Shown: piece by piece, positions 1-64,000 of the stretch
How positions within the stretch are numbered: the stretch's first letter is position 1
How the letters are laid out: each line of letters starts with the position of its first letter
From: an uncultured Candidatus Saccharibacteria bacterium
Lineage (GTDB): Bacteria; Patescibacteriota; Doudnabacteria; UBA920; 2-01-FULL-46-14
DNA: 64,000 nucleotides
Assembly: GCA_964396685.1 (NCBI GenBank)
Contig: CAYNFS010000003.1
Coordinates: 110-64,109 of the forward strand
Direction: 5' to 3'
Notes under the pieces: model-generated
Database searches by the model: none
What the model was told of the DNA's origin: nothing
What the model saw: the letters and a program-made list of their open reading frames with translations, nothing else
Made by a program: the position numbers and the translations under genes

Positions 1-1138
1 AAGCCGTTGTCTGCTCTGGTGATGTTTCTTTTGTTTCAGGTTTATTCAACCCCTTAAGCGACAAACCCAGCCGATGCTCCTGCGGCTCAATGGAAATAAT
101 CTTAAACTGATACTCTTCGCCCTCTTTCAAGACCTCCCCTGGTTCTTTGATTTTTTCTTCGGATAGTTCTCCCACATGAGCCAGTCCGTGAATATTGGGA
201 TCAAGCTCGACGAATGCGCCAAAAGGCGCAAGCTTTACAACTTTACCCCTCACGATTTGGCCAATGCTGTACTGTTTCACGGCATCTTCCCAAGGATCCT
301 TTTGCAAACGCTTGAATGAAAGGCTGATGCGGTCATTGTCAATGGAGATGATTTGCGCTTTGACCCGATCACCGACTTTGACGATATCTTTTGGATCCTC
401 AATTCTCTGCCAAGCAAGTTCGCTGATATGAACCAGGCCTTCCAGCTCCTCGCCAAATTTGACAAACGCTCCAAAATCAACCACCCCGGTCACAACACCT
501 TCTACAACGTCGCCGATCGCGAGCTTGCCGATCTTCTGCATAAGCTCGCCCTCAATCACGGCCCGTTCGGAGATAATCAACTTCTCGCCCTCCGGTTCGG
601 CGGTAATAATCCTCACGTCAAAATCCTGCCCCACATAGCCTTTGAGCACTGCCAAAATCCTGTTTTTGTCTCCGTCCTCAACTCTGGGATAATGTGAGGG
701 GGCAAGCTGGGAAACAGGCAAAAATCCCAAAACATTATTAATTTTGACCATCAACCCTCCTTTGTTGGCTTCCAGAATTTTGGCGTGGATCACCTCGCGG
801 CTTTCCAGCTTCTCTTTGAGCGCTTGCCAAACCCGCTCCTGTCCCGCTTTGCGAAAAGAAAGTTCGATGTTCCCGTCTTTGTTTTCAATCTCAATTACCG
901 AAGCATAAACCATATCGCCGACTTTCAAGGATGACAAAATCGTCTCGTCGTCATAAAGCTCGCGACCCCGCACCACGCCAAGGCCCACTCCCGCCACATC
1001 TACGTACACCTCGTTTTTACCCACGCTCAAAATCCGGCCCTGGATCACCTCTCCTTCTTTGAGGATGTGAAGCCGGACCTGCTTGCCAGATACCAGATCG
1101 TTCATAGATTGGATTTGATTCTCGCTTGTATTGGCCAT
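1..1138 (-). CDS. rpsA: 30S ribosomal protein S1 (C-terminus runs off the window start)
   Basis: Minus-strand translation starts MANTSENQIQSMNDLVSGKQVRLHILKEGEV and shows tandem S1 domains (GQIVRGKVVKLAPFGAFVEL, GLAHVGELSEEKIKEPGEVLKEGEEYQFKII). No stop codon before position 1. Absent from the ORF track because it is open at the window edge. Confidence 0.85.
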   Translation of the reverse strand, partial: MANTSENQIQSMNDLVSGKQVRLHILKEGEVIQGRILSVGKNEVYVDVAGVGLGVVRGRELYDDETILSSLKVGDMVYASVIEIENKDGNIELSFRKAGQERVWQALKEKLESREVIHAKILEANKGGLMVKINNVLGFLPVSQLAPSHYPRVEDGDKNRILAVLKGYVGQDFDVRIITAEPEGEKLIISERAVIEGELMQKIGKLAIGDVVEGVVTGVVDFGAFVKFGEELEGLVHISELAWQRIEDPKDIVKVGDRVKAQIISIDNDRISLSFKRLQKDPWEDAVKQYSIGQIVRGKVVKLAPFGAFVELDPNIHGLAHVGELSEEKIKEPGEVLKEGEEYQFKIISIEPQEHRLGLSLKGLNKPETKETSPEQTTA

Positions 1139-1579
1139 ATAAAAACAAAAACGGGCAACCCCGTACTCTCTGAAAATGATGCAAGAGGTTAAGGGTTAAA
1201 AACAACGAGGTTTAATAGTAAGGAAAATCTTGCCTTAAAATTATTCGGTTTTTTAAGCTTTTTAAGCTTAGCAAATCCAAAAAAATAAATCAAGCCAGCT
1301 AGGTTTTCGAAAAACCTGGCTGGCTCTGTCGGCTATCGCATGACAACGAACTGCGGCGCGGGAGATAAAATAGAATATCCTGCAACTTCCAAATATCTCT
1401 CAAACTGACTCTGGGCAATAACAACTGTGCGCCGATTGCTCCCGCTGAAATTTTGGTGATAAAACTCAACGTAAAGCCTGTCCCCGACTGCGATCGGGGA
1501 GCGAGAATCTGCATCAAATTCAAATCACGGACCCTGCGGTACTCGCAAAATCCACCACCAAGACTGATTTGTGCTCTTG

Positions 1580-1870
1580 CTACTTAATGCCATAAAATTT
1601 TCGTAAAACCTGATTAAATCCGCCGTTTTTATCCGCAAGCTCCCTGGCTCCTCTTGTCACTGTGGCCACGCCTACATGCAGATTTCTGGCCACCCGCCGC
1701 TGGGGAATTCTCTGGTAAAGCTGTTTAACAATCTGCCAGCGGACAGCCACATCCATAAACTCATAGGGGGAGAGGAGGTCTTGGAGAAACTCATAAAGAA
1801 GCTTTCGGTCCTTTGCGACTTCATGCACTACACCGGTCAATTCCCATTCATATTCCTTATTCGCCCGCAT
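1580..1870 (-). CDS. TrpR-like DNA-binding protein (YerC/YecD family)
   Basis: 96 aa. LLSPYEFMDVAVRWQIVKQL...RNLHVGVATVTRGAREL resembles the Trp-repressor fold HTH. Confidence 0.5.
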   Translation of the reverse strand: MRANKEYEWELTGVVHEVAKDRKLLYEFLQDLLSPYEFMDVAVRWQIVKQLYQRIPQRRVARNLHVGVATVTRGARELADKNGGFNQVLRKFYGIK

Positions 1871-1953
1871 AATAAGTGTACTAGTACACTAACACCATGC
1901 GAAAAACTTGTCAAGCGCTGGAAACTTTAGACCTTTCCTGCTATAATACCTTT

Positions 1954-2613
1954 ATGGTTATCACCTGGTACGGGCTTTCTTGTTTCAAAATTTCATCCGG
2001 CTCTTTGACTTTGATCACAGACCCTTTTTTGAAAAGTGTCGGCCTCACCCCGCCCAGAATGGCCGCGGACCTTGCCATCGTTTCCAACATCAAAAGCGAA
2101 GCTTCCAACAATGTTTCCTCGCTGGGAGATAAAAGACTTTTTGTCATTGACGGCCCGGGCGAATTTGACGTCAAAGAGCTTTTTGTGCACGGGGTGGCCG
2201 CTCAAGGAGAAGGCAAAAACAAAAATAACGGCTTTGACTATACGACGATTTATGCGATACGGATGGAAGACATCAACTTAGGTTTTTTAGGAAGCCTCAA
2301 ACAAAGAGAACTTTCTGATATACAACTTGAAGCTTTGGAAAATATAGATATCCTTTTCGTTCCCGTTGGGGGCAACACCGTCTGTGATGCGGAAGAGGCC
2401 ATCACAATTGTCAACCAAATAGAACCGCGCATTGTCATCCCCATGCATTTTGCCCAGAAGGGACTCAAGTTGTCTTTGGACAAGCTGGAACCCTTCCTCA
2501 AAGAAATCGGCTCCACGAAAACGGCGTCTCAGGAAAAACTGACCATAAAGAAGTCTAATCTTGCGGATATAGCTGCCGCCACCCAGGTCGTGGTGTTAAA
2601 GGAGGCCGGCTGA
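1954..2613 (+). CDS. MBL-fold metallo-hydrolase (UPF0173-like)
   Basis: MVITWYGLSCFKISSG...DPF, a typical MBL N-terminus. The start was moved to the internal Met. TATAAT at 1939-1944 lies just upstream, suggesting a short leader. Confidence 0.6.
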   Translation: MVITWYGLSCFKISSGSLTLITDPFLKSVGLTPPRMAADLAIVSNIKSEASNNVSSLGDKRLFVIDGPGEFDVKELFVHGVAAQGEGKNKNNGFDYTTIYAIRMEDINLGFLGSLKQRELSDIQLEALENIDILFVPVGGNTVCDAEEAITIVNQIEPRIVIPMHFAQKGLKLSLDKLEPFLKEIGSTKTASQEKLTIKKSNLADIAAATQVVVLKEAG

Positions 2614-2622
2614 AATTTAAAC

Positions 2623-2838
2623 ATGCAATGGTTCAAACAAAAAATCTCCGACCTTCAGCAAAAACCCTATTCCTCTAAAGTCAAAATCCTGTGGGGAACG
2701 GTCGCGGCAATTGCGATCATTCTGCTTGTCATCTGGTTTATTACCTTGCGTTATCGCAATCTGGAAGCCTCCAATGAGCTCTCCAAGTTTGCGCCAATTT
2801 TTGAGAATCTAAAAAAGCTCAAAAACAACAACCCCTAG
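2623..2838 (+). CDS. small membrane protein, hypothetical
   Basis: 71 aa with one hydrophobic helix ([16 protein letters not shown]), sitting in the gap before gyrA. Confidence 0.3.
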
Positions 2839-2839
2839 T

Positions 2840-5314
2840 ATGGCCAAGCCTCTCAAACCGCTAAAAAACGAGTCTGGAATCGGCTATGTCAAGCCTCGCG
2901 TGCTCGAGGAAGAAATGCAGGAATCTTATCTTGATTACGCGATGAGCGTAATTGTCTCGCGCGCCCTGCCAGACGTGCGCGACGGACTTAAACCCGTGCA
3001 CCGCCGGATTCTTTACGCCATGAATGAACTGGGACTTAACCCCCAAGCGCGCTACCGCAAATCCGCAACGGTAGTGGGCGAAGTCTTAGGCAAATACCAT
3101 CCCCACGGGGATGTGGCCGTATACGATTCGCTGGTGAGACTAGCTCAAAATTTTGCCATGCGCTATCCCTTAGTGGACGGCCAGGGGAACTTTGGCTCTC
3201 TTGACGGGGATGCGCCGGCCGCCATGCGCTACTCGGAGTGCCGGCTGGCCCCTTTGTCTTTGGAATTGCTCTCGGAGCTTGATAGAGAGACGGTTGACTG
3301 GATGGATAACTACGATGCCACCAAAAAGGAACCCAAAGTCTTGCCGGCCAAGCTTCCAAACCTGCTCTTAAACGGCACTTTGGGCATTGCTGTCGGAATG
3401 GCTACCGACATTCCTCCGCATAACTTAGGAGAAATTGCGGCGGCGACCAGCGCTTTGATTGACAATCCCAAGCTTACCAGTGAAGATCTCATGGATTTTG
3501 TTTTGGGTCCTGATTTCCCAACCGGCGGAATCATCTACGACTGGAGCGCCATAAAAGCGGCCTACGCCACCGGCAAGGGCAGTGTTACTGTCCGGGCGAA
3601 AACCGAAATTGTTGAAGGAAAAGATGGAAATTTCCAGATCCTCATCACGGAAATCCCTTATCGCGTCAACAAAGCGACGCTTTTGGAAAAATTTGCCGAA
3701 CTGGTGCGCGACAAAAAGTTAGAAGGAATCAAAAATTTGCGGGACGAATCTGATAAAGACGGAGTAAGAATCGTAGTGGAGCTGAAAAAAGACGCCCTAC
3801 CCAACAAAATCCTCAACCAGCTTTTTAAATATTCCCAGCTTCAGGATGCTTTCCACCTTAATATGCTGGCTCTAGTTGAAGGAATTGAGCCGCGGGTTCT
3901 AAATCTCAAAATGATTTTGGAGTATTATATCGCTCACCGCCGCGAGGTCGTGGCCAGACGCACGCGTTTTGACTTAGAAAAATCCAAGGAGAGAGCCCAT
4001 ATCCTGGAAGGATTAAAAAAAGCGCTTGACCACATCGACGCCATAATCAAGGCTATCAAACAATCTCAAACCAAAGAAGAGGCTCACGCCGAACTTCAGA
4101 AAAAATTCAAGCTTTCGGACAAACAGGCAACCGCGATTTTGGAGATGCGTCTGCAGGCTCTGGCTGGCTTGGAGCAACGCAAGATCGAAGAGGAGCTTAA
4201 AGAAAAAAGACAGCTGATCAAAGAGCTGGAAGAGCTTCTGAAATCCCCCAAAAAAATTGATTCAGTGGTCAAGAAGGAGCTTGCCGATTTGACAACCAAG
4301 TTTTCGGACCCGCGCCGGACTAAGCTTATCAAACAGCCCATTGGCGAATTCAAAGCCGAGGATCTGATAGCTAACGAAGACGCAATCATCGTTGTTACCA
4401 AATCCGGCTATGTAAAAAGGCTGCCGCCTGACACTTACCGCAAACAAGGCCGAGGCGGCAAAGGAGTAATCGGCATCACCACCAAAGAAGAAGATGTGGT
4501 GGAGAAACTGCTTGCCGCTAAGACCCACGATGACGTTATGTTTTTTACCAACAAAGGGCGAGTTTTCCAGACCAAAATCTACGAGCTTCCCGAGACCTCT
4601 CGTACGGCCAAAGGCCAAGCCCTGGTGAACTTTCTAGAGCTTGCACAAGGCGAATTTGCAACTGCCGTGCTCACCTTTGGCAAAGCCGAGCGGACCGCGT
4701 ACAAATACCTTTTTATGGGCACTAAATTCGGCACAGTCAAAAAAACCGCAATCTCGGAGTTTGAAAAGGTCAGGCACTCCGGACTTATCGCCGTTAAGCT
4801 TCAAAGGGATGACGAGCTTAGATGGGTCAATCTCTCTTCGGGCAATGATGACGTCATGATGACCACGGCTGGAGGGCAGGCGATCAGATTTAAAGAAACG
4901 GATGTGCGCCCCATGGGGCGGACGGCCGCGGGAGTGCGCGGAATCAGACTCAAAAAAGACGATCTCGTCATGAGTGTGGATGTTATTGAAAAAAGCCGCG
5001 ATCCCAAAAACCTCCAAGTGCTGGTGATTTCGGAGTTGGGGTTGGGCAAAAAAACCCCTCTTATGGAATATAAGGTTCAGCGCCGGGGCGGATCGGGAAT
5101 CAAAACCATGAACATCACCAAAAAAACCGGAAAAATCGTAATAATGCATACTGTCAACCGGGCGGAAGAAGCAGACCTTGTGGTTATTTCCAAAATGGGG
5201 CAGACTCTGCGCACGGCTTTGGGCCAGATCTCTACCCTGGGACGCGCTACACAGGGTGTGAGAATCTTGAAACTTGAATCAGGCGATCAGGTGGCTTCTG
5301 CCGCAATTGTCTAA
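2840..5314 (+). CDS. gyrA: DNA gyrase subunit A
   Basis: 824 aa. [32 protein letters not shown] and the C-terminal beta-pinwheel repeats are classic GyrA. Confidence 0.95.
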
Positions 5315-5334
5315 AAATTGTGGTAAAATAGAAC

Positions 5335-5409
5335 GGGCGCATAGCTCAGCGGCAGAGCATCCGTCTTATACACGGCAGGTCCTAGGTTCGAATCCTAGTG
5401 CGCCCACCA
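5335..5409 (+). tRNA. tRNA, anticodon loop CTTATAC giving anticodon UAU (putative tRNA-Ile reading AUA), with encoded CCA
   Basis: Cloverleaf folded by hand. Acceptor GGGCGCA/TGCGCCC, D-stem GCTC/GAGC, anticodon stem TCCGT/ACGGC with one 27-43 mismatch, T-stem CTAGG/CCTAG, T-loop TTCGAAT, discriminator A, 3' CCA. Confidence 0.75.
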
Positions 5410-5414
5410 AAGTC

Positions 5415-6386
5415 ATGACAGGGCAACAATCGCTAATTGACTACATCAAACAAAATCTCCGAAACGGTTTCCAGGAATCGGAAATCAGGCAGGCCTTGCA
5501 TCAAGCTGGCTGGGGCACTTTGGATATTGAGGATGGATTTCGGGAAGCCAAGGGTGCCAAAACCCTCGGAAAATTTATTGATACGCAAAAACTCCTGCCG
5601 CAACCTGCAAATCGTCAAAAAATCCTGACAATTTTAACCCTCGCGCTTACTCTGCCCGTAATCGGTTTGGGCAGTTTCTGGCTCTATCAAAAATATGCCT
5701 CCCCAGATATTCCAGAGCCCGAAGGGCAAGTGGAAGGGACTCAAAATGCAAACTTAACATCCGGCCTCCAAGAGGCCCAAGGCCGTGATGAGCAGCGTCT
5801 CAAAGATACAACCGGCCTGAAACAAGCTTTAGAATTATATTTTCAACAACATCAACAGTATCCCCCAAAAATCAGCGAGCTTGTAAGCCAAAAGCTAATT
5901 GCCGAAGTTCCGCGCGACCCAAAAAGCGACGAGCCGTATCTCTACCGGAGTTTGGGAGAACCGGCGCTGCATTACTTTTTGGCTTTTATACTGGAAACTA
6001 AAGCCCGAGGGCTCAAGCCTGGCCTGCAAGTCGTTTATTCGGAAGAGGAAATCTCGCCAGAACTTTTTCAGAGATATCAATCTTTGATCAGCGGCGCTGT
6101 TACTCCATTGGGCGCGGAGGGACTTAAGATCACTAAGCTTGATGAAAAGCCGTTTCTCCCCCAAGAACCTGTGACTTTGGAAGTATATGGACAAAAAACC
6201 GCCGAACTTCTAAGCGCCAATATGATTATCCCCGGCTACTTAGAACAAGTAGACCAAAGCAGACCCTTGGTTTTCAAATTTTTGGCTCCTAAAAATCCTG
6301 GCCAATACCCGGTATACGTTTTTGGTTTTGATGGATCCGGCCAGGGCTACTTCCAAAAAACTTTGCTTGTCGTGGAAAATCCTTAA
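5415..6386 (+). CDS. membrane protein with cytoplasmic N-domain, one TM helix and a pseudopilin (GspG-like) domain
   Basis: Start moved downstream of the tRNA (MTGQQSLIDY). TM helix ILTILTLALTLPVIGLGSFWLY. RDEQRLKDTTGLKQALELYFQQHQQYPPKISEL...PRDPKSDEPYLY resembles the T2SS/T4P pseudopilin signature. Confidence 0.4.
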   Translation: MTGQQSLIDYIKQNLRNGFQESEIRQALHQAGWGTLDIEDGFREAKGAKTLGKFIDTQKLLPQPANRQKILTILTLALTLPVIGLGSFWLYQKYASPDIPEPEGQVEGTQNANLTSGLQEAQGRDEQRLKDTTGLKQALELYFQQHQQYPPKISELVSQKLIAEVPRDPKSDEPYLYRSLGEPALHYFLAFILETKARGLKPGLQVVYSEEEISPELFQRYQSLISGAVTPLGAEGLKITKLDEKPFLPQEPVTLEVYGQKTAELLSANMIIPGYLEQVDQSRPLVFKFLAPKNPGQYPVYVFGFDGSGQGYFQKTLLVVENP

Positions 6387-6411
6387 TTTTCGGAAAGGGG
6401 GTGGCAAAATA

Positions 6412-6540
6412 ATGACGACTTGCCCGATGTGCAATGCTGACGAAGTCAGCGATGACCCCGCTGATATGACGGGACACGATATGTCCAAGCATCCTGAAGC
6501 TGGCTCCGGTGATTCCGAAGAGGGAGCGGTTTCCGAATAA
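6412..6540 (+). CDS. small acidic hypothetical protein (CPMC motif)
   Basis: 43-aa internal-Met ORF, MTTCPMCNADEVSDDPADMTGHDMSKHPEAGSGDSEEGAVSE. Weak call. Confidence 0.2.
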   Translation: MTTCPMCNADEVSDDPADMTGHDMSKHPEAGSGDSEEGAVSE

Positions 6541-6625
6541 CATTCTCAATTTCTCAAACAACCAAAGCCCCTGGCTCCAACATACTCTGATACTCTGGGG
6601 GTTTTGTTTTTGGTATAATGCACAC

Positions 6626-7036
6626 ATGGAAACTCTTACGGTCCAAACCAAAAAGAAATACGAGCTCGTGGATCTTACGGAGCAGCTTGCCGCGCTGGTT
6701 GAAAAAACCCTGAACAAATCGGGAATAGTTTTGGTTTTTGTTCCACACACCACCGCGACACTCATCTGCAACGAAGCCGAAGCTAACCTCAAAAGCGATA
6801 TCCTCAAACTCGCCAAGGCCTTGGAGGAAAATGCAGAATTCTTTGGCGGCTTCGCCCATGATTACCAAGAAGGTAACGCGCACGCCCATTTGGTTTCGGC
6901 GTTTGCCGGCAACTCCCGCACCCTCATTATCGAAGATGGACAACTCAAACTCGGCGCGTGGCAATCAATCATGCTTTTGGAAATGGATGGACCGAGAGAA
7001 AGACAAGTTTGGATAAAAATAATTTCCTCTTCTTAA
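6626..7036 (+). CDS. YjbQ/UPF0047 family protein (secondary thiamine-phosphate synthase-like)
   Basis: METLTVQTKKKYELVDLTEQL...VFVPHTTATLICNEAEANL...HLVSAFAGNSRTLIIEDGQLKLGAWQSIMLLEMDGPRER matches the YjbQ fold signature. Confidence 0.7.
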   Translation: METLTVQTKKKYELVDLTEQLAALVEKTLNKSGIVLVFVPHTTATLICNEAEANLKSDILKLAKALEENAEFFGGFAHDYQEGNAHAHLVSAFAGNSRTLIIEDGQLKLGAWQSIMLLEMDGPRERQVWIKIISSS

Positions 7037-7066
7037 TTCTACCTTCTAAATTCTAGGTTCTACTCT

Positions 7067-7792
7067 ATGTCCGGACATAGCAAATGGGCGCAAATCAAAA
7101 GGCAAAAGGCCGTCGCTGACAAGAAAAAAGGACAAATTTTTTCCAAATTGATTAGAGAGATAACAATCACGGCCAAACAGGGAGGAGACGACCCAGTCAG
7201 CAATTTCCGCCTGCGCATTGCCATAGAAAAAGCTCGGAGCGCCGGCATGCCCAGCGACAATATCGAGCGCGCGATCAAACGCGCCACAGGCCTTGAAGCA
7301 GACACTCAAGCGCTTGAAGAAGCAATCTACGAAGGGTATGGCCCCTTTGGCACGGCGTTTTTGATTGAAGCCGCCACTGACAACAAAAACCGGACCGTCA
7401 ATGAAATCAAACATGTCTTTGCTAAACACGGAGGCACTCTGGGAAGTTCGGGCAGTGTCATCTGGCAGTTTGTCACCCGCGGACAGATTTTGGTGGAACG
7501 GGAACCAGATAAAGATCTTTCGGAGCTTGAACTGAAAGCCATTGACGCCGGGGCGGAAGACGTCCGGGAATCACCCGATGGGTTGGAAGTTTATACCCTG
7601 CCTTTGGATCTGGAAAAAATTAGAGAAGCTTTGCTACAAAATGGCGCCCGAATCGCTCAAGCGCACGTGATAAAAGAAAGTACCCGGGGAATTGATTTGA
7701 CTCCCGAACAAAAACCGAAAGTTGAAGAACTTTTTGCCGAGCTTGAGGAGCACGAGGACGTGATCGCGGTGCACACGAACGCAAACCTCTAA
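7067..7792 (+). CDS. YebC/PmpR family DNA-binding transcriptional regulator
   Basis: [43 protein letters not shown] is the conserved YebC N-terminus. Confidence 0.9.
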   Translation: [241 protein letters not shown]

Positions 7793-7819
7793 TTGATAAT
7801 CAATTATCGATAATCGATT

Positions 7820-8302
7820 ATGATTATTTTAGGCATTGACCCCGGCACAGCAACAACCGGCTATGGAATTATCCAAATAAAAAAGGGTGCGTCACCCCGC
7901 CTTATTGAATATGGCTGTATCACCACCCCTAAAAGAAACAGACCGGAGAAGCGCCTTACCGAAATTTATAAGGATCTCAAAAAACTTATCAAAAAACACA
8001 AACCCGGTCTTCTGGCTGTTGAATCTTTATTTTTTTTCAAGAATCTGAAAACCGCGATTTCTGTGGCGCAAGCAAGAGGAGTGGTGCTTCTTTGCGCTTC
8101 TGAATCAAAAATTAAAATTGCAGAATTTGCTCCGCTTGAGGTCAAAATGTCGCTCACAAGCTACGGCCGAGCCGACAAGAAACAAGTGCAATATATGGTG
8201 AAAAAGCTTTTAGGGCTTAAAAACGCGCCCAAGCCCGACGACGCCGCCGACGCTTTGGCAGTGGCAATCTGCGCTTCCTCCCGCCTGTCATTCCAGGCTT
8301 GA
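7820..8302 (+). CDS. ruvC: Holliday junction resolvase RuvC
   Basis: MIILGIDPGTATTGYGII, with a C-terminal KPDDAADALAVAICA. Confidence 0.9.
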   Translation: MIILGIDPGTATTGYGIIQIKKGASPRLIEYGCITTPKRNRPEKRLTEIYKDLKKLIKKHKPGLLAVESLFFFKNLKTAISVAQARGVVLLCASESKIKIAEFAPLEVKMSLTSYGRADKKQVQYMVKKLLGLKNAPKPDDAADALAVAICASSRLSFQA

Positions 8303-8348
8303 TTCGTCTTACAAGTCTAGACCAGGAATCCAATTCTTAAAGAAAAGA

Positions 8349-8380
8349 CCGGAACGAGTCCTAAATGCTCCGGCTTTTTG
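8349..8380 (+). terminator. putative rho-independent terminator after ruvC
   Basis: CCGGA...TCCGG stem followed by CTTTTTGG. Confidence 0.4.
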
Positions 8381-8386
8381 GATACC

Positions 8387-9508
8387 TTACCACGGCAGAT
8401 GTATCTGCGGATTGAATCCGAGATTCCGCAACCACTCCACACCTTCAGAGAAGGAACGCGAGTACACTGGAAATTGCGCGAATCCGCCTTGTTTTGTGTA
8501 GCCACCAACTTCCGTGGAGCAGTCGAGCGTGAACATACAACCTCCGCCTTTTGCACAACGCGCGCTTAAATCAAAATGTTCGCGGGTGGAGAACCACGGC
8601 AGAGCTTCTGGAATCGCGAGCGAATACAACGCGCCCACGAACTCGTACTCTTTGTCGCCGTAGAATGCTGGAGCAGTATGCATTGGAGTACCAGCACCGT
8701 ATTTCCAACGCGGCATACCGAAGATGATGTTTGCTCCATACTCCTTACGAAGATATAGCGCATGGTCAAGCGTGACCAGCGCATCAAAGCGCCAATCAGC
8801 CAATCCGCCGAGAAACGCAACGCCAGCAGTTTTGATGCCGCCTTGTAACGCATGATCGTGCGCGTCAAGGCGATACTGCATATTGGCTTTCGGGCCATGC
8901 GAATGTATTTCCTTGTACGATTCGGCAGCATAGGTTTCCTGCCAGACAATCGTGAAGGTACATCCAGCGTCCGCAAGCAAACGGTAGTCGTCAACTTGCT
9001 TGAGCGGAAAAAAGTTAATTCCCACATTCCGCGCGGCCGCCTTTCTTGTTGCGATAACCATCCGAGCGGCTTTTTGACCGTTCAGTAACTCCGGGTCTGT
9101 TGCCGCAACAAGCTCAATGTCGCCGTATCCAAGCTGAAGCAAGTGAATCGCTTCTTTGCGAACTTCTTCAGGATTCATGCGTATGAGTTTATCGTAGGGC
9201 ACGTTGCCGTGCCGCCATGGGCAATACACGCAGTAGTCGAGACAGCCGCCTATGCTTGGGTCGCCGTCAGATATGTACAGCGGCGGCATAAGAAACAACC
9301 GCTTCTGCCAAACCTCATCACGCCGACGAATTGCTTCCGCTATAACTTCCAGACGAAATGGTTCGTGGTCAGAAGCCAAGATCAGCTGTGCCAGATTTGG
9401 TAAATCAAACGATTCCCTCCGTAAGAGGTCGCCGACCTTATCCGCTGATCGTGTCTCCCAAATCAACAACTGTGCCAGTTTTTCTGGCTCAAAATACTCG
9501 CTAAACAT
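8387..9508 (-). CDS. radical SAM enzyme (CX3CX2C; BioB/ThiH/HydE-like), specific function unknown
   Basis: 373 aa. CLDYCVYCPW radical-SAM cluster motif at about residue 100, with a second Cys cluster CAKGGGCMFTLDC near the C-terminus. GC content is visibly higher than in the neighbouring genes. Confidence 0.6.
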   Translation of the reverse strand: MFSEYFEPEKLAQLLIWETRSADKVGDLLRRESFDLPNLAQLILASDHEPFRLEVIAEAIRRRDEVWQKRLFLMPPLYISDGDPSIGGCLDYCVYCPWRHGNVPYDKLIRMNPEEVRKEAIHLLQLGYGDIELVAATDPELLNGQKAARMVIATRKAAARNVGINFFPLKQVDDYRLLADAGCTFTIVWQETYAAESYKEIHSHGPKANMQYRLDAHDHALQGGIKTAGVAFLGGLADWRFDALVTLDHALYLRKEYGANIIFGMPRWKYGAGTPMHTAPAFYGDKEYEFVGALYSLAIPEALPWFSTREHFDLSARCAKGGGCMFTLDCSTEVGGYTKQGGFAQFPVYSRSFSEGVEWLRNLGFNPQIHLPW

Positions 9509-9584
9509 GGTGTCCCCCTTTCACAAGTTAAGGGACAAATATATCATATTCGCGAGTTCTTTTTTGACAATTTCCCCAAGCCAT

Positions 9585-9613
9585 TGACCTTTCTTCATAT
9601 TTTGGCTAGAATA
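9585..9613 (+). promoter_or_regulatory. sigma70-like promoter for the TrmB-family gene
   Basis: TTGACC, 17-nt spacer, TAGAAT, about 36 nt upstream of the ATG at 9650. Confidence 0.4.
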
Positions 9614-9649
9614 TAACAAATAACTGTCGTAATATTCTGACGATTATAT

Positions 9650-10447
9650 ATGAAAATTGACCAAATCACATCTGTTTTTACCAAATTGGGTCTGTCCAGC
9701 TTGGAAATAGACTGTTTTGTAGAATTGCTTAAAAAAAGCCCTCAAAAGGCTTCTGAACTCGCTAAAAAGTTTGCTCTGCCGAAAGCCACAGTACTTTCGG
9801 CTCTCTATCACCTGTCAGACGAGAAAGGATTAATTAAAAGAACTAAAATCAAGAACTCCTTTCATTTCCTTGTAGAAGATGCTGCAAGTGTTATAAATTT
9901 CATTACTCGAAAAGAGGAAATTCTGCTCGAAAACAAAAGAAATTTAGAACAACTCTTACCCGAACTTCGAGCCATGCAAAATCTGGATGCAATCAAGCCT
10001 AAAATTTTCTATTACGAGGGCAGGGGAGGACTAAAACAAGCCTTTGAACAAGTTTTGGAAGAAGCAGATGAAATAATTGGATATGGAAGTAATGAAGATG
10101 ATGTGAAATATTTGCCAGACTTATATCCGAGTTATTATGAAAGACGCGTCAAGAAAAAAATCCCAGTTAAAGCCATTATTCCCGGCACGGCATTTAATCT
10201 TCAAGAAACTTTAAAAAATGAAATTAAACACCTACGCGCAACTCATCTTATTCCAAAAGAATTTAACTATCCCATTCAAATAAATATCTATCGGCACACG
10301 GCCATTTTTTATTCCTTTGAGGAAAGTTTTGGGCTCGTAATAAAAAGCCGACCCATTGCCGACTGTTTGAAAAAAATCTTTGAATTGGCTTTTGAGAAAG
10401 CTGACGATACGGACAGAGAGATAAGAAAACTAATGAAACATGGATAA
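9650..10447 (+). CDS. TrmB-family transcriptional regulator
   Basis: N-terminal wHTH (LSSLEIDCFVELLKKSPQKASELAKKFALPKATVLSALYHLSDEKGLI) plus a C-terminal TrmB-type domain. AT-rich gene. Confidence 0.6.
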   Translation: MKIDQITSVFTKLGLSSLEIDCFVELLKKSPQKASELAKKFALPKATVLSALYHLSDEKGLIKRTKIKNSFHFLVEDAASVINFITRKEEILLENKRNLEQLLPELRAMQNLDAIKPKIFYYEGRGGLKQAFEQVLEEADEIIGYGSNEDDVKYLPDLYPSYYERRVKKKIPVKAIIPGTAFNLQETLKNEIKHLRATHLIPKEFNYPIQINIYRHTAIFYSFEESFGLVIKSRPIADCLKKIFELAFEKADDTDREIRKLMKHG

Positions 10448-10457
10448 TTTAAACACA

Positions 10458-10477
10458 CACATCACGATCGTGATGTG
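10458..10477. repeat. 20-bp perfect palindrome CACATCACGATCGTGATGTG between two convergent genes
   Basis: Self-complementary. Shares the core CACGATCGTG with the palindromes at 19034-19063 and 43797-43810. Confidence 0.7.
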
Positions 10478-10505
10478 GTTCTTCAGGTTTGACTTATACA
10501 AAAAC

Positions 10506-11711
10506 TTATTTGATCCTCAAAAATCTCTTGCCCAAACGAATCAAACTACCTTTCGTAATTTTCACCACCTTTTTTTCGTCTGATACTTGAGCCCCATCTA
10601 TTTCCACAGCGCCTTCCTTGATCTTGCGTCTGGCTTCGGTTTTGGAGGAGGCCAATTTGCCCTCAACCAACAAGTCAACGATTGCGTATTTGCCAGGTTT
10701 TTTTTGTATTTCAAAATCCGCTTGGATATCTTTTAGAGATTTACCCTTTCCGAACTTCTTGTCAAAAGCGGCTTTGGCCAACGCGGCTTTTTTCCTGTCA
10801 TGATACATGTCGGTAATTTCCAGTCCCAATCTTTCTTTCCAGGCTTTGAAATCAAAATTGATATTCTCAAACCGCCTTTCCGGTTTCAGCAGTTCCAGCT
10901 CTTTTTCTGGGACATCCGTCAGAAGCAAAAAGTATTTGCGTACCAAATCATCCGGGATGGACATGATTTTGCTGTACATTTCGAGCGGCTTCTCCGACAA
11001 GCCGATAGAATTGCCAAAAGATTTGCTCATCTTCCTTACGCCGTCCAGGCCCTCGATTAAGGGAACTGTGATTATGTCTTGTTTTGGCAGACCGTAGCGG
11101 CGCTGCACTTTTCTGCCGGTTAGCAGATTGAATTTCTGATCCGTCCCGCCCAATTCCACATCCGCCTTAACCTCGACCGAATCATACCCCTGCAAAATTG
11201 GGTAAAGCACCTCCAGCATGCTTACGTCTCGCCCTTCTTTGATTCGTTTTTGAAAATCATCCCGTTCCAATGACCGGGCCACGGTAAACTTGCTGGTTAT
11301 TTCAATCAAAAACTTGAGCCCTTTCTTTTTGTACCATTCAGAATTGTATCGAACTTCAGCCTTGCCGACGTCTACAGCCTTGCCCATTTCTTTCAGATAA
11401 CCCCTCATATTGGTCTTGGCTTCGCGTTCAGTTAAAACCGGCCGCAGTTCACTCCTGCCCGATGGGTCGCCTATGGTGGCGGTAAAATCTCCGATAATCA
11501 AAACTGCTTTGTGGCCCAGCTCTTGAAACTGCCGCAATTTTCTCAAAACCACGGTGTGGCCCAAATGCAAATCTTTGGCCGTCGGATCAATACCAAGCTT
11601 AACGCGCAGTTTTTTGCCTGATTTCAAAGCACCCTCTAGATGTTTCTTGTCTATGATTTCTTCTACGCCTCGCGTCAAAAGCCGATCAACACTGCTTGAA
11701 TCCATTTTCAT
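10506..11711 (-). CDS. tyrS: tyrosyl-tRNA synthetase
   Basis: HIGH-type motif HLGH, KMSKS motif KMSKSFGN, a TyrS-like LRQFQELGHKAVLIIGDFTATIGDPSG, and a C-terminal S4 domain. Confidence 0.9.
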   Translation of the reverse strand: MKMDSSSVDRLLTRGVEEIIDKKHLEGALKSGKKLRVKLGIDPTAKDLHLGHTVVLRKLRQFQELGHKAVLIIGDFTATIGDPSGRSELRPVLTEREAKTNMRGYLKEMGKAVDVGKAEVRYNSEWYKKKGLKFLIEITSKFTVARSLERDDFQKRIKEGRDVSMLEVLYPILQGYDSVEVKADVELGGTDQKFNLLTGRKVQRRYGLPKQDIITVPLIEGLDGVRKMSKSFGNSIGLSEKPLEMYSKIMSIPDDLVRKYFLLLTDVPEKELELLKPERRFENINFDFKAWKERLGLEITDMYHDRKKAALAKAAFDKKFGKGKSLKDIQADFEIQKKPGKYAIVDLLVEGKLASSKTEARRKIKEGAVEIDGAQVSDEKKVVKITKGSLIRLGKRFLRIK

Positions 11712-11723
11712 AAAGGCTCAAAC

Positions 11724-12947
11724 TCAATTTATTAAGGCATCATACCAATTATAATTATAAACCCCTTTCACAAGAAAATCGCTTTTCGCCTGGGAAATTA
11801 TGCCCATTCTTCCACTGATTGACTCAAAGCTTTTTTGGACCTTCAACAGAGACGCGGCATGGTGCGGGGTAATCGTGGCGCTACTCTTTATTTCCAAAAG
11901 ATGAAGCCTGCCCCCCAATTCTATAACCAAATCAATTTCCAGGCCATCGCGGGTTCGAAAATAATAAAGCGAAGGCTGTTGGCCGTGGTGCATAAATCGC
12001 TTCCAAAAATCCGTAACCACTAGCGTTTCAAATAAAGCCGGAAAAGCTAAACCGCCCAAAAGCACCTCTTCGTTCTGCAGCCGCAGTAAATAAGCGGCCA
12101 AGCCGGTATCAGTAAAATAGAGCTTCGGGCTTTTGATTAATCGCTTTCCCAAATTTCGGTAATACGGAGGAATTAATAAAACTTGATAGCTGGCGATCAA
12201 AACCGACAGCCACCTTTTTGCTGTGGCGACCGAAATCCCGGTATCTCTGGCCAATTCAGAAAGGTTCAAGATTTGGCCGGTCCGAATGGCGCACAGGCGG
12301 AGGAAGGTCTCAAACAAGAACAAATCTCCAACCTGCTCAATGCTCCTTACGTCCCTTTCCAAATAGGTGTTAATATACGAACTGCACCAAATTTCCGGCT
12401 CTAATTTGCGGCTCAAGGCAAGCTCTGGATAACTGCCGCGGATGAGCACTTTAGCCAGAGAAGTCAACGGTTTTTTCACTGGCAAGCGATCAGGGCTTAA
12501 TTTCAACCAATTCTCGACACTGGCGCTTTTTTCGCCAAGCCCCAGCCTCTCCGCCAAGGAAAAAGGCAACAGATGCAAAACCGCTACTCTTCCGGCCAAA
12601 GATTCGCTCAAATTTTTCATTAAAACAAAGTTTTGCGAGCCGGTTAAAAGCCACTGTCCCGGCTTTCTGCGAAGATCGATTTGTTCTTTCACATAAATCA
12701 GCAGCTCCGGCACATATTGGATTTCATCCAAGATCAAGGGGGGGTGATTGTGGGCCAAAAATTGGCGAGGATCAGCTTTGATTTTGGCCCTCACTTCCGG
12801 ATCCTCGAGATTGATATATTTTGCCCTATTCAGAAAAAGCGCTTTCAAAAGAGTGGTTTTCCCCGATTGTCTGGGGCCGGTAACCACTATCGCCGGGAAG
12901 GTTCGGGCCGCCTTTTTTATAATCTGGCTTAAAGTCCGAGCTTTCAT
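11724..12947 (-). CDS. AAA+ ATPase with DUF4143 (COG1373-type)
   Basis: Walker A VVTGPRQSGKTTLLKAL followed by the architecture typical of the ubiquitous AAA_14/DUF4143 proteins. Confidence 0.75.
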   Translation of the reverse strand: MKARTLSQIIKKAARTFPAIVVTGPRQSGKTTLLKALFLNRAKYINLEDPEVRAKIKADPRQFLAHNHPPLILDEIQYVPELLIYVKEQIDLRRKPGQWLLTGSQNFVLMKNLSESLAGRVAVLHLLPFSLAERLGLGEKSASVENWLKLSPDRLPVKKPLTSLAKVLIRGSYPELALSRKLEPEIWCSSYINTYLERDVRSIEQVGDLFLFETFLRLCAIRTGQILNLSELARDTGISVATAKRWLSVLIASYQVLLIPPYYRNLGKRLIKSPKLYFTDTGLAAYLLRLQNEEVLLGGLAFPALFETLVVTDFWKRFMHHGQQPSLYYFRTRDGLEIDLVIELGGRLHLLEIKSSATITPHHAASLLKVQKSFESISGRMGIISQAKSDFLVKGVYNYNWYDALIN

Positions 12948-13011
12948 ACCTATATTTTAACCCTGCTAATTTATTTTGTCAAGTTAAATCGGCAGGGTAG
13001 TCTCATCAGCA

Positions 13012-13046
13012 TTGCAGGAAAAAATCAGGCGGGCGCTGCCATCAGC
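13012..13046 (-). terminator. rho-independent terminator for the minus-strand gene 13066-14031
   Basis: On the minus strand, GGCGGGTGCTG...CAGCGCCCGCC hairpin followed by TGATTTTTTCC. A 13-bp perfect hairpin GAACGGCTCAACC-GC-GGTTGAGCCGTTC overlaps the stop codon at 13052-13079. Confidence 0.5.
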
Positions 13047-13065
13047 ACCCGCCCCAAGGAACGGC

Positions 13066-14031
13066 TCAACCGCGGTTGAGCCGTTCTTCTAGCTCCTCCA
13101 GTTTAGCCATGAGCTTCTGGCGCATTCCCGCCGCGAACGGGTTGCCGTTCTCGATAGTCTCAAAGAGCTCCCAGGAATCGCTGCCCAAAAGTCTGGTAGC
13201 CTCCATCAGGTGTTCGTATGCCTTGGTAGCTAGCTCCGAATCACCGACCCCAAGCTCTGACATGGCGCGGGCGATGAAATGCGTTAATCCCTGCACCCTA
13301 GCCATCTCGCGGTCGTGCTCCGCTGGCTCCTTGACGATGGGATGCAAACGAAAACCACGTCGTAGCAGATTGTGGACTATGTTCACTCGCTTTTCGCTTA
13401 TGCGGACTGGACACAGCACAATCTTATGCCCATTCAGGCCGTCTTTGGCGCTTTGCGGTCCAAACAGAGGATGAGTCGCAAGAATCTCCACTCCAGACGG
13501 CAAGTATTGGAGCATGAGATTAACCGGCTCCTGCTTGACCGAACAGACATCAACAATCAAAGCTCCAGGCCGAAGAGCGGAGGAGATCTGTTTCAGCAGC
13601 TCTTCCAGATTTTGGAAAGGGACTGCCAAAACGATAATCTCCCTGTCTACTGCCTCTGCAAGAGAGCCCCAGCAAAATCCTGTCTGCGGGCTTTCGGGCT
13701 GCTTTATGTCCGTAACCATAACATCACAGAAGGCGCGAGCGAGGTGTGCGGCGGCAAACCTGCCAAAGTTTCCGAAACCAATGATGCCGAGAGGCCGATT
13801 GCACTTGCGGTCCTTTTCCCAGTCGGAAACCACTTGGCTACATTTCGTGCAGTGAATGTCGCTTCCGCATAGCTGGAAGCAACCAATTTGGGTCCAATTT
13901 TCTGGCTGGCATTTTTCCCGGTGCGACTCCAGAATGAACAGTAGCCATGGGTAATCGTGCTGAAGCCGCTGCCAAGTTGATCCGCCACCTCCGCTACAAT
14001 CACCCGCATCGTATCTGTTACCTTTCGTCAT
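13066..14031 (-). CDS. prephenate/arogenate dehydrogenase-like NAD(P) oxidoreductase with a Cys-rich N-terminal extension
   Basis: Rossmann motif IIGFGNFGRFAA and a TyrA-like HPLFGP motif. The N-terminal 80 aa carry 7 Cys (CFQLCGSDIHCTKC). The gene is GC-rich relative to its flanks. Confidence 0.5.
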   Translation of the reverse strand: MTKGNRYDAGDCSGGGGSTWQRLQHDYPWLLFILESHREKCQPENWTQIGCFQLCGSDIHCTKCSQVVSDWEKDRKCNRPLGIIGFGNFGRFAAAHLARAFCDVMVTDIKQPESPQTGFCWGSLAEAVDREIIVLAVPFQNLEELLKQISSALRPGALIVDVCSVKQEPVNLMLQYLPSGVEILATHPLFGPQSAKDGLNGHKIVLCPVRISEKRVNIVHNLLRRGFRLHPIVKEPAEHDREMARVQGLTHFIARAMSELGVGDSELATKAYEHLMEATRLLGSDSWELFETIENGNPFAAGMRQKLMAKLEELEERLNRG

Positions 14032-14212
14032 ACTTCCTCCTCTCCACCAACCTTTTCGTCAACCAGAACAAACAGAAGGTAATAGCCACGGTAACGATGA
14101 TAGACACAACCTTAGTGCCTACAGGCCACTGGTGCCTCATCATTGTTCCATCCAGCACATAGTTCACTAACACCCACTCACGCCAAACGCCATCACAAAG
14201 AGGGCAAGGCAT
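14018..14212 (-). CDS. small membrane protein with an N-terminal CPLC motif, translationally coupled to the downstream dehydrogenase
   Basis: 64 aa, MPCPLCDGVW..., TM helix VVSIIVTVAITFCLFWL. Overlaps the next gene's start by 14 nt. Confidence 0.3.
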   Translation of the reverse strand: MPCPLCDGVWREWVLVNYVLDGTMMRHQWPVGTKVVSIIVTVAITFCLFWLTKRLVERRKYDER

Positions 14213-14518
14213 TGGTTCGCATAAACCAAACTGTCTATTCGCTTTCCCATTTTTTCTTCCTCCATTCCGCCGGGAAGCGATTGCCTCCGGGCTTCAATCT
14301 ACCTACGCACCAAAGGATGGTGCCTCCGTTTCACGGAATTGTGAAAGAACAAAAAACTGACCTTTCAAGAGGCCAGGTGGAGAAGCTTGAGTGGGGAAAC
14401 TAATGACTAATAATCGACAACTGATAACCAAACTTAAGCGCCTGGAAACTGGCCTCTTGGGAGAAGCCGTAGTAATAGGCGCGGACTAGTTGAAATGTTT
14501 TGATTATCATACTTTTCT

Positions 14519-14544
14519 GGATTCCCGCCTTCGCGGGAATGACA
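14519..14544. repeat. hairpin repeat GGATTCCCGCCTTCGCGGGAATGACA (GGAATGAC palindromic repeat family)
   Basis: Inverted repeat TCATTCCCGCG/CGCGGGAATGA. Related copies at 17808, 19081, 31442, 48199 and 52579. A second hairpin CCGCCCCT...AGGGGCGG follows at 14561-14582. Confidence 0.7.
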
Positions 14545-14735
14545 TAAGAGAAACAAAAAACCGCCCCTTTCTGCAGGGGCGGCTTCAAGAGAATGAAAAA
14601 TCCAAATTACCGCAACATCTGCAGAAAGCAGTTTGCAGCGTAATAAATGCCTGAATTTAGAGTCAAATTTATCATAACTAGAGCCAGTTTACCCCAACTA
14701 GAGGATTTTGTCAATACTTTGTATAATTACATCTA

Positions 14736-17581
14736 TGGGCAATTACTTTCGTGGCTGGAAAAGCACAAACCGGGGCAACACATATTTTCAAAGGCTCTCG
14801 AGACAGTCTTTTGATTCGGGCCGGCGCGACGGTTTTTTCAAAAAGTTCGCATTCCGGCTTTGGCATCTTTTCAGGCAATTTTTGCGCTGGCTGTTTTTGA
14901 CCAAAGGCATCTGGACAAAACTGGCTGTTTTGGCGGTGGCCGGCGGCCTGATACTTTTCATTTTTTTGGGTTTGCTGTTTGCCTATTACTCTTTTAACCT
15001 CCCCGACCCAAACAAACTCGCGGAGCGGGTCATCCCGGAATCAACGAAAATTTTTGACCGCAACGGCAAACTTCTTTATGAAATTCACGGCGAAGCCAGG
15101 CGCACCCTCGTCACTTTGGACCAAATCCCCACACACACCAAAGAGGCAACGTTGGCAATTGAGGATAAAAATTTCTACAAACACGGGGGCGTCAGTCTCA
15201 CTGGCATTGCCCGCGCCACACTGGTCAATCTCCTCAAAGGCGGCAAGGTCCAGGGGGGCTCGACCATCACCCAGCAGTTTGTGCGGACCGCGGTGCTGAC
15301 CCGGGAAAAAACCTTTGCGCGCAAGTTCAAAGAAATTGCCCTCTCGCTTCAGCTTGAGCGCCGCTACAGCAAAGACGAAATCCTCCAGCTTTATTTCAAC
15401 GAAATTCCTTTCGGCTCGACAATCTACGGAATTGAGGCGGCAAGCCAAGCTTTTTTTGACAAACCAGCCAAAGACTTGGATCTTGCCGAATCAGCTTACC
15501 TGGCGGCTATCCCCAAGGCCCCAACTTACTATTCGCCTTTTGGACCCAATCGGGAAGAACTTGACGCCCGCGCCGACACGGTGCTGCAGCTCATGTATGA
15601 GCAGGGCTATATTACCAAAGAGCAGAGAAATCTGGCACAAAACGAAAAAATCGAATTTCGCAACATCGGCCGCGGTATTCTGGCCCCCCACTTTGTCCTC
15701 TATGTCCAAGACTTGCTTGCCCAAAAATACGGAGAAATTAGCCTGCAGGAAGGAGGACTCAAGGTTACGACCACGTTGGATTTGGAGCTTCAGAAAGTTG
15801 CGGAAGAAGCAGTCGCCAAGCAAGGCGCGATCAACGAAGAAAAATACAAAGCGAAAAATGCCGCACTCGTCAGCGTTGACCCAAAGACCGGGCAAATTTT
15901 AGCCATGGTTGGCTCCCGCGATTACTTCAATGACGCTATCGACGGCCAGGTAAACGTCGCCATACGCCCGCGCCAACCCGGCTCTTCCTTTAAGCCCTAT
16001 GTTTATGCCACAGCCTTCAAAAAAGGCATGAGTCCCGCAACCATGCTTCTGGATGTAACCACCAATTTTGGCGAATTCGGCGGCAAAGAATATATACCCC
16101 AAGACTATGACGGCAAAAACCGAGGCCCTGTTTCAATTCGTTCCGCTCTGCAAGGCTCGCTTAACATCCCGGCGGTCAAAACCTTGCTTCTTACGGGAAT
16201 TGAAGACTCGATCCAGACCGCTGAAAATTTAGGGATTACCACGCTTAAAGACCGCTCCCGCTTTGGCCCCTCAATTGTGCTGGGCGGAGCAGACGTCAAA
16301 CTGCTGGAGCACGCGGCGGCCTTTGGAGCTTTTGCAACCGGCGGTATTCGGCATGAGACTACAGCAATTCTTAAGGTGGAGGACCGGCAGGGTAAAATTT
16401 TGGAAGAATTTAAGGCCGGGGCGGGAAAAGAAGTGTTGAATCCGCAAATTGCATACCAGATAAACCACGTGCTTTCGGACAATGAATCCCGAATATTTAT
16501 CTTTGGCCGCAATAACAGACTTACTTTGCCGGGAAGGCCAGCAGCTGCCAAAACCGGAACGACCCAGGAAAACCGGGACAATTGGGTAATTGGTTACACG
16601 CCCTCTCTCGTAACCGGCGTCTGGGTCGGCAACAATGACAACTCGCAAATGGCCGAACGGGCGTTCGGCTCCTCGACAACCGCCCCGATCTGGCAGGAAT
16701 TTATGACCCGCGCCCTTGCCGGCAAACCGGCGGAAGAATTTGTCCGGCCGGAAGGGATCACGGAAGTTGCCGTTGACGTCCTTTCCGGCAAACTCCCCAC
16801 CCAATTTACGCCCTCCACAAAAACGGAGATTTTCTCGACGTTTAACCTGCCGACCGAATATGATGACGTCCATATTCCGGTCACAATTGACGGACAAAGT
16901 GTCGTCCAAACCGCGCTGCATGCCGAAAAACCTCAAGATCCCGCCTGGGAAGAACCGGTGAAAGCCTGGGCGCTGTCCAATGGTTACAGTTATCTTCCGT
17001 CCTCCCAAAACAACTATGGCAAAATTGACACCTCTCTCAATCTAGACATTATGGTGCCCGACAAGGTTGCCTCTCTTCCTTGGAAAGTGAAAACCACGAC
17101 GACCGGAAACGATATTGCCGAACTGCAGCTCTTTTTGGATAATGATTTTCTCACCAGTGCTCTTGGTAAGACGCTTGAATACGAATCATCTCTGGCCCGG
17201 GTGGACGGCCGCCACCAGCTCATGGTTCAAGTCAAAACCACTGATGGCCGCACCAACCGCAAGATTCTTAACCTGGAATTTGCCTTGGGCACAAAACTTT
17301 TACTGCTTTACCCCGCTGACAATCAAGAACTCCAACTGCCGGCCAACTTGGTTTTGGAATCAAGCATAGATGTCGCCCCCGAAAATGTGAAATTTGTCAG
17401 GCGCTCGGCTCCCGGCCAAGAAAATCAAGTCTTGGGGCTTGTTACCAAACAACAAATTGGTCAAATCTACCGCTACACACTAAACTGGGCCGAGGACGCC
17501 GCGCCCGCAGCGGGAAGCTACTCGCTTTATGCCCAAATTGGAGCTGATAAAAGCAACTTCGTCACCGTAAAAATTCCCTAA
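14736..17581 (+). CDS. class A penicillin-binding protein (PBP1A; transglycosylase + transpeptidase) with a long C-terminal extension
   Basis: GT51 motif LAIEDKNFYKHGGVS and transpeptidase SxxK motif GSSFKPYVYATAF. Start chosen at the ATG after the TGTATAAT -10-like element; the track ORF begins at 14708. Confidence 0.85.
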
Positions 17582-17601
17582 AAGCTTTACGAAATACGAA
17601 T

Positions 17602-18969
17602 TTGTACGAATATACGAATATTTTAATTCTCTTGGGGCTTGGTTTTTTTGCACTGACCGCAATCTTTCGTCGTGAGCGGGCTTTGTACCTGATCATCCTC
17701 CTGCTGCCAACTTATCAAATCCGCTTCAAAGTTGCGGGCATCCCAATGACTTTTCTGGAAGGGATGATTTTGATTCTCGCCATTGTGGAATTTAGCTCGC
17801 GGGTCTTGTCATTCCCGCGAAGGCGGGAATCTAGCGAGTGGATTCCCCGATCAAGTCGGGGAATGACATTGTTTTTTATTTTTCTTTTCCTACTTGCGGC
17901 ACTAATTTCTGTTTCTACCGGCCCCAATCTCGCAAAGGCGGCCGGCATTTTCAAAGCCTATTTTTTTGAGGCTGTCCTGTTCTGCTTTCTGGTCTTGCTA
18001 ATTATTGACACTCAAAAAAAGTTACGGCTCCTTTTCAAAGCCTTGACAATACTCGCGCTTTATCTCTCGATCTTTGGCATCTACCAGTTTATTACCCTTC
18101 ACGGCCTCCCTTACAACTGGTGGGCGGTGGATGTTGAAAGCAGGCGAATTGTTTCGGTTCTAAACCACCCAAACGCTTTGGCTTTACTTTTAGGGCCTCT
18201 TCTGGCTATGTTAATCTTTCTGCCGTATAAGAAAAAACTTGAATGGCTCACCATAACCCTAGCCGTTGTCACCCTCTACCTCTCTTTCTCCCGCGCCTCT
18301 TGGCTGGCATTAATAACTACCATTATCGTATTTACCCTTGTCTCCTGGCTCCGACGTTACGTCGCGAGCTGGCGAGGAGAGAGACTGAAAGAGAGGTCAA
18401 GGCTTGGCTTAAAACTTACCGCTGTGACATTGGGGATAATTTTTATTATCATCATTATTCCATTTTCCAGAACCAAAATTTTAGACCTCGCGCGCGGCCA
18501 GGATCCCTCACAGCAAAACCGGTACGTGCTATGGTCTGCGGCGGCCGATATGCTAAAAAAAAACCCTTTTTTGGGGGTGGGGCTGATGGGCTTTCACGAA
18601 GCCTACAAAAATTACCCCCTTGGCCCTGATCAGGTCGTGCAAAACTACCCACATAATTTCTTTTTGAATTTCTGGGTAGAGACTGGTTTGCTAGGACTGA
18701 TTTCAATAATCGGGCTTTTGATATTATTCTTCAAAAAAGTAACAAAACTCCTCTCCACAGCCACCTCTGGATTTTCTCCCCCTGCCCGAGGGGGAGACGA
18801 AGAGGGGGTGGGAGAGAGGTCACAAATGGCTCCTTTCGCTCTCGCTGCAGCCGCCGGCATGAGCATGATCATTCTTCACGGCCTTGTTGACGTCTCCTAT
18901 TTCAAAAACGATCTGTCGGTTTTGTTTTGGCTAATTTATTCACTTCCTTTCCTGTCATTGCGAGCGTAA
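17602..18969 (+). CDS. O-antigen ligase/polymerase-like polytopic membrane protein carrying in-frame repeat insertions
   Basis: At least 10 hydrophobic helices and a Wzy_C-like loop region. The translation contains SFPRRRESSEWIPRSSRGMT (from the hairpin repeat) and FSPPARGGDEEGVGERS (from the CTCCCCC...GGGGGAG palindrome). Confidence 0.5.
   Translation: MYEYTNILILLGLGFFALTAIFRRERALYLIILLLPTYQIRFKVAGIPMTFLEGMILILAIVEFSSRVLSFPRRRESSEWIPRSSRGMTLFFIFLFLLAALISVSTGPNLAKAAGIFKAYFFEAVLFCFLVLLIIDTQKKLRLLFKALTILALYLSIFGIYQFITLHGLPYNWWAVDVESRRIVSVLNHPNALALLLGPLLAMLIFLPYKKKLEWLTITLAVVTLYLSFSRASWLALITTIIVFTLVSWLRRYVASWRGERLKERSRLGLKLTAVTLGIIFIIIIIPFSRTKILDLARGQDPSQQNRYVLWSAAADMLKKNPFLGVGLMGFHEAYKNYPLGPDQVVQNYPHNFFLNFWVETGLLGLISIIGLLILFFKKVTKLLSTATSGFSPPARGGDEEGVGERSQMAPFALAAAAGMSMIILHGLVDVSYFKNDLSVLFWLIYSLPFLSLRA
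17808..17868. repeat. two tandem hairpin repeats (GTCATTCCCGCGAAGGCGGGAATC + GGATTCCCCGATCAAGTCGGGGAATGACA) inside a CDS, frame preserved
   Basis: Same family as 14519-14544. Translated as SFPRRRES...IPRSSRGMT within the ORF 17602-18969. Confidence 0.7.
18774..18798. repeat. palindromic element TCTCCCCCTGCCCGAGGGGGAGA inside a CDS
   Basis: CTCCCCC/GGGGGAG inverted repeat, in frame. A sister element sits in tal at 49150-49172. Confidence 0.6.
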
Positions 18970-18975
18970 ACGAAG
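18953..18975. repeat. TGTCATTGCGAGCG repeat at the gene end (a second copy at 30006-30037)
   Basis: The same GTCATTGCGAG...CGAAGCAATC-type motif occurs upstream of hisG at 30006-30037. Confidence 0.5.
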
Positions 18976-19033
18976 TAATTTATTTCGGGAGTCCCAAGCA
19001 TTTTTATTGCTTCGGGGGTACTAACCGAACTAG

Positions 19034-19063
19034 ACAACTACCACACGATCGTGTGGTAGTTGT
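19034..19063. repeat. 30-bp perfect palindrome ACAACTACCACACGATCGTGTGGTAGTTGT between convergent genes
   Basis: Fully self-complementary, core CACGATCGTG. Followed at 19081-19110 by the hairpin repeat GATTCCGTATCAGGTAAGTACGGAATGACA. Confidence 0.7.
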
Positions 19064-19120
19064 TCAAAAATTATTAACTAGATTCCGTATCAGGTAAGTA
19101 CGGAATGACAACAATGATAA

Positions 19121-19579
19121 TCAAATTTTGGCCCTAATCACTACTCTTCTCTCCGGTTCTTCGCCCTCACTGGTTGTTTCAATATCAGAATACTTCGAAA
19201 TTTCCGCATGCACAACTCTACGCTCGTAAGAAGACATTGGTTTTAGGTACAAAATTTCTTTAGTTTCTCGCACTCGCTCGGCCGCTTGCCTTGCCAGCTC
19301 TTGCAAATACTCCACTCGGCTTTTTTTGTAGCCTTCTACATCGACAACAAAGGGCACGGTTTCCGGCAACTGCTTGTGCACCAAAACCCTTGCCAGATAT
19401 TGCAGGGCGGCGAGGTTGTTCCCGTGGTTGCCGATCAATATTCCTGAATCTGAAGTCTTGATATTAAAAAACAAGGTTTCTTCGGAAACCCCTGTCTCTA
19501 TCTCCGCACTCACACCCATGTTCTCTAGAAGTTCGCGCAAGACTTTTTTGATAAGCTCCTGCTGTTCCTCGCTCATGTT
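19121..19579 (-). CDS. Jag/KhpB-type RNA-binding protein (KH + R3H)
   Basis: MSEEQQELIKKVLRELLENMGVSAEIE... and a C-terminal R3H-like MSSYERRVVHAEISKYSDIETTSEGEEPERRVVI. Its position next to yidC is conserved. Confidence 0.8.
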   Translation of the reverse strand, partial: NMSEEQQELIKKVLRELLENMGVSAEIETGVSEETLFFNIKTSDSGILIGNHGNNLAALQYLARVLVHKQLPETVPFVVDVEGYKKSRVEYLQELARQAAERVRETKEILYLKPMSSYERRVVHAEISKYSDIETTSEGEEPERRVVIRAKI

Positions 19580-20262
19580 TTCTTCATTATATAGTACTGC
19601 TGGCCAATGGCAAAGAGGGTGGTTACGACCCAATAAAGCGAAAGGCCGGCCGGCAACTGCCAGGCGATAAATACCGTGATGATCGGCATAAGATAAGTCA
19701 TCTGTGCCGACATCATGGCCGAGGTTTTGTCAGAAGTTTTTGGTCTTGCGGGAGCCATCATTTTGGACTGAATAAACTGGAAGCCGCCGGCGAGAATTGC
19801 CAACACATAACTTGGTGTGCTCAATTCCAGAACTCCTAAAAAGTTCGTATTGATTGCCCCCGGGTTTGCCACAAAAGGATAAAGCTCGGCGGCTACATCT
19901 CCGTTAAGCCCTGTCAAAAAAACGCGGTAAAGCGCGATCAAAATGGGCAATTGCACCAGAAGCGGAAGACAGGAAGAAAACGGGTTTACTTTCTTTTGCT
20001 GGTAAAACTCCATAATTGCCTTGGTCTGCGCTTCTTTGTTATCCTTGTGTTTTTCTCTAATTTCATCCAGATGCGGCTGCAGCTGTTGCAGCTCTTTCTG
20101 GGAGCGAAGAGACTTCTGGAAAGAAGGAACCAACATTATTCTAACCAGCAATGTCAACGCAACAATCGCCAGCCCCATATCATGCCAGGGGATTACATTG
20201 TAAAACCAAATGAGGACATTAAGCAGGGGTTTAGTGAGGATGAGATGAAAAAAATCGCCCAT
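19573..20262 (-). CDS. yidC: membrane protein insertase YidC (short form)
   Basis: PLLNVLIWFYN...GLAIVALTLLVRIMLVPSFQKSLRSQKELQQLQP...NPFSSCLPLLVQLPILIALYRVF. Confidence 0.9.
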   Translation of the reverse strand: MGDFFHLILTKPLLNVLIWFYNVIPWHDMGLAIVALTLLVRIMLVPSFQKSLRSQKELQQLQPHLDEIREKHKDNKEAQTKAIMEFYQQKKVNPFSSCLPLLVQLPILIALYRVFLTGLNGDVAAELYPFVANPGAINTNFLGVLELSTPSYVLAILAGGFQFIQSKMMAPARPKTSDKTSAMMSAQMTYLMPIITVFIAWQLPAGLSLYWVVTTLFAIGQQYYIMKKT

Positions 20263-20273
20263 GGTTTAGTTCG

Positions 20274-20510
20274 TTAGTTGACTGGGTCGTACTTCGGGGC
20301 GGCAAAGGGATTGCATCGTAAAATTCTCGCAAACCCTCTGGCCATGCCGCGAAAAAAGCCGTGTTTTTTCATGGCTTCCTTTACAAACTCGGAACAGGTC
20401 GGCGAATATCTGCAATATCCGTAAGGAAACCGCACTTTTCCCCAAAAACTGTGGTCCGGCGAGAGGATGGCTTGATAAATTTCAATAAGTTTAACTAAAA
20501 CGCTTGTCAT
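20274..20510 (-). CDS. yidD: membrane protein insertion efficiency factor YidD
   Basis: 78 aa, CRYSPTCSEFVKEAMKKHGFFRG... is the YidD/haemolytic-domain signature. Confidence 0.8.
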   Translation of the reverse strand: MTSVLVKLIEIYQAILSPDHSFWGKVRFPYGYCRYSPTCSEFVKEAMKKHGFFRGMARGFARILRCNPFAAPKYDPVN

Positions 20511-20854
20511 ATTTTTATAATTCTCCCCCTTTTTAGCAAATTTTCTAGTTCTTTCCGAATTTCCCCCCCCTCCAGACGCAAAATTCCGGGGCGCCCATGA
20601 AAAACAACTTCAAATCCCGGCTGAATTTCAGATTTAAGCTTCGCGATGTGGGCTCTTAAAATCCGCTTAATTCGATTACGGGCGGCAATTTTCCTTGCCT
20701 GCTTCTTGGAGATAACAAAACCAAAGCGCGAAGCGTTTTGGTTTTTCTTGCTGGCATAAAAAATCCGCAGGTTGGGTGAAGAAAGTCTTTCCCCATTTTT
20801 GTAAATTTGCGCAAATTCCCGCGACTTGACTAAACGCAAAACTTTTGGCAACAT
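20507..20854 (-). CDS. rnpA: ribonuclease P protein component
   Basis: MLPKVLRLVKSREFAQIYKNGERLSSPNLRIFY...RNRIKRILRA. Typical RnpA, positioned between rpmH and yidD. Confidence 0.85.
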   Translation of the reverse strand: MLPKVLRLVKSREFAQIYKNGERLSSPNLRIFYASKKNQNASRFGFVISKKQARKIAARNRIKRILRAHIAKLKSEIQPGFEVVFHGRPGILRLEGGEIRKELENLLKRGRIIKI

Positions 20855-20860
20855 GCAAAA

Positions 20861-20995
20861 TCAAACACTTAGCCGTCTGCGGCCTTTCTGCCTTCTTCGG
20901 GAAAGAACTCGCGCTCCCGTCCGGGTTTTCATGCGCGCCCGAAACCCATGCCTTCTTTTGCGGTGTTTTCTTTTGGGCTGGTAAGTTCGCTTCAT
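20861..20995 (-). CDS. rpmH: 50S ribosomal protein L34
   Basis: The minus-strand translation [44 protein letters not shown] is an almost invariant L34. Not in the ORF track because of its small size; located by hand. Confidence 0.85.
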
Positions 20996-21181
20996 TCCAA
21001 ATTGCTATTATAACCCCTAAACAGTTTAATTTACTTGCTAATTATATCTTCGCCGTAATCGAAAGTCAATCTTTCCTAAATTGTTAAGAGCTTTTACACA
21101 AGTTATCTACAGAACATTGATTTTTTTGCTTAACATTGGGAAAAATCCTCAATTTTACATGTTGATAACCCTTCTGTTAAA
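20996..21181. promoter_or_regulatory. candidate oriC / dnaA promoter region
   Basis: rpmH-dnaA intergenic region with the strand switch of flanking genes. DnaA-box-like TTATCTACA (21103-21111) and TGTTGATAA (21160-21168, reverse TTATCAACA), plus an AT-rich stretch at 21110-21150. Confidence 0.4.
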
Positions 21182-22564
21182 ATGCAACCTATGAGTAGTC
21201 TCAAACAAATCTGGCAAGCGGTCTTGGGAAATTTAGAACTTTCGTTATCCAAGGCCAATTTTACTACTTGGTTTAAAAATACCTCTGTTCTTGAGCATGG
21301 GATAGATAAAATTGTAATTGGCGTCCCCAATACTTTCACCAAAGAGTGGCTGATGAACAAATACCATCAGGAAATTCTCAAAGCCGTCCGGGCAATAAAT
21401 CCCGAAATCAAGCAGGTTGAGTATCAAATTATTAACCGGTTCGTCCCGCAAGCCGAAGCTTCAGGGCATGCCGTCACCGCGGCTTTCCGCGTCCAGCCCT
21501 CTTCGGCCAGCCCCCAGCCGAAAAATAGCCTCGCTTTAAATGGGGGGCTTAACCCCAAATATACCTTCCAAAACTTCATTATTGGCAGCAACAACGAGTT
21601 GGCCGCGGCCGCCGCCCAAGCCGTAGCCAAAAATCCGGGCAAATCTTACAACCCCTTATTTATCTATGGGGGAGTTGGTTTGGGAAAAACTCACCTGATG
21701 CAGGCGATTGGGAATGAATTTCTCAAAAACAGGGAGAAAACAAAAATTCTTTATGCCGCTACCGAAAAATTTACCAATGAATTTATCCAAGCCGTGCGGG
21801 ACAATAAGGCAGAATCTTTTAAAAACCTTTACCGCAATGTAGATGTTCTGCTTATCGACGATATTCAGTTCTTGGCGGGAAAGGAACAAACCCAAGAAGA
21901 ATTTTTCCACACCTTCAATACTCTACACCAGACAAACAAGCAAATTGTTCTTTCCTCCGACCGCCTGCCTAAGGACATCCCCGCCATTGAAGAGCGCCTA
22001 GTGTCCCGCTTTGAGTGGGGGATGATTGCCGACGTCCAGCCCCCCGATTTTGAAACCCGGCTCGCTATTTTGCGTTCCAAAGCAAGGGAGCGTGGCTATG
22101 ATGTTGACCCCGCCGTTTTGGAGTATATTGCTCAAACTGTTGAAAACAACATCCGCGAACTAGAAGGCTCCCTTAATAGACTGATGGTTTATTGCCAATT
22201 AAACAATTCTCAACCTTCTTTGGAGAAAGTCAAAGACGCTCTGTCTAGCATTATTTTCTCTCCCAAGCGGCGCGGTGTTTCTGCCAAGAAAGTCATGGAG
22301 ATTGTTTCGGATTTCTACAATGTCTCTTTGGATGATCTAACCCGCCAGTCACGCAAAAAAGAGTATGTTGGTCCAAGACAGATGGCAATGTATATAATTA
22401 GGAAAGAGCTCCAAACAAGCCTGCCAATGATTGGAGAAATTTTTGGGGGCCGTGACCACACAACTGTAATTCATGCTATTGATAAAATTCAATCCCTGAT
22501 AAAAAATAAAGAAGTTGTCAAACAGGAAGTAAGCCTTCTTGTCAACCGTATTTATGCGGATTAG
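21182..22564 (+). CDS. dnaA: chromosomal replication initiator DnaA
   Basis: AAA+ Walker A GGVGLGKTHLMQAIGNE, sensor motifs and the C-terminal DnaA-box-binding domain (MAMYIIRKELQTSLPMIGEIFGGRDHTTVIHAIDKI). Confidence 0.95.
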   Translation: MQPMSSLKQIWQAVLGNLELSLSKANFTTWFKNTSVLEHGIDKIVIGVPNTFTKEWLMNKYHQEILKAVRAINPEIKQVEYQIINRFVPQAEASGHAVTAAFRVQPSSASPQPKNSLALNGGLNPKYTFQNFIIGSNNELAAAAAQAVAKNPGKSYNPLFIYGGVGLGKTHLMQAIGNEFLKNREKTKILYAATEKFTNEFIQAVRDNKAESFKNLYRNVDVLLIDDIQFLAGKEQTQEEFFHTFNTLHQTNKQIVLSSDRLPKDIPAIEERLVSRFEWGMIADVQPPDFETRLAILRSKARERGYDVDPAVLEYIAQTVENNIRELEGSLNRLMVYCQLNNSQPSLEKVKDALSSIIFSPKRRGVSAKKVMEIVSDFYNVSLDDLTRQSRKKEYVGPRQMAMYIIRKELQTSLPMIGEIFGGRDHTTVIHAIDKIQSLIKNKEVVKQEVSLLVNRIYAD

Positions 22565-22765
22565 TTTATGATATACTGGGGACTACCCCTGGACAACTCC
22601 TTCTTTTTTTCCAATTCAAACCCGTCCTCCACTAATCTTCAACAAACCATCAACACAAAATCTTATTTCCTTTTTTAGAATTCCCCCAATCCCAAGGAGA
22701 ATTTCTCGTTTACAACATTTCCCCACCCTCTACTGTTATTATTAATTTTATTTTTAGAAATAATT

Positions 22766-23860
22766 ATGAAAATAATATGCACCCAAAAAAATTTACACCA
22801 AGGGTTGACCTACACAACAAGAATAATAAATAGCGGGGCGGCCCTGCCTGTTCTAAACAACATTTTGTTTAAAACAGACCAAGGAAGACTGAAAATTTCA
22901 GCAACAAACCTGGAAATTGCCGTAAACACTTGGGTGGGGGGAAAAATTGAAGAAGAGGGCGAGCTAACCATCCCAGCAAAACCTATAAATGAGTACATTG
23001 CAAGCCTTCCAGCAGAAAGAATTGTCATTTCTGCCCAGAACGAAACAATGAAGTTGGCGGGAGAGAATACAGAAACACACATCAAAGGCCTTCCAGCAGA
23101 AGAATTTCCCCTCATTCCCAGAGTGGAGGGAGAAGTATACGGAAAGGTGAATGGAAAAGATTTAAAGTTGGCGATTTCAGAAGTAGCTTACGCCACAGCA
23201 TTCTCAGAGACCCAGCCAGAAATTTCGGGAGTTTTGTTTAGATTTGAAGAGAAGACTTTAACCCTTGCCGCCACCGACCGGTACCGGCTTGCGGAAAAGA
23301 AACTTCCCCTTTCAGGTGAGGGGGTTTCTGCAAGGCAAATAATTATTCCTGCGAGAGCGGTTGGTGAAATTGGAAGAATCATGGGAGAAGGAGAAGTAGA
23401 AATTTTTCTGACAGAAAGTCAGGCGTGTTTTAGAGCCGATGCTATTGAACTTATCACCAGGCTTATCGACGGCCAATACCCAGATTATAAACAGATAGTC
23501 CCCAAAAGTTTCACAACCGAAGTTAAAATAAACCGCCCCAAGTTTGTGCAGTCTCTAAAAGCAACAAGCGTTTTTGCCTCCGACACCAACAACGTGGAGT
23601 TTTTTGTGAACCCGGCAAGCAAGGAGCTCGTCATTAAGTCCCAGTCAAGCCAAATCGGGGATAGCGAAATTCATTTGGGGGTTGAGGGTGAAGGGGAAAA
23701 AAATTCAATCATTTTCAATTATCGCTATCTCCTCGAGTGTTTGAATAATTTGACAGATGAGGAAGTTAATCTTCGTCTCATTTCGCCTTCTTCGCCGGCA
23801 GAAATCATTCCGGCGGGGCGGGAAGATTATCTCTATCTTGTTATGCCGATAAAAATTTAA
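22766..23860 (+). CDS. dnaN: DNA polymerase III beta sliding clamp
   Basis: 364 aa with three-domain clamp architecture, immediately after dnaA. Ends ...DYLYLVMPIKI. Confidence 0.9.
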   Translation: MKIICTQKNLHQGLTYTTRIINSGAALPVLNNILFKTDQGRLKISATNLEIAVNTWVGGKIEEEGELTIPAKPINEYIASLPAERIVISAQNETMKLAGENTETHIKGLPAEEFPLIPRVEGEVYGKVNGKDLKLAISEVAYATAFSETQPEISGVLFRFEEKTLTLAATDRYRLAEKKLPLSGEGVSARQIIIPARAVGEIGRIMGEGEVEIFLTESQACFRADAIELITRLIDGQYPDYKQIVPKSFTTEVKINRPKFVQSLKATSVFASDTNNVEFFVNPASKELVIKSQSSQIGDSEIHLGVEGEGEKNSIIFNYRYLLECLNNLTDEEVNLRLISPSSPAEIIPAGREDYLYLVMPIKI

Positions 23861-24960
23861 TGTTTGTCTCACGGGTTTCTTATGAAAACTTCCGGAATTT
23901 CCCAAGCCTTGATTTGACCCTTGATCAAGGCTTTGTAATTTTGACTGGTGAAAATGGGGCGGGGAAAACTAACTTTTTGGAAGGAATTTATTTTGGAGCA
24001 GGACTGCGACGCTTTCCCGAGAGCAAACTCCCACAACTTGTGAGAGAAGGGGAGGTTTTTAGCAAAATCAAAATTTCTTCCAGGAACAAGGAAGAGCAAA
24101 ATCAGGAATTGGTGGTGGAGAGAAAGGCTCAAGAAGAGGGGGGAATTTTAAAATTAAAAATCAACAGCCAACCAGCGCTCCGGATAAGTTATACGGCTAT
24201 TTTGCCGGTGATAAGCTTCCTCCCTCAAGATTTAAGTCTTCTTACCAGGTCGCCTGGCGGAAGGCGGCGCTTTTTAAATGAAACCTTATCCTCAAGCTTT
24301 CCCGAATATCGCCTAGCCCAAACCCATTACCAGAAAGCGCTTAAACAACGAAACGAGCTTCTTGCGAAAATTCGCAACGGCGATGCCTTGAGAGAAGAGC
24401 TTGAGATTTGGGATGAAAAACTTGCAGAGACAGGCAGCACAATCACCAAATTTCGAGAAGAGTTTTTTAGCTATTGCAACCAACACCTCGCGGAGATAAT
24501 GGAAGAGGTTTCTGCCGATCTTTTGTCAAGCAAGCTTGGTTTTTCCCCTGGCGGGAATTCGGACAGGAACGAGTTTTTGAAGCTGCTTCGAAGCTCCCAG
24601 GTCCAGGATTTGCGTCTGGCAAACACCATGGTCGGGCCGCATCGAGATGATTTTTCGGTTTTTTTGGGGCGCAAAGAAGCGGTCGGATATCTTTCCCGAG
24701 GCCAGATGCGGAGCTTAACTTTGGCCTTGAAAATCTTAGAAAGGAATTATTTTGAAAAACACCGGAAAACAATTCCCATTATGCTTTTCGATGACGTTTT
24801 TTCGGAATTTGACAGTCACCATCAGCGGCGGCTGGCAAGCTTTTTAGCAAACTTTAAGCAGCCATTTTTGACAACAACACACCCCGAAGAGATCAAAGCG
24901 TTTCTGCCTGAAATTGCCCAGATTTTTAATGTTGACAAAGGAAAGGTTAGCAGTGTTTGA
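23860..24960 (+). CDS. recF: DNA replication and repair protein RecF
   Basis: Walker A ILTGENGAGKTNFLEGIYF and a C-terminal Walker B/signature region. dnaA-dnaN-recF synteny. Confidence 0.9.
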   Translation: MFVSRVSYENFRNFPSLDLTLDQGFVILTGENGAGKTNFLEGIYFGAGLRRFPESKLPQLVREGEVFSKIKISSRNKEEQNQELVVERKAQEEGGILKLKINSQPALRISYTAILPVISFLPQDLSLLTRSPGGRRRFLNETLSSSFPEYRLAQTHYQKALKQRNELLAKIRNGDALREELEIWDEKLAETGSTITKFREEFFSYCNQHLAEIMEEVSADLLSSKLGFSPGGNSDRNEFLKLLRSSQVQDLRLANTMVGPHRDDFSVFLGRKEAVGYLSRGQMRSLTLALKILERNYFEKHRKTIPIMLFDDVFSEFDSHHQRRLASFLANFKQPFLTTTHPEEIKAFLPEIAQIFNVDKGKVSSV

Positions 24961-25243
24961 CAAACTTTCCAACGCACTCAAGGCCAAGCTCGACCGCAAA
25001 GGCGAACTTTCGCGCCAGATCGCGATTATCAAGGTTTTCGATCTTTATAAAAAAGAGCTTGACAGAATTTTCCCTGATGGACACAAAACAACACCCGTGA
25101 GTTTGAAAAGCAAAATTCTAACAGTAAAGACAATGAGCGCGGTAATGGCCAACGAGTTAAGGTTTCGGGAGAAAGAGATTTTGGAGCAAATCAACTCTTC
25201 GTTTAAAAATGAAGCCGTAAAAAGAGTAGTTTATCAGTTCTGA
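24929..25243 (+). CDS. DUF721-type small protein downstream of recF
   Basis: About 105 aa, overlapping the recF 3' end. Position and size are typical of the DUF721/YaaA-like gene that follows recF. No strong motif was read. Confidence 0.4.
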   Translation: MLTKERLAVFDKLSNALKAKLDRKGELSRQIAIIKVFDLYKKELDRIFPDGHKTTPVSLKSKILTVKTMSAVMANELRFREKEILEQINSSFKNEAVKRVVYQF

Positions 25244-25247
25244 TTTC

Positions 25248-26345
25248 CTAAAATATCAAATTTTCAAAACCGGCGAGCATAGATTCTTCGGAAAACCTTT
25301 GGGCTTTCACGGAAGTTTTTTTTCTAAATTCCTCGTAAAAAAGAAGATCTCTCAATTGAATCAAAACAGCTGACCACATTGCCGGCTCATTCGGTTCTAT
25401 TAAGAAGCCGGATTTTTTGTCTTCAATCATTTCTGGCAGCGCCCCGATTTCCGAGCCAACCACAGGTACTCCCCTTGCCGCGGCTTCTAGCACAGCGACA
25501 CCGAACGCCTCCGGGACCTTGGTTGGGTAGACAAAGACCGAGATCTGCAAAAAAAATTCATCCAAATCATTCACAAACCCTAAGAGTTTAATCTGGTTTT
25601 CGAGATGATAATTACTGATTAGGAATTCTATTTTTTGCCTTTCTTCTCCTTCTCCCCCAATTATAATTTTCCAATCGGGGTGGTCTTTGAGAGTGGGCAG
25701 AATTGTTTGGAAAAAATCCAGCACTCCTTTTTCCGGGGCAAGGCGGGAGAGAAGGCCAATAGTAAAAAAGGTTTTAGGTAACAGCTTATGGCTTATCGCA
25801 TCGACGCCAGGATAAATTACTTTGATGGTTTTTTTGAGGATGCCGAGTTTTACAAACTCTTGCATGGCGAAGTTGGAGACGGTGACAAGCTCAATACGTC
25901 TGGCAAGTTTTAGGTAGTGCGATTTTAAGGGATTGAGTTTTAGCCAGCGGCCGGGAATTTTGTGTTCCAGCCAAACTATTTTAGATTTTTGATTTAAGAT
26001 TTCAGATTGAAGAATGAGCGGGGAGAGAATTAGTTTCTCGGTCAAACTTTGCATGAAGAATGTGGCACCAGGGGAAATTTGTTTTACGAGTTTGCGAAAT
26101 TTGTATCCGGCAATCAGGTAGGTAAGCGGCCATAAAAAAAGCGACAATTTGCTGGTTGGTTCCCAGCCAACAAAGAGACGCTGGCGCGGCAATCGGTGTT
26201 TTTCAAAAAGCCGAAAAAGTTTAGCATCCGAGGTTATAAGCTTGACAGCATGTCCCAAACTTTGGAAATGTTTGGCGAGCTTTAATGTGTGAAACTCTGC
26301 TCCGCCCAAAGAATCTTGGAGCGGAAACTTGAAGAAAAAAATCAT
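25248..26345 (-). CDS. glycosyltransferase family 4 (GT-B fold)
   Basis: N-terminal GGAEFHTLKLAKHFQSLGH and the C-terminal EX7E-type region EAFGVAVLEAAARGVPVVGSEIGALPEMI. Confidence 0.8.
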   Translation of the reverse strand: MIFFFKFPLQDSLGGAEFHTLKLAKHFQSLGHAVKLITSDAKLFRLFEKHRLPRQRLFVGWEPTSKLSLFLWPLTYLIAGYKFRKLVKQISPGATFFMQSLTEKLILSPLILQSEILNQKSKIVWLEHKIPGRWLKLNPLKSHYLKLARRIELVTVSNFAMQEFVKLGILKKTIKVIYPGVDAISHKLLPKTFFTIGLLSRLAPEKGVLDFFQTILPTLKDHPDWKIIIGGEGEERQKIEFLISNYHLENQIKLLGFVNDLDEFFLQISVFVYPTKVPEAFGVAVLEAAARGVPVVGSEIGALPEMIEDKKSGFLIEPNEPAMWSAVLIQLRDLLFYEEFRKKTSVKAQRFSEESMLAGFENLIF

Positions 26346-27757
26346 TGCAGAAAAAGCAACTCCTTAACAATTTTTATTGGAATAGCCTTGAAGGCCGCAA
26401 GGATTAAGAGATAGACGATCCCGCCCAAAAGCAATTCCCAAATCCAGAAAAACTTAGCAAGAGCAAAAAATATGACAAGCCCCGCCGCCGCCGGCAAGGC
26501 CAGAGGCAAGAGCCGAAAGGAAACATGGGAGCCGCTGGCTTTTCTTACCAAAAAATATGCGAAAAGAGTAACCACAATTTCGCTTGCCACCGTACCCCAG
26601 GCCGCTCCCCAGTAGCTAAACTTCGGGATTAAGGCAAAATAGAGAACAAGACCGGTGGCAGCGCCCAGAAGATAGCCTTTGATCATGGTTTTTTGTTTAT
26701 TAACCGCCACCACGGCATAGCCAAACAGGGTGCCAAAAAATATCGTAACCGCGGCCAGAACCAGGATCTTAAGAACCACAGAAGAATCTAAATATTGCCT
26801 TTCTCCTTTTAGCAAGTTAATGATATCTTGGGCGAAGAACTGAATAGAAATCAAAACCGGTATAGCCATTAAAAGCAGAGAGTCAAAAGCTTGCTGCAGA
26901 ATTTGCTTAAATTTTTCCCAGGAGACAAAAGCGCTTTGCGACAAAAGCGGCATAATGAGCCCCACGAACATGGCCGGGAAAGCCAGAAATCCTTCAAGCA
27001 ATTTGTATGGCAGGGAATAAATCCCGACTGCCTCCTCCGAATGAAACACGGAGAGGATAACCGTATCGGTTTTGAAATAAAGCAGATTCAAAAGTACGGC
27101 AAAGGTAAGCGGCCAGCTTGCCAGAAGGATCTGTTTCCAAACCATGAAATCAAAAGCGATTCCAAACCGTTCGTAGCGTTTGGCCCAAAAGAAAGTAAGG
27201 GAAAAATTTATCGCATTTCCCAAAAGCAACGCCAAAATAAAAAAAGGCAAGGGTAATAAAGTTTGAATAAAAAGATAAACCAAAAGAAGGTTGATTGCCC
27301 GGCCCGCGGTTTCAGAGAGGACGACGAGATACTGGACTAAATGTTTCTGAAAAACTCCGATCAAAACCTGATTTAATGAAACAAACAAAAAAGCCCCAAT
27401 CCCCAAGAACATGGTTTTTTTGACAACCGGATCATAAGGGAAGGCAAGGGCCAAAACAGCGCCAAAAAAAAGCATCGCCAGTGCTGTCGCAAAGCGCAGG
27501 CCTAAAGCATTGCTTAAAATTTTGGTTTTGTCAGTCCCGTCTTTCGAAATTTCCCGCAGAACAATGAGATAAAGCCCAAGGTCTGCCAAAGTAACAAACA
27601 CCCCCATAAACGCGATCACAGTGGAGTATTGGCCAAAGCCGGCCTCTGCCAGATAGCGGGAGAGCAGACTGATGGTAATAAGTCCTAAAACAGCGGCGCC
27701 GATTTTGCCCGCGGATTGGGCTATAGTATTGTAGAAAATTCTGCGCTCAAGAGACAT
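26342..27757 (-). CDS. polysaccharide/oligosaccharide flippase (Wzx-like, MOP superfamily)
   Basis: 471 aa with about 14 TM helices. The N-terminus MSLERRIFYNTIAQSAGKIGAAVLGLITISLLSRYL is typical of Wzx. Confidence 0.8.
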   Translation of the reverse strand: MSLERRIFYNTIAQSAGKIGAAVLGLITISLLSRYLAEAGFGQYSTVIAFMGVFVTLADLGLYLIVLREISKDGTDKTKILSNALGLRFATALAMLFFGAVLALAFPYDPVVKKTMFLGIGAFLFVSLNQVLIGVFQKHLVQYLVVLSETAGRAINLLLVYLFIQTLLPLPFFILALLLGNAINFSLTFFWAKRYERFGIAFDFMVWKQILLASWPLTFAVLLNLLYFKTDTVILSVFHSEEAVGIYSLPYKLLEGFLAFPAMFVGLIMPLLSQSAFVSWEKFKQILQQAFDSLLLMAIPVLISIQFFAQDIINLLKGERQYLDSSVVLKILVLAAVTIFFGTLFGYAVVAVNKQKTMIKGYLLGAATGLVLYFALIPKFSYWGAAWGTVASEIVVTLFAYFLVRKASGSHVSFRLLPLALPAAAGLVIFFALAKFFWIWELLLGGIVYLLILAAFKAIPIKIVKELLFLQ

Positions 27758-28208
27758 CTCTGATTTTCTTTACGAGTTCGCTTGAGCTTTGGGCTTTTTT
27801 GCCGCCAACATTGAAGACCATCTTGATTCCAAGCTCCCTGCAGGTGCCGATATCTTTGTAAAGCGAGGATTTAGGGTTGGCCGCGTCCATTTCGTTTCTG
27901 TCGCCGCCATTGGCGAAAATTTCCGGCCTGATTTTTTCAAGTTCGGCGCACACTGACATGTCGTCGGGGTTTTCCGGGTGCGATGTCAGAATCACTTCAT
28001 CAACATGGCGGATTGCCTCAAGCACGGCCTTGCGCTGCAGTTCGGGCATAAAAACATACCCCTTTTTCTTCTTGAGCCAGTGGTCGTTATTTAAAATCAC
28101 GACAAGGCGGTCGCCAAGTTTTTTGGCTTCTCTAAAAAGCTCAATATGGCCGACGTGCACGGGATCAAATCCTCCGGAAACCGCGACAACGAGGGGTTTT
28201 CTGCTCAT
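27747..28208 (-). CDS. cytidylyl/adenylyltransferase-like nucleotidyltransferase (HxGH)
   Basis: VAVSGGFDPVHVGHIELFREAKKLGD is a (T/H)xGH nucleotidyltransferase motif. Sits in a sugar-modification context. Confidence 0.7.
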   Translation of the reverse strand: MSRKPLVVAVSGGFDPVHVGHIELFREAKKLGDRLVVILNNDHWLKKKKGYVFMPELQRKAVLEAIRHVDEVILTSHPENPDDMSVCAELEKIRPEIFANGGDRNEMDAANPKSSLYKDIGTCRELGIKMVFNVGGKKAQSSSELVKKIRDVS

Positions 28209-28750
28209 TCCTGCACCACCTTCTTTTCAGCAGGAAGTTTTTCATAAAGATCCAAAATCAGCTTTTCTACGGCGTGAGGGTTTGGCACTTGGTCAAATTC
28301 AAAACGAGCGGTCTCTCCGGCAGTCTGGACATAGACATTGCCATAATCAAAGAGGTTGCCGAAAATTCCTTTGACCTCTGCGGTTACGTCTTGGATCCGC
28401 CCCAGATGCAACTCGGAAGTCGTATGGTGGAGCAAGTTTCTTTGTGTCACGTCCACAATGCGCTCGTTCGTGACAATCTGGTAATTGAGATAATAAAGGA
28501 TCCAGATAGTGAAAAGCCCCGCTAGCAGAAACATGAGGTAAACAGTTTTGACAAAATCGGCAATTTGCAGATACGGCTGCTGGTTTAATACCGGATAACG
28601 GGGGACGACATATCCGTCGTAGGCCAAAAGTAGGACCACAAAAATTAACCAAATCAAGATTTCTCGGGCCAGCACCGCCCAATGCCGGCGGGTGACTAGA
28701 TAAATTTTTTCATCGGCCTGCTGGCCTGGAAAAAAGGCCTTGATACTCAT
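28205..28750 (-). CDS. membrane protein with a bacterial PH (bPH_2/YdbS-like) domain
   Basis: Two N-terminal TM helices followed by a soluble domain; architecture resembles YdbS/YdbT. Confidence 0.45.
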   Translation of the reverse strand: MSIKAFFPGQQADEKIYLVTRRHWAVLAREILIWLIFVVLLLAYDGYVVPRYPVLNQQPYLQIADFVKTVYLMFLLAGLFTIWILYYLNYQIVTNERIVDVTQRNLLHHTTSELHLGRIQDVTAEVKGIFGNLFDYGNVYVQTAGETARFEFDQVPNPHAVEKLILDLYEKLPAEKKVVQE

Positions 28751-28956
28751 ATTTTGGGAAAGGAGATCTGGTTAAAGTTAGCAATGGCTGCCGCATAGAG
28801 GCTCGTTATCAAAATCAAATAAAAAGCCGATAACACCAGTCCCAAAACCTTGGATTTGCCGAAGCGTAAAAGCACGTAAACCATGAGCAGGCTGTAAAAT
28901 GCCAAGATCATCATCAGCCCGTAAAACAAGATTTGGACCAAAAGCTTAATAATCAT
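28747..28956 (-). CDS. small two-helix membrane protein, hypothetical
   Basis: 69 aa, highly hydrophobic, overlapping both neighbouring genes (a translationally coupled operon). Confidence 0.3.
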
Positions 28957-29999
28957 AAAAGTTTGTTTAGATTTTGTGTTGACGCTTTTATTTTTAAATG
29001 CTCGTAAGCTTGCGGCGTCGCGACGCGCCCTTTGGGCGTGCGGGAAAGCAATCCCAAGCGCATCAGATACGGCTCATAGATATCCTCAATCGTGTCCTCT
29101 TCTTCGCTGGTGGCCGCGGCCAAAGAGTTGACACCCACTGGGCCGCCGCGGAATTTTTCTATAAGAGTTAGCAAAAATTGCCGGTCATTTCGGTCCAGGC
29201 CCAACTCATCCACTTCCAGCATGTGAAGCGCGGCTTGGGCCAGTTCAAAAGTAATCTTGCCGTCGGCTTTCACTTCGGCAAAGTCACGAACTCTTCTTAG
29301 CAGTCTGTTGGCGACTCTCGGGGTGCGGCGGGCGCGTTTGCCAATCTCTTGGGCGGCTTGAGGATCAATGCCAATTGCCAAAATTTGAGCCGAACGGCGG
29401 ACAATTTGTTCAATCTCCAAGGGTTCATAGTAGTCAAGCCGCAAGGTCACGCCAAAACGGTCGCGCAGGGGAGCGGAAATGAGGCCGATTCTTGTGGTGG
29501 CGCCGATTAGCGTGAAGCGGGGGAGATCAAGTCTTACGGAACGCGCGCCCGGCCCCTTTCCCAAAATAATGTCAAAGCGAAAGTCTTCCATGGCCGGATA
29601 CAAAACTTCTTCCACGATCTTGGGTAGCCTGTGGACCTCGTCAATGAACAAAATGTCATTGTCTTGCAGATTGGTAAGCAGACTTGCCAAATCGCCGGCT
29701 CGTTCTATGGCAGGGCCGGACGTAACTTTGATTGTAACACCAAGCTCGTTTGCCAAAACGTGTGCCAGCGTGGTTTTGCCCAAGCCGGGTGGGCCGTAGA
29801 CCAAAAGATGTTCTATCGGCTCTTCGCGTTTCTTGGCCGCTTCCAGAAAAATTTTGAGGTGCTCTTTATTTTTTTCCTGCCCCACGAATTCCTTGAGATT
29901 TTTAGGCCGCAATGTCAAATCAAGCTCCCGGTCATCCGGGGACTCTTTAGCAGTCACCACACCTTGTTTTTCTTTGGAGGGTTTCGAAATCATAAACAA
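28953..29999 (-). CDS. ruvB: Holliday junction branch migration helicase RuvB
   Basis: Walker [25 protein letters not shown], sensor and arginine-finger regions. Confidence 0.95.
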
Positions 30000-30073
30000 A
30001 TATTATGTCATTGCGAGGAGTCCGCGACGAAGCAATCTCATCACCCCCTCATTTTATCACCGATTTTAAGCAT

Positions 30074-30103
30074 TGACAAAGCGCTTCTGTCTAAGCTATA
30101 TTT
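30074..30103 (+). promoter_or_regulatory. sigma70-like promoter for hisG
   Basis: TTGACA, 18-nt spacer, TATATT. RBS GGAGGG at 30121-30126 before the ATG at 30132. Confidence 0.4.
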
Positions 30104-30131
30104 GAATGTCAATAAAGATTGGAGGGACTTC

Positions 30132-30788
30132 ATGCTTAATCTGGCTTTGCCTGACGGCAATCTCGAGAGGAATACTTTGCGGCTTTTGGAGGCCGCGGGT
30201 TTTAGGGTGGAGTTTATGGGGCGAAAATACACGGGCCGGATTCAAGATCCCTGCTTTGCCCACGTGGCGCTGATGCGGCCGCAGATTATGCCGGGACTCA
30301 TAGGAGGAGGAAACTATGATATTGGGATCTGCGGTTCGGACTGGGTTGAAGAAAGCATTACAAAGGCGCGGGTGATTGCGCGGTTCAACTATAATAGCAG
30401 GCAGTTCGGGAACGGGTGGCGGATAGTTTTAGTGGCTGGCGGAACTGATGTGGTCTCGAAGGGTGGGGAAATACCCGACGAGGCTGAGATTTTGAGCGAA
30501 TATCGGTGGATAACCGAGGATTACTTCAACAAAATCCACAAATTCGTGGATGTTAAAGAATCTTTGGGTAAAACCGAAGCGCACATTCCGCATGATTTCC
30601 GGTTTGGAGTCTGTGTTTCTGTAACTGGCGAGACACTCCGGGCCAATAATCTCAAGATCGTGGAAGTTTTGCGAAATGCCAACCCCTTATTGATTGCCTC
30701 GCCTCAAGCGATGCAAGACAAAAAGAAGAACGCCATGCTTGAAAGCGTCGCCGTGGCTCTCACTGAAGCACTCGCTTCTTTGCGCTGA
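30132..30788 (+). CDS. hisG: ATP phosphoribosyltransferase, short form
   Basis: MLNLALPDGNLERNTLRLLEAAGF and YDIGICGSDWVEE match the HisG N-terminal and substrate-binding motifs. 218 aa, which fits the short form. The track ORF at 29631 extends spuriously into ruvB. Confidence 0.7.
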   Translation: MLNLALPDGNLERNTLRLLEAAGFRVEFMGRKYTGRIQDPCFAHVALMRPQIMPGLIGGGNYDIGICGSDWVEESITKARVIARFNYNSRQFGNGWRIVLVAGGTDVVSKGGEIPDEAEILSEYRWITEDYFNKIHKFVDVKESLGKTEAHIPHDFRFGVCVSVTGETLRANNLKIVEVLRNANPLLIASPQAMQDKKKNAMLESVAVALTEALASLR

Positions 30789-30806
30789 CAGACCGCAAAT
30801 AGTCTG
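30781..30806. repeat. 26-nt hairpin motif GCGCTGACAGACCGCAAATAGTCTGT, copy 1, overlapping the hisG stop
   Basis: ACAGAC/GTCTGT inverted repeat. Identical or near-identical copies at 31274-31298 and 33027-33052, and a degenerate copy at 33487-33507. Confidence 0.75.
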
Positions 30807-30813
30807 TTTGTTT

Positions 30814-31002
30814 TTATTTCGGTTCTTCAATGCCCAAATCCCGACAAATTTTTCTGGCAAGAAAATCATTAATTTCTTTGTGCCGGGGGACCGTCGAAGT
30901 GCGTTTTAGTACGGGATTGAAAAAGACAGAATGCCTTGCGCCCTCTCTAATAAAAACACACCCTCTTTTCCGAAGGTGGCGGATTAGGCCGCTGTGTTTC
31001 AT
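30814..31002 (-). CDS. hicA: HicA-family toxin (YcfA-like mRNA interferase)
   Basis: 62 aa, MKHSGLIRHLRKRGCVFIREGARHSVFFNP...VPRHKEI fits the HicA fold pattern (KxxEliklL...G...GSH). Confidence 0.7.
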   Translation of the reverse strand: MKHSGLIRHLRKRGCVFIREGARHSVFFNPVLKRTSTVPRHKEINDFLARKICRDLGIEEPK

Positions 31003-31232
31003 TAAAGAGACACTGTTAGGGCCTTACGTTTTACTTTTCTGCCGTTAGTTTCGATTCTTCCAAGAAGTTTATTTGTTTCAAGTATAAGACGCAGGGCGTC
31101 TTGAAGATTCTCTTTGGTTTCAATCAGCGTTTTGCCTTGAGTATTAACGCCCGGAATTTCTTCGATCCACCCAAGATACCAACGGCCATGTTTTTGATAG
31201 ACTGCCGTGAACTGTCTTTTATTCTTTGCCAT
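31002..31232 (-). CDS. hicB: HicB-family antitoxin
   Basis: 76 aa. YLGWIEEIPGVNTQGKTLIETKENLQDALRLILE matches the HicB/UPF0150 N-domain pattern. Start and stop overlap with hicA. Confidence 0.65.
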   Translation of the reverse strand: MAKNKRQFTAVYQKHGRWYLGWIEEIPGVNTQGKTLIETKENLQDALRLILETNKLLGRIETNGRKVKRKALTVSL

Positions 31233-31273
31233 AACCTAAGTTTATTTAAAAAAGCTGTAAAAGTCAAGAATTA

Positions 31274-31345
31274 GCGCTGACAGGCCGCAGATAGTCTGCC
31301 CACCCGCCAGGATTCTTCCCAGATTCCGGCGGGCTTTTTTTATTT
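31274..31345. repeat. 26-nt motif copy 2 plus downstream terminator-like module CCCGCC...TTCCGGCGGGCTTTTTTTA
   Basis: GCGCTGACAGGCCGCAGATAGTCTG, then a CCCGCC/GGCGGG stem and a T7 run. The same TTCCGGCGGGCTTTTTTTA module follows the degenerate copy at 33531-33550. Confidence 0.65.
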
Positions 31346-31374
31346 CTCGATGTGTAAATATCCAGCGGCCGCTG
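31341..31374. repeat. 34-bp perfect palindrome GTGTAAATATCCAGCGGC|CGCTGGATATTTACAC
   Basis: Fully self-complementary 17+17 bp. Lies about 110 bp upstream of the hicB start codon and just after the cassette terminator. Confidence 0.8.
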
Positions 31375-31441
31375 GATATTTACACAATCAAATTAGATTC
31401 TTTCGCAAATTAATATGAGCCTATCTCAAAATTAGTTTTCT

Positions 31442-31511
31442 GTCATTCCGGGCTTGATCCGGAATCCAGATTTTGGCTTATTTACTGGATTCCCGCTTTC
31501 GCGGGAATGAC
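31442..31511. repeat. two hairpin repeats (GTCATTCCGGGCTTGATCCGGAATC ... CTGGATTCCCGCTTTCGCGGGAATGAC)
   Basis: Same GGAATGAC palindromic family as 14519 and 17808. Confidence 0.7.
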
Positions 31512-31581
31512 GGAAAGCGGGGAAAAATCAATTTTGAGATGAGTTCATATTGCTGTGGCATCTGGCAAAATCTGTCAGTGA

Positions 31582-32334
31582 TTATTTCACCGCAGATTGT
31601 TTCCACATAACCCAAAACCACTTCCGGTAACTCTCCGCCAAGTTCTTGCTATGGAGCACAAAAAAGACGATATTTTCATGAATTTTGAACAGCTCTAATC
31701 CCGTATAGGTCACAACATAATCTCCGAAAACGTGGATGATTGAGTTTGTGGAATATTCTTTTGGCAGGAAGCGATATTTCAGATTTCCCGGCCAGGTTTT
31801 TGCAAAGTCCGGGGCTTGAACTGCAATTTCATGATCAAATAGCTGGTGGAATTTTATTTTTTTACGGTTAGCGTCCTTAAAGAACGCTTCCCTGCTTGTT
31901 GCGAGTTTAGGTTCAAACCAACCGCCTTTGGCACCCACAATGTAATTCTCTTGGCCGACCCGTAAGACATCCCGCCAAATATTTTTTTGACCTTCATGGC
32001 CGCGATAGATGTAGGCTTCTTCCGGAGCAATCCGCTGGACGAATTTTTTCTTGAGTTCCGGCAACACTTTTTGCAGTTGTTGTTCTTTTTCGGCGTACAA
32101 TTCCAGAAGTTTGTCAGGGTCCGCGGCGTTATACCGATTTTCCTTGCTAGAAAAAATTTCAAAGACAAGCCCTTTGTCAATGAGCCGATGAATGGCATCA
32201 TAAGCGTTGCGTCTGTGAATTTTTGCCGCAATCGCAATGTCGCTTATGGAGGATTCCCCTTTTCCCACGAGCGACTCGTAGATCTTGGCTTCGTTGGGAC
32301 TCAAGCCCAGACTTTCAAAAATTTCTTGGTACAT
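31582..32334 (-). CDS. TrmB-family transcriptional regulator (second paralogue in the window)
   Basis: N-terminal wHTH MYQEIFESLGLSPNEAKIYESLVGKGESSISDIAIAAKIHRRNAYDAIHRLIDKGLV plus a C-terminal TrmB domain. Confidence 0.6.
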   Translation of the reverse strand: MYQEIFESLGLSPNEAKIYESLVGKGESSISDIAIAAKIHRRNAYDAIHRLIDKGLVFEIFSSKENRYNAADPDKLLELYAEKEQQLQKVLPELKKKFVQRIAPEEAYIYRGHEGQKNIWRDVLRVGQENYIVGAKGGWFEPKLATSREAFFKDANRKKIKFHQLFDHEIAVQAPDFAKTWPGNLKYRFLPKEYSTNSIIHVFGDYVVTYTGLELFKIHENIVFFVLHSKNLAESYRKWFWVMWKQSAVK

Positions 32335-32350
32335 TTCTACTAAATTATGT

Positions 32351-32368
32351 GGTGATAATTACCACCAA
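32351..32368. promoter_or_regulatory. 18-bp near-perfect palindrome TGGTGATAATTACCACCA, candidate operator
   Basis: One mismatch from perfect dyad symmetry. Lies 17 bp upstream of the TrmB start (minus strand), in the region divergent from the 32454 gene. Confidence 0.35.
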
Positions 32369-32453
32369 ATGGTGCTATTGGCCACTCTTAATACATAATA
32401 TATGCTATCGCTTCAACAGTCAAGCACTGTTGTAAAAGGAGGAATCATTGAGT

Positions 32454-33047
32454 ATGCCTGGATTCATAGTAAAGGCGATTATTTTGCTGGCACTGCCTTA
32501 TCTATTGGACGCCCAAGACCTGCAGAACCGCTCGACTCTGCATTTAATAGCGGACATTACCGACCGGTGGTACGTGGCCCTCTGGCCGATTGCCAACATT
32601 AGAGCGCAGTCACCCAGCAACTTCAACATTTTTGCTGGCGCAGGACGCCGCGGTAAGAATTGGTATCTGGAAGCCATGGCCCAGAAGCAGTGGAACGGCA
32701 AAGGCGGGTTGTGGACGCTAGACTTCCGCTATCGCAGGCAAGTTACCGGTCGCCTTTCGGTTTATGCCGAACCAGACGTTTTCCTTAGCCGGCGCGCGTT
32801 TTACGAGTTTATAATAGTGGAGTATCGCTCATGGCGGAAATTTAACTTGGGCGGTGAAACTGAAAACGTTCACCAGCTCGGTAAAGACGTTCTGGCGGCA
32901 GGGCCGCGGATCAGCCGCCCGCTTGGCAGGCTCTGGGGAACCGACTTTGCGCTCGGATTGGCCTATAGGACAGCTTCACCGGGGCACAATGAAATCAGGA
33001 TTTACCTGAACGCCACCAAGCGTTTTGCGCTGACAGACCGCAAATAG
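32454..33047 (+). CDS. secreted hypothetical protein (signal peptide)
   Basis: MPGFIVKAIILLALPYLLDAQDL signal-peptide-like N-terminus, Trp/Arg-rich, GC-rich. Start set at the ATG after RBS AAAGGAGG (the track used TTG at 32448). Ends inside copy 3 of the 26-nt motif. Confidence 0.4.
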   Translation: MPGFIVKAIILLALPYLLDAQDLQNRSTLHLIADITDRWYVALWPIANIRAQSPSNFNIFAGAGRRGKNWYLEAMAQKQWNGKGGLWTLDFRYRRQVTGRLSVYAEPDVFLSRRAFYEFIIVEYRSWRKFNLGGETENVHQLGKDVLAAGPRISRPLGRLWGTDFALGLAYRTASPGHNEIRIYLNATKRFALTDRK

Positions 33048-33052
33048 TCTGT
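33027..33052. repeat. 26-nt hairpin motif copy 3 (GCGCTGACAGACCGCAAATAGTCTGT)
   Basis: Identical to copy 1. The stop codon of the 32454-33047 gene lies inside it, in a different frame from the hisG case. Confidence 0.75.
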
Positions 33053-33079
33053 CTATTCTGTTTTCGACTGGAGGAAGAA

Positions 33080-33484
33080 ATGAGTAAGGCAGAAATTATC
33101 GCAAAAGCCCTGAAGAAGAATGGGGTGCTTGCGGATTTCGATCCGGAGAATAGGGACGATATGCTTGGTTATTTCCTGGTCATTCGTCAGCCCGGCAAAC
33201 CAGTCTTTCTGGTGGTTGATGAGTCTGGATTACAAAGCCATGCTTCAGTGGTCGCGGCTCTTCGTCGACTGGAAGTTTTACCTCACATGCCCGGGCAAAG
33301 TTTGCCCGAGTCAATAATCCGGTGTATTCGTGGAGGCACATACTCTTATAACTGGATTAAGACATGGCCCATGGAGGGGAATTGGACCATCGGGATGTCT
33401 AGCGGCGACTATGGGGTGGTTTGGGAAGACCTCCGGGCTCGGATAATCGACATTGTGAGCGGTGGGAAGCAGTGGCAGAAATGA
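33080..33484 (+). CDS. hypothetical protein
   Basis: 134 aa with RBS GGAGGAAGAAATG and no recognisable motif. Followed by the degenerate 26-nt motif and the terminator module at 33487-33550. Confidence 0.35.
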   Translation: MSKAEIIAKALKKNGVLADFDPENRDDMLGYFLVIRQPGKPVFLVVDESGLQSHASVVAALRRLEVLPHMPGQSLPESIIRCIRGGTYSYNWIKTWPMEGNWTIGMSSGDYGVVWEDLRARIIDIVSGGKQWQK

Positions 33485-33548
33485 ATCGCTAACAGACCAC
33501 AGAAAGCTTACTCGCCTGAATTCTTTGAAGGGTTCCGGCGGGCTTTTT

Positions 33549-33683
33549 TTATCCGCCTCCGCTCCTGCGACCACGGGCTTGATCGGTGGATGAAGGGCGG
33601 TACGGATAAAGCACGTGAGGGCAAAACATCGTCTGGCTTCGGCGGATGCAGCAGCGAGATTCTAGGCGGATAAATAAGGGCGG
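33549..33683 (+). repeat. conserved structured element of about 135 nt, copy A (TTATCCGCCTCC ... GGCGGATAAA)
   Basis: About 75% identical to 51935-52066. The 5' TTATCCGCC can pair with the 3' GGCGGATAA. Shared internal blocks GTGGATGAAGG, TAAAGCACGT and GCTTCGGCGGATG(C/T)AGCA, with compensatory changes in the hairpin regions. Confidence 0.6.
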
Positions 33684-33728
33684 TTTTCCATGGGATTTAA
33701 GCCGAGTTGGGATTGCTCGCAATGACAG

Positions 33729-35246
33729 CTAGCGGCGATGTTTGAAGTTTTTCAAAAATTCAAGCGCCAAGCGTACGCCGACACCGGTTGCACCTTTCGG
33801 CCGATAAGGTTTTTCGCGCGTGGTCCAGGCGACCCCGGCGATGTCGAGATGAATCCAGGGATAGCTTACAAAGTTTTGCAGGAAAAGCGCGGCGTTAACG
33901 GCGTCTCCCTGCCGAGGAACTGCGCCGACATTTCTTAAATCCGCAAAATCGCTTTTGATAAATTGTTCGTATTCTTTGTAAAGCGGCATTAGCCAGATTT
34001 GCTCGCCGGTTATTTGTGCGGCATTTTTTAATTGCGGCACCAACCTTTCTTGATTGGTAAATGCGCCGATTAGATCGTCTCCCAGTGCTACCACGATTGC
34101 CCCGGTGAGTGTGGCAAAATCAATAACGAGGACGGGCTTGTATTTTTTGGCGTAATCTAAAGCATCGGCCAAAACCATTCTTCCTTCGGCATCAGTATTT
34201 ACGACTTCAATGGTTAGACCTGCACGGGAACGGACGATATCTCCCGGTTTGATCGCTTTGCCCGAGGGAAGATTTTCTGTGGCAGGGATAAGCCCCACCA
34301 AGTTTATGGGGAGTCGCAGCTCGCAGGCGGCTTTGATTGTGGCAAGGACTGTGGCTCCTCCCGCCATGTCATATTTCATTTCCTCCATTTTCTCCGAAGG
34401 CTTGATAGAAATGCCGCCGCTGTCAAAAGTGATTCCTTTGCCCGCCAGGACAACTGTCGGGGCTTTTTTCTCCGCGTGATATTCCAAAACAATAAATTTT
34501 GGCTCCTCATCCGAGCCTTGAGCTACAGCCAGCACGGCGCCCATGCTTTCTTTTTGTAAATCCCCCTTCCCCAAAACTTTGGCTTTGAGAATTTTCGAGT
34601 GCTGTTTGGCCAGATCTAAAGCGTGTTTGGCTAAGTGCTGTGGTGTTGCAACATTTCCCGGGTGGTTTCCTAAATCCCTGGCGTAGTTTGCGGCTTGAGA
34701 CAAAGTATGCGCGACGGTTGCCGCTTTGAGGACCTTGGTTTTGTCGCGGGAGTTGCTTAAAACAAACTGAATTTGTGTTAAGGCCGCGGGTTTTTCTTCT
34801 TCGCCCCGCTTCTTATATTCTGTAAATTTGTAATTCGCGAGCAGTATTCCTTCTGTGAGAGCTTGAGTGGCTGATTCGACCGAGACTTTGCTGGGCAAGG
34901 TTTTTATCAAGGCGATCGCAATATCATTGACTTTGAACTTTTGAGCAACCGGAGCCGCAGCGCTCATGGCCGTTCTTGCTTTCTCCAAGTTATATTCGGA
35001 TTGTTTGCCCAGCCCCAAAAGCAAAACGCGCTTAGCCGCAGTCCTTTTGCCGGTAAACATCGCTTGGGTTTCCGCGAGCTTGGGCTTGAAGTCACCGCGG
35101 CTGATTAAATCGGAAATTTCTTCTCCCAGGGCACGGTTGAGTTCTTTGGCTTTTGGCTCAAGTTCCTTGGCATCTTCAAAAAGAGGGACGATTAGAAGAT
35201 CGGTTTGGATTTGTGATAAAGGCCTGGTGGTGGTTTGAAAATTCAT
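33729..35246 (-). CDS. pepA: leucyl aminopeptidase (M17 family)
   Basis: NTDAEGRMVLADAL and VVNTDAEGR-type M17 active-site motifs. Confidence 0.9.
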   Translation of the reverse strand: MNFQTTTRPLSQIQTDLLIVPLFEDAKELEPKAKELNRALGEEISDLISRGDFKPKLAETQAMFTGKRTAAKRVLLLGLGKQSEYNLEKARTAMSAAAPVAQKFKVNDIAIALIKTLPSKVSVESATQALTEGILLANYKFTEYKKRGEEEKPAALTQIQFVLSNSRDKTKVLKAATVAHTLSQAANYARDLGNHPGNVATPQHLAKHALDLAKQHSKILKAKVLGKGDLQKESMGAVLAVAQGSDEEPKFIVLEYHAEKKAPTVVLAGKGITFDSGGISIKPSEKMEEMKYDMAGGATVLATIKAACELRLPINLVGLIPATENLPSGKAIKPGDIVRSRAGLTIEVVNTDAEGRMVLADALDYAKKYKPVLVIDFATLTGAIVVALGDDLIGAFTNQERLVPQLKNAAQITGEQIWLMPLYKEYEQFIKSDFADLRNVGAVPRQGDAVNAALFLQNFVSYPWIHLDIAGVAWTTREKPYRPKGATGVGVRLALEFLKNFKHRR

Positions 35247-35257
35247 AAATTTACGAA

Positions 35258-36523
35258 TTAATTGTTAAGAGACGAAGTTGAGGTTGGAGTTTGGGGATAC
35301 TCGTAGATTTTGGGGAATAAATTGGGAGAGACATAGCGGGAATTAAAAGTCACTTCCAGGTTTTGGCCGCTAGGCATAATGACTTTGCGCGCGACTTTGG
35401 ATTTGACCGCTCCGTCTGGTGTGCGGTCATAAGGATGAGGGCCGTCTACTATAATCTCTCGCCCGTCGGCCGTTCCGTAAAAATCAAAATAAAGTTTTGT
35501 GCCTGCAATTTCGGTCCAGACGAGAATTGCGCCAGGCGTGTCGTTGATAAACTTCATGTCCTGGGCTCCCGGGTAAATTGTCGCATCAAGCCCCGGTGAT
35601 CTGGGCAGATCATCGCTTATCCAGTCGTAATATCTCACGGCATAAGAGTGATTGCGGCGCTGGGTTATAGGAAGCCCGGAAAAAAATGCGGCTCTAAATG
35701 CAGTCGAAGAGACTTGGCAAAGTCCTCCGCCAAATTCCGGTACCGTACCTTCGGGCTTGATAACCAGCTCTGGTTTATAGCCATGAGCCGCGTCAATGAG
35801 ACCTAAGTAAGAGTTAAAAGAAAATTCTTCATCCGGCTTGATTATCACTCCGCGATATTGGGATGAGCCGACTTTGATATTTTGGATTCTTGAGGCAGAT
35901 GACCCCGAAAAATCCGACTGACCCCTGGCCAGCAATGTTTTTACCCCCAAATTGTTAAGATGCGAAAGTCTGACTTTTGGGGCGCGGGAGTGAATTGGCA
36001 GCTCTGAAGTTTTTTTAGCGGTCGTAAGGGCGAGTAGCAGTGATTCTCGCGCGGCCGCCAAATCCAAAGCTAAACCGTCCCGGTCAGGAACAAACTCGAC
36101 GGCGCGGTCGTTTTCAATTTTAAGCAAAGCATCTTGGGGCAGACGATTAATTTCTGCTGCGACCCCGATCAGATATTCGCCCAAATCCTTCTCGTCCACG
36201 AGAAGACCTTTTATTGTAGTAGAGTTTCGCAAACTTGACAAGAAGTGCCCGGACAAGGTATCAGGACTTTTTGGAAGGATTGCTGGATTGTCACTTGCCC
36301 AGGAAGCCAGGATTTTTTCGTCAATGACCCAAAACTTGTTTTCCCGGCCAAGAAGTTGTAGTTCCTTGTCCTCCCGGGATAAATTCATTTTAACAAGCTC
36401 CGCGTTTTTATCTGATTTGGCCTCGGCGTCAGGCCTCCAAACTGAAAAAGCCGAGACAATTATGAAGCCCGCAGTGAATTCCGCAAGCAGCAATACAATT
36501 AAGATTAGAGCGAGCCGTTTCAT
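35258..36523 (-). CDS. VanW-family protein
   Basis: Signal/TM N-terminus plus EFGGGLCQVSSTAFRAAFFSGL, a VanW hallmark. Confidence 0.75.
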   Translation of the reverse strand: MKRLALILIVLLLAEFTAGFIIVSAFSVWRPDAEAKSDKNAELVKMNLSREDKELQLLGRENKFWVIDEKILASWASDNPAILPKSPDTLSGHFLSSLRNSTTIKGLLVDEKDLGEYLIGVAAEINRLPQDALLKIENDRAVEFVPDRDGLALDLAAARESLLLALTTAKKTSELPIHSRAPKVRLSHLNNLGVKTLLARGQSDFSGSSASRIQNIKVGSSQYRGVIIKPDEEFSFNSYLGLIDAAHGYKPELVIKPEGTVPEFGGGLCQVSSTAFRAAFFSGLPITQRRNHSYAVRYYDWISDDLPRSPGLDATIYPGAQDMKFINDTPGAILVWTEIAGTKLYFDFYGTADGREIIVDGPHPYDRTPDGAVKSKVARKVIMPSGQNLEVTFNSRYVSPNLFPKIYEYPQTPTSTSSLNN

Positions 36524-36530
36524 TTATAGA

Positions 36531-36959
36531 TTAGAGATTATTGATTGTGATGATTCTTTCCTTCGGGTTTCTGCCGTGGGCAAACTGCAGTCTTATAGTT
36601 TTTTTGGGCAGAAGTTTTTTGACTTTTCCCGGCCACTCGATTGCCACAACGGCTTTTTTGCCGCTTATAATTTCGGAAAATCCAAGCTCCTCGAGCTCTT
36701 TTGTGTTTTTAAGCCTGTATAAATCAAAGTGGTAAAAAGTGTGAGCCTGCGCCAAAGGATACTTTCCGATAATGACAAATGTTGGGCTTATGATGCGCGA
36801 TTTTATGCCCAGCGCACGGGTCAAGCCTTTGACAAATGTTGTTTTGCCACTTCCTAAGGGGCCGTAAAGAGCCAAAATTCCCCCTCCCTTTAATTTTTTT
36901 GCCAAACTTGCGGCGAGTTTGCGAGTTTGGGCTTGAGAGGCAGTGTGAAACATCGGCAT
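36531..36959 (-). CDS. tsaE: tRNA threonylcarbamoyladenosine biosynthesis protein TsaE
   Basis: P-loop LALYGPLGSGKTTFVKGL, 142 aa, the YjeE pattern. Confidence 0.8.
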   Translation of the reverse strand: MPMFHTASQAQTRKLAASLAKKLKGGGILALYGPLGSGKTTFVKGLTRALGIKSRIISPTFVIIGKYPLAQAHTFYHFDLYRLKNTKELEELGFSEIISGKKAVVAIEWPGKVKKLLPKKTIRLQFAHGRNPKERIITINNL

Positions 36960-36981
36960 TACCTCATTTTACCACAAAAGC

Positions 36982-37010
36982 TTGACGCTTGTAAGAAGGT
37001 TTAGTATAGT
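36982..37010 (+). promoter_or_regulatory. sigma70-like promoter for the DHH phosphoesterase gene
   Basis: TTGACG, 17-nt spacer, TATAGT, 19 nt before the ATG. Confidence 0.45.
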
Positions 37011-37028
37011 AATCCGATAATCATTTTT

Positions 37029-38174
37029 ATGATTAATGGAATAGAAAAGCAAATTTTTGAAGCGGTTAATAAAGCCAACCGAGTGCTGGTGGTTTTGCCT
37101 GCTAATCCGAATGGAGATGCTTTGGGCTCGGGCTTGGCTTTTTTTGATTTTTTAAGAAAACTCGACAAACAGCCGGAGATCATCTGTGCGGCCGCCGATC
37201 TTGCGGCTTTTAATTTTTTGCCGAAACTCAAGGAAATAAAGAGAGAATTGGAGGTTTCACAAAGTTTCGTGATTTCCTTACAGACGGAAAATGCAAAGCT
37301 TGACGAGCTGTCTTACGAAGTCAAGCCCGACCGGGTGGATATTTTTGTCAAACCCAAAAGCGGCAAATTTACTACTCAAGACGTCTCTTTCAAGAGTGCC
37401 AAATTTCCCTATGACCTGATCGTAACTTTGGACTGCCCGAGCCTAGAGCATTTGGGGGAGATTTACGAAAAAAACACTGACCTGTTTTTTGAGACGGCAG
37501 TGATTAATATCGACCACCATCCTTCAAATGAACATTACGGGGAGATAAACCACGTTGATTTGGCGGCCACCTCCACGGCTGAAATTTTAACGATCTTGAT
37601 CCAAGACTATGAGGCTTCTTTGATTGATGAAAATATTGCCACTAATTTGCTAACCGGTATTATTGTCGAGACGAATAGTTTCCAGCATATCAAGACCACG
37701 CCTCAAGCGTTTCTTATGGCCTCTAATCTGATAGCCCAAGGCGGCAAACATCAGGAAATCATCCGGCAGATTTACAAAACCAAGCACATCCCTCTTTTGA
37801 AGTTATGGGGAAGGGCCTTGGCCAGGCTTAAAGAAATCCCGGATCTTAAGCTTGCTTATTCTTTGGTAAACTTCACAGACCTGGAGAAGTCAGGAAGCAC
37901 CACCCCGGACGTTTTAGGTGTCATGAGAGAGCTTGTAGCAAACCTGGTCGGACACAAAATTATTTTGCTTTTGGCCGAAGTCTCCCCCCAAAAGGTTGTC
38001 GGCTATTTGCATTTTCATCCCAGCGTCAAATCCCAAGTTGTAATTTCTGCGCTTTCTGGCCAAATGCTAAACGGTTCTTTAGGAACCTTCCACGTAGCAG
38101 GACGAGGGGTTTTGGAGATTGAGAAAGATGTGTTGGAACAACTTGCCAAAATCAAAGAACAAATTATTGTTTAA
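37029..38174 (+). CDS. DHH-DHHA1 phosphoesterase (NrnA-like oligoribonuclease / pAp phosphatase)
   Basis: DHH motif region VVLPANPNGDALGSGLAF and INIDHHPSNE, with a C-terminal DHHA1. Confidence 0.8.
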   Translation: MINGIEKQIFEAVNKANRVLVVLPANPNGDALGSGLAFFDFLRKLDKQPEIICAAADLAAFNFLPKLKEIKRELEVSQSFVISLQTENAKLDELSYEVKPDRVDIFVKPKSGKFTTQDVSFKSAKFPYDLIVTLDCPSLEHLGEIYEKNTDLFFETAVINIDHHPSNEHYGEINHVDLAATSTAEILTILIQDYEASLIDENIATNLLTGIIVETNSFQHIKTTPQAFLMASNLIAQGGKHQEIIRQIYKTKHIPLLKLWGRALARLKEIPDLKLAYSLVNFTDLEKSGSTTPDVLGVMRELVANLVGHKIILLLAEVSPQKVVGYLHFHPSVKSQVVISALSGQMLNGSLGTFHVAGRGVLEIEKDVLEQLAKIKEQIIV

Positions 38175-38224
38175 GAGCCAAGTTTGTTATAATACAGGAA
38201 GTTGCTTAATCACGAAGAAACAAA

Positions 38225-39892
38225 ATGGCACAGCCAACCTTGGGGGGAGACGAACTTGGCAAGGGCGCTAAGATTCGGCAGGTCTTCGCCTCCTTGAATC
38301 GCAAGTTTGAGGAACAGGAAACGCAGCGTCGGGCGGCAAAATTAAGCATGCCTTATTTTTCGCTGACCGGTTTTCCAATTGATGAACAAACTTTGAGTAT
38401 TGTTCCTAAAGAGCAGGCAGAGACTGCCCTCACTATTCCTTTTTATAAAGAAGGGCCGCTGGTTAGGTTGGGGGTTGTTGATGCCAAAAACTTGGAGCTC
38501 AAAAAAATTTTGGAAGAAATGACTCATCAGAAGTATCAAATCGAATTATACCTTGTCTCCGAGACAAGCTTCGACAGCGCTCTGCAGCAGTACAAAAAGG
38601 TTGTCCATGCCACACCCCGGCGCAGTTATGAGGTGCCAATAGCGGCGGGGCCTGAAGTTTTGGAACAATTTAGAGGGCTGTCAAGTCTGGGCGAAGAACT
38701 TTTGGAGATGCCCGCAACCCGCCTTTTGAATTTAATCCTCGGAGCGGCTGTGGCCATGAGCTCCTCGGATGTTCATATTGAGCCGGAGAAAAGCGACATC
38801 AAAATCCGATTCCGCGTCGACGGCGTCTTGCAAAACATGTCCAGTTTGCCTCTGAAACTTCAACATGTTTTGCTTTCTCGCATCAAGCTTCTTTCCGGCA
38901 TGAAGTTAAACGTGACGACCATTGCACAGGATGGGAGATTCTCGGTGAAGCTTGCAGACCGAACCTTGGATTTAAGGGTTTCCGCACTTCCCTCTGCGCA
39001 CGGCGAGACTATCGTCATGAGACTTTTGGGTTTGCAGGAAGTAGGGCTGAATTTAACAAATCTGGGATTGCGGGGTTTGGCGCTTACGGTGATTGAGCGG
39101 GAACTCAAAAAACCCAACGGTATGACCTTGACCACCGGTCCGACCGGTTCCGGGAAAACCACTACCTTGTACGCTTTTTTAAACCTTCTGAATAAACCGG
39201 GGGTTAAGATAATTACGTTGGAGGATCCGGTCGAGTATCAGCTTGCGGGCGTCATCCAAACTCCCATTGACCGTTCCGCAGGCATGGATTTTGCCAAAGG
39301 CTTGCGTTCGATCCTGCGCCAAGATCCGGATATTATTATGGTGGGAGAGATACGCGATTATGAGACTGCGGAAACCGCGGCGCAAGCAGCGCTTACCGGA
39401 CATGTCGTGCTTTCCACCATGCACACCAATGATGCGGCGGGTGCTATTCCGCGGTTGCTGGATCTGGGAGTAAAACCGGTCACTTTAGCCCCGGCGCTCA
39501 CCGCTTTGATCGCCCAGCGGCTTTTGCGCAAAATCTGCACAGATTGCAAAAAGCCCTATCGCCCGACCGAGCCGGAGCTTAAAAGAGTCAAGCAGATTTT
39601 AGGAAGAATGCCCAGCTCCTCGGGTTTGAAAATTCCCGAACATTTAACATTCTGGCGAAGCTTAGGCTGTGAGAAATGCCATCATTTGGGATATCGCGGC
39701 CGCATTGGCGTATTCGAGGCATTCGCCGTGGATGATCCGATAGAACGTCTGATTTTTAACCAAGCTTCAACCAATGACATCAAAAAAGCAGCACAAGCTT
39801 CCGGCATGGTTACCATGCAACAAGACGGAATTTTTAAGGCCCTGGAAGGGATTACTGATCTTTCTGAAGTGTGGCGCGTAACAGAGGAGTAA
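38225..39892 (+). CDS. type II secretion / type IV pilus assembly ATPase (GspE/PilB family)
   Basis: Walker A TGPTGSGKTTTLYA, Asp box, His box and a CxxC tetracysteine (CTDCKK...CEKCHH). Confidence 0.85.
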   Translation: MAQPTLGGDELGKGAKIRQVFASLNRKFEEQETQRRAAKLSMPYFSLTGFPIDEQTLSIVPKEQAETALTIPFYKEGPLVRLGVVDAKNLELKKILEEMTHQKYQIELYLVSETSFDSALQQYKKVVHATPRRSYEVPIAAGPEVLEQFRGLSSLGEELLEMPATRLLNLILGAAVAMSSSDVHIEPEKSDIKIRFRVDGVLQNMSSLPLKLQHVLLSRIKLLSGMKLNVTTIAQDGRFSVKLADRTLDLRVSALPSAHGETIVMRLLGLQEVGLNLTNLGLRGLALTVIERELKKPNGMTLTTGPTGSGKTTTLYAFLNLLNKPGVKIITLEDPVEYQLAGVIQTPIDRSAGMDFAKGLRSILRQDPDIIMVGEIRDYETAETAAQAALTGHVVLSTMHTNDAAGAIPRLLDLGVKPVTLAPALTALIAQRLLRKICTDCKKPYRPTEPELKRVKQILGRMPSSSGLKIPEHLTFWRSLGCEKCHHLGYRGRIGVFEAFAVDDPIERLIFNQASTNDIKKAAQASGMVTMQQDGIFKALEGITDLSEVWRVTEE

Positions 39893-39900
39893 GAAAGGGT

Positions 39901-40746
39901 ATGAAGAGTTTTTTTGGGATTATATTTCTGGTCTTGGTCCTAGCCGGAATTTTTGTTTATGCCGAGAAGATCAACCATCTGGTTTTTAAGCTTCCGGAAC
40001 TTCAAGACCAGCTTCAAGATGTCTCAAAACCCGAGGTTATCAGCCCTCCGCCGCTCAGATCTTTTAAAAGCGAACCCGCGGCAAATCTGATCGGAAGCGG
40101 CATTGTCTTTTGGACGAATCAATATCGGACGGAAAACGGGCTTCCGGAGCTTAATGAAAATGTTGAGCTTAATGCCGCGGCCTTAACTAAAGCTAAAGAC
40201 ATGTTGAACCGGCAATATTTTGCGCATGTCTCCCCGACTGGAGAGGACGCCTCGGATTTGTCCAAGGCCCAAGGTTACGAATTTGTTTTGATTGGGGAAA
40301 ATCTGGCCAGCGGCAATTTTGCCGGAGACGCAGACTTGGTTCAAGCCTGGATGGAAAGCCCCGGCCACAGGGAAAATATTTTGAATACCCGCTATCAGGA
40401 TATTGGGGCGGGGGTTGTGAGAGGGCAATTTGAGGGACAAACCGCTTGGCTGGCCGTACAGATTTTCGGCCTGCCTTTGTCTGCCTGCCCCCAACCGAAT
40501 CAAGCCCTTAAGGTCCAGATTGAGGCAAACGAAGAAACCTTGGATCAACTGCAAGCAACCCTGGATCTTATTCGTCAAGAAATTGAGAACACAAGCCCCA
40601 AACGCGGCCCGGCATATAATCAAAAAGTTGAGGAATACAACGTTTTAGCCAAGGAGTATAATGATTTAATTCGGCAAACCCAGGCCTTGATAAACCAGTA
40701 TAACGGACAGGTTAGTGCCTTCAATCAATGTGTTGTGGTAAAATAA
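39901..40746 (+). CDS. CAP (SCP/PR-1-like) domain secreted protein with a C-terminal coiled coil
   Basis: HVSPTGEDASDL...GENLASGNF...AWMESPGHRENIL CAP motifs. N-terminal signal/TM. Start set at the ATG after an RBS; the track ORF begins at 39871. Confidence 0.7.
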   Translation: MKSFFGIIFLVLVLAGIFVYAEKINHLVFKLPELQDQLQDVSKPEVISPPPLRSFKSEPAANLIGSGIVFWTNQYRTENGLPELNENVELNAAALTKAKDMLNRQYFAHVSPTGEDASDLSKAQGYEFVLIGENLASGNFAGDADLVQAWMESPGHRENILNTRYQDIGAGVVRGQFEGQTAWLAVQIFGLPLSACPQPNQALKVQIEANEETLDQLQATLDLIRQEIENTSPKRGPAYNQKVEEYNVLAKEYNDLIRQTQALINQYNGQVSAFNQCVVVK

Positions 40747-40812
40747 ACAAGAGGACTTGGTCGAGCCTCTGTGGCGATATAATAATTAAGGAACCAAAAT
40801 TGAACAATTCAA

Positions 40813-41108
40813 TGAAGTTTGATTTTCAAACATGGCTGGTGATTGGTTTAGCCGTTGCTCTAATTGGAATTTTTGCGGCTGATCAGTTTGGGGGCGCCCC
40901 CTCAACCTCAATGTCTCCCGGTAAAATTACCCAAACTAAAATGCCTGAACCAACTGGCCGCGTTTCGGACACAGCCTCCGCTTTACTTAAGGCTTCGGCT
41001 GATGAACAAACCGAATTTTCTGAAGCGCAGACCGAGCTTGAACTTTTGAGCGCTGACAGTCAAGCGATTGACGATTTTGGCCAAGTAGTAAGAGATGATG
41101 AATTCTAG
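40813..41108 (+). CDS. small membrane-anchored hypothetical protein
   Basis: MKFDFQTWLVIGLAVALIGIFAADQF TM helix followed by an acidic tail. Confidence 0.35.
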
Positions 41109-41850
41109 AATTGTGTCAAAAAAACCAATTTGTTTGGTTTTGCTTGTCGGCTTACTGGCACCACTCCTCGCTGTTGCCCAAAGGGACACTTCAAGAATCA
41201 CGAGAGTTAATACTTGCGCCAGAGTTACAGAAGTTTTCGCGAAACTTGATCAGCGATTTAGCGAAAGACAAGCAAGACTTGAGGAAAGGCGAGCCGAGCG
41301 GCAAACTGAACTTGAAGAACGCAGAACCTTAAGGCTTGAAAGAAGGCAGGAGCGCCGGACGCGCTGGGACGAAAATCGCGACGAGCATTTTCAAAAGCTG
41401 GAAGAGCGGGCCGAAACTGACGCGCAAAAGCAAGCGGTTTTGGATTTTGAAACGGCCCTCAATGACGCAATTGCCGCAAGGCGCGTTTCTATGGCAAATG
41501 CTATTGAGACTTTCAGGCAAGACGTGCAAAATGCGATAGCCGCCAGGAAAGCGGCGACAGACGCCGCAGTCAAAACTTTCCGCGCAGCGGTTAAGACCGC
41601 GCTTGAACGGGCCAAAGCTGACTGTGCCGCAGGCGTTAATGCCGAGACGGTGAGAGCCAATCTCAAAGCGGATTTACAGGCCGCTAGGCAGAAATTTGAG
41701 CAGGATCGGCAGACGATTGAAAAATTGCGCGATGCGCTAAAGCCGGTAATTGAGACCAGAAAAGCGGCGATTGAGCAGGCTCACCAGGATTTCAAAGGGG
41801 CAATAGAAGCGGCGCGGGCGGCGCTGGAAGCAGTACTTGGCAGCAGCTAA
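41095..41850 (+). CDS. secreted Arg/Glu-rich coiled-coil hypothetical protein
   Basis: Signal peptide followed by ERRAERQTELEERRTLRLERRQERRTRW repeats and a long Ala-rich helical segment. Confidence 0.4.
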   Translation: MMNSRIVSKKPICLVLLVGLLAPLLAVAQRDTSRITRVNTCARVTEVFAKLDQRFSERQARLEERRAERQTELEERRTLRLERRQERRTRWDENRDEHFQKLEERAETDAQKQAVLDFETALNDAIAARRVSMANAIETFRQDVQNAIAARKAATDAAVKTFRAAVKTALERAKADCAAGVNAETVRANLKADLQAARQKFEQDRQTIEKLRDALKPVIETRKAAIEQAHQDFKGAIEAARAALEAVLGSS

Positions 41851-41868
41851 GGCTGGTTTTGCAAAATT

Positions 41869-42189
41869 ATGATTAGCTTTGAAGAATTTCAAAGACTTGA
41901 TTTGCGCGTCGGCAAAATCATAGAGGCTTCCAGAATTGAAGGTTCGGAGAAACTCGTCAAACTTGAGGTTGATTTGGGGCAGGAGCAGCGCCAGCTTGTA
42001 GCCGGTATTGGGCAAGATTACGCGCCAGAAGAATTGATAGGCCGGGTCATTGTTGTAGTGGCTAATCTCGAATCCAGAAATCTTATGGGAATTGAATCCC
42101 AAGGTATGCTTTTGGCCGTGGATTCGGAATCAGGGCCGGTGCTTTTGATGCCGGACAAACCCGTGCCGGCGGGAAGCAAAATTCGGTAA
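41869..42189 (+). CDS. tRNA-binding domain protein (CsaA/Trbp111/EMAP-like OB fold)
   Basis: FQRLDLRVGKIIEASRIEGSEKLVKLEVDLG...GMLLAV, the classic Myf/tRNA-binding domain. Confidence 0.75.
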   Translation: MISFEEFQRLDLRVGKIIEASRIEGSEKLVKLEVDLGQEQRQLVAGIGQDYAPEELIGRVIVVVANLESRNLMGIESQGMLLAVDSESGPVLLMPDKPVPAGSKIR

Positions 42190-42197
42190 TCAACAAT

Positions 42198-44156
42198 ATG
42201 ATTGGGACAGAAAAGCTGCAAAAGTTAGCAAAGCTTATCCGCTATTTTATTTTAACTTCAACCACTGAAGCAGGTTCGGGGCACCCGACTTCGTCGCTGT
42301 CTGCGGTTGAATTGATGGCGGCCCTGCTTTTTGGCGGGTTTTTTCGTTTTGATTTGGACAATCCAGCGCACCCAAACAATGATCGGTTGATTTTCAGCAA
42401 AGGCCACGCTTCGCCGCTTTTTTATTCTTTATGGGCCGCTGCCGGCAGGGTTTCCGAGCAAGAGCTTTTGACCTTTCGGAAATTTGGGAGCCCTTTGGAA
42501 GGGCATCCCACGCCAGCTTTTGTATACACAGAGGCCGCCACTGGCTCACTTGGCCAAGGCTTATCAATTGGCGCAGGAATGGCGCTCAACGCCAAGCTTG
42601 ATAATTTGGCTTATAGAACTTTTGTATTGTTAGGAGATAGTGAAATGGCCGAGGGTTCTGTGTGGGAGGCCGTGCAAATCGCGGCGCATTATAAACTTAA
42701 TAATTTAATCGGGATTTTGGATGTGAATCGTTTGGGGCAAAGGGGCGAGACTATGTATGGACACGACATAAAGGCCTATGAGAAAAGGATTAAGTCTTTC
42801 GGATGGGAGACGATCGTAATAGAGGACGGGCATAATTTTCGCCAAATTTTAGAGGCCTTTCAATTTCTAATTTCTAATGACGAATTTTTAAACAAATCCC
42901 AAGTCCCAAATTCCAAACCAGTTATGGTTATAGCGAAAACAATCAAGGGCAAGGGCGTATCGTTTCTTGAGAATAAAGACGGGTGGCATGGGAAAGCGTT
43001 GCCCGCCGAAGATCTACCAAAGGCGTTAGCAGAGCTGGGAGAGATTGATAAAGGCACTCGCGGGGAAGTGGGCAAACCTGAATCGGCGGGAATTTCTAAA
43101 TCCAAATTTCTAATTTCTAAACAAGCACCAAAATACCAAATACCAAATACTAAATACGATCCCGGTAAACCCGTGGCGACGAGGAGGGCTTATGGGAATG
43201 CATTGGTCAATATCGCCGAGGTTTTCCCAAATCTTGTGGTGCTGGACGGCGAGGTTTCCAATTCGACCTATGCCGAGATTTTCAAAAAAGCTTATCCCGA
43301 GCGGTTTTTTGAGATGTTTATCGCCGAGCAGAATATGGTCGGCGTGGCGCTTGGGCTTTCGCGCCGTGGGAAAATTCCTTTTGTTTCAAGCTTCGCCGCG
43401 TTTCTCACGCGGGCTTTTGATCAAATTAGGATGTCGCAATATAGTGAGGCCAACCTCCACCCTGTTAAATCCGCCGAAGGCGGGGCTGCTTTGCAGCCAT
43501 TTAACGGGGTAAAGTTCTGCGGATCTCATGCTGGCGTTTCAATCGGCGAGGACGGGGCAAGCCAAATGGGGCTTGAGGATATTGCGATGTTTCGGACTAT
43601 ATTAAGCAGTATTATTTTGTATCCTTCGGACGCTGTTTCTTGCGAGAGACTGGTGGAGGAGGCGGCAAAACACAAAGGAATGGTTTATATTAGAACAACG
43701 CGCAAAGACACCTCGATTATTTACGAACCCAGTGAAGAATTTAAGATCGGCGGCTCAAAAATACTTAGACAATCAACCCACGATCGTGGGACAGTTGTCG
43801 CGGCGGGAATTACTTTGCATGAGGCACTCGCGGCGTACGAAGAACTTAAAAAAGAAGGAATCAATATCCGGGTGGTTGATTTATATAGTGTGAAGCCCTT
43901 GGATGTTGAAACGTTGCGGAAAGCGGCGGAAGAGACAAAGGCAATTATCACCGTTGAGGATCATTATTCAGAGGGTGGCATTGGCGAGGCAGTGGATACC
44001 GTTTTGGCACAAATACTAAATACTAAATACAAAATACTAAACTTGGCTGTTCGCAAAATGCCACGCTCCGGAAAGCCCGAGGAACTTTTGAGATATGAGG
44101 AAATAGACAGAAGTGCTATTATTAAGGCAGTAAAAGATTTAATCAGTAATAAGTGA
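42198..44156 (+). CDS. tkt: transketolase carrying in-frame low-complexity insertions
   Basis: TPP-binding GSLGQGLSIGAGMALNAKL and LLGDSEMAEGSVWEA. Insertions at FQFLISNDEFLNKSQVPNSKP, GISKSKFLISKQAPKYQIPNTKY and ILNTKYKILN are encoded by tandem DNA repeats. Confidence 0.9.
   Translation: MIGTEKLQKLAKLIRYFILTSTTEAGSGHPTSSLSAVELMAALLFGGFFRFDLDNPAHPNNDRLIFSKGHASPLFYSLWAAAGRVSEQELLTFRKFGSPLEGHPTPAFVYTEAATGSLGQGLSIGAGMALNAKLDNLAYRTFVLLGDSEMAEGSVWEAVQIAAHYKLNNLIGILDVNRLGQRGETMYGHDIKAYEKRIKSFGWETIVIEDGHNFRQILEAFQFLISNDEFLNKSQVPNSKPVMVIAKTIKGKGVSFLENKDGWHGKALPAEDLPKALAELGEIDKGTRGEVGKPESAGISKSKFLISKQAPKYQIPNTKYDPGKPVATRRAYGNALVNIAEVFPNLVVLDGEVSNSTYAEIFKKAYPERFFEMFIAEQNMVGVALGLSRRGKIPFVSSFAAFLTRAFDQIRMSQYSEANLHPVKSAEGGAALQPFNGVKFCGSHAGVSIGEDGASQMGLEDIAMFRTILSSIILYPSDAVSCERLVEEAAKHKGMVYIRTTRKDTSIIYEPSEEFKIGGSKILRQSTHDRGTVVAAGITLHEALAAYEELKKEGINIRVVDLYSVKPLDVETLRKAAEETKAIITVEDHYSEGGIGEAVDTVLAQILNTKYKILNLAVRKMPRSGKPEELLRYEEIDRSAIIKAVKDLISNK
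42861..42925. repeat. tandem AATTTCT and CAAATCCCAA-type repeats inside tkt
   Basis: TTTCAATTTCTAATTTCTAATGACGAATTTTTAAACAAATCCCAAGTCCCAAATTCCAAACC. Confidence 0.6.
43091..43157. repeat. tandem repeats (AATTTCTA x3, then CAAATAC/TAAATAC heptamer x4) inside tkt, frame preserved
   Basis: AATTTCTAAATCCAAATTTCTAATTTCTAAACAAGCACCAAAATACCAAATACCAAATACTAAATACGAT. Confidence 0.7.
44011..44045. repeat. heptamer tandem repeat (C/T)AAATAC x5 inside tkt
   Basis: CAAATACTAAATACTAAATACAAAATACTAAAC. The same unit occurs at 43125-43151. Confidence 0.7.
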
Positions 44157-44590
44157 AAAAAATTTCTGAAATAAAAGTTAGTTTCAAGACGTTGCTGTTT
44201 TGGGCATTTTTGATAATCGTATCATTCCTATTATGGTTATATGTGTTAGAGCCGACTTCAATTAATATTACTATCCATGAATATAAATTTCAGGTTGCTG
44301 AAGGGGTTTATGAAGAGGATATAGCAAAATCCCTTGCGGAAGAAGTGTCAAAAATCGTAGGTAAACCCGTGATATTCCAGACGGCTGTATATGTCCCCGA
44401 GATGGTACCGCCGGATCCGGCACGGGCCATTGCTTCTTTTACCGTTTCGAATTACCCCACTGCGTTAAGGTATAAGAAGGCCATCCTATCTTCGCAAGAG
44501 ATTGACCGCCAAGCCCGAATAAAAGTCTCGATAAAGTCTCCTATTATGCATTGGTTAAGTAGAGCAAAATATTGGTTTAAGTATGGTTAA
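44153..44590 (+). CDS. membrane-anchored hypothetical protein
   Basis: 145 aa with a TM helix LLFWAFLIIVSFLLWLYVL. Start codon overlaps the tkt stop. Confidence 0.35.
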   Translation: MKKISEIKVSFKTLLFWAFLIIVSFLLWLYVLEPTSINITIHEYKFQVAEGVYEEDIAKSLAEEVSKIVGKPVIFQTAVYVPEMVPPDPARAIASFTVSNYPTALRYKKAILSSQEIDRQARIKVSIKSPIMHWLSRAKYWFKYG

Positions 44591-44601
44591 CGGCAATTGA
44601 A

Positions 44602-45555
44602 ATGGACCGAAATTTAGCTCTCGAATTTGTCCGGGTTACAGAAGCGGCCGCGATTGCGGCCGCTAAATGGGTTGGCCGGGGGGACAAGCACGCGGCCGAC
44701 CAAGCGGCGGTGGATGAGATGCGCGCGCGGTTTAACCAAATTGATTTTGCGGGAACGGTTGTGATAGGCGAGGGCAAGAAAGACGAAGCGCCTGAACTTT
44801 ATACGGGTGAAAAAGTCGGTGCGGGCAAAGCCCCGGAAATGGATTTGGCTGTGGATCCGCTGGAAGCAACAGATAGCGTAGCGCACGGCCGTCCCAATGC
44901 CATCTCGGTCATTGCGGCAGGCGCCAAGGGAAGCTTGCTTTCCGCCCCCGATACCTATATGGATAAGCTTGCAGTGGGCCCGAAGGCGAGAAATGCAATT
45001 GATTTAGATGCGCCAGTAGCAGACAATATCCAGAAGACGGCAGAGGCTCTAGGCAAAGAGGTTTCCGAGATTACAGTCATGGTTTTGGACCGGGAGAGGC
45101 ACCAGAAACTTATGAAAGAAATAAGGGCAGTAGGTGCCCGGGTTCGCACAATTACTGATGGCGACGTGGCAGGGGCGATTGCTCCCTCGTTTCCTGATTC
45201 GGGAATCGACATGCTGATGGGTATTGGCGCTTCCACCGAGGGAGTTTTGGCGGCGGTTGCTGTCAAAATTTTGGGCGGGGAACTGTTTTGTCGGTTCAAA
45301 CCAAAAAAACCGGAAGACGAAGAAGCGATTAAGGCAAGCGGAATCAAAGACATCAATCAAATTTTGTCAGCCGAGGACTTAGCCCATGGCAAAACTTTGA
45401 CCTTCACCGCCACCGGAGTAATTGACGGCCCGCTTTTGGAGGGAGTTAGATTTACCAACCGTCACATCATCACTCATTCGGTTGTTATGCGGGCTTTATC
45501 TGGTACAATTAGATACATTACTACGCATCATCATCAGACAAGTAGCAAGTTGTAA
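44602..45555 (+). CDS. glpX: fructose-1,6-bisphosphatase class II (GlpX)
   Basis: LALEFVRVTEAAAIAAAKWVGRGDKHAADQAAVDEMR and downstream metal-binding regions are characteristic of GlpX. Confidence 0.85.
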   Translation: MDRNLALEFVRVTEAAAIAAAKWVGRGDKHAADQAAVDEMRARFNQIDFAGTVVIGEGKKDEAPELYTGEKVGAGKAPEMDLAVDPLEATDSVAHGRPNAISVIAAGAKGSLLSAPDTYMDKLAVGPKARNAIDLDAPVADNIQKTAEALGKEVSEITVMVLDRERHQKLMKEIRAVGARVRTITDGDVAGAIAPSFPDSGIDMLMGIGASTEGVLAAVAVKILGGELFCRFKPKKPEDEEAIKASGIKDINQILSAEDLAHGKTLTFTATGVIDGPLLEGVRFTNRHIITHSVVMRALSGTIRYITTHHHQTSSKL

Positions 45556-45588
45556 GTAGTAAGCAATAAGTTAGGTGGGGAGAAAGTT

Positions 45589-46512
45589 ATGATTCTAAAA
45601 GAGTTAGGCTACAATAAACCGGTTTTCATTCTCGCGTTTGACCATCGCTCATCTTTCTATAAGATGTTTGGCTACAAAGAGCCTCTGACGCCAGAACAGG
45701 CGAAAGAAATCGCGGATGCCAAGTGGCTTGTGTATGAAGGATTCAAAAAAGCGGTTTCGCAAGGGGAGCCGTCAAAAGAGTTTGCCGGAGTTCTGGTGGA
45801 TGAGCAGTTCGGTGACAGGATTCACAGGGACGCGGGCCCCGCGGGTTTTATTCACCTTCTGACCACGGAAAAAAGCGGTCAGGACGAGTTTGATTTTGAG
45901 CATGGGGAGCAATTTGGCGAGCACATAGAGAAGTACAAACCCAATTTCGCCAAAGTTTTGATTCGCTATAATCCAGAAGGAGACAAAGAGCTGAACGCTC
46001 GGCAAAGAGAAAGGCTTCGGATTTTGGGCGACTGGTGTCATGAACAAGGATATAAATTTTTGATCGAACCCCTGATTCCAGCGACTCCCCGGCAGCTGGA
46101 AAGCGTTGGCGGTGACGAAAAGCGTTACGATACAGAACTTCGTTACAAACTGATGGCCCAAATGATCAAAGAGCTGCAAGAGGGCGGCGTTGAGCCGGAC
46201 GTCTGGAAGATCGAAGGGCTGGAAGACGCTAAGCAGTATGAAGCGGTTATAGCGCAAGCTCAATCAGGCGGCAGAGAAAATGTCAAAGCCGTGGTACTAG
46301 GCCGAGGGGCTGACCCGGGACAGGTTGAGCGTTGGCTTCAGGCTGGGGCAAAAGTTTCCGGGATTATCGGCTTTGCCATCGGCCGAACGATTTTCCGCGA
46401 TGCCTTGGAAGGTTTGAAGGGGGGCAAGCTTACGCGCGAGCAGGCTTCTGCCGAGATTGCCCAAAAATACCAGCATTTCTATAAAGTATTTGTGAACGCT
46501 CAAAATTCTTAA
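45589..46512 (+). CDS. putative class I aldolase-like TIM-barrel protein (DUF2090-like)
   Basis: 307 aa. A conserved-looking Lys region (VWKIEGL) and its position within the PPP/gluconeogenesis gene set. Family assignment from memory only. Confidence 0.4.
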   Translation: MILKELGYNKPVFILAFDHRSSFYKMFGYKEPLTPEQAKEIADAKWLVYEGFKKAVSQGEPSKEFAGVLVDEQFGDRIHRDAGPAGFIHLLTTEKSGQDEFDFEHGEQFGEHIEKYKPNFAKVLIRYNPEGDKELNARQRERLRILGDWCHEQGYKFLIEPLIPATPRQLESVGGDEKRYDTELRYKLMAQMIKELQEGGVEPDVWKIEGLEDAKQYEAVIAQAQSGGRENVKAVVLGRGADPGQVERWLQAGAKVSGIIGFAIGRTIFRDALEGLKGGKLTREQASAEIAQKYQHFYKVFVNAQNS

Positions 46513-46524
46513 ATTTTCAAGTAT

Positions 46525-47223
46525 ATGAGCAGAGAATCAGGAGGGGGGACGGCCGCGACACTAGCAAAGGAAGTTTCTCCCGAGCGGCTGGATCAAAAAA
46601 TTTGGGAGCAAAATCTGGAGGAGGCCTTGGCAAACGCTTCCCAGGATTTAAAAGTAGTTAAAAGGAGCGATGCAGAGGGGGCAGTTTATTTTTTGGAAAA
46701 AGCTGGGAAAGCAATAGGCAGATTGCGGCTCTCACCGTTAAAAGGCGGTTTGCTGTGGCAAGGGAAAGAGACTTATGGCGTCGTATTTGAGGTTCCTGGC
46801 AAAGAGGGATCAATGCTGCCGACTTTGAAAGAAGAAAAGCTTGAGAACCTGTCGCAATTTGTAGGAGATTGTCTGGCATTTTTAAAAGGAGTTGGAGATG
46901 AGCCAAAATTAGAAGCCAGGGAAGACAAGCATGAAGTAGCGAATTCGTACAATGATTTGTATCGTTCTTTGGATTATGATCAACAGGCGAGATTGGCAAT
47001 TATTTGGGAGGGGTTGACTGGCGAGAAAAGGAGACGGTCAGCGCATCGCAGGTCAAGGGAACGTTTAGGTGTTCAGGAAGAGCGCTATGTCGATACTGAA
47101 AAGCTTATGGCAGAATTTCGGGAAAAGCTTGGACCGGAGAATAGTAAAAGATTTGATTTATTGCTTGAGCTTTTGGAGAAAAAGAAATCTAGAGACGGCG
47201 AAGCAAAAAGAGCCGCAGCATAA
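46525..47223 (+). CDS. hypothetical protein
   Basis: 232 aa with no recognisable motif; charged C-terminus. First gene of a tight three-gene operon. Confidence 0.35.
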   Translation: MSRESGGGTAATLAKEVSPERLDQKIWEQNLEEALANASQDLKVVKRSDAEGAVYFLEKAGKAIGRLRLSPLKGGLLWQGKETYGVVFEVPGKEGSMLPTLKEEKLENLSQFVGDCLAFLKGVGDEPKLEAREDKHEVANSYNDLYRSLDYDQQARLAIIWEGLTGEKRRRSAHRRSRERLGVQEERYVDTEKLMAEFREKLGPENSKRFDLLLELLEKKKSRDGEAKRAAA

Positions 47224-47234
47224 AATATAAAATA

Positions 47235-47525
47235 ATGGAAAGGTTTTTTAGTGAAAGCCATTTCGGAGAAAGTGGTGATCCAGGAGAAGGCGAATATGCA
47301 CTAAGGAAGGAGCGGGAGTCTTTTGAGCTTCTTGCCAGAGTCAAATCAGATCTGGACACTACCCGTTTCACTTTAGAGGATATTCACGAAGTTGTTAGTA
47401 GGCGGTATTCACAGAGGCATCTTGAGACTTTGGCGAGTTTGGGGTTTATTGAATTCAATTCAGAAAATAGCGCTTTCGAGCTTACTCCCAAGGGATATGA
47501 TTGGGAATTAGCAGATGAGCAATGA
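47235..47525 (+). CDS. hypothetical small protein (possible winged-helix)
   Basis: 96 aa, TLEDIHEVVSRRYSQRHLETLASLGFIEF is wHTH-like. Its stop overlaps the methyltransferase start (ATGA). Confidence 0.3.
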   Translation: MERFFSESHFGESGDPGEGEYALRKERESFELLARVKSDLDTTRFTLEDIHEVVSRRYSQRHLETLASLGFIEFNSENSAFELTPKGYDWELADEQ

Positions 47526-48151
47526 ATCATAGCTCCGTCTATCAATATGTGCCCGTTGCTAATCATCCGTTTCTTACCAGATGGTACGATTTTGGCTGTT
47601 GGATTTTAGGTTTAGGCCCGAAGTTTAAAAAACAGGTTCTTGACGCCGTCGAAATTTGGGATGGAGCCACGATCTTGGACGTAGGATGCGGAACGGGAGT
47701 GCTTTTGGAATTAGCCAAGCGCAAGTTTCCGAACTCAAGAGTTATCGGGATTGATCCGGATAAGCCTGCTTTGGCTCTGGCGCGTTCCAGGACATCGCGG
47801 GCGGGGTTGGACGTAGAATTGCACGAAGCTTTTGCCGAATCTTTGCCTTTGGCTGATGAGGAGTCAGACTTTTGTTTCACAAGCTTGGCTTTGCATCATA
47901 TTCCTGGTAATTTGAAAAAGCAGGCGATTCAGGAAATGTACCGGGTTTTGAAAAAAGGCGGATGGGTAGTTGTCGCTGACCTTGGCCAAACTGACAGTCG
48001 GCTGATGAGATTTATTTTGAGTTTTGAACCCTATGCGCAAGGGAATCTTGCCGGACTGATTGAGAAGTATTTGCCGGAAGCCGGTTTTAAGAATTTAAAG
48101 CTTGTAGGACGTAAGTATCCCGGTATCAAGATTTTGGTTGGAGAAAAGTAA
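47522..48151 (+). CDS. class I SAM-dependent methyltransferase
   Basis: Motif I ILDVGCGTGVLLELA, post-I VIGIDPD, motif II/III region. Confidence 0.7.
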   Translation: MNHSSVYQYVPVANHPFLTRWYDFGCWILGLGPKFKKQVLDAVEIWDGATILDVGCGTGVLLELAKRKFPNSRVIGIDPDKPALALARSRTSRAGLDVELHEAFAESLPLADEESDFCFTSLALHHIPGNLKKQAIQEMYRVLKKGGWVVVADLGQTDSRLMRFILSFEPYAQGNLAGLIEKYLPEAGFKNLKLVGRKYPGIKILVGEK

Positions 48152-48198
48152 TTAAGGATTGTTATTCTTTTTAGGCGCCAGCCAATATTAACTAGTTT

Positions 48199-48244
48199 CT
48201 GGATTCCGTATCCCTCCCAAGGCGGGCAGGCAAGTACGGAATGA
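48199..48244. repeat. hairpin repeat CTGGATTCCGTA...TACGGAATGA
   Basis: GGAATGAC palindromic family; directly abuts the tal 5' duplicate. Confidence 0.6.
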
Positions 48245-48257
48245 TAGACTATCTGAT

Positions 48258-48362
48258 GAGGCCGACAAACTTGAAAACCAGAATTTTTTTGGATTCCGGC
48301 GATCCTGACGAGACCCGGGAGGCTTTGGGCTTGCTTGGATTTCTTGACGGGCAGACGACCAA
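48258..48362 (+). pseudogene. duplicated 5' fragment of the transaldolase gene (about 85% identical to 48870-48975)
   Basis: ATGAGGCCGACAAACTTGAAAACCAGAATTTTTTTGGATTCCGGCGATCCTGACGAGACCCGGGAGGCTTTGGGCTTGCTTGGATTTCTTGACGGGCAGACGACCAATC aligns with the genuine tal start. The reading frame hits a stop shortly after the duplicated part. Confidence 0.6.
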
Positions 48363-48417
48363 TCTTCTATTTTCGTTATGCTTTGCTTCAAATCTAAAAT
48401 TTTGCTAACATGTAAAT

Positions 48418-48663
48418 ATGCTAACTGAATTTGTTATTAAAAAATTAAAAATCGCCAAGTACAAGCTTCTTAAGGACAAAACTTATTTTGGTGAAATTCC
48501 TGGTCTACAAGGAGTGTGGGCAAACGCACGAAATTTGGAAGACTGCAGAAAACAGCTCCGGGAAGTGCTGGAGGAGTGGGTACTGCTTCGGATTCGGGAT
48601 CGTCAAAGCGTGCCCGGATTGTATATTCATGCCAATCGCCGCCAAATAGTGAAGCATGCCTAA
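48418..48663 (+). CDS. hicB: HicB-like antitoxin
   Basis: 81 aa, TYFGEIPGLQGVWANARNLEDCRKQLREVLEEWV fits the HicB N-domain. Overlaps hicA by 8 nt. Confidence 0.55.
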   Translation: MLTEFVIKKLKIAKYKLLKDKTYFGEIPGLQGVWANARNLEDCRKQLREVLEEWVLLRIRDRQSVPGLYIHANRRQIVKHA

Positions 48664-48868
48664 AAGTATTTCTTGGAGAAAGTTAGTGCAAAAGTTTAGG
48701 CGTTTGGGTTTTGACGGACCGTATTCTGGCGGCCGTCATTTGTTTATGATTAAGGGAACCTTAAAGCTTCACATCCCGAATCCGCATCGCGGCAATATTT
48801 CTAAACACCTCCTTGCAGAGATTTTGAGACAAGCCGGTATTCCTTCTGCGGACTGGGAACAAGCGTAA
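48656..48868 (+). CDS. hicA: HicA-family toxin
   Basis: 70 aa, WRKLVQKFRRLGFDGPYSGGRHLFMIKG...IPNPHRGNISKHLLAEILRQAGI is the HicA/YcfA pattern. Confidence 0.7.
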   Translation: MPKSISWRKLVQKFRRLGFDGPYSGGRHLFMIKGTLKLHIPNPHRGNISKHLLAEILRQAGIPSADWEQA

Positions 48869-48869
48869 T

Positions 48870-49799
48870 ATGAGACCAGCAAATCTCAAAACCAGAATTT
48901 TTCTTGATTCAGGCGATCCTGACGAGACCCGGGAGGCTTTGGGCTTGCTTGGATTTTTTGACGGGCAGACGACCAATCCGAGCTTGATTGCCAAAAATCC
49001 GGAAACGGCCGGGAAGAAATTTACTCGCGAGGAGATTTTGGATTTTTACAAAAAAGTCGTGCAAGAGATTTCGGGTTTGATTCCCGAAGGCTCGGTTTCG
49101 ATAGAGGTTTATGCGGATTTCTCGACACCCGGCCTTCCTACCCCCTCTTCATCTCCCCCATCGCATGGGGGAGAAAAAAGATTGTCCATGCTCGAACAGG
49201 CGAGGGGGATGTTTCATTGGATTCCGAATGGTCATATCAAATTTCCAACCACGACAGAAGGGCTTAAGGCGGCAGAGCAAGCGGTCAAGGAAGGCATGGG
49301 AGTCAACATGACTCTGTGTTTTTCGCAGGAACAGGCGGCCGCGGTTTATGCTGCAACCAGAGGGGCCCAGAGAGGGCAAGTTTTTGTCTCGCCATTTGTG
49401 GGGAGGCTGGATGACCGAGGCGAGCGGGGGATGGATTTGATCGCGAATATTATTAAGATGTATAAACAGGGAGACGGACATGTGGAGGTGCTCACGGCGA
49501 GTGTGAGGAACATTGAGCATGTTTTGGAAGCGCTGCGATTAGGGTCGGATATTATTACGATGCCATTGGGGGTGCTCGAAAACTCCAAATCACAAATAAC
49601 AAATCCCAAACAAATCCCAAATTTTCCGCCCAAGGCGGATCCACCCCTGGCGGACAAATTCCAAATTCAAAACTTGAAGCCAATAGATTATAAAGAGCTT
49701 GATTTAGATAAATCCTGGCAGGAGTATGATATCGGGCATGAGCTGACGGACATCGGAATGGAGAAGTTTTCCGAGGATTGGAACCGATTAATAAAGTGA
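48870..49799 (+). CDS. tal: transaldolase / fructose-6-phosphate aldolase family, with in-frame insertions
   Basis: IFLDSGDPDETREALGLLGFFDGQTTNPSLIAKN and FVSPFVGRLDD (Schiff-base Lys region). At 309 aa it is about 90 aa longer than typical short-form Tal/FSA. Insert sequences PTPSSSPPSHGGEKRLS and SKSQITNPKQIPNFPPKADPP. Confidence 0.85.
   Translation: MRPANLKTRIFLDSGDPDETREALGLLGFFDGQTTNPSLIAKNPETAGKKFTREEILDFYKKVVQEISGLIPEGSVSIEVYADFSTPGLPTPSSSPPSHGGEKRLSMLEQARGMFHWIPNGHIKFPTTTEGLKAAEQAVKEGMGVNMTLCFSQEQAAAVYAATRGAQRGQVFVSPFVGRLDDRGERGMDLIANIIKMYKQGDGHVEVLTASVRNIEHVLEALRLGSDIITMPLGVLENSKSQITNPKQIPNFPPKADPPLADKFQIQNLKPIDYKELDLDKSWQEYDIGHELTDIGMEKFSEDWNRLIK
49150..49172. repeat. palindromic element TCTCCCCCATCGCATGGGGGAGA inside tal
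   Basis: CTCCCCC/GGGGGAG inverted repeat, in frame. Sister of 18774-18798. Confidence 0.6.
49581..49668. repeat. CAAAT-rich tandem repeats and a CCGCC...GGCGG hairpin inside tal
   Basis: CACAAATAACAAATCCCAAACAAATCCCAAATTTTCCGCCCAAGGCGGATCC...CCAAATTCCAAATTCAAAAC. Same CAAATCCCAA unit as in tkt at 42892. Confidence 0.6.
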
Positions 49800-49831
49800 G
49801 TAAGCAAGTAGGTGTGTAAGTTGTAAGAAAA

Positions 49832-50188
49832 ATGCTAATAAAAACGTTTCGTGATTTGATTGCCTGGCAGAAAGCTCATAATCTTACTCTAGGAGTCTAT
49901 AAAATAACTGATAAATTTCCCAAAACCGAGACATTTGGTTTAACTAGTCAGATGCGTCGTTGCGCTGTTTCTGTGCCTTCTAATATCGCAGAGGGGTTTA
50001 AGCGAAGAACAAAAAATGATTCGGTTCATTTCTACAACATTGCCGAGGGAGCATTAGAAGAATTAAAGTATCAATTGCTGCTTGCGAGAGACCTAGGCTA
50101 TATTTCAGATAAAGAATATCGCTCGTTGAATGATTTAGCCGATGAAGTAGGCAAACTCACCAACGGTTGGAAGCGGGTACAAAAATAA
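49832..50188 (+). CDS. avd: four-helix-bundle protein of the 23S-rRNA-intervening-sequence / Avd family (DGR accessory variability determinant-like)
   Basis: 118 aa, WQKAHNLTLGVYKITDKFPKTETFGLTSQMRRCAVSVPSNIAEGFKRRT...FYNIAEGALEEL, the TIGR02436/PF05635 pattern to which DGR Avd proteins belong. Confidence 0.7.
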   Translation: MLIKTFRDLIAWQKAHNLTLGVYKITDKFPKTETFGLTSQMRRCAVSVPSNIAEGFKRRTKNDSVHFYNIAEGALEELKYQLLLARDLGYISDKEYRSLNDLADEVGKLTNGWKRVQK

Positions 50189-50357
50189 CTTATCAACTTA
50201 TACGCTTTACACGCTTACGAACTTACTCATTGGGCCCAACTGGCTCTTGATTTTTTTATGCGCTTCTGTTAGATTAAGCTATCTTTGCTGAAGTTTCTGG
50301 CAGAGAACCCGGCCACGGGCAGTGGCGATTCCATGTGGCGATTAGCCACAAAAAGGA

Positions 50358-51388
50358 GGAACACCGTGAGACACGGAAACGTTAAGATCATGCAGGTACA
50401 CGCCGTTCTGGACAGACTGAACGGCGAAACGGGAGTTGAAGCCATTCTGGCAGGCTCGGAAATTGAGCCGGTGAAGTATGGCGACGGTACGCTCGGGCAG
50501 TATGAGGAATTCCGCAACAAACTGCCTGAAGGGGTCTGGGAAGGCGTTCTGGCTGATCAGTTGGAGTTGGTTATGGAGGGGCCAACCAAAGTCGTTGTTC
50601 GCACAAAAGAACAACTCCTGGTGGACACCGACGGCCGGTTCGTTTTCCGAAACATCAGGCAGGTTGGCCAGCCGAACTGGGCCTATGGTTTTGGGCGGGC
50701 CATTCACCCAAGCTATACCGAAGCGTTGGAGCGCTTGGAGCACGCATTCCAGCGCAGAATTGGTGTCTCGGCCGCGGACTTTGAGAGACGCGCCGAGAGC
50801 AAGAAAGCGGAGATAGTCAACAACCCGCTTTTCGTCAACCTCTTCCTAGGCCAGCACGCCAGGCCCTTTGCCATCGCTCTGCCACAGATGACTGTTCCCG
50901 AAAAGGGAGGGCTTGGCGAGCTGCTGGCGCGCACCATCATCCGGGCTGCGAAGCTGGGCTATGTCCGGCAGTATCCCGAGCGGCAGTTTAAAGACCATAG
51001 CGATACGTTGATCGGGGAAGTCGAAAGCTTCCCTGGCAGTCGGCAGGAGCGATTCATCGAGGCGCTTCGGCAGGGGCCAGTCGTGGCTTGGATCTTCATG
51101 AACTGCCTGCAGGGAGGGTCGATCAACGCGGCCAGAGAGCTCATCAAGACTCTCCCCGAGGAGTATATGCTCGGCGGTACTTTGGTCAATGCCCCAGTGG
51201 TCGCCGCTTATCCAGAGATCGCGGCCGCGAGCGTGAGGAATCCGCTGTATTTCTGCGCGGCTGATGTTTTCCGGCGCGGCTTTTCGCTCTACCTCCTTCC
51301 GCACGGCGGCAGCGTCGGCTTCGATGGCTGGGCCGTCCTTGGCGACTGCGACGGCCATTGCTCTGCCTCCGTCGCCGTGCTCGCGTAG
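50358..51388 (+). CDS. GC-rich hypothetical protein (likely foreign), between avd and the RT relic
   Basis: About 62% GC against roughly 45-50% in the flanks. The start is ambiguous: GTG at 50358 after RBS AAGGAGG, whereas the track ORF begins at 50285. No motif recognised and no DGR variable-region signature at its C-terminus. Confidence 0.4.
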
Positions 51389-51870
51389 GCCTTTGATCCC
51401 TTGGGAAGTTGGTTCTTTTGGATCCTTTGTTTTTTGGGATTCTTTAAGACCAATTCCCCCGGGGTTATTTTTTATGATATAATTTTGGGCAGAGAGTAGG
51501 TTAAAGCGGATTGGTTCAAGGATCAATCCCGCCGAAATCGGTGTGAGTTTGATTTACCAGAATTTTTGTGATCACGGTTACAAAAAGCGCGTAAAAAACT
51601 TAAAGGCACTACTTGTCTGTTTCTAATGCCTGACTAAATTGGGGCAGGGAGCGGTATCAGCCGCCGAGCTGTTGGCCGATTTCCTGAAGGTGCGTTTGGA
51701 GAAGAAGATATTTTTTGTTATCCAGACACCTCAAATCTCTGGCAATTCTAACGAATATTTTCTGAGCGTCCAGTTTTATACTTGCTCGTTTGAAAACAAA
51801 ATCAAAAATAGCCGGTTTTTATGGCTGATTGAAGAAATTATTGAAAATTTTTCTGTGGATAAAATCGGAC

Positions 51871-51880
51871 AGCGGGGGGG
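51871..51880. repeat. G10 homopolymer at the frame switch inside the RT
   Basis: CAGCGGGGGGGGGGCTTT. The RT reading frame shifts exactly here. Confidence 0.8.
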
Positions 51881-51939
51881 GGGCTTTATATGGATTGCCA
51901 ATCGGCAATTTAACCTCGCAAATATTCGCAAACATTTAT

Positions 51940-52160
51940 CCGCCTCCGCCGAATACCACGGGGTTACCCGTGGATGAAGGCGGAAGGCGTAAAGCACGTA
52001 AGCTAAAGCATAAGTCAAGCTTCGGCGGATGTAGCAACGACAGCCCAGGCGGATAAACCCGCCTTAGCTTTAGGGAAGGCGGGTATGGAGGGTACCACGG
52101 CTTCCCGGCCGTCGTAGCCATAGGCCACTATGGCGGAGTCGGCTAGCCGTGGGGCTCCAT
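51940..52160 (+). mobile_element. 221-nt insertion splitting RT motif 4 from motif 5. Contains copy B of the conserved structured element (core 51935-52066)
   Basis: Removing 51940-52160 joins ...SQIFANIY to LNELDQFV..., the contiguous DGR-RT consensus. The insertion starts TTATCCGCCTCC and contains GGCGGATAAA, like copy A at 33549-33683. Confidence 0.6.
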
Positions 52161-52578
52161 TTGAATGAATTAGACCAGTTTGTAAAACACCAGCTTCGAG
52201 TAAAATATTACTTTCGCCATGCTGATGATTTTGTTATAGTTCATAGTGACGACACTCATTTGCAGGGCCCAACCTGCTCAATTCAGAGGTTTTTGAAAGA
52301 CGATCTTGATCTGGGGCTGCATCCTAAAAAAATCGTCATCAGAAGACTCCACCAAGGCATAGATTTTTTGGGTTATGTTATTTTACCTCATCATATCGTA
52401 TTGAGGACGAAAACCAAAAGAAGAACATTTAGAAAACTTTTTGAAAAAAGAGGAATGCTCGAAAGGGATAAGATAAGTTTTGAGAGTTATAATCAATCAA
52501 TACAGTCTTATTTGGGCATGTTGGAGCATTCAAATGGATATAATTTGAGTAATATAATTCAGAATAATTTTTCAGGAG

Positions 52579-52606
52579 CTGGATTCCCGCTTCCACGGGA
52601 ATGACA
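52579..52606. repeat. hairpin repeat CTGGATTCCCGCTTCCACGGGAATGACA at the RT 3' end
   Basis: GGAATGAC palindromic family. Supplies the terminal codons (GFPLPRE) and the stop of the RT ORF. Confidence 0.6.
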
Positions 52607-52618
52607 GGATTAATTATT

Positions 52619-53575
52619 ATGATGCGCGATGCGATTCTGAATTTTCCAAAACAATTTAAATACCGGCCCAAGATCGAGAATGGGCCGGTGAAGAAGTATA
52701 AGCGCTATGTAGTGGCTGGCATGGGCGGCTCGCATCTGGCGGCGGATATTTTGAAAAGTCTTAAGCCGGATTTGGATCTGACAGTGCATATGGACTACGG
52801 ATTGCCGGAAAAAGATTTGCAAAAAACCCTTGTAATCGCGAGTTCCTATTCGGGCAATACCGAAGAAACGATTGACGCTTTTGAGCAGGCAAGAAACAAG
52901 GGCTCGGCGTTGGCGGCGGTTGCTTCCGGAGGGAAGCTCATTGAGTTAGCCGTTCAGCACAAGGTGCCCTATATCCTGTTGCCGCAGGCAGTAAGCGAGC
53001 CGCGCATGGCTTTGGGTTTGAGCCTTAGAGCTCTTCTTAAACTTACCAAGCAGAACGAGTTTTTGAAGGAGTCGGCTCTGCTTATCAAAATTTTAAAGCC
53101 GCAAGAACTTGAGCTTCAAGGCCGGGCGCTGGCGGAAAAGATAAAAGGCAAGGTGCCGGTTATTTATGCTTCCGCGCGCAACGAGGCCGTTGCTTACAAT
53201 TGGAAAATCAAATTCAACGAGACCGGGAAAATTCCAGCTTTCTGCAACGTCCTGCCCGAGCTCAATCACAATGAAATAAATGGATTCGATATTAAGGAGG
53301 CGACTAAATCTTTGGGCACTTGGGCCCACTTTATTTTCCTCAAAGATTCTGAAGATCACCCCAGAAACCAGAAGCGAATGGAGATTACCGCCAAACTTTA
53401 TCAGGAGCGCGGGCTGCCGGTAGAAGTTATCGAGCTTTCCGGAGACTCAAGACTTGAACAAATTTTCAAATCCCTCCTGCTAGCGGACTGGACAGCCATA
53501 TATACAGCACAAAATTACGGGCTCAAACCCGAAGGCCAGCCCATGGTGGATGAGTTTAAGAAGCTAATTATCTAG
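52619..53575 (+). CDS. bifunctional phosphoglucose/phosphomannose isomerase (SIS-domain PGI/PMI family)
   Basis: YVVAGMGGSHLAADIL, LVIASSYSGNTEET and a C-terminal region typical of archaeal-type PGI/PMI. Confidence 0.75.
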   Translation: MMRDAILNFPKQFKYRPKIENGPVKKYKRYVVAGMGGSHLAADILKSLKPDLDLTVHMDYGLPEKDLQKTLVIASSYSGNTEETIDAFEQARNKGSALAAVASGGKLIELAVQHKVPYILLPQAVSEPRMALGLSLRALLKLTKQNEFLKESALLIKILKPQELELQGRALAEKIKGKVPVIYASARNEAVAYNWKIKFNETGKIPAFCNVLPELNHNEINGFDIKEATKSLGTWAHFIFLKDSEDHPRNQKRMEITAKLYQERGLPVEVIELSGDSRLEQIFKSLLLADWTAIYTAQNYGLKPEGQPMVDEFKKLII

Positions 53576-53608
53576 GAGTAAGCTGTAAGTATTAAGCAAT
53601 AAGTTTAG

Positions 53609-55144
53609 ATGAGGAAATTCTTTACAGTCTTTTTGGGATTGCCGCTCGTGATCGTCGCGATTGTTTTGACCGTGGTTTTTCTTCCCAGACTGGCGGGGCT
53701 GATGCGCGGGGTCCGGCCCGCCATAACTCCGCCGCCGCAGGATATCACGAGCCCTTCTTTCAATACCACGGGCCTGCCTTTGAGTTTGCCGCCGGGTTTC
53801 TCCATTGAAATTTTTGCGAAAGATTTGCCGGGGGCTAGGGTAATGCTGCAAGTTGGACGTGAGATGTATGTAAGTCAAACGAGCGAAGGAAAAATTACTC
53901 TTTTAACTTTGAAGGACGGCGAGGTGGCAGATGGTGAAGTTTGGTTAAAGAATTTGAATAAACCACACGGATTGGCTATCAGCGGTGATGATTTGTATTA
54001 CGCTGAAGAAGATAAAATTACTAGAGTCAGATTGTATACTTCACAGCAGCCGATTAAAATTGCCGATCTGCCTTCAGGCGGCGGACATTTCACGAGAACA
54101 ATTGTTTTTGGCTCGGATGAGAGGCTTTATGTCTCCATCGGCTCTTCGTGCAATATTTGCATTGAAAAGGACGCCAGAAGGGCGGCAATTTATTCGATGA
54201 ATAAAGACGGCTCGGATTTCAGGTCTTATGCAACAGGTCTTCGCAACGCCGTATTTTTTACATGGAGCTACATTGACGGCAGGATGTGGGCTACGGAGAT
54301 GGGCCGCGACTGGCTTGGCGATGATCTGCCGCCGGATGAGATTAATGTAATTGAGGAAGGTAAAGATTATGGTTGGCCGTATTGTTATACGAGGAATATT
54401 GCTGATCCCACTTTTGCAAAAAGTTTTGATGATTGTAGCGGCAAAGAAGGGAATATCATTGATATACCGGCGCATTCGGCGCCGTTGGGGCTGGCCTTTA
54501 TCCCCGAGGAAGCCCCGCACCAATCCTCGCCCGGCTCGGATGGTGCGGGGTATAGCTGGCCTGACGGTTATCAGCACGACCTACTCGTAGCATTCCATGG
54601 CTCTTGGAATCGAAGCGAGCCAACGGGTTATAAAGTTGTGAGAATCAAGCTCGATAATGAGGGCAATTATCAAGGCACGGAAGATTTTATCACCGGCTGG
54701 CTCACCCCGGAAGGCGCTTTGGGCAGGCCAGTTGACCTGTTGATTCAGCCCGGAGGAGTCATGTATATCTCGGATGATAAAGCGGGGGTGATTTACAAAG
54801 TTACGTATCAAGGGAAAGAAAGCGAAGATCTGGTTCACGTTGATGTGCCGGTCCCCAACAGCATTGTTCAGAGCCCGTTAGTCGTTCGCGGAGAAGCCAG
54901 AGGCAACTGGTATTTTGAAGCCAGCTTTCCCCTCAAACTTTCGGACGCCAATGGCAATAAAATCGCGGAGGGCTTTGCCCAAGCGCAAGGCGAATGGATG
55001 ACCGAGGACTTTGTGCCATTTGAGGGCAAATTGGAATTCGCCCCGCCGATAACAGACACCGGCTTTTTGATTTTGGAAAAAGATAATCCATCCGGCTTGC
55101 CGGAGCACGCGGCTGAGATTCGCGTTCCAGTAAAATTTTACTAA
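53609..55144 (+). CDS. PQQ-dependent sugar (glucose/sorbosone) dehydrogenase-like beta-propeller protein with a C-terminal Ig-like domain
   Basis: N-terminal TM, KPHGLAI, GSSCNICIE, GWPYCY...HSAPLGLAF and WNRSEPTGYKVVRI..PGGVMYISDD resemble soluble aldose dehydrogenase (Asd/YliI). Extra C-terminal domain of about 120 aa. Confidence 0.65.
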   Translation: MRKFFTVFLGLPLVIVAIVLTVVFLPRLAGLMRGVRPAITPPPQDITSPSFNTTGLPLSLPPGFSIEIFAKDLPGARVMLQVGREMYVSQTSEGKITLLTLKDGEVADGEVWLKNLNKPHGLAISGDDLYYAEEDKITRVRLYTSQQPIKIADLPSGGGHFTRTIVFGSDERLYVSIGSSCNICIEKDARRAAIYSMNKDGSDFRSYATGLRNAVFFTWSYIDGRMWATEMGRDWLGDDLPPDEINVIEEGKDYGWPYCYTRNIADPTFAKSFDDCSGKEGNIIDIPAHSAPLGLAFIPEEAPHQSSPGSDGAGYSWPDGYQHDLLVAFHGSWNRSEPTGYKVVRIKLDNEGNYQGTEDFITGWLTPEGALGRPVDLLIQPGGVMYISDDKAGVIYKVTYQGKESEDLVHVDVPVPNSIVQSPLVVRGEARGNWYFEASFPLKLSDANGNKIAEGFAQAQGEWMTEDFVPFEGKLEFAPPITDTGFLILEKDNPSGLPEHAAEIRVPVKFY

Positions 55145-55157
55145 AACGAGAAAAAAT

Positions 55158-55823
55158 ATGATCCCATCTCTCAAAGATCTTATGACCAAAGAAGTAGTGG
55201 CAGTGACTCCCGAAACGCCGCTCATTAAGGCGGTAGATCTTCTTTTGAAAGGAGATTTTTCCGGCCTTCCCGTGATAGATGAAGACAAAACTTTGGTCGG
55301 GATTGTCACCGATTACGATTTGGTGCTGAGAGGCTCTACAATTCACCTCCCGACTTTTTTGAAGCTTTTGAAAGAATTTCAGGTGTACAAAAAAGATCAA
55401 GGGTTAATCAAGGGCGAAATCAAAAAGATTTTGACCATGACCGTTGCGGACGTGATGAATGCTGAACCGTTAACTTTGTCAGTTGACGCTTCAATTAACG
55501 AAGCGATTGAGGCTTTTAGCCAACACCATCGGGTTAACCCCATCATTATAGTTGATAAAAATCACAAGCTTTGCGGGGTGATCAGTCGGTTTGATATGCT
55601 AAAACTTTACGGCTCGCCGTCGGTCGTTCGAAATTTAAAACGCCAGACTGACCGCGAGCTAGACCAAGATATTAATCGATTTCTTTTGGACTTTGAAAAA
55701 CAGTTTATTTTGGTAAGCAAAACTCGGACCCATTACTGGCTCCTGTTCAGCCTGCTTTTCGCAGTTATCGGCTTTCTGATAGCTTTTGCCATCATTATCC
55801 GCATTACTTTTAAAGGGCCTTGA
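55158..55823 (+). CDS. CBS-pair domain protein with a C-terminal TM helix
   Basis: Two CBS motifs (LMTKEVVAVTPETPL...GLPVIDEDKTLVGIVTDYDL; VMNAEPLTLSVDAS...VNPIIIVDKNHKLCGVISRFDM) and a terminal helix. Confidence 0.75.
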   Translation: MIPSLKDLMTKEVVAVTPETPLIKAVDLLLKGDFSGLPVIDEDKTLVGIVTDYDLVLRGSTIHLPTFLKLLKEFQVYKKDQGLIKGEIKKILTMTVADVMNAEPLTLSVDASINEAIEAFSQHHRVNPIIIVDKNHKLCGVISRFDMLKLYGSPSVVRNLKRQTDRELDQDINRFLLDFEKQFILVSKTRTHYWLLFSLLFAVIGFLIAFAIIIRITFKGP

Positions 55824-56034
55824 CAGATTTCTTGGCTTGAGTACTATTAAGGTATGCAAAATTTGATAACCTGGTAAAGCCATTAAGTTGGCCCTTTTTG
55901 TATTTCGCATTAAGGGAGATTTTTCGCGTCCATATGATCATCAAAACACACGAACTGCTCAAGATTCCTTCCAGCAAAAGCGCTTCTTTGAGGCGGAAAC
56001 GTTTTGGCGGAATCGAAGATATAATGGAGCTCCC

Positions 56035-59000
56035 GAATCTCATAGAGATTCAGACCCAGTCCTACCGCTGGTTTTTCGAAAAGGGACTTAAAGAACTTTT
56101 TGGAGAAATTAATCCGATCAGGGATTTTACGGGGAAAAACCTGGAGCTTAATTTTGGACAGTACTTTTTGGATAAGCCAAAGTTCAGCGAGCTTACCGCA
56201 AAGGAGCGGAATACAACTTATGAGGCTCCCTTGTATGTGCAGGTCAAGCTTGTAAATAAAGCTAAAAACAAGACTAAGACGCAAGACGTCTATCTAGGCG
56301 ATTTTCCGTTAATGACTAACCGGGGGACTTTTGTGATAAATGGCGTAGAGAGAGTCGTGGTATCGCAGCTTATCAAATCGCCTGGAGTATTTTTCAGCGC
56401 CGTTTATGCGCGGGGTCGGAATTGGTACGGAGCCAAAATTATCCCCAATCGCGGCGCTTGGCTTGAATTCGACACCGATCTGAATGGCGTGATTGGAGTA
56501 AAGATTGACCGCAAGCGGCGCATTCCTGTGACTGCTCTCCTGCGGGTGTTTGGACTGGCTTCTGATGAAGAGATTCTGGCGACTTTCGCCGACATTGATA
56601 CCAACCCAGACCTCAAATATATACAAAATACCCTGGAGAAAGATTCTGCAAAGAATGCGGACGAAGGGTTCAAAGAGGTTTACAAACGTATCCGGCCGGG
56701 AGATTTGGCCACAGTCGACAATGCCCGTTCTTTGATTGAAGCAATGTTTTTCAACTTTGACCGGTACGATTTATCGCCAGTAGGTCGCTATAAGTTTAAT
56801 CAACGGCTTAACATTCCCGCCGAGCGCGGTGAGCAGCGAATTCTCACGAAAGATGATTTGATAAAAGCTGTTAGGGAAATTGTGAGACTTAACAGTACAC
56901 AGGAGCCGTCGGATGACATCGATCACCTTGCCAACCGTCGGGTTCGGGCCGTGGGAGAGCTTATTCAGGCCAAGTTCCGCGTGGGGCTGGCGCGGATGAG
57001 CCGAATTGCCAAGGATCGCATGAGCTTGGCAGACTTGGAAACAGTCAGCCCGGCCCAGCTCATTCACGTGCGGCCGATCGTGGCTGTTCTTCAGGAATTT
57101 TTCTCATCTTCGCAACTTTCCCAATTCATGGACCAGACCAACCCTTTGGCAGAGCTTGAGCATAAGAGGCGGCTTTCGGCCATGGGACCGGGAGGACTCT
57201 CCCGTGAGCGCGCCGGATTTGAGGTCAGAGATGTGCACCGCTCGCACTACGGCAGGCTTTGTCCGATTACCACACCGGAAGGTCCAAACATCGGCTTGGT
57301 AGCGCACCTGGCAACCTATGCGAGACTTAACGAGTTTGGATTCATAGAGACGCCGTACCGCAAAGTGGTCAAAGAAACAGATGACCGCCGGCGCGCAACA
57401 GACGAGATTGTCTACCTTGATGCGTTTGAGGAAAGCCAGTACGTTATTGCTCAGGCCAATACTCGGATTGATAAAGATGGTTATTTTTCAGAGGAACGAG
57501 TGCCGGTGCGAGTGCACGGCGAACCTTCTATCGCCTCAACGTCCAAGATAGACTTTATGGATGTTTCTCCGAAGCAAATCGTATCAGTGACAACTTCCCT
57601 TATTCCTTTCCTGGAGCATGATGACGCCAACCGCGCCCTTATGGGTTCCAACATGCAGCGGCAAGCAGTACCTTGCATTCGCCCCCAGGCTCCCATTGTG
57701 GGGACCGGCGTCGAAGAGCGGACTGCTTTTGATTCCGGGCAAATCGTGATTTGCGAAGGATCAGGAACTGTACATTCCGTCGGCGGAGAAAAAATTGTGA
57801 TTTTGGAAGATGAAGGAACAAAGCGGGAGTATATGCTGAAAAAGTTTTTGCGCTCCAACACCTCAACCAGCATAAACCAGAAACCGATTGTCAGAAAAGG
57901 CGACAGGGTTTTGCGCGGGCAGGCTTTGGCCGACGGGCCTGCCACCGAGTTCGGAGAATTGGCGCTTGGGCAAAATGTTTTGGTCGCCTTTATCTCCTGG
58001 AGCGGATACAATTATGAGGACGCTGTCATCATATCTTCCAGGCTTTTGCAGGATGACCGTTACAGCTCAATCCACATCGAGGATTTTAAAGTAGATGTGA
58101 GGGACACCAAGTTGGGCCCCGAGATTGTGACCCGCGATATCCCCAATGTTGGTGAGGAAAAACTTAAAGATTTGGACGAGTCTGGCGTTGTCCGGATTGG
58201 CGCGCAGGTCAAGGCCGGCGATATTCTCGTGGGCAAAATTACCCCAAAAGGAGAGACCGATCTTACAGCGGAGGAAAAACTTTTGCGGGTGATTTTTGGA
58301 GAGAAAGCGCGCGATGTCAAAGATACTTCTTTGACCCTTCCTCATGGAGAGTACGGCAAAGTGGTAAATATCAGGGAATTTTCCCGCGAAAAAGGCGATA
58401 AGCTGCCTTCCGGAGTCATTCGGTCCATACAAGTTTCGGTTGCGGTAGTCAGGAAAATTTCCATGGGCGACAAAATGGCTGGCCGGCACGGGAATAAGGG
58501 AGTAATTTCCAAGATCGTCCCGGTTGAGGATATGCCGTTTATGGCTGACGGGACGCCGGTGGACATTATCTTGAATCCCTTGGGAGTTGCTTCCCGCATG
58601 AATTTGGGACAAATTCTGGAAACCCACTTGGGATTGGCCGCTCATAAATCGGGTTACAAAGCCGCAAGTCCTGTACTAGACGGAGTGCGAGAAAACCTTA
58701 TCAGGCAGGAACTTAAGCAGGCTGGGTATCCGGAAGACGGAAAGGTGGCGCTGTACGACGGTCGCAACGGCGCTCCCTTTGAGTCCAAAGTGACCGTGGG
58801 ATATATCTATATGATGAAGCTTCATCACTTAGTGGATGACAAGATGCACGCCCGCTCCACCGGGCCTTACTCTTTAATCACGCAGCAGCCTTTGGGTGGC
58901 AAGGCGCAGTTCGGCGGGCAACGTTTCGGCGAAATGGAAGTCTGGGCCTTGGAAGGCTATGGCGCGGCTCATACCTTGCAAGAGATGCTGACCATCAAAT

Positions 59001-59254
59001 CCGACGATGTCGTAGGCAGAAGCAAAACTTACGAATCTATTGTGAAGGGCGAGCCTATTAAAACGCCCAATGTGCCGGAATCCTTCCGGGTCTTAGTCAA
59101 AGAGCTTGAGTCTTTGTGCTTGGACGTATCTCTGGTTGGCGAAGAAGAAAAAGAACGAGATCAAGAAGGCGAAATCGGCGAGTTAACCACTCCCGAGCAG
59201 GAGGCACCAAAACAATATCCAGAAGAAAAAGCTAAAGAAAAAGCCCGAGCTTAA
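56035..59254 (+). CDS. rpoB: DNA-directed RNA polymerase subunit beta
   Basis: [19 protein letters not shown]..., [36 protein letters not shown]. Start moved to the internal Met; the track ORF begins at 55898. Confidence 0.95.
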
Positions 59255-59273
59255 TTACTAACTTTGCTTTTCA

Positions 59274-62200
59274 ATGTTTCAGAAGACTTCTGAATTTAAG
59301 GCTGTACAATTAAAGCTTGCTTCCGCCGAGCAGGTTTTAGAGTGGTCTTATGGAGAGGTAACCAAACCGGAGACTATTAATTACCGAACGCAGCGCCCCG
59401 AAAAAGACGGGTTATTTGACGAAAAGATTTTTGGGCCCGTCAAAGACTGGGAGTGCTACTGCGGCAAGTACAAACGGATTCGTTACAAAGGGATAATTTG
59501 CGACAAGTGCGGAGTCGAGGTAACACGCGCCCAAGTGCGGCGCGAGCGGATGGGGCATATCAAACTTGCAGTGCCCGTTGCTCATATCTGGTTTTTGCGG
59601 GGAGTGCCTTCCCGTTTGGGGTTAATTTTGAATTTATCAGTCCAAGAGCTGGAAAAAGTGGTCTATTTTGCCGCCTACATCATTACCCAAGTCAAAGAAG
59701 ATTTGGTAGCTGAAACCTTGGCCCAGATTGAAAAGGAATACAAGATCAAACATCGAGAGATTGAAACCCGCCATGAGAAATTGCGCGCCAAAGCCAAAGA
59801 GGATGCCGCCAGACTCGCGGAAAATATGCAGCACGAGCTTGCGGGCCTAGACAAGATTCGCGAGCTTGCGCGCACAGAGCTTCGCTCACTCAAGAAAATG
59901 CAGGTGATTTCAGAGCTCGAATACCGCGATTTGTCTCTTAAATATGGCCCCGTATTCAAAGCGGGCATTGGCGCCGAAGCCGTTTATCAGCTGGTTAAAG
60001 AAATTGATCTGGAAAAATTAATCGTTGAGCTCGAACAGGAGCTCAAAACCGCCGAAGGAGCAGTAAGGCGCAAACTCATCAAACGGTTAAAGCTTGCCAA
60101 GTCTCTCCTCAAAGGGGGGATGCGGCCGGAATGGATGCTGATTTTTGCACTGCCGGTCATCCCGCCGGACTTGCGCCCGATGGTGCAATTGGATGGGGGA
60201 CGGTTTGCCGCCTCCGACCTTAATGATTTATACCGGCGGGTGATTAATCGCAATAACCGTCTCAAGAGGCTTCTGGAGATCAACGCTCCAGAAGTTATCA
60301 CCCGAAACGAGAAGCGCATGTTGCAGGAAGCGGTTGATGCCTTGATTGACAATTCCATTCGGCACGGCAAAGAAGTAACGGCTTCCACCGGCCAGCGCCG
60401 GAAGCTCCGTTCGCTTGCCGACATGCTTAAAGGCAAACAGGGGAGGTTTCGGCAGAATTTGCTCGGCAAACGGGTTGACTACTCCGGCCGGTCGGTAATC
60501 GTGGTCGGTCCGGAACTTAAACTTCACCAGTGCGGTTTGCCAAAGCGCATGGCCTTGGAGCTTTTTAAGCCATTTGTGATTTCGAAATTAATTTCCCGCG
60601 AGTTTGCGCACAATGTGCGTTCGGCAAACAGACTCATTGAACAGGAGCGCGCTGAGGTTTATGACATTTTGGAAGAGGTTACCCGCGACCACTTTGTGCT
60701 TTTGAACAGAGCGCCGACGTTGCACCGCCTAGGCTTTCAGGCTTTTCAACCCGTACTCATTGAGGGCAAAGCGATTCAGATTCATCCCATGGTTTGCCAG
60801 GCCTTTAATGCGGATTTCGACGGAGATCAGATGGCGGTACACGTGCCGCTCACCTCGCAAGCCCAATATGAAGCCAAAGAGATGATGGTATCTTCGCACA
60901 ATCTTTTGAAGCCCGCTTCTGGAGAGCCGATCATGACCCCGGACAAAGACGTCGTGCTCGGCTGCTACTACATTACCCAAATGCAGGATGGACAAAAGGG
61001 CGAAGGCAAGATATTCAGCAGTTTCAGGGAAGCAATTTTGGCCTATCAGTCAGAACATTTATCGGTAAGGGCAAAAATTAAAGTCCGAGATGACGGGGAG
61101 AAGAAACTTATTGAGACCTGCGTGGGGCGGATTTTATTTAACGAGCTCCTGCCGGAGGATCTGCGATTTATCAACGAAGTGATGGAAAAGAAGCGCTTGC
61201 GGCAGGTTTTGCGGGCCTGCTATCGGCAGTATGGCAACGAACGCACCGCGCTTCTCATTGACGATATAAAAAATATCGGATTTGGGCATCTGACGAGCTC
61301 GGGATTATCATGGGGGATGGATGACCTGCGCGTTCCCGAAATCAAGCTCAAACTTTTGCAGGAAGCCGACTTGGAAGTCCAAAAAACTTATGAACAATAT
61401 CAAGAGGGACTTTTGACCGAGTCAGAGCGATACAACCGGGTGGTGGAAATTTGGGCGGAAGTAAGAGACAAGGTCACTGACGCGGTAACCAAATCTCTGG
61501 ATCCCCACGGGCCTGTCTATTCCATGGTGATTTCAGGTGCCCGCGGCTCGCTCTCTCAAGTGTCCCAGATGACCGGGATGAAAGGCTTGGTTGTGAATCC
61601 GGCAGGCGATGTTATTGAGCTGCCGGTGCGGGACAGTTTCAAAGAAGGATTGAGCATTTTGGAATATTTTATTTCCACTCACGGCTCGCGCAAAGGGATG
61701 AGCGACACGGCGTTGCGCACCGCTGACGCGGGATATTTGACGCGACGGCTGGTGGATGTGGCGCAGGACGTGGTGATCAATGCCGAGGATTGCGGAACCA
61801 AGGATGGAATTGTGATCGCGAGACGGTACAGCGAGGAAATGAACAAATCTTTGGGCGAGCGTTTATTCGGGCGAGTGCCCGCCCAAGATGTGCTCGATCC
61901 CAAAACCAGAAAGGTTTTGGTAAGGCGCGGGCAAGTTGTGGATGACGGCCTGGCCGAGGTTTTAGAAAAAAGCGGGGTGGGAGAAGTGGCGGTTCGTTCC
62001 GTATTGCATTGCAAACTTAAGCGCGGCATCTGTGCTGCTTGTTACGGGTTTGATTTGGGGTATAACGAAATGGTGAAATTGGGTGCGGCTGTGGGGATCG
62101 TTGCGGCTCAAGCCATCGGCGAACCGGGAACGCAGCTTACCATGCGCACTTTTCACACGGGGGGCGTAGCCGGCTTGGACATCACTCAAGGGTTGCCCCG

Positions 62201-63125
62201 CGTTGAGGAGCTGTTCGAAGCCCGGGATCCAAAGGGGCAGGCAGTACTTGCGGAAATCGACGGCATAGTCTATATTTCGCGGCCTTCTTCAAAGGAGACG
62301 GTCTTGCGTATTGAGACACAGGATATTCAAAAAGACGAATATCTGCTTCCGGCTGGCCGGCCTGCCACCATCACCGATGGCGAGAAGGTCAAAAAGGGAG
62401 ACCCGATTTTGATTGATGAGAGAGGCCAGAGCGTCAAAGCGAAGAATTCGGGAATTGTAAAGCTTGAAGCGATGTCAGATGGCCAAAAAAAGGTCGTGGT
62501 GATAAGGGAGGCGGAAAATTTTAGAGAATACACGGTGCCGGCAGGCATACGCGTGGTAGTCAAAGATGGTGATTTGGTGACAAAAGGCCAGCAACTGACT
62601 GAAGGCAACTTTAATCTTCATCAGCTTATGGCGCTTAAGTCTGTGGAAGAATGCCAAAATTACATTATTAAAGAAGTGCAGGCCATTTATTCCTCGCAAG
62701 GGCAGAATATCTCGGACAAGCATATCGAAATTATCGTCCGCCAGATGTTTGGCAAATTGCGCGTTGTTGATCCGGGCGATTCTGAATTTTTGGTCGGCGA
62801 CGTGGCGGACCGACTCCGATTAGACGAAGTCAACAAAAAGCTGGGTAAAAAAGGGGAAAGGAAAGTTCAGGCCGAACAGTTGCTTTTGGGGATTACAAAA
62901 GCCGCGCTTAATACCGAATCATTTCTGGCGGCGGCTTCTTTTCAGGAGACGACAAGGGTGCTGATTGAGGCTGCGGTGACCGCAAAGAGCGATTATTTGC
63001 GCGGACTTAAGGAAAACGTGATTATCGGCAAACTCATTCCCGCCGGCACCGGTTTTAGCAAAGAGCGATTGCTTCAAAGCGAAGGTGAAATCGCCGCGAG
63101 CGAGCTTGTGACCGGCGAAGAATAA
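59274..63125 (+). CDS. rpoC: DNA-directed RNA polymerase subunit beta'
   Basis: Zn-binding CYCGKYKRIRYKGIICDKCGVEV, NADFDGDQMAVHVPL catalytic motif, trigger loop and G-loop regions. Confidence 0.95.
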   Translation: MFQKTSEFKAVQLKLASAEQVLEWSYGEVTKPETINYRTQRPEKDGLFDEKIFGPVKDWECYCGKYKRIRYKGIICDKCGVEVTRAQVRRERMGHIKLAVPVAHIWFLRGVPSRLGLILNLSVQELEKVVYFAAYIITQVKEDLVAETLAQIEKEYKIKHREIETRHEKLRAKAKEDAARLAENMQHELAGLDKIRELARTELRSLKKMQVISELEYRDLSLKYGPVFKAGIGAEAVYQLVKEIDLEKLIVELEQELKTAEGAVRRKLIKRLKLAKSLLKGGMRPEWMLIFALPVIPPDLRPMVQLDGGRFAASDLNDLYRRVINRNNRLKRLLEINAPEVITRNEKRMLQEAVDALIDNSIRHGKEVTASTGQRRKLRSLADMLKGKQGRFRQNLLGKRVDYSGRSVIVVGPELKLHQCGLPKRMALELFKPFVISKLISREFAHNVRSANRLIEQERAEVYDILEEVTRDHFVLLNRAPTLHRLGFQAFQPVLIEGKAIQIHPMVCQAFNADFDGDQMAVHVPLTSQAQYEAKEMMVSSHNLLKPASGEPIMTPDKDVVLGCYYITQMQDGQKGEGKIFSSFREAILAYQSEHLSVRAKIKVRDDGEKKLIETCVGRILFNELLPEDLRFINEVMEKKRLRQVLRACYRQYGNERTALLIDDIKNIGFGHLTSSGLSWGMDDLRVPEIKLKLLQEADLEVQKTYEQYQEGLLTESERYNRVVEIWAEVRDKVTDAVTKSLDPHGPVYSMVISGARGSLSQVSQMTGMKGLVVNPAGDVIELPVRDSFKEGLSILEYFISTHGSRKGMSDTALRTADAGYLTRRLVDVAQDVVINAEDCGTKDGIVIARRYSEEMNKSLGERLFGRVPAQDVLDPKTRKVLVRRGQVVDDGLAEVLEKSGVGEVAVRSVLHCKLKRGICAACYGFDLGYNEMVKLGAAVGIVAAQAIGEPGTQLTMRTFHTGGVAGLDITQGLPRVEELFEARDPKGQAVLAEIDGIVYISRPSSKETVLRIETQDIQKDEYLLPAGRPATITDGEKVKKGDPILIDERGQSVKAKNSGIVKLEAMSDGQKKVVVIREAENFREYTVPAGIRVVVKDGDLVTKGQQLTEGNFNLHQLMALKSVEECQNYIIKEVQAIYSSQGQNISDKHIEIIVRQMFGKLRVVDPGDSEFLVGDVADRLRLDEVNKKLGKKGERKVQAEQLLLGITKAALNTESFLAAASFQETTRVLIEAAVTAKSDYLRGLKENVIIGKLIPAGTGFSKERLLQSEGEIAASELVTGEE

Positions 63126-63134
63126 AAAGGGTGT

Positions 63135-64000
63135 TTATTTTAACGATCTGATTTTGCCTGCAAGCTTTTCAGCGCGCAGTTTGGTTGTTTGGTAATCAGT
63201 TTTTAGTTTTTCCACGACCTCGGCAGGCGCTTTTTTGAGAAAATCTTTTTTTTCAAGCTGGGCAGAGAGTCGTTCAATTAGCCCGCTTGTTTCCTTGAGC
63301 TCTTTTTCGGTAAGAGCTTTTTCTTTCTTGGGATCAAAATCGGGAATGACGAGATAAACTTTTGTATCTTGCCAAATGAAATAGGGCATTTTCTTGTCTG
63401 ACGGCATGGAAGCAAAATTGATTTTCACGCGGGCAAGTTTTTCGATAACGGCTGCTTGGTCTTGAATCCAGGAGAGATTTTTGGAAAGTTCCAGATAGCA
63501 GGCGTAAATTTGGGCCGGATCCTGGCGGTATTCCGAGCGCAGGTTGCGCAAGCCCGTGATCAGGGATTGGAGTTTGGGAAAGCCAGCTTGTAGTTTGTAG
63601 TTTGCAGTTTGCAGTTTTGGGGGAAGGGGATATTCCTGAATCATTAAAAAGTCATCTGAAATTTGCAACCAGATATGCTCTGTCACAAACGGGATAAAAG
63701 GGTGCCAGAGTTTAAGCAATGTTTGCAAGATGTGTTGAAGGATTGCCCGAGTGGCGGTTGGGTCCCCGCCTCCGCGGGGATGCCGATTAAGCGCCATTTT
63801 TGATATTTCCAGATACCAGTCTGCGAGTTCGTGCCAGGTGAATTCGTAGAGGTTCTCCACGCTTTGCGAAAATTCGTATTTTTCCATGTTAACGTTGTTT
63901 TGTTTTATGAGTTCGGCAAGTCTTGAAAGGATCCATTCATCAGCCACGGTTTTGGATTTCAGGTCCTTAATCTGCGATCTCGAATCTTTAATCTGTTCTA
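63135..64000 (-). CDS. valS: valyl-tRNA synthetase, C-terminal part (anticodon-binding + coiled coil); the N-terminus lies beyond the window end
   Basis: ...LLKLWHPFIPFVTEHIWLQI... and the terminal coiled coil KLKTDYQTTKLRAEKLAGKIRSLK. The ORF stays open to position 64000. Contains an in-frame heptamer repeat at 63585-63630. Confidence 0.75.
   Translation of the reverse strand, partial: EQIKDSRSQIKDLKSKTVADEWILSRLAELIKQNNVNMEKYEFSQSVENLYEFTWHELADWYLEISKMALNRHPRGGGDPTATRAILQHILQTLLKLWHPFIPFVTEHIWLQISDDFLMIQEYPLPPKLQTANYKLQAGFPKLQSLITGLRNLRSEYRQDPAQIYACYLELSKNLSWIQDQAAVIEKLARVKINFASMPSDKKMPYFIWQDTKVYLVIPDFDPKKEKALTEKELKETSGLIERLSAQLEKKDFLKKAPAEVVEKLKTDYQTTKLRAEKLAGKIRSLK
63585..63630. repeat. 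heptamer tandem repeat (TGTAGTT/TGCAGTT x4) inside valS
   Basis: CTTGTAGTTTGTAGTTTGCAGTTTGCAGTTTTGG, translated on the minus strand as KLQTANYKLQAG. Confidence 0.65.

Follow-up and report, generated by a model that had tools for sequence, protein, structure and literature searches.

In-frame heptanucleotide tandem repeats within tkt, tal and valS of a Candidatus Doudnabacteria genome

Results

Tandem repeats of a 7-nt unit were found in frame within tkt (three sites), tal, valS, a glycosyltransferase gene and a DHH-family gene in a 64-kb stretch of DNA (the window) from a MAG of Candidatus Doudnabacteria, an uncultured groundwater bacterium of the CPR with a small genome (Table 1). These arrays are probably heptanucleotide long simple-sequence repeats (LSSRs) that lie in coding sequence, are turned over by slippage and are kept where reading frame and protein fold tolerate them.

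The excess of arrays was specific to unit length 7. In our own period scan of the window, with expectations from dinucleotide shuffles, 12 period-7 arrays were noted at a score of at least 8 (1.6 expected), 9 at a score of at least 9 (0.4 expected) and 6 at a score of at least 10 (0.1 expected), while periods 5, 6 and 8–13 were far less enriched and much nearer expectation. Period 14, a multiple of 7, mirrored the period-7 arrays (10 versus 1.3 expected). Results of TRF and of the shuffles indicated head-to-tail copies longer than chance, as in LSSRs, and the excess specific to 7-nt units was seen in the window, among 77 Tkt orthologues and across 832 kb from other loci. Read on the coding strand, nearly every array in the window belonged to one unit family, N-A-A-(A/T)-T-N-C; the units had almost no G, and the peptides that they encode were hydrophilic, with many Q, I, P, N, K, S and T residues. 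In-phase AAWTNC pairs numbered 13 on the plus strand and none on the minus strand (2.1 expected, both strands summed), and array orientation tracked the coding strand for genes on either side of the dnaA origin. The valS array (in a gene with Anticodon_1 and Val_tRNA-synt_C domains) was degenerate, and a repeat family (D10) tied the stretch in the DHH-family gene to the tkt arrays.

Table 1. Host genes, heptamer arrays and G+C-rich inserts in the window. Units are given on the coding strand.
Feature	Position	Strand	Unit or sequence	Encoded product or peptide	Evidence
tkt, host gene	42198-44156	+		human-type transketolase, 652 aa	ORF, translation, Pfam domains
tkt site 1, left array	42858-42878	+	(C/T)AATTTC, about 3 units	FQFLISN	TRF (TTTCTAA x3.1), own scan
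tkt site 1, right array	42893-42917	+	CAAATCC x3.6	KSQVPNSK	TRF
tkt site 2 (inter-domain linker), left array	43091-43120	+	AATTTCT x4.3	ISKSKFLIS	TRF
tkt site 2, right array	43127-43157	+	AAATAC(C/T) x3.9	PKYQIPNTKY	TRF (AAATACC x3.9 at 43131-43157)
tkt site 3, 57-nt G+C-rich insert	43455-43511	+	LHPVKSAEGGAALQPFNGV	net +18 aa	alignment gaps, RNA fold
tkt site 4, array	44011-44041	+	AAATACT x4.4	QILNTKYKILN	TRF (score 55)
tal, host gene	48870-49799	+		transaldolase (TAL_FSA family), 309 aa	
tal G+C-rich hairpin insert	49136-49177	+	PTPSSSPPSHGGEK		inverted repeat I1
tal heptamer array	49585-49622	+	CAAATCA CAAATAA CAAATCC CAAA CAAATCC	SKSQITNPKQIPN	TRF (CCAAATC x5.9 and AACAAATCCCA x2.2)
tal 30-nt G+C hairpin within array	49626-49655	+		PPKADPPLAD	gap versus tal of related MAG L004
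tal array, right part	49655-49672	+	CAAATTC x2.5	KFQIQN	
valS array	63584-63617	-	CAAACTG x2 + CAAACTA x2	PKLQTANYKLQ	TRF (CAGTTTG x4.9), translation
valS in-frame G+C hairpin	63754-63784	-		HPRGGGDPTA	repeat family D2, translation
Array in GT1 glycosyltransferase gene (25248-26345, -)	25978-26013	-	AAATCTN		TRF, Pfam
Short array-like stretch in DHH-family gene	38027-38047	+	CAAATCCCAAGTTGTAATTTC	VKSQVVIS	repeat family D10, translation

An earlier sequence-only reading had named arrays in tkt, tal and valS, all of which were recovered by TRF. It had counted three inserts in tkt; the arrays were real, but the altered sites were four, the one overlooked being the G+C-rich hairpin of site 3. Its view that the inserts keep the protein in frame was borne out, as the tkt reading frame was unbroken across all of them, and so was its placement of the repetition at the level of DNA, since selection on protein sequence is unable to maintain a 7-nt register. 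The predicted position of the inserts in loops also agreed with alignments and models. The best PDB match of Tkt was human TKT (E = 1e-173), typical orthologues were about 610 aa long, and the tkt and tal inserts lay in loops or the inter-domain linker, without counterpart in non-CPR orthologues and solved structures; the right array of site 1 was missing from non-CPR orthologues and human TKT, and the tal insert from Thermus transaldolase. In an AF2 model the tkt inserts were coil, partly of low pLDDT (below 50 for residues 229-237 of the right array of site 1 and for linker residues 300-311 of site 2). At site 2 the inter-domain linker is rebuilt, and the loop at site 4 exceeded that of typical orthologues by only some 3 residues (alignments including human TKT). 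Sites 1 and 2 had the same composite layout, in which an array, an AAACAA junction and a second array follow one another; at site 2 the right array started after the junction AAACAAGCACC, and arrays paired across a spacer were both in direct orientation.

Homologous arrays were present at the same tkt sites in three related MAGs (L002, L004 and L125; Tkt 68–79% identical), and homologous arrays were seen in at least four independent assemblies. The inserts are therefore inherited at the level of the clade and are not recent insertions in this genome. It had been proposed that the same insert peptides in orthologues from unrelated bacteria would mark them as ancestral features of the protein, and this was half borne out; the related MAGs shared the peptides in part (AGIS[KN]SKFLISKQ, NKSQI.NP) whereas distant orthologues had no inserts. 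Units differed between homologous arrays. At the left of site 1, CAATTTC/TAATTTC/TAATGAC in the window corresponded to CAAATCC/TAAATCC/TAAATCC in L002, where units 1 and 2 carried the same two substitutions and unit 3 differed further, and at the right of site 2, AAATACC units in the window corresponded to AAATCCN in L002, L004 and other orthologues. At site 4 the window, L002, L003 and L004 each had a different sequence. Judged from these sequences, such switches of unit are concerted evolution and show turnover of units over evolutionary time; the earlier suggestion of mutational hotspots is supported by them only indirectly. Other parts were well conserved, including the first 42 nt or so of the site 2 linker element (GGAATTTCT...TCTAAACAA; about 90% identical to L125), the central AAACAA(A/G) junction, which was common to five orthologues, and the tal array, which matched tal of L004 at 39 of 42 nt at the same site; tal of L125 had a single CAAATACC in that place. 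Between distant orthologues, 14 of 16 synonymous sites were conserved in arrays compared with 184 of 439 in the flanking gene, and in a second comparison the corresponding figures were 15 of 20 and 82 of 179. An exact-anchor scan of metagenome contigs revealed no length variants of the site 2 array, and the closest relative in a protein-guided scan was about 69–79% identical, with no near-identical strain.

The heptamer stretches were without RNA structure (MFE 0 to -3.5 kcal/mol, z near 0), and a structural role of the arrays at the RNA level was rejected on these values and on the sequence. Structure was a property of the G+C-rich inserts. Site 3 of tkt was a three-way nested hairpin and not a heptamer array, with an outer stem of 11 bp (43460-43470 with 43499-43509) enclosing two small hairpins and a predicted fold of -32.2 kcal/mol (z = -5.1). 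A copy at the same site in L003 was 89% identical at the nucleotide level, compared with 64% for the flanks, and additional copies were noted in the pgi gene of L004 and in L112. The first tal hairpin (fold z = -2.4) had a reverse-complement copy at 18772-18813 and was not seen in alignments with tal of L004 or PDB transaldolases; the second (fold z = -2.6) coincided exactly with a 10-codon gap relative to tal of L004. The valS hairpin belonged to a dispersed GGATTCCCGC...GCGGGAATG family. No Rfam family matched either the arrays or the G+C hairpins. Hairpins nested in arrays were found in three CPR genes (tal of the window, tkt of L002 and a gene of L026). The idea of arrays as general landing pads for G+C hairpins was rejected on a comparison of 120 arrays from many phyla with random positions, which had nearby hairpins in 10.8% and 9.4% of cases, respectively (p = 0.63).

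Heptamer arrays also occurred in other lineages. Among the 77 Tkt orthologues, which were picked from the protein-guided scan without regard to repeats, 7 was the commonest non-triplet period (six arrays), whereas periods 6, 8, 10 and 11 each gave at most one. All but one of the six arrays occupied the same linker, and the units of these five were unrelated (AGCCGTC, AACCTAC, AATATCA, ACAAGTG and ACAAGAT); the 7-nt register and not the sequence of the unit therefore looks special, and origin in place is favoured. The other loci (832 kb, many phyla) contained 122 period-7 arrays of many unit types as opposed to 24 or fewer at any other period. A scan of the collection that queried the N-AA-W-T family, and whose breadth is thus no proof that this family is special, located the family in frame in a valS fragment of Thermodesulfovibrionales, at the loop that holds the degenerate valS array of the window, and also in a Tkt-like gene of Saccharibacteria, in long hairpins with heptamer arms and in a 16S rRNA gene. 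In a landmark k-mer scan, AAACAA-type words alone were enriched beside arrays in other phyla, and modestly so (2.3–2.5 times); AAGCAC, an array-adjacent word picked by eye, was rejected as it was not among the enriched k-mers. Coding arrays were not shorter than intergenic arrays (medians 32 and 31 nt), and the long tail of arrays (39 nt and more) was almost wholly intergenic.

Discussion

In the scheme that we favour, strand slippage, working in a 7-nt register, would expand a short seed such as CAAATCC where it lies, and the same slippage would later add, remove and homogenise units. An insert would survive only if its whole length were a multiple of three, if it held no stop codon in any reading phase, so that runs of TAATTTC would be capped at fewer than three units, and if the encoded peptide fell where the protein tolerates it, in a surface loop or a linker between domains. 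The products of tkt, tal and valS would as a result carry translated passenger loops that are inherited in the CPR clade, still evolve as DNA repeats and are probably neutral. We infer that slippage generates the arrays, that the inserts are neutral and that the arrays carry a risk of frameshift. The higher synonymous conservation of arrays is not obviously predicted by simple neutral slippage, and self-purification of arrays would be an ad hoc answer. The single unit family and the AAACAA junction in the window and its close relatives hint that the arrays share an origin or arise by a process with sequence specificity. In addition, tkt held 5 of the 12 arrays of the window, for which loop tolerance may not be a full account.

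The arrays are an unusual gene-internal case of a known bacterial simple-sequence repeat and not a new mechanism. According to PMC4679880 and PMC4692102, which summarise the survey of Mrazek (2007), heptanucleotides are the most abundant class of long simple-sequence repeat in many bacteria, with the footprint of the polymerase, 7 nt, proposed as the cause, and repeats in coding regions are mostly multiples of three while heptamers are mostly intergenic. Prokaryotic heptanucleotide LSSRs resemble those of the window in the over-representation of 7-nt units, in their typical length of 3–5 units, in their sporadic distribution across lineages and in the mechanism proposed, i.e., slippage in a 7-nt register; in contrast with those surveyed, nearly all window arrays are intragenic and in frame, a gene may hold several of them, and several of the host genes have housekeeping roles. 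The dispersed heptamers GGGAATC of Xanthomonas and GGGGA(T/C)T of Nostoc are similar in composition to the complements of the window units (GGATTTG, GGGATTT and GTATTTG) and likewise vary in array length and sequence between related genomes, but they are mostly intergenic, near ORF ends, and form G-quadruplexes (PMC4692102), whereas the window arrays are coding and lack the four or more G3 runs per strand. A G-quadruplex role was rejected for the latter, as their complements (GTATTTG, GGATTTG, AGAAATT) had at most two GGG runs (42893-42917). In Geobacter metallireducens, 49 elements, each with four GGACCGG heptamers, make up one family (PMC2700814). These and the TAACTGA repeats of Beggiatoaceae are, as here, genome-wide families of about four tandem heptamers, and stop codons restrict the orientation and length tolerated for TAACTGA as they do for TAATTTC; they differ in unit, were read as regulatory and were reported without orthologue comparison or mapping to protein loops (PMC2700814, PMC4679880).

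Origin from a mobile element is less likely than slippage and, on balance, doubtful. The arrays would then be copies of a small composite element (array, AAACAA junction, array), dispersed and either selfish or mobile, analogous to Rickettsia palindromic elements (RPEs), that inserts into genes, rRNA and intergenic DNA, sometimes passes between lineages and serves as a nest for G+C hairpins. The common architecture of tkt sites 1 and 2 and the junction found in five orthologues fit such an element, as do the greater nucleotide identity of inserts than of host genes, the occurrence of the unit family in Thermodesulfovibrionales valS, a Saccharibacteria Tkt-like gene, hairpin arms and a 16S rRNA gene, and the hairpins nested in arrays of window tal, L002 tkt and L026. 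However, an inverted-repeat search and direct reading of the window sequence revealed no terminal inverted repeats around arrays, and neither target-site duplications nor an associated transposase were seen; a MITE would have such inverted repeats and duplications. The dispersed copies share a unit family and the AAACAA junction, but they showed no defined ends. Unrelated units arise in the same Tkt linker, many further types of heptamer co-occur in array-bearing genomes, the association with G+C hairpins was not significant across phyla, the enrichment of AAACAA is modest and the breadth of the unit family comes from a scan that queried that family. The earlier description of the arrays as insertions of a simple-sequence element implies mobility, whereas the unrelated units in the Tkt linker favour origin in place. 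The RPEs of Rickettsia, which are mentioned in PMC10969869 and which Ogata et al. are said to have described in 2000 as dispersed palindromic elements of 100–150 bp, reportedly lie in frame in essential genes, at surface positions, and are translated as passenger peptides. The window inserts are similar in being repeated DNA of non-coding type that sits in frame in ORFs where the protein structure tolerates it, and in encoding passenger peptides. Unlike RPEs, the heptamer arrays are tandem repeats, short and without structure; palindromes or hairpins of this kind were confined to the G+C inserts at 43455-43511, 49136-49177 and 49626-49655, and the resemblance to RPE/REP elements is limited to the hairpins that accompany the arrays of tkt, tal and valS.

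Retention of the arrays for a function, either as flexible or interaction-prone linkers or as G-poor, CA-rich unstructured mRNA or DNA that binds a factor or tunes translation, is improbable. It would agree with the synonymous conservation of arrays relative to flanks, with the strict coding-strand orientation and near absence of G, and with retention at the same sites in several lineages. Against it, peptides at the same site differ between orthologues, with site 4 different in all four genomes, protein-sequence selection could not hold a 7-nt period, and neither structure nor an Rfam match was found; selection against the hydrophobic peptides of GFGIWDL type that the opposite strand would encode accounts equally well for the bias in orientation. 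About as improbable is that the arrays are the footprint of an active process that makes or propagates N-AA-W-T-Y-C repeats in a 7-nt register across phyla. Such a process, by holding units at the nucleotide level, would give rise to the excess conservation of synonymous sites; if it exists, protein loops, rRNA helices and intergenic hairpins would be colonised, CPR bacteria would gain linkers and loops, and the arrays would serve proteins as a sort of expansion-segment DNA. A diversity-generating retroelement, suggested by the adjacent bAvd/23S-IVP gene (49832-50188), was rejected as neither a reverse transcriptase nor a template repeat was seen and the arrays showed repetition of a unit instead of adenine-specific mutagenesis. 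Low-complexity sequence arising by chance, or an artefact of assembly, which might be suspected of short arrays (3–4.4 units) in a MAG, is effectively refuted by an 8- to 60-fold excess over shuffles confined to periods 7 and 14, by homologous arrays in at least four independent assemblies and by reading frames kept throughout.

Intragenic repeats with a non-triplet unit are usually seen as phase-variation switches or as strongly counter-selected. The heptanucleotide LSSRs of the window sit in single-copy genes of central metabolism and translation in a CPR bacterium with a small genome and have persisted across related lineages, and thus offer a natural system for gauging the load of frameshift-prone sequence that essential genes carry. 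They also show that loops and linkers can be created and remodelled by the dynamics of repeats at the DNA level and not by protein-sequence selection, and this may be part of the reason that CPR proteins often exceed their orthologues in length and hold odd stretches of low complexity. In practice, such inserts worsen alignments and structure predictions, and longer intergenic arrays become spurious small ORFs in gene calling. Thus, a search with a synthetic (CAAATCC)n peptide, which was uninformative for in-frame inserts, matched only 'hypothetical proteins' of 40–75 aa, and these were ORFs called over long intergenic arrays.

Heptamer arrays in the window

Tandem arrays of 7-nt units were found by Tandem Repeats Finder (TRF) in transketolase (tkt), transaldolase (tal) and valS, where the sequence-only reading had placed them (Table), and were also recovered by an autocorrelation scan that was run independently and judged against dinucleotide-preserving shuffles. 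At scores of at least 8, 9 and 10, the scan returned 12, 9 and 6 period-7 arrays in the window as compared with 1.6, 0.4 and 0.1 expected, respectively, while periods 5, 6 and 8-13 were far nearer shuffle expectation and period 14 echoed period 7. Five of the 12 arrays sit in tkt. The repetition is, as had been claimed, at the DNA level, since protein selection cannot maintain a 7-nt register.

Nearly all arrays, read on the coding strand, are variants of a single unit, N-A-A-(A/T)-T-N-C (i.e., CAAATCC, CAAATAC, TAAATAC, TAATTTC and GAAATCT, with CAAACTR in valS). Pairs of in-phase units of this family occurred 13 times on the plus strand and never on the minus strand (2.1 expected, both strands). 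The two minus-strand genes with arrays, valS and a GT1 glycosyltransferase gene (25248-26345), keep the A-rich, G-poor orientation of the plus-strand genes on their own coding strand; thus, array orientation tracks the gene and not the replication strand. The chromosomal replication origin probably lies within the window, since dnaA, dnaN and recF (21182-24960) coincide with the cumulative GC skew minimum, where gene orientation switches. An A-rich 16-nt direct repeat (22769-22799) was noted just past the dnaA-dnaN spacer, in the 5' end of dnaN.

Coordinates of genes, altered sites, arrays and hairpins (window positions unless a locus is named)
Feature	Position	Strand	Remarks
tkt	42198-44156	+	652 aa
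tkt site 1	42858-42917 (array span)		FQFLISNDEFLNKSQVPNS; ~12-13 residues extra
tkt site 2	43091-43157 (array span)		GISKSKFLISKQAPKYQIPNTKY; PP-Pyr domain linker, rebuilt
tkt site 3	43455-43511		LHPVKSAEGGAALQPFNGV; 18 residues extra; site-3 hairpin family
tkt site 4	44011-44041		QILNTKYKILN; ~3 residues extra
Period-7 array	42858-42878		TRF
Period-7 array	42893-42917		TRF
Period-7 array	43091-43120		TRF
Period-7 array	43127-43157		TRF
Period-7 array	44011-44041		TRF
Period-7 array	49585-49622		TRF
Period-7 array	63584-63617		TRF
tal	48870-49799	+	
tal G+C hairpin	49136-49177		in frame
tal G+C hairpin	49626-49655		in frame
valS, 3' part	63135-63998	-	Pfam Anticodon_1, Val_tRNA-synt_C
valS G+C hairpin	63754-63784		in frame; palindromic repeat copy
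Palindromic repeat	14513-14543		
Palindromic repeat	17807-17834		reverse complement
Palindromic repeat	31481-31511		
Palindromic repeat	52575-52605		in frame; 3' end of ORF 52149-52604, just upstream of pgi
Site-3 hairpin family	L003		tkt, same site
Site-3 hairpin family	L004 16118-16166		pgi
Site-3 hairpin family	L112 5074-5120		

Two kinds of insert in tkt, tal and valS

The window Tkt has an identical counterpart on contig JACQJJ010000008.1 of GCA_016205105.1 (Candidatus Doudnabacteria MAG, CPR/Patescibacteria). Aligned with 15 homologues and human TKT, the best solved relative, the window protein proved to be altered at four sites. Three heptamer inserts had been claimed for this gene; sites 1, 2 and 4 are heptameric, but site 3 had been missed and is a G+C-rich sequence with no array, in which an 11-bp outer stem surrounds two small hairpins. 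Its RNA fold was -32.2 kcal/mol (z = -5.1) as compared with 0 to -3.5 kcal/mol (z about 0) for the unstructured arrays. Because tal and valS also carry G+C hairpins, the three genes hold two repeat-derived kinds of insert, unstructured heptamer arrays and structured REP-like hairpins. The proposed location of the inserts in loops was borne out by gaps against non-CPR Tkt orthologues, human TKT and Thermus transaldolase and by coil in an AF2 model of Tkt; the gaps carry most of this argument since the model is only moderate (mean pLDDT 71.9; below 50 for residues 229-237, 300-311 and the entire 398-471 region).

Compared with Thermus transaldolase, the window protein has ~24 extra residues around its first G+C hairpin and ~48 between residues 236 and 288, the first 35 of the latter being coded by heptamers and a nested hairpin. 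In tal of L125 (L-numbers denote loci from other assemblies), one CAAATACC (MQIPD) lies exactly at the position of the window and L004 array (CAAATCA CAAATAA CAAATCC CAAA CAAATCC), in line with an origin of arrays in place. Separately, the 109 nt at the start of tal (ATG and ~36 codons; 48870-48978) are duplicated 614 nt upstream (48256-48364, 91% identity) with a hicB/hicA-like toxin-antitoxin pair (48418-48868) between the copies, which looks as if this cassette, on inserting there, had duplicated the 5' end of tal. Directly downstream of tal is a member of the 23S-rRNA-intervening-sequence protein / bAvd gene family (49832-50188), with another downstream of glpX in L003; no reverse transcriptase was seen in the neighbouring parts inspected.

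A degenerate array in 7-nt register (AGATTAA AGATTCG AGATCGC AGATTAA, coding strand; 63966-63993, minus) directly precedes the ADEWILSRL motif of ValRS, and a Thermodesulfovibrionales valS fragment (L005 176-232) has a clear, in-frame (AAATCCG)n array, KSEIRNPKSETNPKSKIPNSK, in the same loop, which suggests recurrent use of this loop across phyla. The valS hairpin belongs to a palindromic repeat with five copies in the window, CTGGATTCCCGC(N4-5)GCGGGAATGAC; some copies are intergenic, and an O-antigen-ligase-like gene (17602-18969) carries another in frame. The site-3 hairpin likewise belongs to a dispersed family, built of CCCTGTTAAAT, a pair of small G+C hairpins and ATTTAACRGGG, with in-frame copies in the tkt and pgi genes of different CPR-like genomes; its inner stems vary yet remain paired while the outer stem and GTAAA tail are conserved.

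Comparison with related genomes

Five tkt orthologues were compared at the DNA level with codon-level alignments (syntenic L002, 79% amino acid identity; L004, 74%; L003, 68%; L125; L126). Relatives carry arrays at the same sites as the window, which were therefore inherited within the clade. The view of the inserts as derived rather than ancestral held against non-CPR Tkt orthologues of ~610 aa, from which all four altered sites are missing, but not among related CPR genomes, which share the array sites. The linker is laid out alike in all five genomes (left array, AAACAA(A/G) junction, right array, conserved Tyr codon).

The changes in the units are concerted. At site 1, the first two of the window units (CAATTTC TAATTTC TAATGAC) differ at the same two positions from those of L002 (CAAATCC TAAATCC TAAATCC) and the third diverges further; the window units at site 2 are AAATAC(C/T), as they also are at its site 4, against AAATCCN in L002 and L004; and at site 4 each of four genomes differs. 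Such change is typical of tandem repeats under turnover, with units being gained, lost and homogenised. Some G+C hairpins nested in arrays are present in one genome of a pair and not in the other (30 nt of window tal absent from L004; 36 nt of L002 tkt site 1 absent from the window). The site-3 hairpin, present in the window and the distant L003, is missing from the closer L002 and L004, and therefore entails two losses or two gains at exactly one position.

Arrays without a unit switch were more similar between genomes than the surrounding genes, measured as identical codons per aligned identical residues and as nucleotide identity, insert versus flanks: 14/16 vs 184/439 (Fisher p 4e-4; 91% vs 67%) for tkt site 2 of L002 and L004, 15/20 vs 82/179 (p 0.017; 81% vs 69%) for tal of the window and L004, and 10/10 vs 242/465 (79% vs 74%) for tkt site 1 of the window and L002. 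Values for the site-3 hairpin of the window and L003 were 14/15 vs 172/406 (p 7e-5; 89% vs 64%).

Distribution in other phyla

A scan of species-representative genomes for AAATNCNAAATNCNAAATNCNAAAT matched at least 120 contigs as compared with ~4 expected in random sequence by our own estimate; because the scan selected for this unit family, its breadth is no sign that the family is special. The matches listed include Acidobacteriota, Chloroflexota, Nostocales, Verrucomicrobiota, Planctomycetota, Bacteroidota and Patescibacteria, and among them the motif occurred in frame in long ORFs and in long intergenic hairpins with arms formed by an array and its complement. A Saccharibacteria Tkt-like gene has heptamers, a G+C hairpin and heptamers, in frame, and the 16S rRNA gene 5' domain on Saccharibacteria MAG contig CAZPZY010000055.1 (L047 1-448, spanning Rfam model positions 1-271) holds a ~170-nt hairpin with arms of (AAATYCN)n and its complement.

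Two unit-blind tests were used instead. In 832 kb of scanned loci outside seeded matches, there were 122 period-7 arrays as compared with at most 24 at any other period, and 90 of the 122 had other units, including CAACAGT, a known cyanobacterial type. Among 77 Tkt orthologues (143 kb of coding sequence), for which protein similarity was the sole criterion, six period-7 arrays were found versus at most one at periods 6, 8, 10 and 11. Five map to that same inter-domain linker, their units (AGCCGTC, AACCTAC, AATATCA, ACAAGTG, ACAAGAT) being unrelated, and the sixth to the loop that holds (CGAATCA)x4 in L002; heptamer arrays therefore arise repeatedly and independently in tolerant parts of Tkt. 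The constant feature appears to be the 7-nt register, not the unit.

Origin of the arrays

The account with the best support is that slippage amplifies and turns over heptanucleotide repeats, within the limits of what coding sequence tolerates. Because 7 and 3 have no common factor, each unit is translated in every phase, and units containing TAA (TAATTTC, AATTTCT) would have to stop short of three full copies, as those in the arrays do. CAAATCC, CAAATAC and CAATTTC are stop-free in every phase (QIPNPKS-, QIPNTKY- and QFPISNF-type peptides), while the opposite strand would give hydrophobic GFGIWDL-type peptides, a possible reason for the strict sense orientation. Since gain or loss of one unit shifts the frame, arrays that survive would show length differences of 21 nt or indels that compensate one another; TRF reported irregular units (8 and 11 nt) and 6-17% indels in several window arrays, which may reflect past compensated frame changes. 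The account agrees with the literature, in which heptanucleotides are said to outnumber every other class of long SSR in many bacteria, with a polymerase footprint of 7 nt as the proposed cause (Mrazek 2007, as cited in PMC4679880 and PMC4692102).

Slippage does not fully cover the excess conservation of synonymous sites in arrays, the lone unit family with its common AAACAA junction in the clade (a junction 2.3-2.5x enriched beside arrays in other phyla), or the concentration in tkt, and these observations keep two alternatives alive. An element-like origin, as in the earlier proposal of an inserted simple-sequence element, is unlikely: the arrays have neither terminal inverted repeats nor target duplications, other lineages have unrelated units at the same site, and association with G+C hairpins is not general (10.8% vs 9.4%, p = 0.63). 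That the arrays owe their origin to a function, on the strength of the same three observations, is more doubtful still. The earlier interpretation is supported in part, the inserts being, on the comparison among relatives, old within the clade, and the observation itself is confirmed and extended.

Relation to known repeats

Rickettsia palindromic elements are repeat DNA carried in frame within essential genes, a likeness to the present inserts. Also among the closest known kinds are heptanucleotide long simple-sequence repeats at large, the mostly intergenic, G-quadruplex-forming GGGAATC of Xanthomonas and GGGGAYT of Nostoc (PMC4692102), a Geobacter metallireducens family, four GGACCGG units long, that occurs both inside genes and between them (PMC2700814), and TAACTGA repeats of Beggiatoaceae (PMC4679880). 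In contrast, the window arrays are almost wholly coding, affect single-copy housekeeping enzymes with several arrays per gene, are common to related CPR genomes at orthologous sites and coexist with nested hairpin repeats. None of the top literature matches listed joined heptanucleotide repeats with CPR/Patescibacteria, which is weak evidence of novelty and no proof.

A second heptamer family (AAGTAGC AAGTTGT AAGTAGT AAGCAAT) was noted in two copies, 88% identical (45539-45572, 53574-53605), that overlap or directly follow the glpX and pgi stop codons, each stop codon lying 33 nt ahead of the next gene's start codon; its unit has stop codons in several phases, like the Beggiatoaceae repeats upstream of start codons. 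Two other dispersed repeats, each with two copies of 43-44 nt at 82-88% identity (30779-30821/33024-33066, 33631-33674/52014-52057), are located mainly in intergenic DNA or at the ends of genes; the copy at 33024-33066 overlaps the final 24 nt of an ORF.

What the first reader, a model, noticed from the sequence alone, without database searches (positions are those of the whole stretch)
48199..48975. hicBA module inserted into the 5' end of transaldolase, with an approximately 105-bp duplication of the tal start
Positions 48258-48362 duplicate the first 105 nt of tal (48870-48975) at about 85% identity. The translation of the first copy reads MRPTNLKTRIFLDSGDPDETREALGLLGFLDGQTTN and then stops. 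The intact gene reads MRPANLKTRIFLDSGDPDETREALGLLGFFDGQTTNPSLI. Between the two copies lie hicB-like and hicA genes. A hairpin repeat of the GGAATGAC family directly precedes the first copy. This looks like the footprint of an insertion that carried its own copy of the target gene's start, or regenerated it by duplication. The duplicated promoter and leader may now drive the toxin-antitoxin pair.
Basis: seen in the sequence. Interest (0 to 1): 0.6.

Follow-up and report, generated by a model that had tools for sequence, protein, structure and literature searches.

The report
Toxin-antitoxin cassette with recombination scar
A small toxin-antitoxin gene pair sits just in front of a sugar-metabolism gene (transaldolase) and is preceded by a leftover second copy of that gene's first 109 bases, a footprint that recurs around related cassettes in other ultra-small bacteria and most likely marks recombination between two diverged versions of the locus.

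Summary
Positions 48256-48364 and 48870-48978 are a 109-nt direct repeat (99/109 identical) that starts exactly at the tal ATG. hicB (48418-48663) and hicA (48656-48868) lie between the copies, and a REP-like hairpin (48201-48244) precedes the first copy.

The interpretation needs revising.
- Nothing upstream of the ATG is duplicated, so no promoter or leader is copied. hicBA has its own promoter-like arm (48365-48417), conserved in relatives.
- hicBA directly upstream of tal is not specific to this genome. One related lineage has methyltransferase|hicBA|tal with no remnant. Another has aldolase, an 11-codon tal remnant, then hicB.
- The ten differences between the copies change only two residues, which suggests two diverged alleles rather than a decayed in-place duplicate.
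- Of 57 independent hicBA loci of this family, 12 have direct repeats of local sequence beside the cassette (10 close against it), against 0 of 473 controls. The repeats are gene starts or gene ends of housekeeping genes. Differences run 38 synonymous to 16 non-synonymous codons.

Best reading: a recombination scar of the kind called 'insertion with long target duplication', so far described for restriction-modification units. This is a new member of a known kind and moderately interesting.

The parts
47522..48151 (+). SAM-dependent methyltransferase gene, the upstream neighbour. In relatives L013-L017 its orthologue's stop codon is followed directly by the hicB promoter arm.
   Evidence: Pfam Methyltransf_25/11. 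Orthologue and C-terminal alignment in L014.
48152..48255 (+). Native-looking intergenic region in front of the remnant tal start. It has no counterpart in front of the intact tal or in L013-L017.
48201..48244 (+). REP-like hairpin of the GGATTCC...GGAATGA(C) family (9-bp stem ATTCCGTAT/GTACGGAAT). It is part of the intergenic region, not of the duplication.
   Evidence: Paralogue with the same stem and the same ATTAACTAG prefix at 19073-19109.
48256..48364 (+). Remnant copy of tal codons 1-36 plus one base (copy A). All family-consensus residues are kept, including L30. The open frame 48241/48256-48408 reads on into the hicB promoter arm.
48365..48417 (+). Left arm of the hicBA unit. It is 24.5% G+C and promoter-like: -35 TTGCTT at 48383-48388, a 17-nt spacer, TG at 48403-48404, -10 TAACAT at 48406-48411, then 6 nt to the hicB ATG.
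   Evidence: Read from the sequence. Conserved in L012 and L013-L017, with the same layout in more distant loci. Not reported by the consensus scan. G+C.
48418..48663 (+). hicB-like antitoxin gene. It encodes 81 aa, a single UPF0150 domain with no DNA-binding domain.
   Evidence: PF21748, 87.2 bits. Closest solved chain is TTHA0281, 2dsy. 184 relatives found, mostly Patescibacteria where named.
48656..48868 (+). hicA toxin gene, 70 aa. Its start overlaps the hicB stop by 8 nt (ATGCCTAA).
   Evidence: PF07927, 36.8 bits. 1421 relatives, many 75-84% identical. Overlap shown.
48870..48978 (+). Copy B of the repeat, the first 109 nt of the intact tal. It starts one base after the hicA stop (TAA T ATG).
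48870..49799 (+). Intact transaldolase gene, 309 aa.
   Evidence: PF00923, 149.8 bits. 7963 homologues. Alignment.

Best explanation
The locus is a recombination scar around a compact, self-promoted hicBA toxin-antitoxin unit of 505 nt. The unit comprises a 53-nt promoter arm, hicB, hicA and one base.

In one haplotype of this Doudnabacteria clade the unit sits directly between the methyltransferase stop codon and the tal start codon. In another haplotype tal follows an ordinary intergenic region with a REP-like hairpin. The window carries both tal starts in tandem. Copy A keeps the native intergenic region. Copy B is the start of the working gene and abuts hicA.

The most likely origin is recombination between these two diverged haplotypes after DNA transfer between relatives. 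One side was resolved through homology in tal. The other side was joined illegitimately, or a circularised fragment integrated by a single crossover. The result is what has been called 'insertion with long target duplication'.

Shown:
- the repeat and its exact limits;
- the gene identities;
- hicBA-tal linkage in relatives, with 0, 33 or 109 nt of tal remnant;
- the same footprint around many other hicBA units;
- the synonymous bias of the differences between copies.

Inferred:
- that the two copies are donor and resident alleles;
- the recombination route and its direction. Either the cassette came in, or a cassette-free allele came in and only recombinants that kept the addictive pair survived.
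- that tal is now co-transcribed and translationally coupled with hicA;
- that HicA toxicity selects against loss of the unit by recombination between the two copies.
For: 1. The repeat is 109 nt and 99/109 identical. It starts at the ATG, and its flanks are unrelated.
2. Eight codons differ and only two change the residue. P(<=2 residue changes for 10 random substitutions) is 0.0003-0.0013. Copy A keeps every consensus residue of the family, including L30, where the working copy has F.
3. Relatives L013-L017 (HicB 81% aa) have methyltransferase stop, a 51-nt arm, hicB, hicA, 4 nt, then tal, with no remnant.
4. Relative L012 (HicB 84% aa) has class I aldolase, tal codons 1-11 (MRPKNLKTRIF), the arm, then hicB. 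Other Doudnabacteria have an aldolase gene followed directly by tal, or with one gene between, and no hicBA.
5. Of 57 independent hicBA loci of this family, 12 have direct repeats in the flanks, 10 of them lying close against the unit. Mock cassettes in the same loci gave 0/320, and the window gave 0/153.
6. The repeats are unrelated between loci. They are 5' ends of the downstream gene, starting at or within a few bases of its ATG, or 3' ends of the upstream gene. The genes involved are rluA-like, a methyltransferase, transketolase, pth and fusA.
7. Differences between copies are 38 synonymous to 16 non-synonymous codons in the true frame. In the off frames they are almost all non-synonymous. 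P is about 1e-6 against the 38% expected for in-place duplication plus neutral decay of one copy.
8. There are no conserved ends, inverted terminal repeats or recombinase genes.
9. Literature. Restriction-modification units show the same footprint, with repeats often spanning start or stop codons, mostly in naturally competent species (PMC2853133, PMC3874152). Single crossover of a circular molecule gave 109-950 bp duplications in E. coli (PMC3240628). Patescibacteria keep recombination and competence genes (PMC12455944).
Against: No closely related genome with an empty site or a clean site was found. The nearest tal is 72% identical by BLASTP, so donor and resident alleles are inferred and not observed.

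The differences are not spread evenly: 9 lie in the first 42 nt and 1 in the remaining 67 nt (Fisher P = 0.0007). A simple single crossover predicts even divergence. The pattern needs later gene conversion, mosaic parental alleles, or a join to the displaced resident strand.

True homology-facilitated illegitimate recombination usually gives deletions, not duplications (PMC3240628).

The left end of the unit coincides within about 2 nt with the methyltransferase-stop/arm boundary of L014. I explain this by selection, not by the mechanism.

This is a metagenome-assembled contig and no reads were available. The synonymous-bias test on the window alone rejects pure neutral decay but not a mixed model. 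The strong statistic is pooled over loci.
Confidence: 0.6

Rival explanations
1. There was one old insertion in the common ancestor of the tal-linked lineages. The remnant tal start was then kept similar to the working copy by gene conversion. It was trimmed to 33 nt in the L012 lineage and deleted in the L013-L017 lineage.
For: The hicBA-tal linkage and the promoter arm are shared by three lineages whose HicB proteins group together (84% and 81% identity, against 72% or less for all others). The 67-nt tract is 98.5% identical next to a 42-nt tract at 79%, which looks like a conversion tract. L079 and L105 share an orthologous rluA site with remnants of different length, so remnants can persist through divergence.
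Against: Copy A keeps all consensus residues and an open frame, although it would have been a dead fragment since before lineages diverged to 67-79% identity in this region. Conversion does not produce a synonymous bias in the changes of the dead copy. The full 104-nt intergenic region and the remnant would have had to survive in a streamlined genome. The upstream genes differ (aldolase in L012, methyltransferase here), which needs further events.
Confidence: 0.2
2. This is a true target-site duplication made at the moment of insertion, by a staggered break about 109 nt apart that was filled in. The two copies diverged afterwards.
For: It gives the same footprint as the long, variable target duplications reported for restriction-modification units, where DNA breakage was proposed as the cause (PMC2853133). 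The unit has rather constant limits, with a left arm mostly 42-66 nt and a right arm 1-39 nt.
Against: Differences between copies are strongly synonymous (38 to 16, P about 1e-6 against this model). In five loci the repeat begins at the start codon or 1-2 nt before it (6 nt before in L079), which a random staggered cut does not predict. HicA is an RNase-type toxin with no known DNA-cutting activity (family knowledge).
Confidence: 0.1
3. This is an assembly artefact. Two strain variants of the tal start were stitched in tandem by the metagenome assembler.
For: The contig comes from a metagenome-assembled genome, and the two copies differ like strain variants.
Against: The junction tal-nt109/arm and the junction hicA-stop/ATG each need real reads, because there is no shared sequence at those joins to mislead an assembler. 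The same architecture recurs in many independent assemblies from other projects and assemblers. L012 independently shows a tal remnant in front of hicB. Cluster records list the same tal and hicB proteins on two contigs each. A 60-aa HicA, identical to this one from residue 11 apart from its start codon, lies on a 65,898-bp NCBI contig. That DNA could not be fetched.
Confidence: 0.05
4. This is the remnant of a site-specific integrative element, an integron cassette or a transposon that targets the 5' end of tal and carries a replacement start, as SXT does in prfC.
For: Elements that integrate into a gene's 5' end and supply a new start are known (own knowledge). The unit is compact and found in many contexts.
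Against: No integrase or transposase lies in or next to the unit. There are no inverted terminal repeats. Only one base lies between the hicA stop and the tal ATG, so there is no room for an attC-like site. The flanking repeats are unrelated between loci and vary from 20 to 109 nt, so there is no common core site.
Confidence: 0.03

Closest known systems
Insertion with long target duplication, described for restriction-modification gene units (Nobusato et al. 2000, Gene 259:99; Furuta, Abe and Kobayashi 2010, PMC2853133; reviewed in PMC3874152)
   Same: A small addiction-type gene unit with no recombinase is flanked by long direct repeats of variable length (tens to hundreds of bp). The repeats are unique local sequence and often span a translation start or stop, so the neighbouring gene stays intact. 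The footprint is seen mostly in bacteria able to take up DNA.
   Different: The cargo here is a hicBA toxin-antitoxin pair whose toxin family cuts RNA, not DNA. The DNA-breakage idea proposed for restriction enzymes therefore cannot explain it. The hosts are Patescibacteria (CPR). The two repeat copies differ mainly at synonymous sites, which points to juxtaposed alleles rather than a duplicated target. No near-identical empty site is available here.
Single-crossover (Campbell-type) integration of a circular molecule that carries part of a chromosomal gene, and homology-facilitated illegitimate recombination
   Same: One homologous anchor in a conserved gene is combined with a non-homologous rest. 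Single crossover yields a partial duplication of the anchor, 109-950 bp in E. coli (PMC3240628). The outcome is an intact gene plus a truncated copy.
   Different: Those are laboratory events with engineered plasmids. Classical homology-facilitated illegitimate recombination mostly deletes resident DNA rather than duplicating it. Some repeats here are only 20-45 nt, which is short for RecA-dependent crossover.
Type II toxin-antitoxin system HicAB
   Same: A HicA-domain toxin and a HicB/UPF0150-fold antitoxin are encoded by overlapping genes in one operon.
   Different: The gene order is antitoxin first. The antitoxin is a single 81-aa domain without the usual DNA-binding domain. A housekeeping gene (tal) is fused to the operon one base after the hicA stop.
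Displacement of toxin/immunity modules that leaves orphan fragments (Vibrio cholerae T6SS effector-immunity arrays; Rhs/CDI orphan ends)
   Same: Incoming modules are anchored by a conserved flank and joined illegitimately at the other end. Pieces of the resident allele are left in tandem, and the alleles in one genome derive from different strains (PMC5361080).
   Different: There the remnants are whole immunity genes or toxin 3' ends and have a function. Here the remnant is a short dead 5' piece of a metabolic gene.

Membership tests
Type II toxin-antitoxin HicAB | Toxin with a HicA domain | tested here: met
   PF07927, 36.8 bits against a cut-off of 27, covering residues 7-62. The G-x-R-H-L motif with the conserved histidine is visible in the sequence (the role of this residue rests on family knowledge).
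Type II toxin-antitoxin HicAB | Antitoxin with a HicB / UPF0150 fold | tested here: met
   PF21748, 87.2 bits. Sequence match to TTHA0281, PDB 2dsy, E = 1e-11.
Type II toxin-antitoxin HicAB | Two adjacent co-oriented genes forming one operon | tested here: met
   hicA ATG at 48656 overlaps the hicB stop at 48661-48663 (ATGCCTAA). The same layout is seen in 90 of 98 related loci.
Type II toxin-antitoxin HicAB | Canonical layout: toxin gene first, and an antitoxin with a C-terminal DNA-binding domain | tested here: not met
   The antitoxin gene comes first. HicB is 81 aa with a single domain covering residues 5-66.
Type II toxin-antitoxin HicAB | Toxin arrests growth and the antitoxin neutralises it | not testable with these tools
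   Needs expression experiments.
Insertion with long target duplication (Nobusato 2000; Furuta 2010) | Inserted unit flanked by direct repeats longer than 30 bp | tested here: met
   109 nt, 99/109 identical.
Insertion with long target duplication (Nobusato 2000; Furuta 2010) | Repeat is local unique sequence, not a dispersed repeat or a recombinase core site | tested here: met
   Only two copies in the 64-kb window. It is the tal coding start. Repeats at other hicBA loci are unrelated in sequence. The rest of the genome was not searched.
Insertion with long target duplication (Nobusato 2000; Furuta 2010) | No transposase, integrase or other mobile-element gene in or beside the insert | tested here: met
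   The unit holds only hicB and hicA. Its neighbours are a methyltransferase, tal and a 23S-IVP-like gene.
Insertion with long target duplication (Nobusato 2000; Furuta 2010) | A related genome shows the empty site with the repeat sequence present once | tested here: inconclusive
   Doudnabacteria loci L009-L011 and L026-L028 have a single tal start and no hicBA, but their tal proteins are only 61-72% identical by BLASTP. No near-identical genome was found.
Insertion with long target duplication (Nobusato 2000; Furuta 2010) | Cargo is a restriction-modification unit | tested here: not met
   The cargo is hicBA. This is why I call it a new member and not an already known case.
Site-specific integrative element that replaces a gene's 5' end | Linked tyrosine or serine recombinase and a conserved core site shared by family members | tested here: not met
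   No recombinase near the unit. The flanking repeats of 12 loci share no core.
Insertion sequence / MITE | Terminal inverted repeats and a short target duplication of fixed length | tested here: not met
   No inverted repeats at the unit's ends. Duplications vary from 20 to 109 nt.
Integron gene cassette | attC recombination site at the 3' end of the cassette | tested here: not met
   One base separates the hicA stop from the tal ATG. Right arms at other loci are 1-39 nt and unrelated.

The most novel reading that the evidence does not exclude
The hicBA units of Patescibacteria may be recombinase-free selfish cassettes with a life cycle of their own. They sit tightly against conserved housekeeping genes and use those genes as homology anchors to enter related genomes after DNA uptake. 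The resulting direct repeats allow excision as circles and re-entry. The toxin kills cells that lose the unit or that try to replace it with a cassette-free allele. The scars would then be frequent, datable records of gene flow in uncultured ultra-small bacteria. The 'long target duplication' footprint known from restriction-modification units would be a general property of addiction modules and not a product of DNA cutting.
Probability: 0.25. Interest if true: 0.7.

Novelty: new member of a known kind. Interest (0 to 1): 0.5.

Why it matters
For this genome, the finding explains an odd partial duplicate. It also shows that transaldolase, a central pentose-phosphate gene, is now wired one base behind a toxin gene. 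This probably makes it part of the hicBA operon and makes the cassette hard to lose.

More generally, about one in five cassettes of this very widespread CPR hicBA family carries the same footprint next to housekeeping genes such as fusA, pth, tkt, rluA and tal.

The footprint was known for restriction-modification units and was attributed to their DNA cutting. Seeing it with an RNase-type toxin argues that the cause lies in host recombination plus post-segregational killing.

The synonymous pattern of differences gives a simple sequence test that separates 'two alleles joined' from 'target duplicated'. It could be applied to the restriction-modification cases too.

The scars are also direct evidence for recombination-mediated gene exchange between diverged Patescibacteria, which cannot yet be studied in culture.

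Tried and rejected
**Searches that led nowhere**
- Scan of species-representative genomes with Tal. It found only distant tal genes (31-63% identity in the best segment), no hicBA-tal locus and not the source genome.
- Degenerate DNA pattern spanning the conserved hicA motif and the tal start. It matches the window but had 0 hits in the metagenome collection.
- The 80 metagenome loci with HicB relatives. None has tal beside hicBA.
- Look-up of the 60-aa HicA from a second NCBI contig (65,898 bp), tried as an independent assembly. It is not on record. The cluster mate P0361/L029 turned out to be a different context, beside a diversity-generating retroelement and a signal peptidase.
- Rfam over the whole window. 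Only a tRNA was found, and nothing at the hairpin or the arm.
- Terminator scan at 47900-49100. None was found, so the hairpin is not a classical intrinsic terminator.
- The consensus promoter scan did not list my proposed hicB promoter, because its -35 box has only 3 of 6 matches. That promoter rests on conservation and not on the scan.
- G+C of the unit is 42% against 47.4% for the window, the 10th percentile. This is not decisive for a foreign origin.
- PubMed Central copies of the two founding papers on homology-facilitated illegitimate recombination are not held.

**Ideas rejected**
- Promoter or leader duplication. There is no similarity upstream of the ATG.
- Transposon, integron or integrase element. 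There are no ends, core site or enzyme.
- An attempt to tell which copy is older from outgroups. The first 42 nt are too saturated.

**Ideas left open**
- Simple single crossover as the whole story. It conflicts with the uneven spread of differences.
- The direction of the event.
Full report
**What is in the sequence**

The window is contig JACQJJ010000008.1 of a Candidatus Doudnabacteria (CPR/Patescibacteria) metagenome-assembled genome, GCA_016205105.1.

Positions 48256-48364 and 48870-48978 form a gap-free direct repeat of 109 nt with 99 identical bases. It is the only repeat of this size within 3 kb in the whole window.

The repeat starts exactly at an ATG in both copies and ends after the first base of codon 37. 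Sequence on either side is unrelated.

The second copy is the start of an intact 309-aa transaldolase gene (48870-49799, PF00923).

Between the copies lie a hicB-like antitoxin gene (48418-48663, PF21748) and a hicA toxin gene (48656-48868, PF07927). The two genes overlap by 8 nt. The hicA stop is one base from the tal ATG (TAA T ATG).

Upstream of the first copy there is a 104-nt spacer with a hairpin at 48201-48244. The hairpin belongs to a GGATTCC...GGAATGA(C) family with several other intergenic copies in the window. The closest, at 19073-19109, shares the stem and an ATTAACTAG prefix.

One detail of the finding is wrong. The frame of the first copy does not stop after GQTTN but runs 14 more codons, to the TAA at 48406-48408.

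**The two copies look like two alleles**

The ten mismatches fall in eight codons, and only two of them change the residue (T4A, L30F). With ten random substitutions this happens in 0.03-0.13% of simulations.

The dead copy keeps every residue that is conserved in the family, including L30. All 44 homologues inspected have L at this position, while the working copy has F.

The mismatches are also clustered, with nine in the first 42 nt and one in the remaining 67 nt (Fisher P = 0.0007).

**No promoter is duplicated, and hicBA has its own**

Similarity begins at the ATG, so the tal promoter and leader are not part of the repeat.

The 53 nt between copy A and hicB (48365-48417, 24.5% G+C) read TTGCTT, 17 nt, TGcTAACAT, 6 nt, ATG.

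The same arm, with the same spacing, precedes hicB in relatives L012 and L013-L017. More distant hicBA loci have a comparable -35/-10 pair at the same distance. The generic promoter scan did not list this site, so the call rests on conservation.

**Relatives change the story**

No close relative of this genome exists in the collections. The nearest Tal is 72% identical. Other Doudnabacteria have an aldolase gene followed directly by tal, or with one gene between, and no hicBA.

The two closest HicB proteins are informative.
- Groundwater contigs L013-L017 (HicB 81% aa, hicB 75% nt) carry an orthologous methyltransferase. Its stop codon is followed by a 51-nt arm, hicB, hicA, 4 nt and tal, with no remnant.
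- Contig L012 (HicB 84%) carries a class I aldolase gene, then tal codons 1-11 (ATGCGGCCGAAAAATCTTAAAACGCGAATTTTT, MRPKNLKTRIF), then the arm and hicB. The contig ends inside hicA.

So hicA abutting the tal start is older than this genome. Related lineages carry 0, 33 or 109 nt of tal remnant, behind different upstream genes.

Over the repeat, copy A and copy B are far closer to each other (91% overall, 79% in the first 42 nt, 98.5% in the rest) than any pair of lineages is (62-82%).

**The footprint is recurrent**

A scan of metagenome contigs with an alignment of HicB relatives returned 80 further loci. None is linked to tal.

I compared the 200-500 nt upstream of hicB with the sequence downstream of hicA. 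Direct repeats lying against the unit turned up in many loci.

After collapsing near-identical loci, 12 of 57 independent loci with at least 120 nt on both flanks have such a repeat. Ten of these lie close against the unit. The other two are palindromic dispersed repeats (L029) or lie further away (L080). Mock cassettes of the same size gave 0 of 320 in the same loci and 0 of 153 across the window.

The units are compact, 470-590 nt. The left arm is 34-107 nt and mostly 42-66 nt. The right arm is 1-39 nt, except in L104, where hicA has decayed.

The repeats are unrelated between loci, so they are local target sequence.
- 5' ends of the downstream gene. Five start at its ATG or 1-2 nt before it (tal here, 109 nt; L035, 44 nt; L053, 42 nt; L105, 43 nt; L104, where similarity extends 11 nt further upstream, 82 nt). 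In L079 (33 nt) the repeat starts 6 nt before the ATG.
- 3' ends of the upstream gene (L050, 45 nt; L065, 23 nt; L097, 81 nt; L089, 64 nt).
- Intergenic sequence.

The genes involved are housekeeping genes: an rluA-like pseudouridine synthase, a methyltransferase, transketolase, peptidyl-tRNA hydrolase and EF-G.

In the true reading frames the copies differ at 38 synonymous and 16 non-synonymous codons. In the two wrong frames the differences are almost all non-synonymous.

Suppose the repeat were made in place, one copy then drifted neutrally and the other stayed under purifying selection. I estimate that about 38% of differing codons would then be synonymous. The observed 70% has P of about 1e-6. 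The copies therefore diverged while both were parts of working genes, that is, in different genomes.

**Mechanism**

The simplest account is recombination between two diverged haplotypes of the same neighbourhood. One has the hicBA unit packed between two genes, as in L013-L017. The other lacks it.

If incoming DNA has homology on both sides, the exchange is clean and leaves no trace. If homology is available on one side only, the other end must be joined illegitimately, or a circularised fragment integrates by a single crossover. Both alleles of the anchor's end then remain in tandem.

This explains three features.
- The repeat starts at the start codon. In clean carriers nothing but the cassette lies before the ATG.
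- The arms are never much longer than the promoter. A longer arm would carry homology and give a clean exchange. A shorter one would lose the antitoxin promoter.
- The repeat length varies.

Single crossover of circular molecules that had lost part of the homology produced 109-950 bp duplications in E. coli, whereas classical homology-facilitated illegitimate recombination mostly deletes (PMC3240628). Patescibacteria retain homologous-recombination genes and comEC/pilus uptake systems (PMC12455944).

Several points remain unresolved.
- The direction of the event is open. Either the cassette came in, or a cassette-free allele came in and only recombinants that kept the toxin-antitoxin pair survived.
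- The exact route is open.
- The uneven spread of mismatches in the window is unexplained. It needs later gene conversion, mosaic parents, or a join to the displaced resident strand.

An old single insertion kept similar by gene conversion remains the main rival, at about 0.2.

**Function now**

This section is inferred. HicA-family toxins are RNases that are neutralised by HicB (family knowledge). The pair is transcribed from its own arm. tal follows one base after the hicA stop and is probably co-transcribed and translationally coupled with it, as in L013-L017. Transcripts from the native tal promoter region would read through the remnant into the unit.

Recombination between the two 109-nt copies would delete hicBA and restore a chimeric tal. 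Post-segregational killing by HicA would select against that deletion.

**Comparison with what is known**

The footprint matches 'insertion with long target duplication', described for restriction-modification units. In those cases there is no mobility gene, and the repeats are long, variable and unique. They often span a start or stop codon so that the neighbouring gene survives. The cases occur mostly in naturally competent species, and DNA breakage by the restriction enzyme was proposed as the cause (PMC2853133; PMC3874152).

A full-text search for the phrase found 32 papers. None of the 25 listed titles concerns a toxin-antitoxin cassette. The one toxin-antitoxin review among them holds the phrase only in its reference list.

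This case therefore adds a new kind of cargo (an RNase-type toxin-antitoxin pair), a new host group, and evidence that the 'duplication' is two alleles. It also weakens the DNA-breakage explanation.

It is not a transposon, integron cassette or integrase island.

**Verdict**

It is wrong about promoter duplication and about a fresh insertion into tal. Novelty: a new member of a known kind. Interest: 0.5.

**Limits**
- No reads were available.
- No near-identical comparator genome was found.
- The strongest statistic is pooled over loci.
- My expectation of 38% synonymous differences depends on assumed rates: about 25% of random changes being synonymous, and a non-synonymous to synonymous rate ratio of about 0.1 in the live copy.

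Noticed in passing
window 14521-14543, 17808-17830, 17841-17867, 19081-19109, 31442-31465, 31487-31511, 48201-48244, 52578-52605: A family of short G+C-rich hairpins with the frame (CT)GGATTCC-stem-loop-stem-GGAATGAC lies mostly at gene ends or in spacers, sometimes in back-to-back pairs. GGAATGAC occurs 9 times against 1.9 expected. They look like REP-type elements, and Rfam has no match.
   Followed up: partly
window 30779-30821 and 33024-33066: A second long direct repeat (43 nt, 88% identical) brackets a 2.2-kb segment. The segment holds a TrmB-like regulator gene on the minus strand (31582-32334), an unassigned 199-aa ORF (32448-33047) and a hairpin pair. It may be another insertion with long target duplication.
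   Followed up: partly
window 49131-49190 and about 49575-49665 (inside tal): The transaldolase carries in-frame extra segments relative to most homologues. One (residues about 88-106) contains the palindrome TCTCCCCCATCGCATGGGGGAGA and is partly shared with L013 and P0003. The other lies in a region that varies across the family and contains CCGCCCAAGGCGG. They look like hairpin-type insertions tolerated inside a coding region.
   Followed up: partly
window 5335-5409: A tRNA-Ile gene with the anticodon TAT (UAU), which is uncommon in bacteria. It is the only tRNA in the window.
   Followed up: no
L029 2888-2910 and 3467-3530; L096 109-134, 822-847 and further copies: In these two hicBA loci the cassette is bracketed by copies of short palindromic dispersed repeats (CTATTGAAGTTGAACTTCAATAG, and AATTGATGGAGGTTGAACCTCCATCA) rather than by duplicated gene ends. 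The repeats match on both strands.
   Followed up: partly
L104 2501-3040: This is a decaying unit. hicB is intact, but only the last third of hicA remains (...ISKHLLSEILRQAGISAKEWN). The flanking 82-nt repeat (transketolase start) is down to 79% identity. It shows what an old scar looks like.
   Followed up: partly
L079 921-953/1472-1504 and L105 2401-2443/2944-2986: Two diverged lineages share the same insertion site in front of an rluA-like gene, with homologous promoter arms but remnants of different length (33 and 43 nt). This parallels the 109/33/0-nt series at tal.
   Followed up: partly
window 49832-50188; L009 1047-1403; L018-L021 1-656: Small 23S-rRNA-intervening-sequence-protein / bAvd-like genes recur next to these loci. 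One lies directly after tal here, one before glpX in L009, and two lie in tandem near a Liptonbacteria hicBA. They may be another class of small mobile genes in these genomes.
   Followed up: no
second NCBI contig of 65,898 bp (not retrievable): Cluster records list the identical Tal and HicB on two contigs each. A 60-aa HicA, called from the internal GTG and otherwise identical to this one from residue 11, lies on a 65,898-bp NCBI contig. This would be an independent assembly of the locus, but its DNA could not be fetched.
   Followed up: partly
window 42198-49799: The tal scar lies in a sugar-phosphate gene cluster: transketolase, a 145-aa ORF, glpX-type FBPase, a DUF2090 aldolase-like gene, two unassigned ORFs, the methyltransferase, then tal. 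A PGI-like gene lies further on. Relatives carry a class I or class II aldolase where this genome has DUF2090 plus three extra genes.
   Followed up: partly

Follow-up and report, generated by a model that had tools for sequence, protein, structure and literature searches.

The locus described here lies in a 64,000-nt stretch of DNA (the window) and contains the components of a diversity-generating retroelement (DGR) in different states of preservation (Table 1). The target gene with its variable repeat (VR) is intact, avd and the gene of the reverse transcriptase (RT) are present as remnants, and the template repeat (TR) is absent. The original prediction was that of a decaying DGR with two of the three defining parts present. 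The diagnosis was right, since the RT is of the DGR type, the cassettes of its closest homologues have TR/VR pairs and parts of the locus are deleted or broken; the count of the parts has to be replaced by the inventory just given.

Table 1. Features of the DGR locus and of its upstream neighbour (window coordinates).
Feature	Position	Strand	Details
118-aa four-helix-bundle gene, 23S-rRNA-IVS type, intact	49832-50188	+	Pfam PF05635
DGR target (variable-protein) gene, intact, 340 aa	50366-51388	+	GTG start 50366; RBS AAAGGAGG at 50352-50359
VR, template lost	about 51266-51391	+	last ~41 target codons, stop codon and 3 nt beyond
Conserved spacer, 5' of TR in relatives	51389-51645	+	truncated by deletion 1 at 51645/51646
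Extended -10 promoter TGATATAAT (TGnTATAAT)	51475-51483	+	conserved in relatives
Structured leader RNA GAGAGUAGG...CACUACUUG	about 51492-51615	+	conserved in relatives
Cognate bAvd-type avd remnant, last 51 codons	51645-51797	-	first ~68 codons lost in deletion 2
RT middle piece, ~ codons 150/160-197 of relatives	51790-51939	+	..NKIKNSRFLWLIEEIIENFSVDKIGQRGG, G10 tract, ALYGLPIGNLTSQIFANIY (motif 4)
Structured insertion between RT motifs 4 and 5, 221 nt	51940-52160	+	boundaries ambiguous by the dinucleotide AT
Module A of the insertion	about 51935-52058, including flank TTTAT	+	11-nt perfect terminal inverted repeats TTTATCCGCCT / AGGCGGATAAA
Hairpin and long hairpin of the insertion, after module A	52059-52084, then about 52086-52160	+	
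RT C-terminal piece, motif 5 through thumb to stop	52161-52604	+	LNELDQFVK...FRHADDFV; Pfam RVT_1

Target gene, variable repeat and upstream IVS-type gene

The GC-rich open reading frame in the middle of the locus had been described as a gene of 62% GC starting at 50358 and occupying the place of the TR. The frame is real, with a GC content of 59% and a start placed here at GTG 50366 (ATG 50390 in the NCBI annotation). It is the target gene of the DGR and not a foreign insert: its protein is homologous from end to end to the target proteins of intact relatives, its C-terminus has the C-type-lectin fold, and the whole target family is GC-rich. The VR is located at the 3' end of the gene, as in other DGR targets. 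It aligns with the VRs of two intact relatives, L001 and L002 (3' ~120 nt of the target), and matches the TR of a third one, L019, at 71% over 126 nt. The differences between the window and its closest relative, L021, are concentrated in the VR.

The TR was searched for in 78.5 kb of the contig (the window plus 14.5 kb) by self-BLAST and by an adenine-tolerant scan, which as a positive control recovers the TRs of relatives; no TR was found, and within these 78.5 kb there is no TR/VR pair differing at TR adenines. The earlier statement that a TR/VR pair is lacking is therefore correct as to the TR and the pair, and has to be amended as to the VR, which is present.

The intact gene at 49832, upstream of the target, had been taken for the avd gene of the element. 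Its assignment to the Avd/IVS family stands: the 118-aa protein matches Pfam 23S_rRNA_IVP over its full length (PF05635, 9e-41; 139 bits at a GA of 33.8, residues 7–112), TIGR02436 (126 bits at a cut-off of 24, 6.6e-37) and Pfam bAvd (1e-13; 52 bits, above the GA of 40). With the NCBIfam Avd model (NF033474 DivGenRetAVD) it scores 53 bits, below the cut-off of 80. The Avd proteins of the clade itself demonstrate the reverse pattern (bAvd 65–68 bits, IVP 18–25 bits), and the identity of the 49832 protein to the Avd of L001 and L002 is 20–22%. The gene has an imperfect inverted repeat of 23 nt on its two sides (49797-49819 / 50207-50229) and a terminator-like hairpin after it (50232-50246 and a T run). 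In the full-length family match and in the flanking inverted repeat it resembles the ORFs of 23S rRNA IVS proteins (PF05635, TIGR02436), but it is situated outside an rRNA gene, between the transaldolase gene and the DGR target gene. Five of the six related cassettes have no gene of this type; only L021 carries one upstream of the target. Probably the gene is a neighbour of the DGR and not its avd, and it is a separate transcription unit, most likely unrelated to the element. Given the arrangement in L021, it may still have some role in the DGR.

Conserved spacer, deletions and remnants of avd and RT

The spacer following the target gene harbors a promoter and a structured leader. Its conservation is seen by alignment with L001, L002, L019, L020 and L021, and the same promoter/leader layout is found in L022 and L023. 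In the consensus fold of the leader 96% of the cells pair, with compensatory changes in 12 of the 30 pairs; these values are attained by none of 500 shuffles, and the slid controls are 35–51% paired. No Rfam hit was obtained for the spacer or the leader. Conserved, structured and placed 5' of the TR, the leader is possibly an RNA component not yet described for these DGRs.

The window is colinear with L019 in three blocks: 50862-51625 corresponds to L019 6973-7745, 51646-51785 to 8018-8157 and 51790-51940 to 8834-8981. The intervening L019 segments 7746-8017 (with the TR inside) and 8158-8833 are absent from the window; the 221-nt insertion follows the third block, after which the homology resumes at L019 8979. 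The first missing segment corresponds to deletion 1 at 51645/51646 (~270 nt, TR lost) and the second to deletion 2 at about 51788-51791 (~680 nt, with loss of the 5' two thirds of avd and of RT codons 1 to ~150–160), the sizes and junctions being judged from relatives at 70–83% identity and not from the true ancestor.

When the Avd proteins of L001 and L002 are used as tblastn queries, the remnant of the cognate avd is recognized (57–59% identity, E of 2e-15 and 1e-13); in blastn it matches the avd of L019 and that of L001 as well. A conserved Trp codon of the remnant is changed from TGG to TGA (51657-51659; LGG*YRSL aligned to LGGWQKSL). The plus strand of approximately the same region (51639-51790) had been thought to encode barely recognisable RT motifs 1–3, and it was also considered as degenerate RT motifs 2–3 (GQGAV as GKGTH). 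Both blastn and tblastn assign it to the antisense 3' part of avd, and homology to RT begins only from about 51790.

These data bear on the earlier model of the locus, according to which the 49832 gene encodes Avd, 51639-52604 is a broken RT and the TR has given way to a foreign GC-rich gene. The match of the 49832 protein to bAvd (1e-13), its position adjoining the cassette and the same type of gene upstream of the target in L021 would agree with this model. It is contradicted by the GC-rich gene being the conserved, VR-bearing target with the GC content common to all members of its family, by the antisense avd remnant at 51645-51797 in place of RT, and by the 49832 protein itself, with its score below the NCBIfam Avd cut-off, its low identity to the Avd of the clade and the absence of such a gene from most related cassettes. 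The model as a whole is very improbable; in what it says on the GC-rich gene and on the RT N-terminus it is already refuted.

The RT remnant is composed of two pieces separated by the insertion. By blastn the middle piece matches L019 8834-8981 (83%) and L001 4394-4538. The C-terminal piece is NCBI HY396_01565, identical except for the start codon; its last codons sit in a REP-like hairpin (52575-52605), which overlaps the start of pgi at 52601. The DGR-type motifs reported originally are confirmed: the remnant reads GLPIGNLTSQIFANIY / LNELDQFVK...FRHADDFV, LPIGNLTSQ is present, motif 4 follows the pattern [LIV]GxxxSQ, and the protein is closest to DGR RTs. The comparison with group II intron RTs was also decided in favor of a DGR RT, the best match among solved structures being 8ub7 (1.4e-15 versus 6e-9), which we take to be the Bordetella bRT, as the chain is named only “Reverse transcriptase” in the database. 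NCBIfam and PADLOC contain no DGR RT model, and the best hits there are group II intron and UG17 RTs, far below the cut-offs. The nearest homologues of the RT lie in cassettes with canonical adenine-specific TR/VR pairs.

The catalytic apparatus of a complete RT (Asp of motif 3/A and YxDD of motif 5/C) is broken in the remnant: motifs 1–3 are deleted, and motif 5 reads HADD at a position where Tyr is 98% conserved. Over 51790-52604 only 3 of the 57 columns with at least 90% conservation differ, one of them being this Tyr to His change in the YADD box. Because so few substitutions have occurred at conserved RT positions, the breakage is considered to be recent.

Poly-G tract and the 221-nt insertion

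The frame switch at a G10 tract, noted in the original prediction, is located at 51874-51883 and is a +1 shift; G9 would restore the frame. Relatives have G8–G11 or (AG)8 at the same RT site. The tract is in frame in L001 (G8) and L002 ((AG)8) and out of frame in L019 (G9), L020 (G10), L022 (G11) and L023 (G10). L022 and L023 were chosen for an RT called as a short ORF, whereas the window, L019 and L020 were sampled regardless of the RT frame, and in all three of the latter the tract is out of frame. L019, L020, L022 and L023 keep adenine-specific TR/VR differences, and avd is intact as well in L019, L022 and L023. Of the closest RT homologues 114 have a recognisable motif 4; 28 of these are called as short ORFs starting in or just after the tract loop, at least 11 of them with repeat-coded residues. 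In this CPR clade the RTs contain G or GA tracts that are presumably hypermutable, and even where the element is otherwise intact the tract is often out of frame.

Phase variation by slipped-strand mispairing and transcriptional slippage at homopolymers are both established phenomena. As a tentative proposal, the tract in the loop before motif 4, pure G8–G11 or (AG)n, might be more than a lesion, namely a conserved hypermutable switch turning the RT ON and OFF by slipped-strand phase variation, or a site of readthrough by polymerase or ribosome slippage; in this way the mutagenic RT would be made rarely. The likeness to simple-sequence contingency loci consists in a pure G8–G11 or (AG)8 tract inside the RT coding sequence, the length of which sets the frame. 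Contingency loci vary in length within a population, whereas the RT tract was compared here between relatives only. No relevant report came up in a literature search that covered repeat tracts, frameshifts and phase variation of DGR RTs.

The 221-nt insertion between motifs 4 and 5 was likewise described correctly: removal of 51940-52160 restores the frame and results in a gapless junction as compared to 8ub7 and the relatives. The insert is highly structured (MFE of -120 kcal/mol; z of -7.6 on the plus strand and -5.9 on the minus strand). Its module A has a second copy at 33548-33674 with 74% identity, in which the structure and the 11-nt terminal inverted repeats are kept.

A group I or II intron, a ribozyme and a known sRNA were considered for the insert and rejected, as searches of Rfam at E≤1 over 8 kb and at E≤10 over 301 nt produced nothing beyond noise (porB, STnc480). 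A group I intron is further disfavored by the insert ending with C, A or T, not G, at the three boundaries compatible with the protein junction, and by the flank U pairing with A, not G; a likeness of strings in the insert to the Azoarcus intron was not borne out. Pattern scans for further copies resulted in 5 chance hits in genome contigs (all in high-GC genomes), 9 chance hits in metagenome contigs, and 2 chance hits and 0 in two scans of viral contigs. A translated search with the spurious ORF of the insert found nothing, distant blastn against plasmids and phages gave no match, and nothing similar is present in the retrieved loci of relatives or in the contig flanks.

Quite possibly, the insert is a mobile element of a non-autonomous, MITE- or REP-like kind, inserted when the RT gene was already dispensable. 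Its first 124 nt recur at 33548-33674 between convergent gene ends, the two copies agree in their 11-nt terminal inverted repeats and in the TTTAT that flanks them on the 5' side, and other hairpin repeat families occur in the genome, some of them inside genes. Against this speak the presence of only two copies in 78.5 kb, the lack of copies in public collections by the patterns tried, the unique 3' 102 nt, the lack of a clear target-site duplication (only the ambiguous AT) and the lack of a transposase linked to the insert. Palindromic elements that insert into genes are well known. As in Rickettsia palindromic elements and REP/MITE families, the insert is a short GC-rich sequence of strong structure with inverted repeats at its ends, located inside a coding sequence, and the second copy of module A is found between convergent genes; it differs from them in being out of frame, in having two known copies and in the absence of detected relatives. 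A further possibility for the insert is a small mobile element of a novel kind, RNA or DNA, that pairs with its TTTAT target.

A different reading of the tract and the insert is that the element still functions by recoding, the frame being restored by slippage on the poly-G and the insert being a self-splicing intron. It would be in line with the out-of-frame tracts of several otherwise intact relatives, with the exact restoration of the frame on excision of the insert and with the strong structure of the insert on the sense strand. The insert, on the contrary, has no intron family match even at E≤10, G is found at none of its three possible 3' ends, and none of the 120 closest RT homologues has it; besides, the cognate avd is cut short and interrupted by a stop codon, and both the TR and RT codons 1 to ~150–160 are absent. 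With neither an RT N-terminus nor a TR, recoding is effectively refuted for this locus, and its probability is close to nil.

Fate of the cassette and its place among CPR DGRs

The locus is an ordinary decayed, dead DGR. In our opinion it is very probably a recently inactivated cassette of a Patescibacteria (CPR)-specific lineage in a Candidatus Doudnabacteria genome. It is highly unlikely that the deletions and the insertion are instead artefacts of assembly or binning of this metagenome-assembled genome. The length of the G10 tract and the junctions do come from a single assembly, and homopolymer length is prone to errors; the remnants, in turn, are colinear and oriented as expected, the junctions are clean with 2–3 nt of microhomology, and the 221-nt insertion is exact to the codon. 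The avd remnant has an independent nonsense change, L021, which is an independent assembly, agrees with the window up to the first junction, and other assemblies also hold orphaned targets.

The ancestral order of the inactivated cassette would have been the target gene with its 3' VR (plus strand), the promoter and structured leader, the TR, avd (minus strand) and RT (plus strand), a layout displayed by six relatives. In the working element the leader-TR RNA would be reverse-transcribed by the RT together with Avd, with misincorporation at template adenines, and the cDNA would then replace the VR and diversify the lectin-fold tip of the target protein. Such mutagenic homing is established for DGRs and is carried over to this locus by analogy. 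Deletion 1 would have taken out the TR; deletion 2 would have taken the 5' two thirds of avd, the avd–RT promoter region and the first ~150–160 RT codons, with motifs 1–3 including the first catalytic Asp. The avd remnant carries its nonsense codon, and the RT remnant its +1 poly-G shift, the Tyr to His change in YADD and the structured insertion of 221 nt. Mutagenic homing from this locus is impossible, and the target presumably persists as one fixed allele whose VR is frozen. The region examined covers ~78.5 kb on one contig of a metagenome-assembled genome; in its other parts that genome may contain a TR or another DGR able to act on the VR in trans.

Cellular DGRs of Patescibacteria (CPR) constitute DGR clade 2 (Roux et al. 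2021, PMC8144416). The intact CPR examples used here were L001, L002, L019, L022 and L023; in these loci and in L020, 14–25 of the 15–26 TR/VR mismatches are at TR adenines. The window shares with CPR DGRs the target family, the 3' VR, the promoter and leader, and a bAvd-type avd oriented opposite to the other genes; its RT likewise has LPIGNLTSQ, with a repeat tract preceding motif 4. In contrast to them, it has lost the TR, two thirds of avd and the initial ~150–160 codons of the RT and shows in addition a nonsense codon, a frameshift, HADD for YADD and the 221-nt insertion; its IVS-type gene upstream of the target is shared with L021 only. In the prototype DGR of Bordetella phage BPP-1, mtd, avd, TR and brt follow one another in this order on one strand and a structured spacer is located 3' of the TR, while in the CPR clade avd runs in the opposite direction and the TR has the conserved structured RNA on its 5' side.

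Together with its relatives the window forms a graded series, from complete cassettes through the half-deleted window to a target with a promoter stub only (L024) and to bare targets with no nearby avd, RT or leader (L025 and L026). This series shows that lectin-fold target genes outlast their mutagenesis machinery. For annotation it means that an intact Avd-like gene beside an RT fragment does not prove that these parts belong together, and that a gene of high GC beside an RT need not be foreign DNA and can be the target of the DGR itself. Two leads follow for CPR DGRs, namely the frame-setting repeat tracts in the RT and, upstream of the TR, the conserved structured leader that has a promoter of its own. 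Should they be confirmed, the tracts and the leader would bear on the regulation and priming of costly mutators in tiny symbiotic genomes.

Layout of the cassette and its target gene

The locus belongs, in degraded form, to the cellular diversity-generating retroelements (DGRs) specific to Patescibacteria, clade 2 in PMC8144416. The target gene with its variable repeat (VR) and the promoter and leader of the template repeat (TR) are intact, the TR is gone, and the accessory gene avd and the reverse transcriptase (RT) gene are remnants. The overall label of the original prediction, a decaying DGR, holds and most of the features it named are present in the sequence, but three of its part assignments had to be changed.

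The nearest RT homologues of full length, P0004 and P0003, are encoded on contigs L001 and L002; these contigs and the further L-numbered relatives belong to other assemblies. Both cassettes open with a gene for ~340 aa that matches nothing in Pfam (truncated by the start of the contig in L002); a 124–126-nt repeat of its 3' end lies ~340 nt downstream and is followed by avd on the opposite strand and by RT. As is characteristic of DGRs, nearly all mismatches of the repeat pairs fall on adenines in the downstream copy. In relatives, avd (minus) and RT (plus) stand back to back, their starts being 21 nt apart in L001 (3925–3947) and overlapping by 15 nt in L019 (GCA_040960375.1, 8356–8370), so that each promoter must sit within the other gene.

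The GC-rich ORF of the window starts at GTG 50366, six bases 3' of AAAGGAGG; the start proposed previously (50358) is not in frame. Its product and the L001 protein align over their full lengths (25% identity, E 4e-20), and eight database proteins are 34–70% identical to the product. A profile search with it retrieved 487 cluster representatives, so the family, which is without a Pfam model, is sizeable. The AlphaFold model has a pLDDT of 96.3 (67 sequences). The final ~120 nt of the ORF align to the VRs of relatives and to the L019 TR. Foreign DNA was rejected as an explanation of the ORF: GC content of the target gene exceeds that of its surroundings by 8–13 points in every relative, and high GC is therefore no mark of foreign origin. 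Homology to the relatives' targets indicates that the ORF is the DGR target gene.

The 250 nt 3' of the target stop are conserved in L001, L002, L019, L020 (GCA_034680565.1) and L021. The layout of promoter and leader is repeated in L022 and L023, and in relatives the TR comes directly 3' of the leader (~125–155 nt). In the consensus fold of the leader, derived from the same six sequences that were used to assess pairing, 96% of cells are paired and 12 of 30 pairs show compensatory changes; none of 500 shuffles reached the observed values and slid controls were 35–51% paired. The leader has no Rfam match.

The gene at 49832–50188 had been taken for the cognate avd. Its 118-aa product does belong to the Avd/23S-rRNA-IVS family and matches both Pfam 23S_rRNA_IVP (9e-41, 139 bits) and bAvd (1e-13, 52 bits), but the IVS-type model scores higher and the protein remains below the curated NCBIfam Avd cut-off (53 versus 80 bits). 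The clade's own Avd proteins, only 20–22% identical to it, reverse the pattern (bAvd 65–68 bits, IVP 18–25 bits). The gene is surrounded by a 23-nt imperfect inverted repeat and followed by a terminator-like hairpin; the GTAAG-rich repeats flanking it may be the termini of a small cassette carrying the four-helix gene. Only L021 has transaldolase, IVS-type gene, target and leader in the same order as the window (blastn: ~74% nucleotide identity); this 1.9-kb contig comes from another study and, with a target 70% identical, is the closest relative. The upstream neighbour of the target is rpsT in L001, an aminoacyl-tRNA synthetase gene in L019, pth in L020, a HAD hydrolase gene in L022 and a CopG-type gene in L023. 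We conclude that the gene at 49832 is most likely a lineage-specific neighbour; a DGR role for it, though conceivable, is unsupported.

Coordinates of features in the window and in related loci
Feature	Locus	Coordinates	Details
Extended -10 element	window	51475–51483	TGnTATAAT
Leader	window	51492–51615	GAGAGUAGG to CACUACUUG
Promoter + leader	window	51475–51615	
Promoter + leader	L001	3177–3308	
Promoter + leader	L002	536–691	
Promoter + leader	L019	7611–7735	
Promoter + leader	L020	8151–8276	
Promoter + leader	L021	1738–1861	
Promoter + leader	L022, L023		
RT repeat tract	L001	~4470–4480	G8, in frame; chosen as full-length RT hit
RT repeat tract	L002	~1870–1890	(AG)8, in frame; chosen as full-length RT hit
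RT repeat tract	window	51874–51883	G10, out of frame, +1 (in frame with G9); the locus under study
RT repeat tract	L019	~8915–8925	G9, out of frame, +1; chosen via target protein
RT repeat tract	L020	~9440–9450	G10, out of frame, +2; chosen via target protein
RT repeat tract	L022	~4008–4018	G11, out of frame, +1; chosen because RT called as short ORF (biased)
RT repeat tract	L023	~3718–3727	G10, out of frame, +1; chosen because RT called as short ORF (biased)
DnaA-box-like nonamer	window	51854–51862	TGTGGATAA
221-nt insertion	window	51940–52160	
Second module A copy	window	33548–33674	
GTAAG-rich repeats	window	49797–49827, 50189–50229	inverted repeat flanking IVS-type gene
Similar strings	window	45541–45572, 53574–53605	two other intergenic spots
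GTAAG-rich repeats	L021	~44–88, ~446–480	
REP-like hairpins	window	14513–14543, 17807–17834 (inverted), 31481–31511, 52575–52605, 63754–63784	GGATTCCCGC..GCGGGAATGAC
Transaldolase 5' duplication	window	48256–48364, 48870–48978	48418–48868 in between: HicB/HicA
GC-rich hairpin element	window	49136–49177	inverted copy at 18772–18813
CCAAA-rich stretch	window	about 49585–49680	low complexity

Deletions and the RT remnant

L019, the closest complete locus, served as the reference for a colinear map. Window 50862–51625 corresponds to L019 6973–7745, while L019 7746–8017, including the TR at 7837–7962, has no window counterpart. Window 51646–51785 equals L019 8018–8157, a stretch of minus-strand avd from the 3' part of the gene; L019 8158–8833, holding the 5' two thirds of avd and RT codons 1 to ~160, is absent, and window 51790–51940 picks up at L019 8834. 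The junctions, at 51645/51646 (GGGGCAG/GGAGCGG) and at about 51788–51791, show 2–3 nt of microhomology each. L021 departs from the window at about 51640, at the first junction, and continues with sequence resembling what precedes the TR in L019.

The minus strand of 51797–51645 encodes 51 residues with 57–59% identity to the Avd C-termini of L001 and L002 (E 2e-15), with TGA (51657–51659) replacing a conserved Trp codon. This homology, together with the L019 map, identifies the stretch as an antisense remnant of the cognate avd, and its reading as degenerate N-terminal RT motifs 1–3 was rejected. No TR/VR pair had been seen by eye, and self-BLAST of the window also gave no adenine-biased repeat. 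An adenine-tolerant scan with the window VR found no TR in the 64-kb window or in a further 14.5 kb of JACQJJ010000008.1 (GCA_016205105.1; the window's own contig, retrieved via flanking genes); applied to L001, L019 and L023, the same scan found each TR with a perfect score.

The DGR-type RT, the frame switch at G10 and the 221-nt insertion are all as originally described. Three-frame translation gives ...SVDKIGQRGG, the tract, ALYGLPIGNLTSQIFANIY in the +1 frame and, after the insertion, LNELDQFVK...FRHADDFV... up to the stop at 52604. Removal of one G and the 221 nt results in a single open frame, the product of which matches RVT_1 (8e-9). Its best solved-structure match, with no gap across the insertion point, is 8ub7 (1.4e-15; the top group II intron RT reaches 6e-9), the Bordetella DGR enzyme, labelled only 'Reverse transcriptase' in the database. 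Homology begins only at the counterpart of about codons 150/160 and continues to the end of the gene. In comparison with 87 homologues the remnant differs at 3 of 57 columns conserved to at least 90%, one difference being Tyr to His in the YADD box; the homologues themselves differ at 1.8 conserved columns on average (maximum 5). So few changes indicate that the damage is structural and recent and not the result of long mutational erosion.

Just upstream of the tract, the reverse complement of TTATCCACA forms a perfect DnaA-box-like nonamer; the same string is present in L001, L002, L019 and L022. It falls on codons xxT GTG GAT AAA ('VDK') in 5 of 7 loci and may simply reflect the conserved peptide.

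The repeat tract of the RT clade

The poly-G tract is native to the RT clade of the window. It is positioned in the loop before RT motif 4 and is out of frame in five of six poly-G loci; selection of the window, L019 and L020 was independent of the RT frame. Adenine-specific TR/VR differences are found in L019, L020, L022 and L023 despite the frame-breaking tract, with avd intact as well in L019, L022 and L023; some of these out-of-frame cassettes show no other damage. Of the 114 nearest RT homologues in which motif 4 can be recognised, 28 are short ORFs starting in or just after the tract loop (G-run-coded residues at 7 of the 28 starts, GA-repeat-coded at 4); in-frame forms comprise about nine G runs and 17 GA repeats. 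The tracts are uninterrupted while their flanks are only 75–83% identical. Such a pattern fits a hypermutable switch or slippage site, and homopolymer sequencing error could also account for the frame differences. No description of a repeat tract in DGR RTs was found in the literature. For the window RT the tract is irrelevant because this RT is dead for other reasons.

Insertions, repeats and loss of the machinery

The 221-nt insertion folds at -120 kcal/mol (z -7.6 sense, -5.9 antisense). Module A, its first ~124 nt, has a second copy (74% identity, structure kept) between the convergent 3' ends of ORF 33080–33484 and the M17 peptidase gene (33729–35246, minus). The 11-nt ends (TTTATCCGCCT / AGGCGGATAAA) of the two copies are identical, and TTTAT flanks each copy on the 5' side. 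At the RT site TTTAT is native coding sequence (ATT TAT; cf. L002), so the insertion's internal AUAAA is complementary to the target flank. The other 102 nt are unique, and none of the possible 3' ends is G. An Rfam search at E≤10 gave no family for the insertion, none of the 120 closest RT homologues carries it, and neither the collections searched nor the remainder of the contig yielded a further copy. The likeliest interpretation, at a little under even chances, is a small non-autonomous mobile element.

The window also contains a family of REP-like hairpins; the copy at 52575 encodes the final residues of the RT remnant (..GFPLPRE and stop) and extends over the start of the phosphoglucose isomerase gene. 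A HicB/HicA antitoxin-toxin pair is bracketed by two copies (91% identity) of the first 109 nt of the transaldolase gene, as though an insertion had duplicated its target. Small transaldolases have about 220 aa; this ORF has 309, with its Pfam match in two separate stretches, and carries a GC-rich hairpin element and a CCAAA-rich stretch, both in frame, which recall the palindromic elements inside Rickettsia genes.

Other members of the target family represent further stages of decay. L024 (1428–1520) retains the target and the TR promoter up to ...TGATATAATTTTTTTAGAGAGT; beyond that point come unrelated sequence and a gene for a glycosyltransferase. The targets of L025 and L026 have neither avd nor RT nor leader nearby. 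Retention of a target whose DGR machinery has been lost is thus recurrent in this family. The window locus is ordinary by itself, and the leads to pursue are the RT repeat tract, the leader RNA and the orphan insert.
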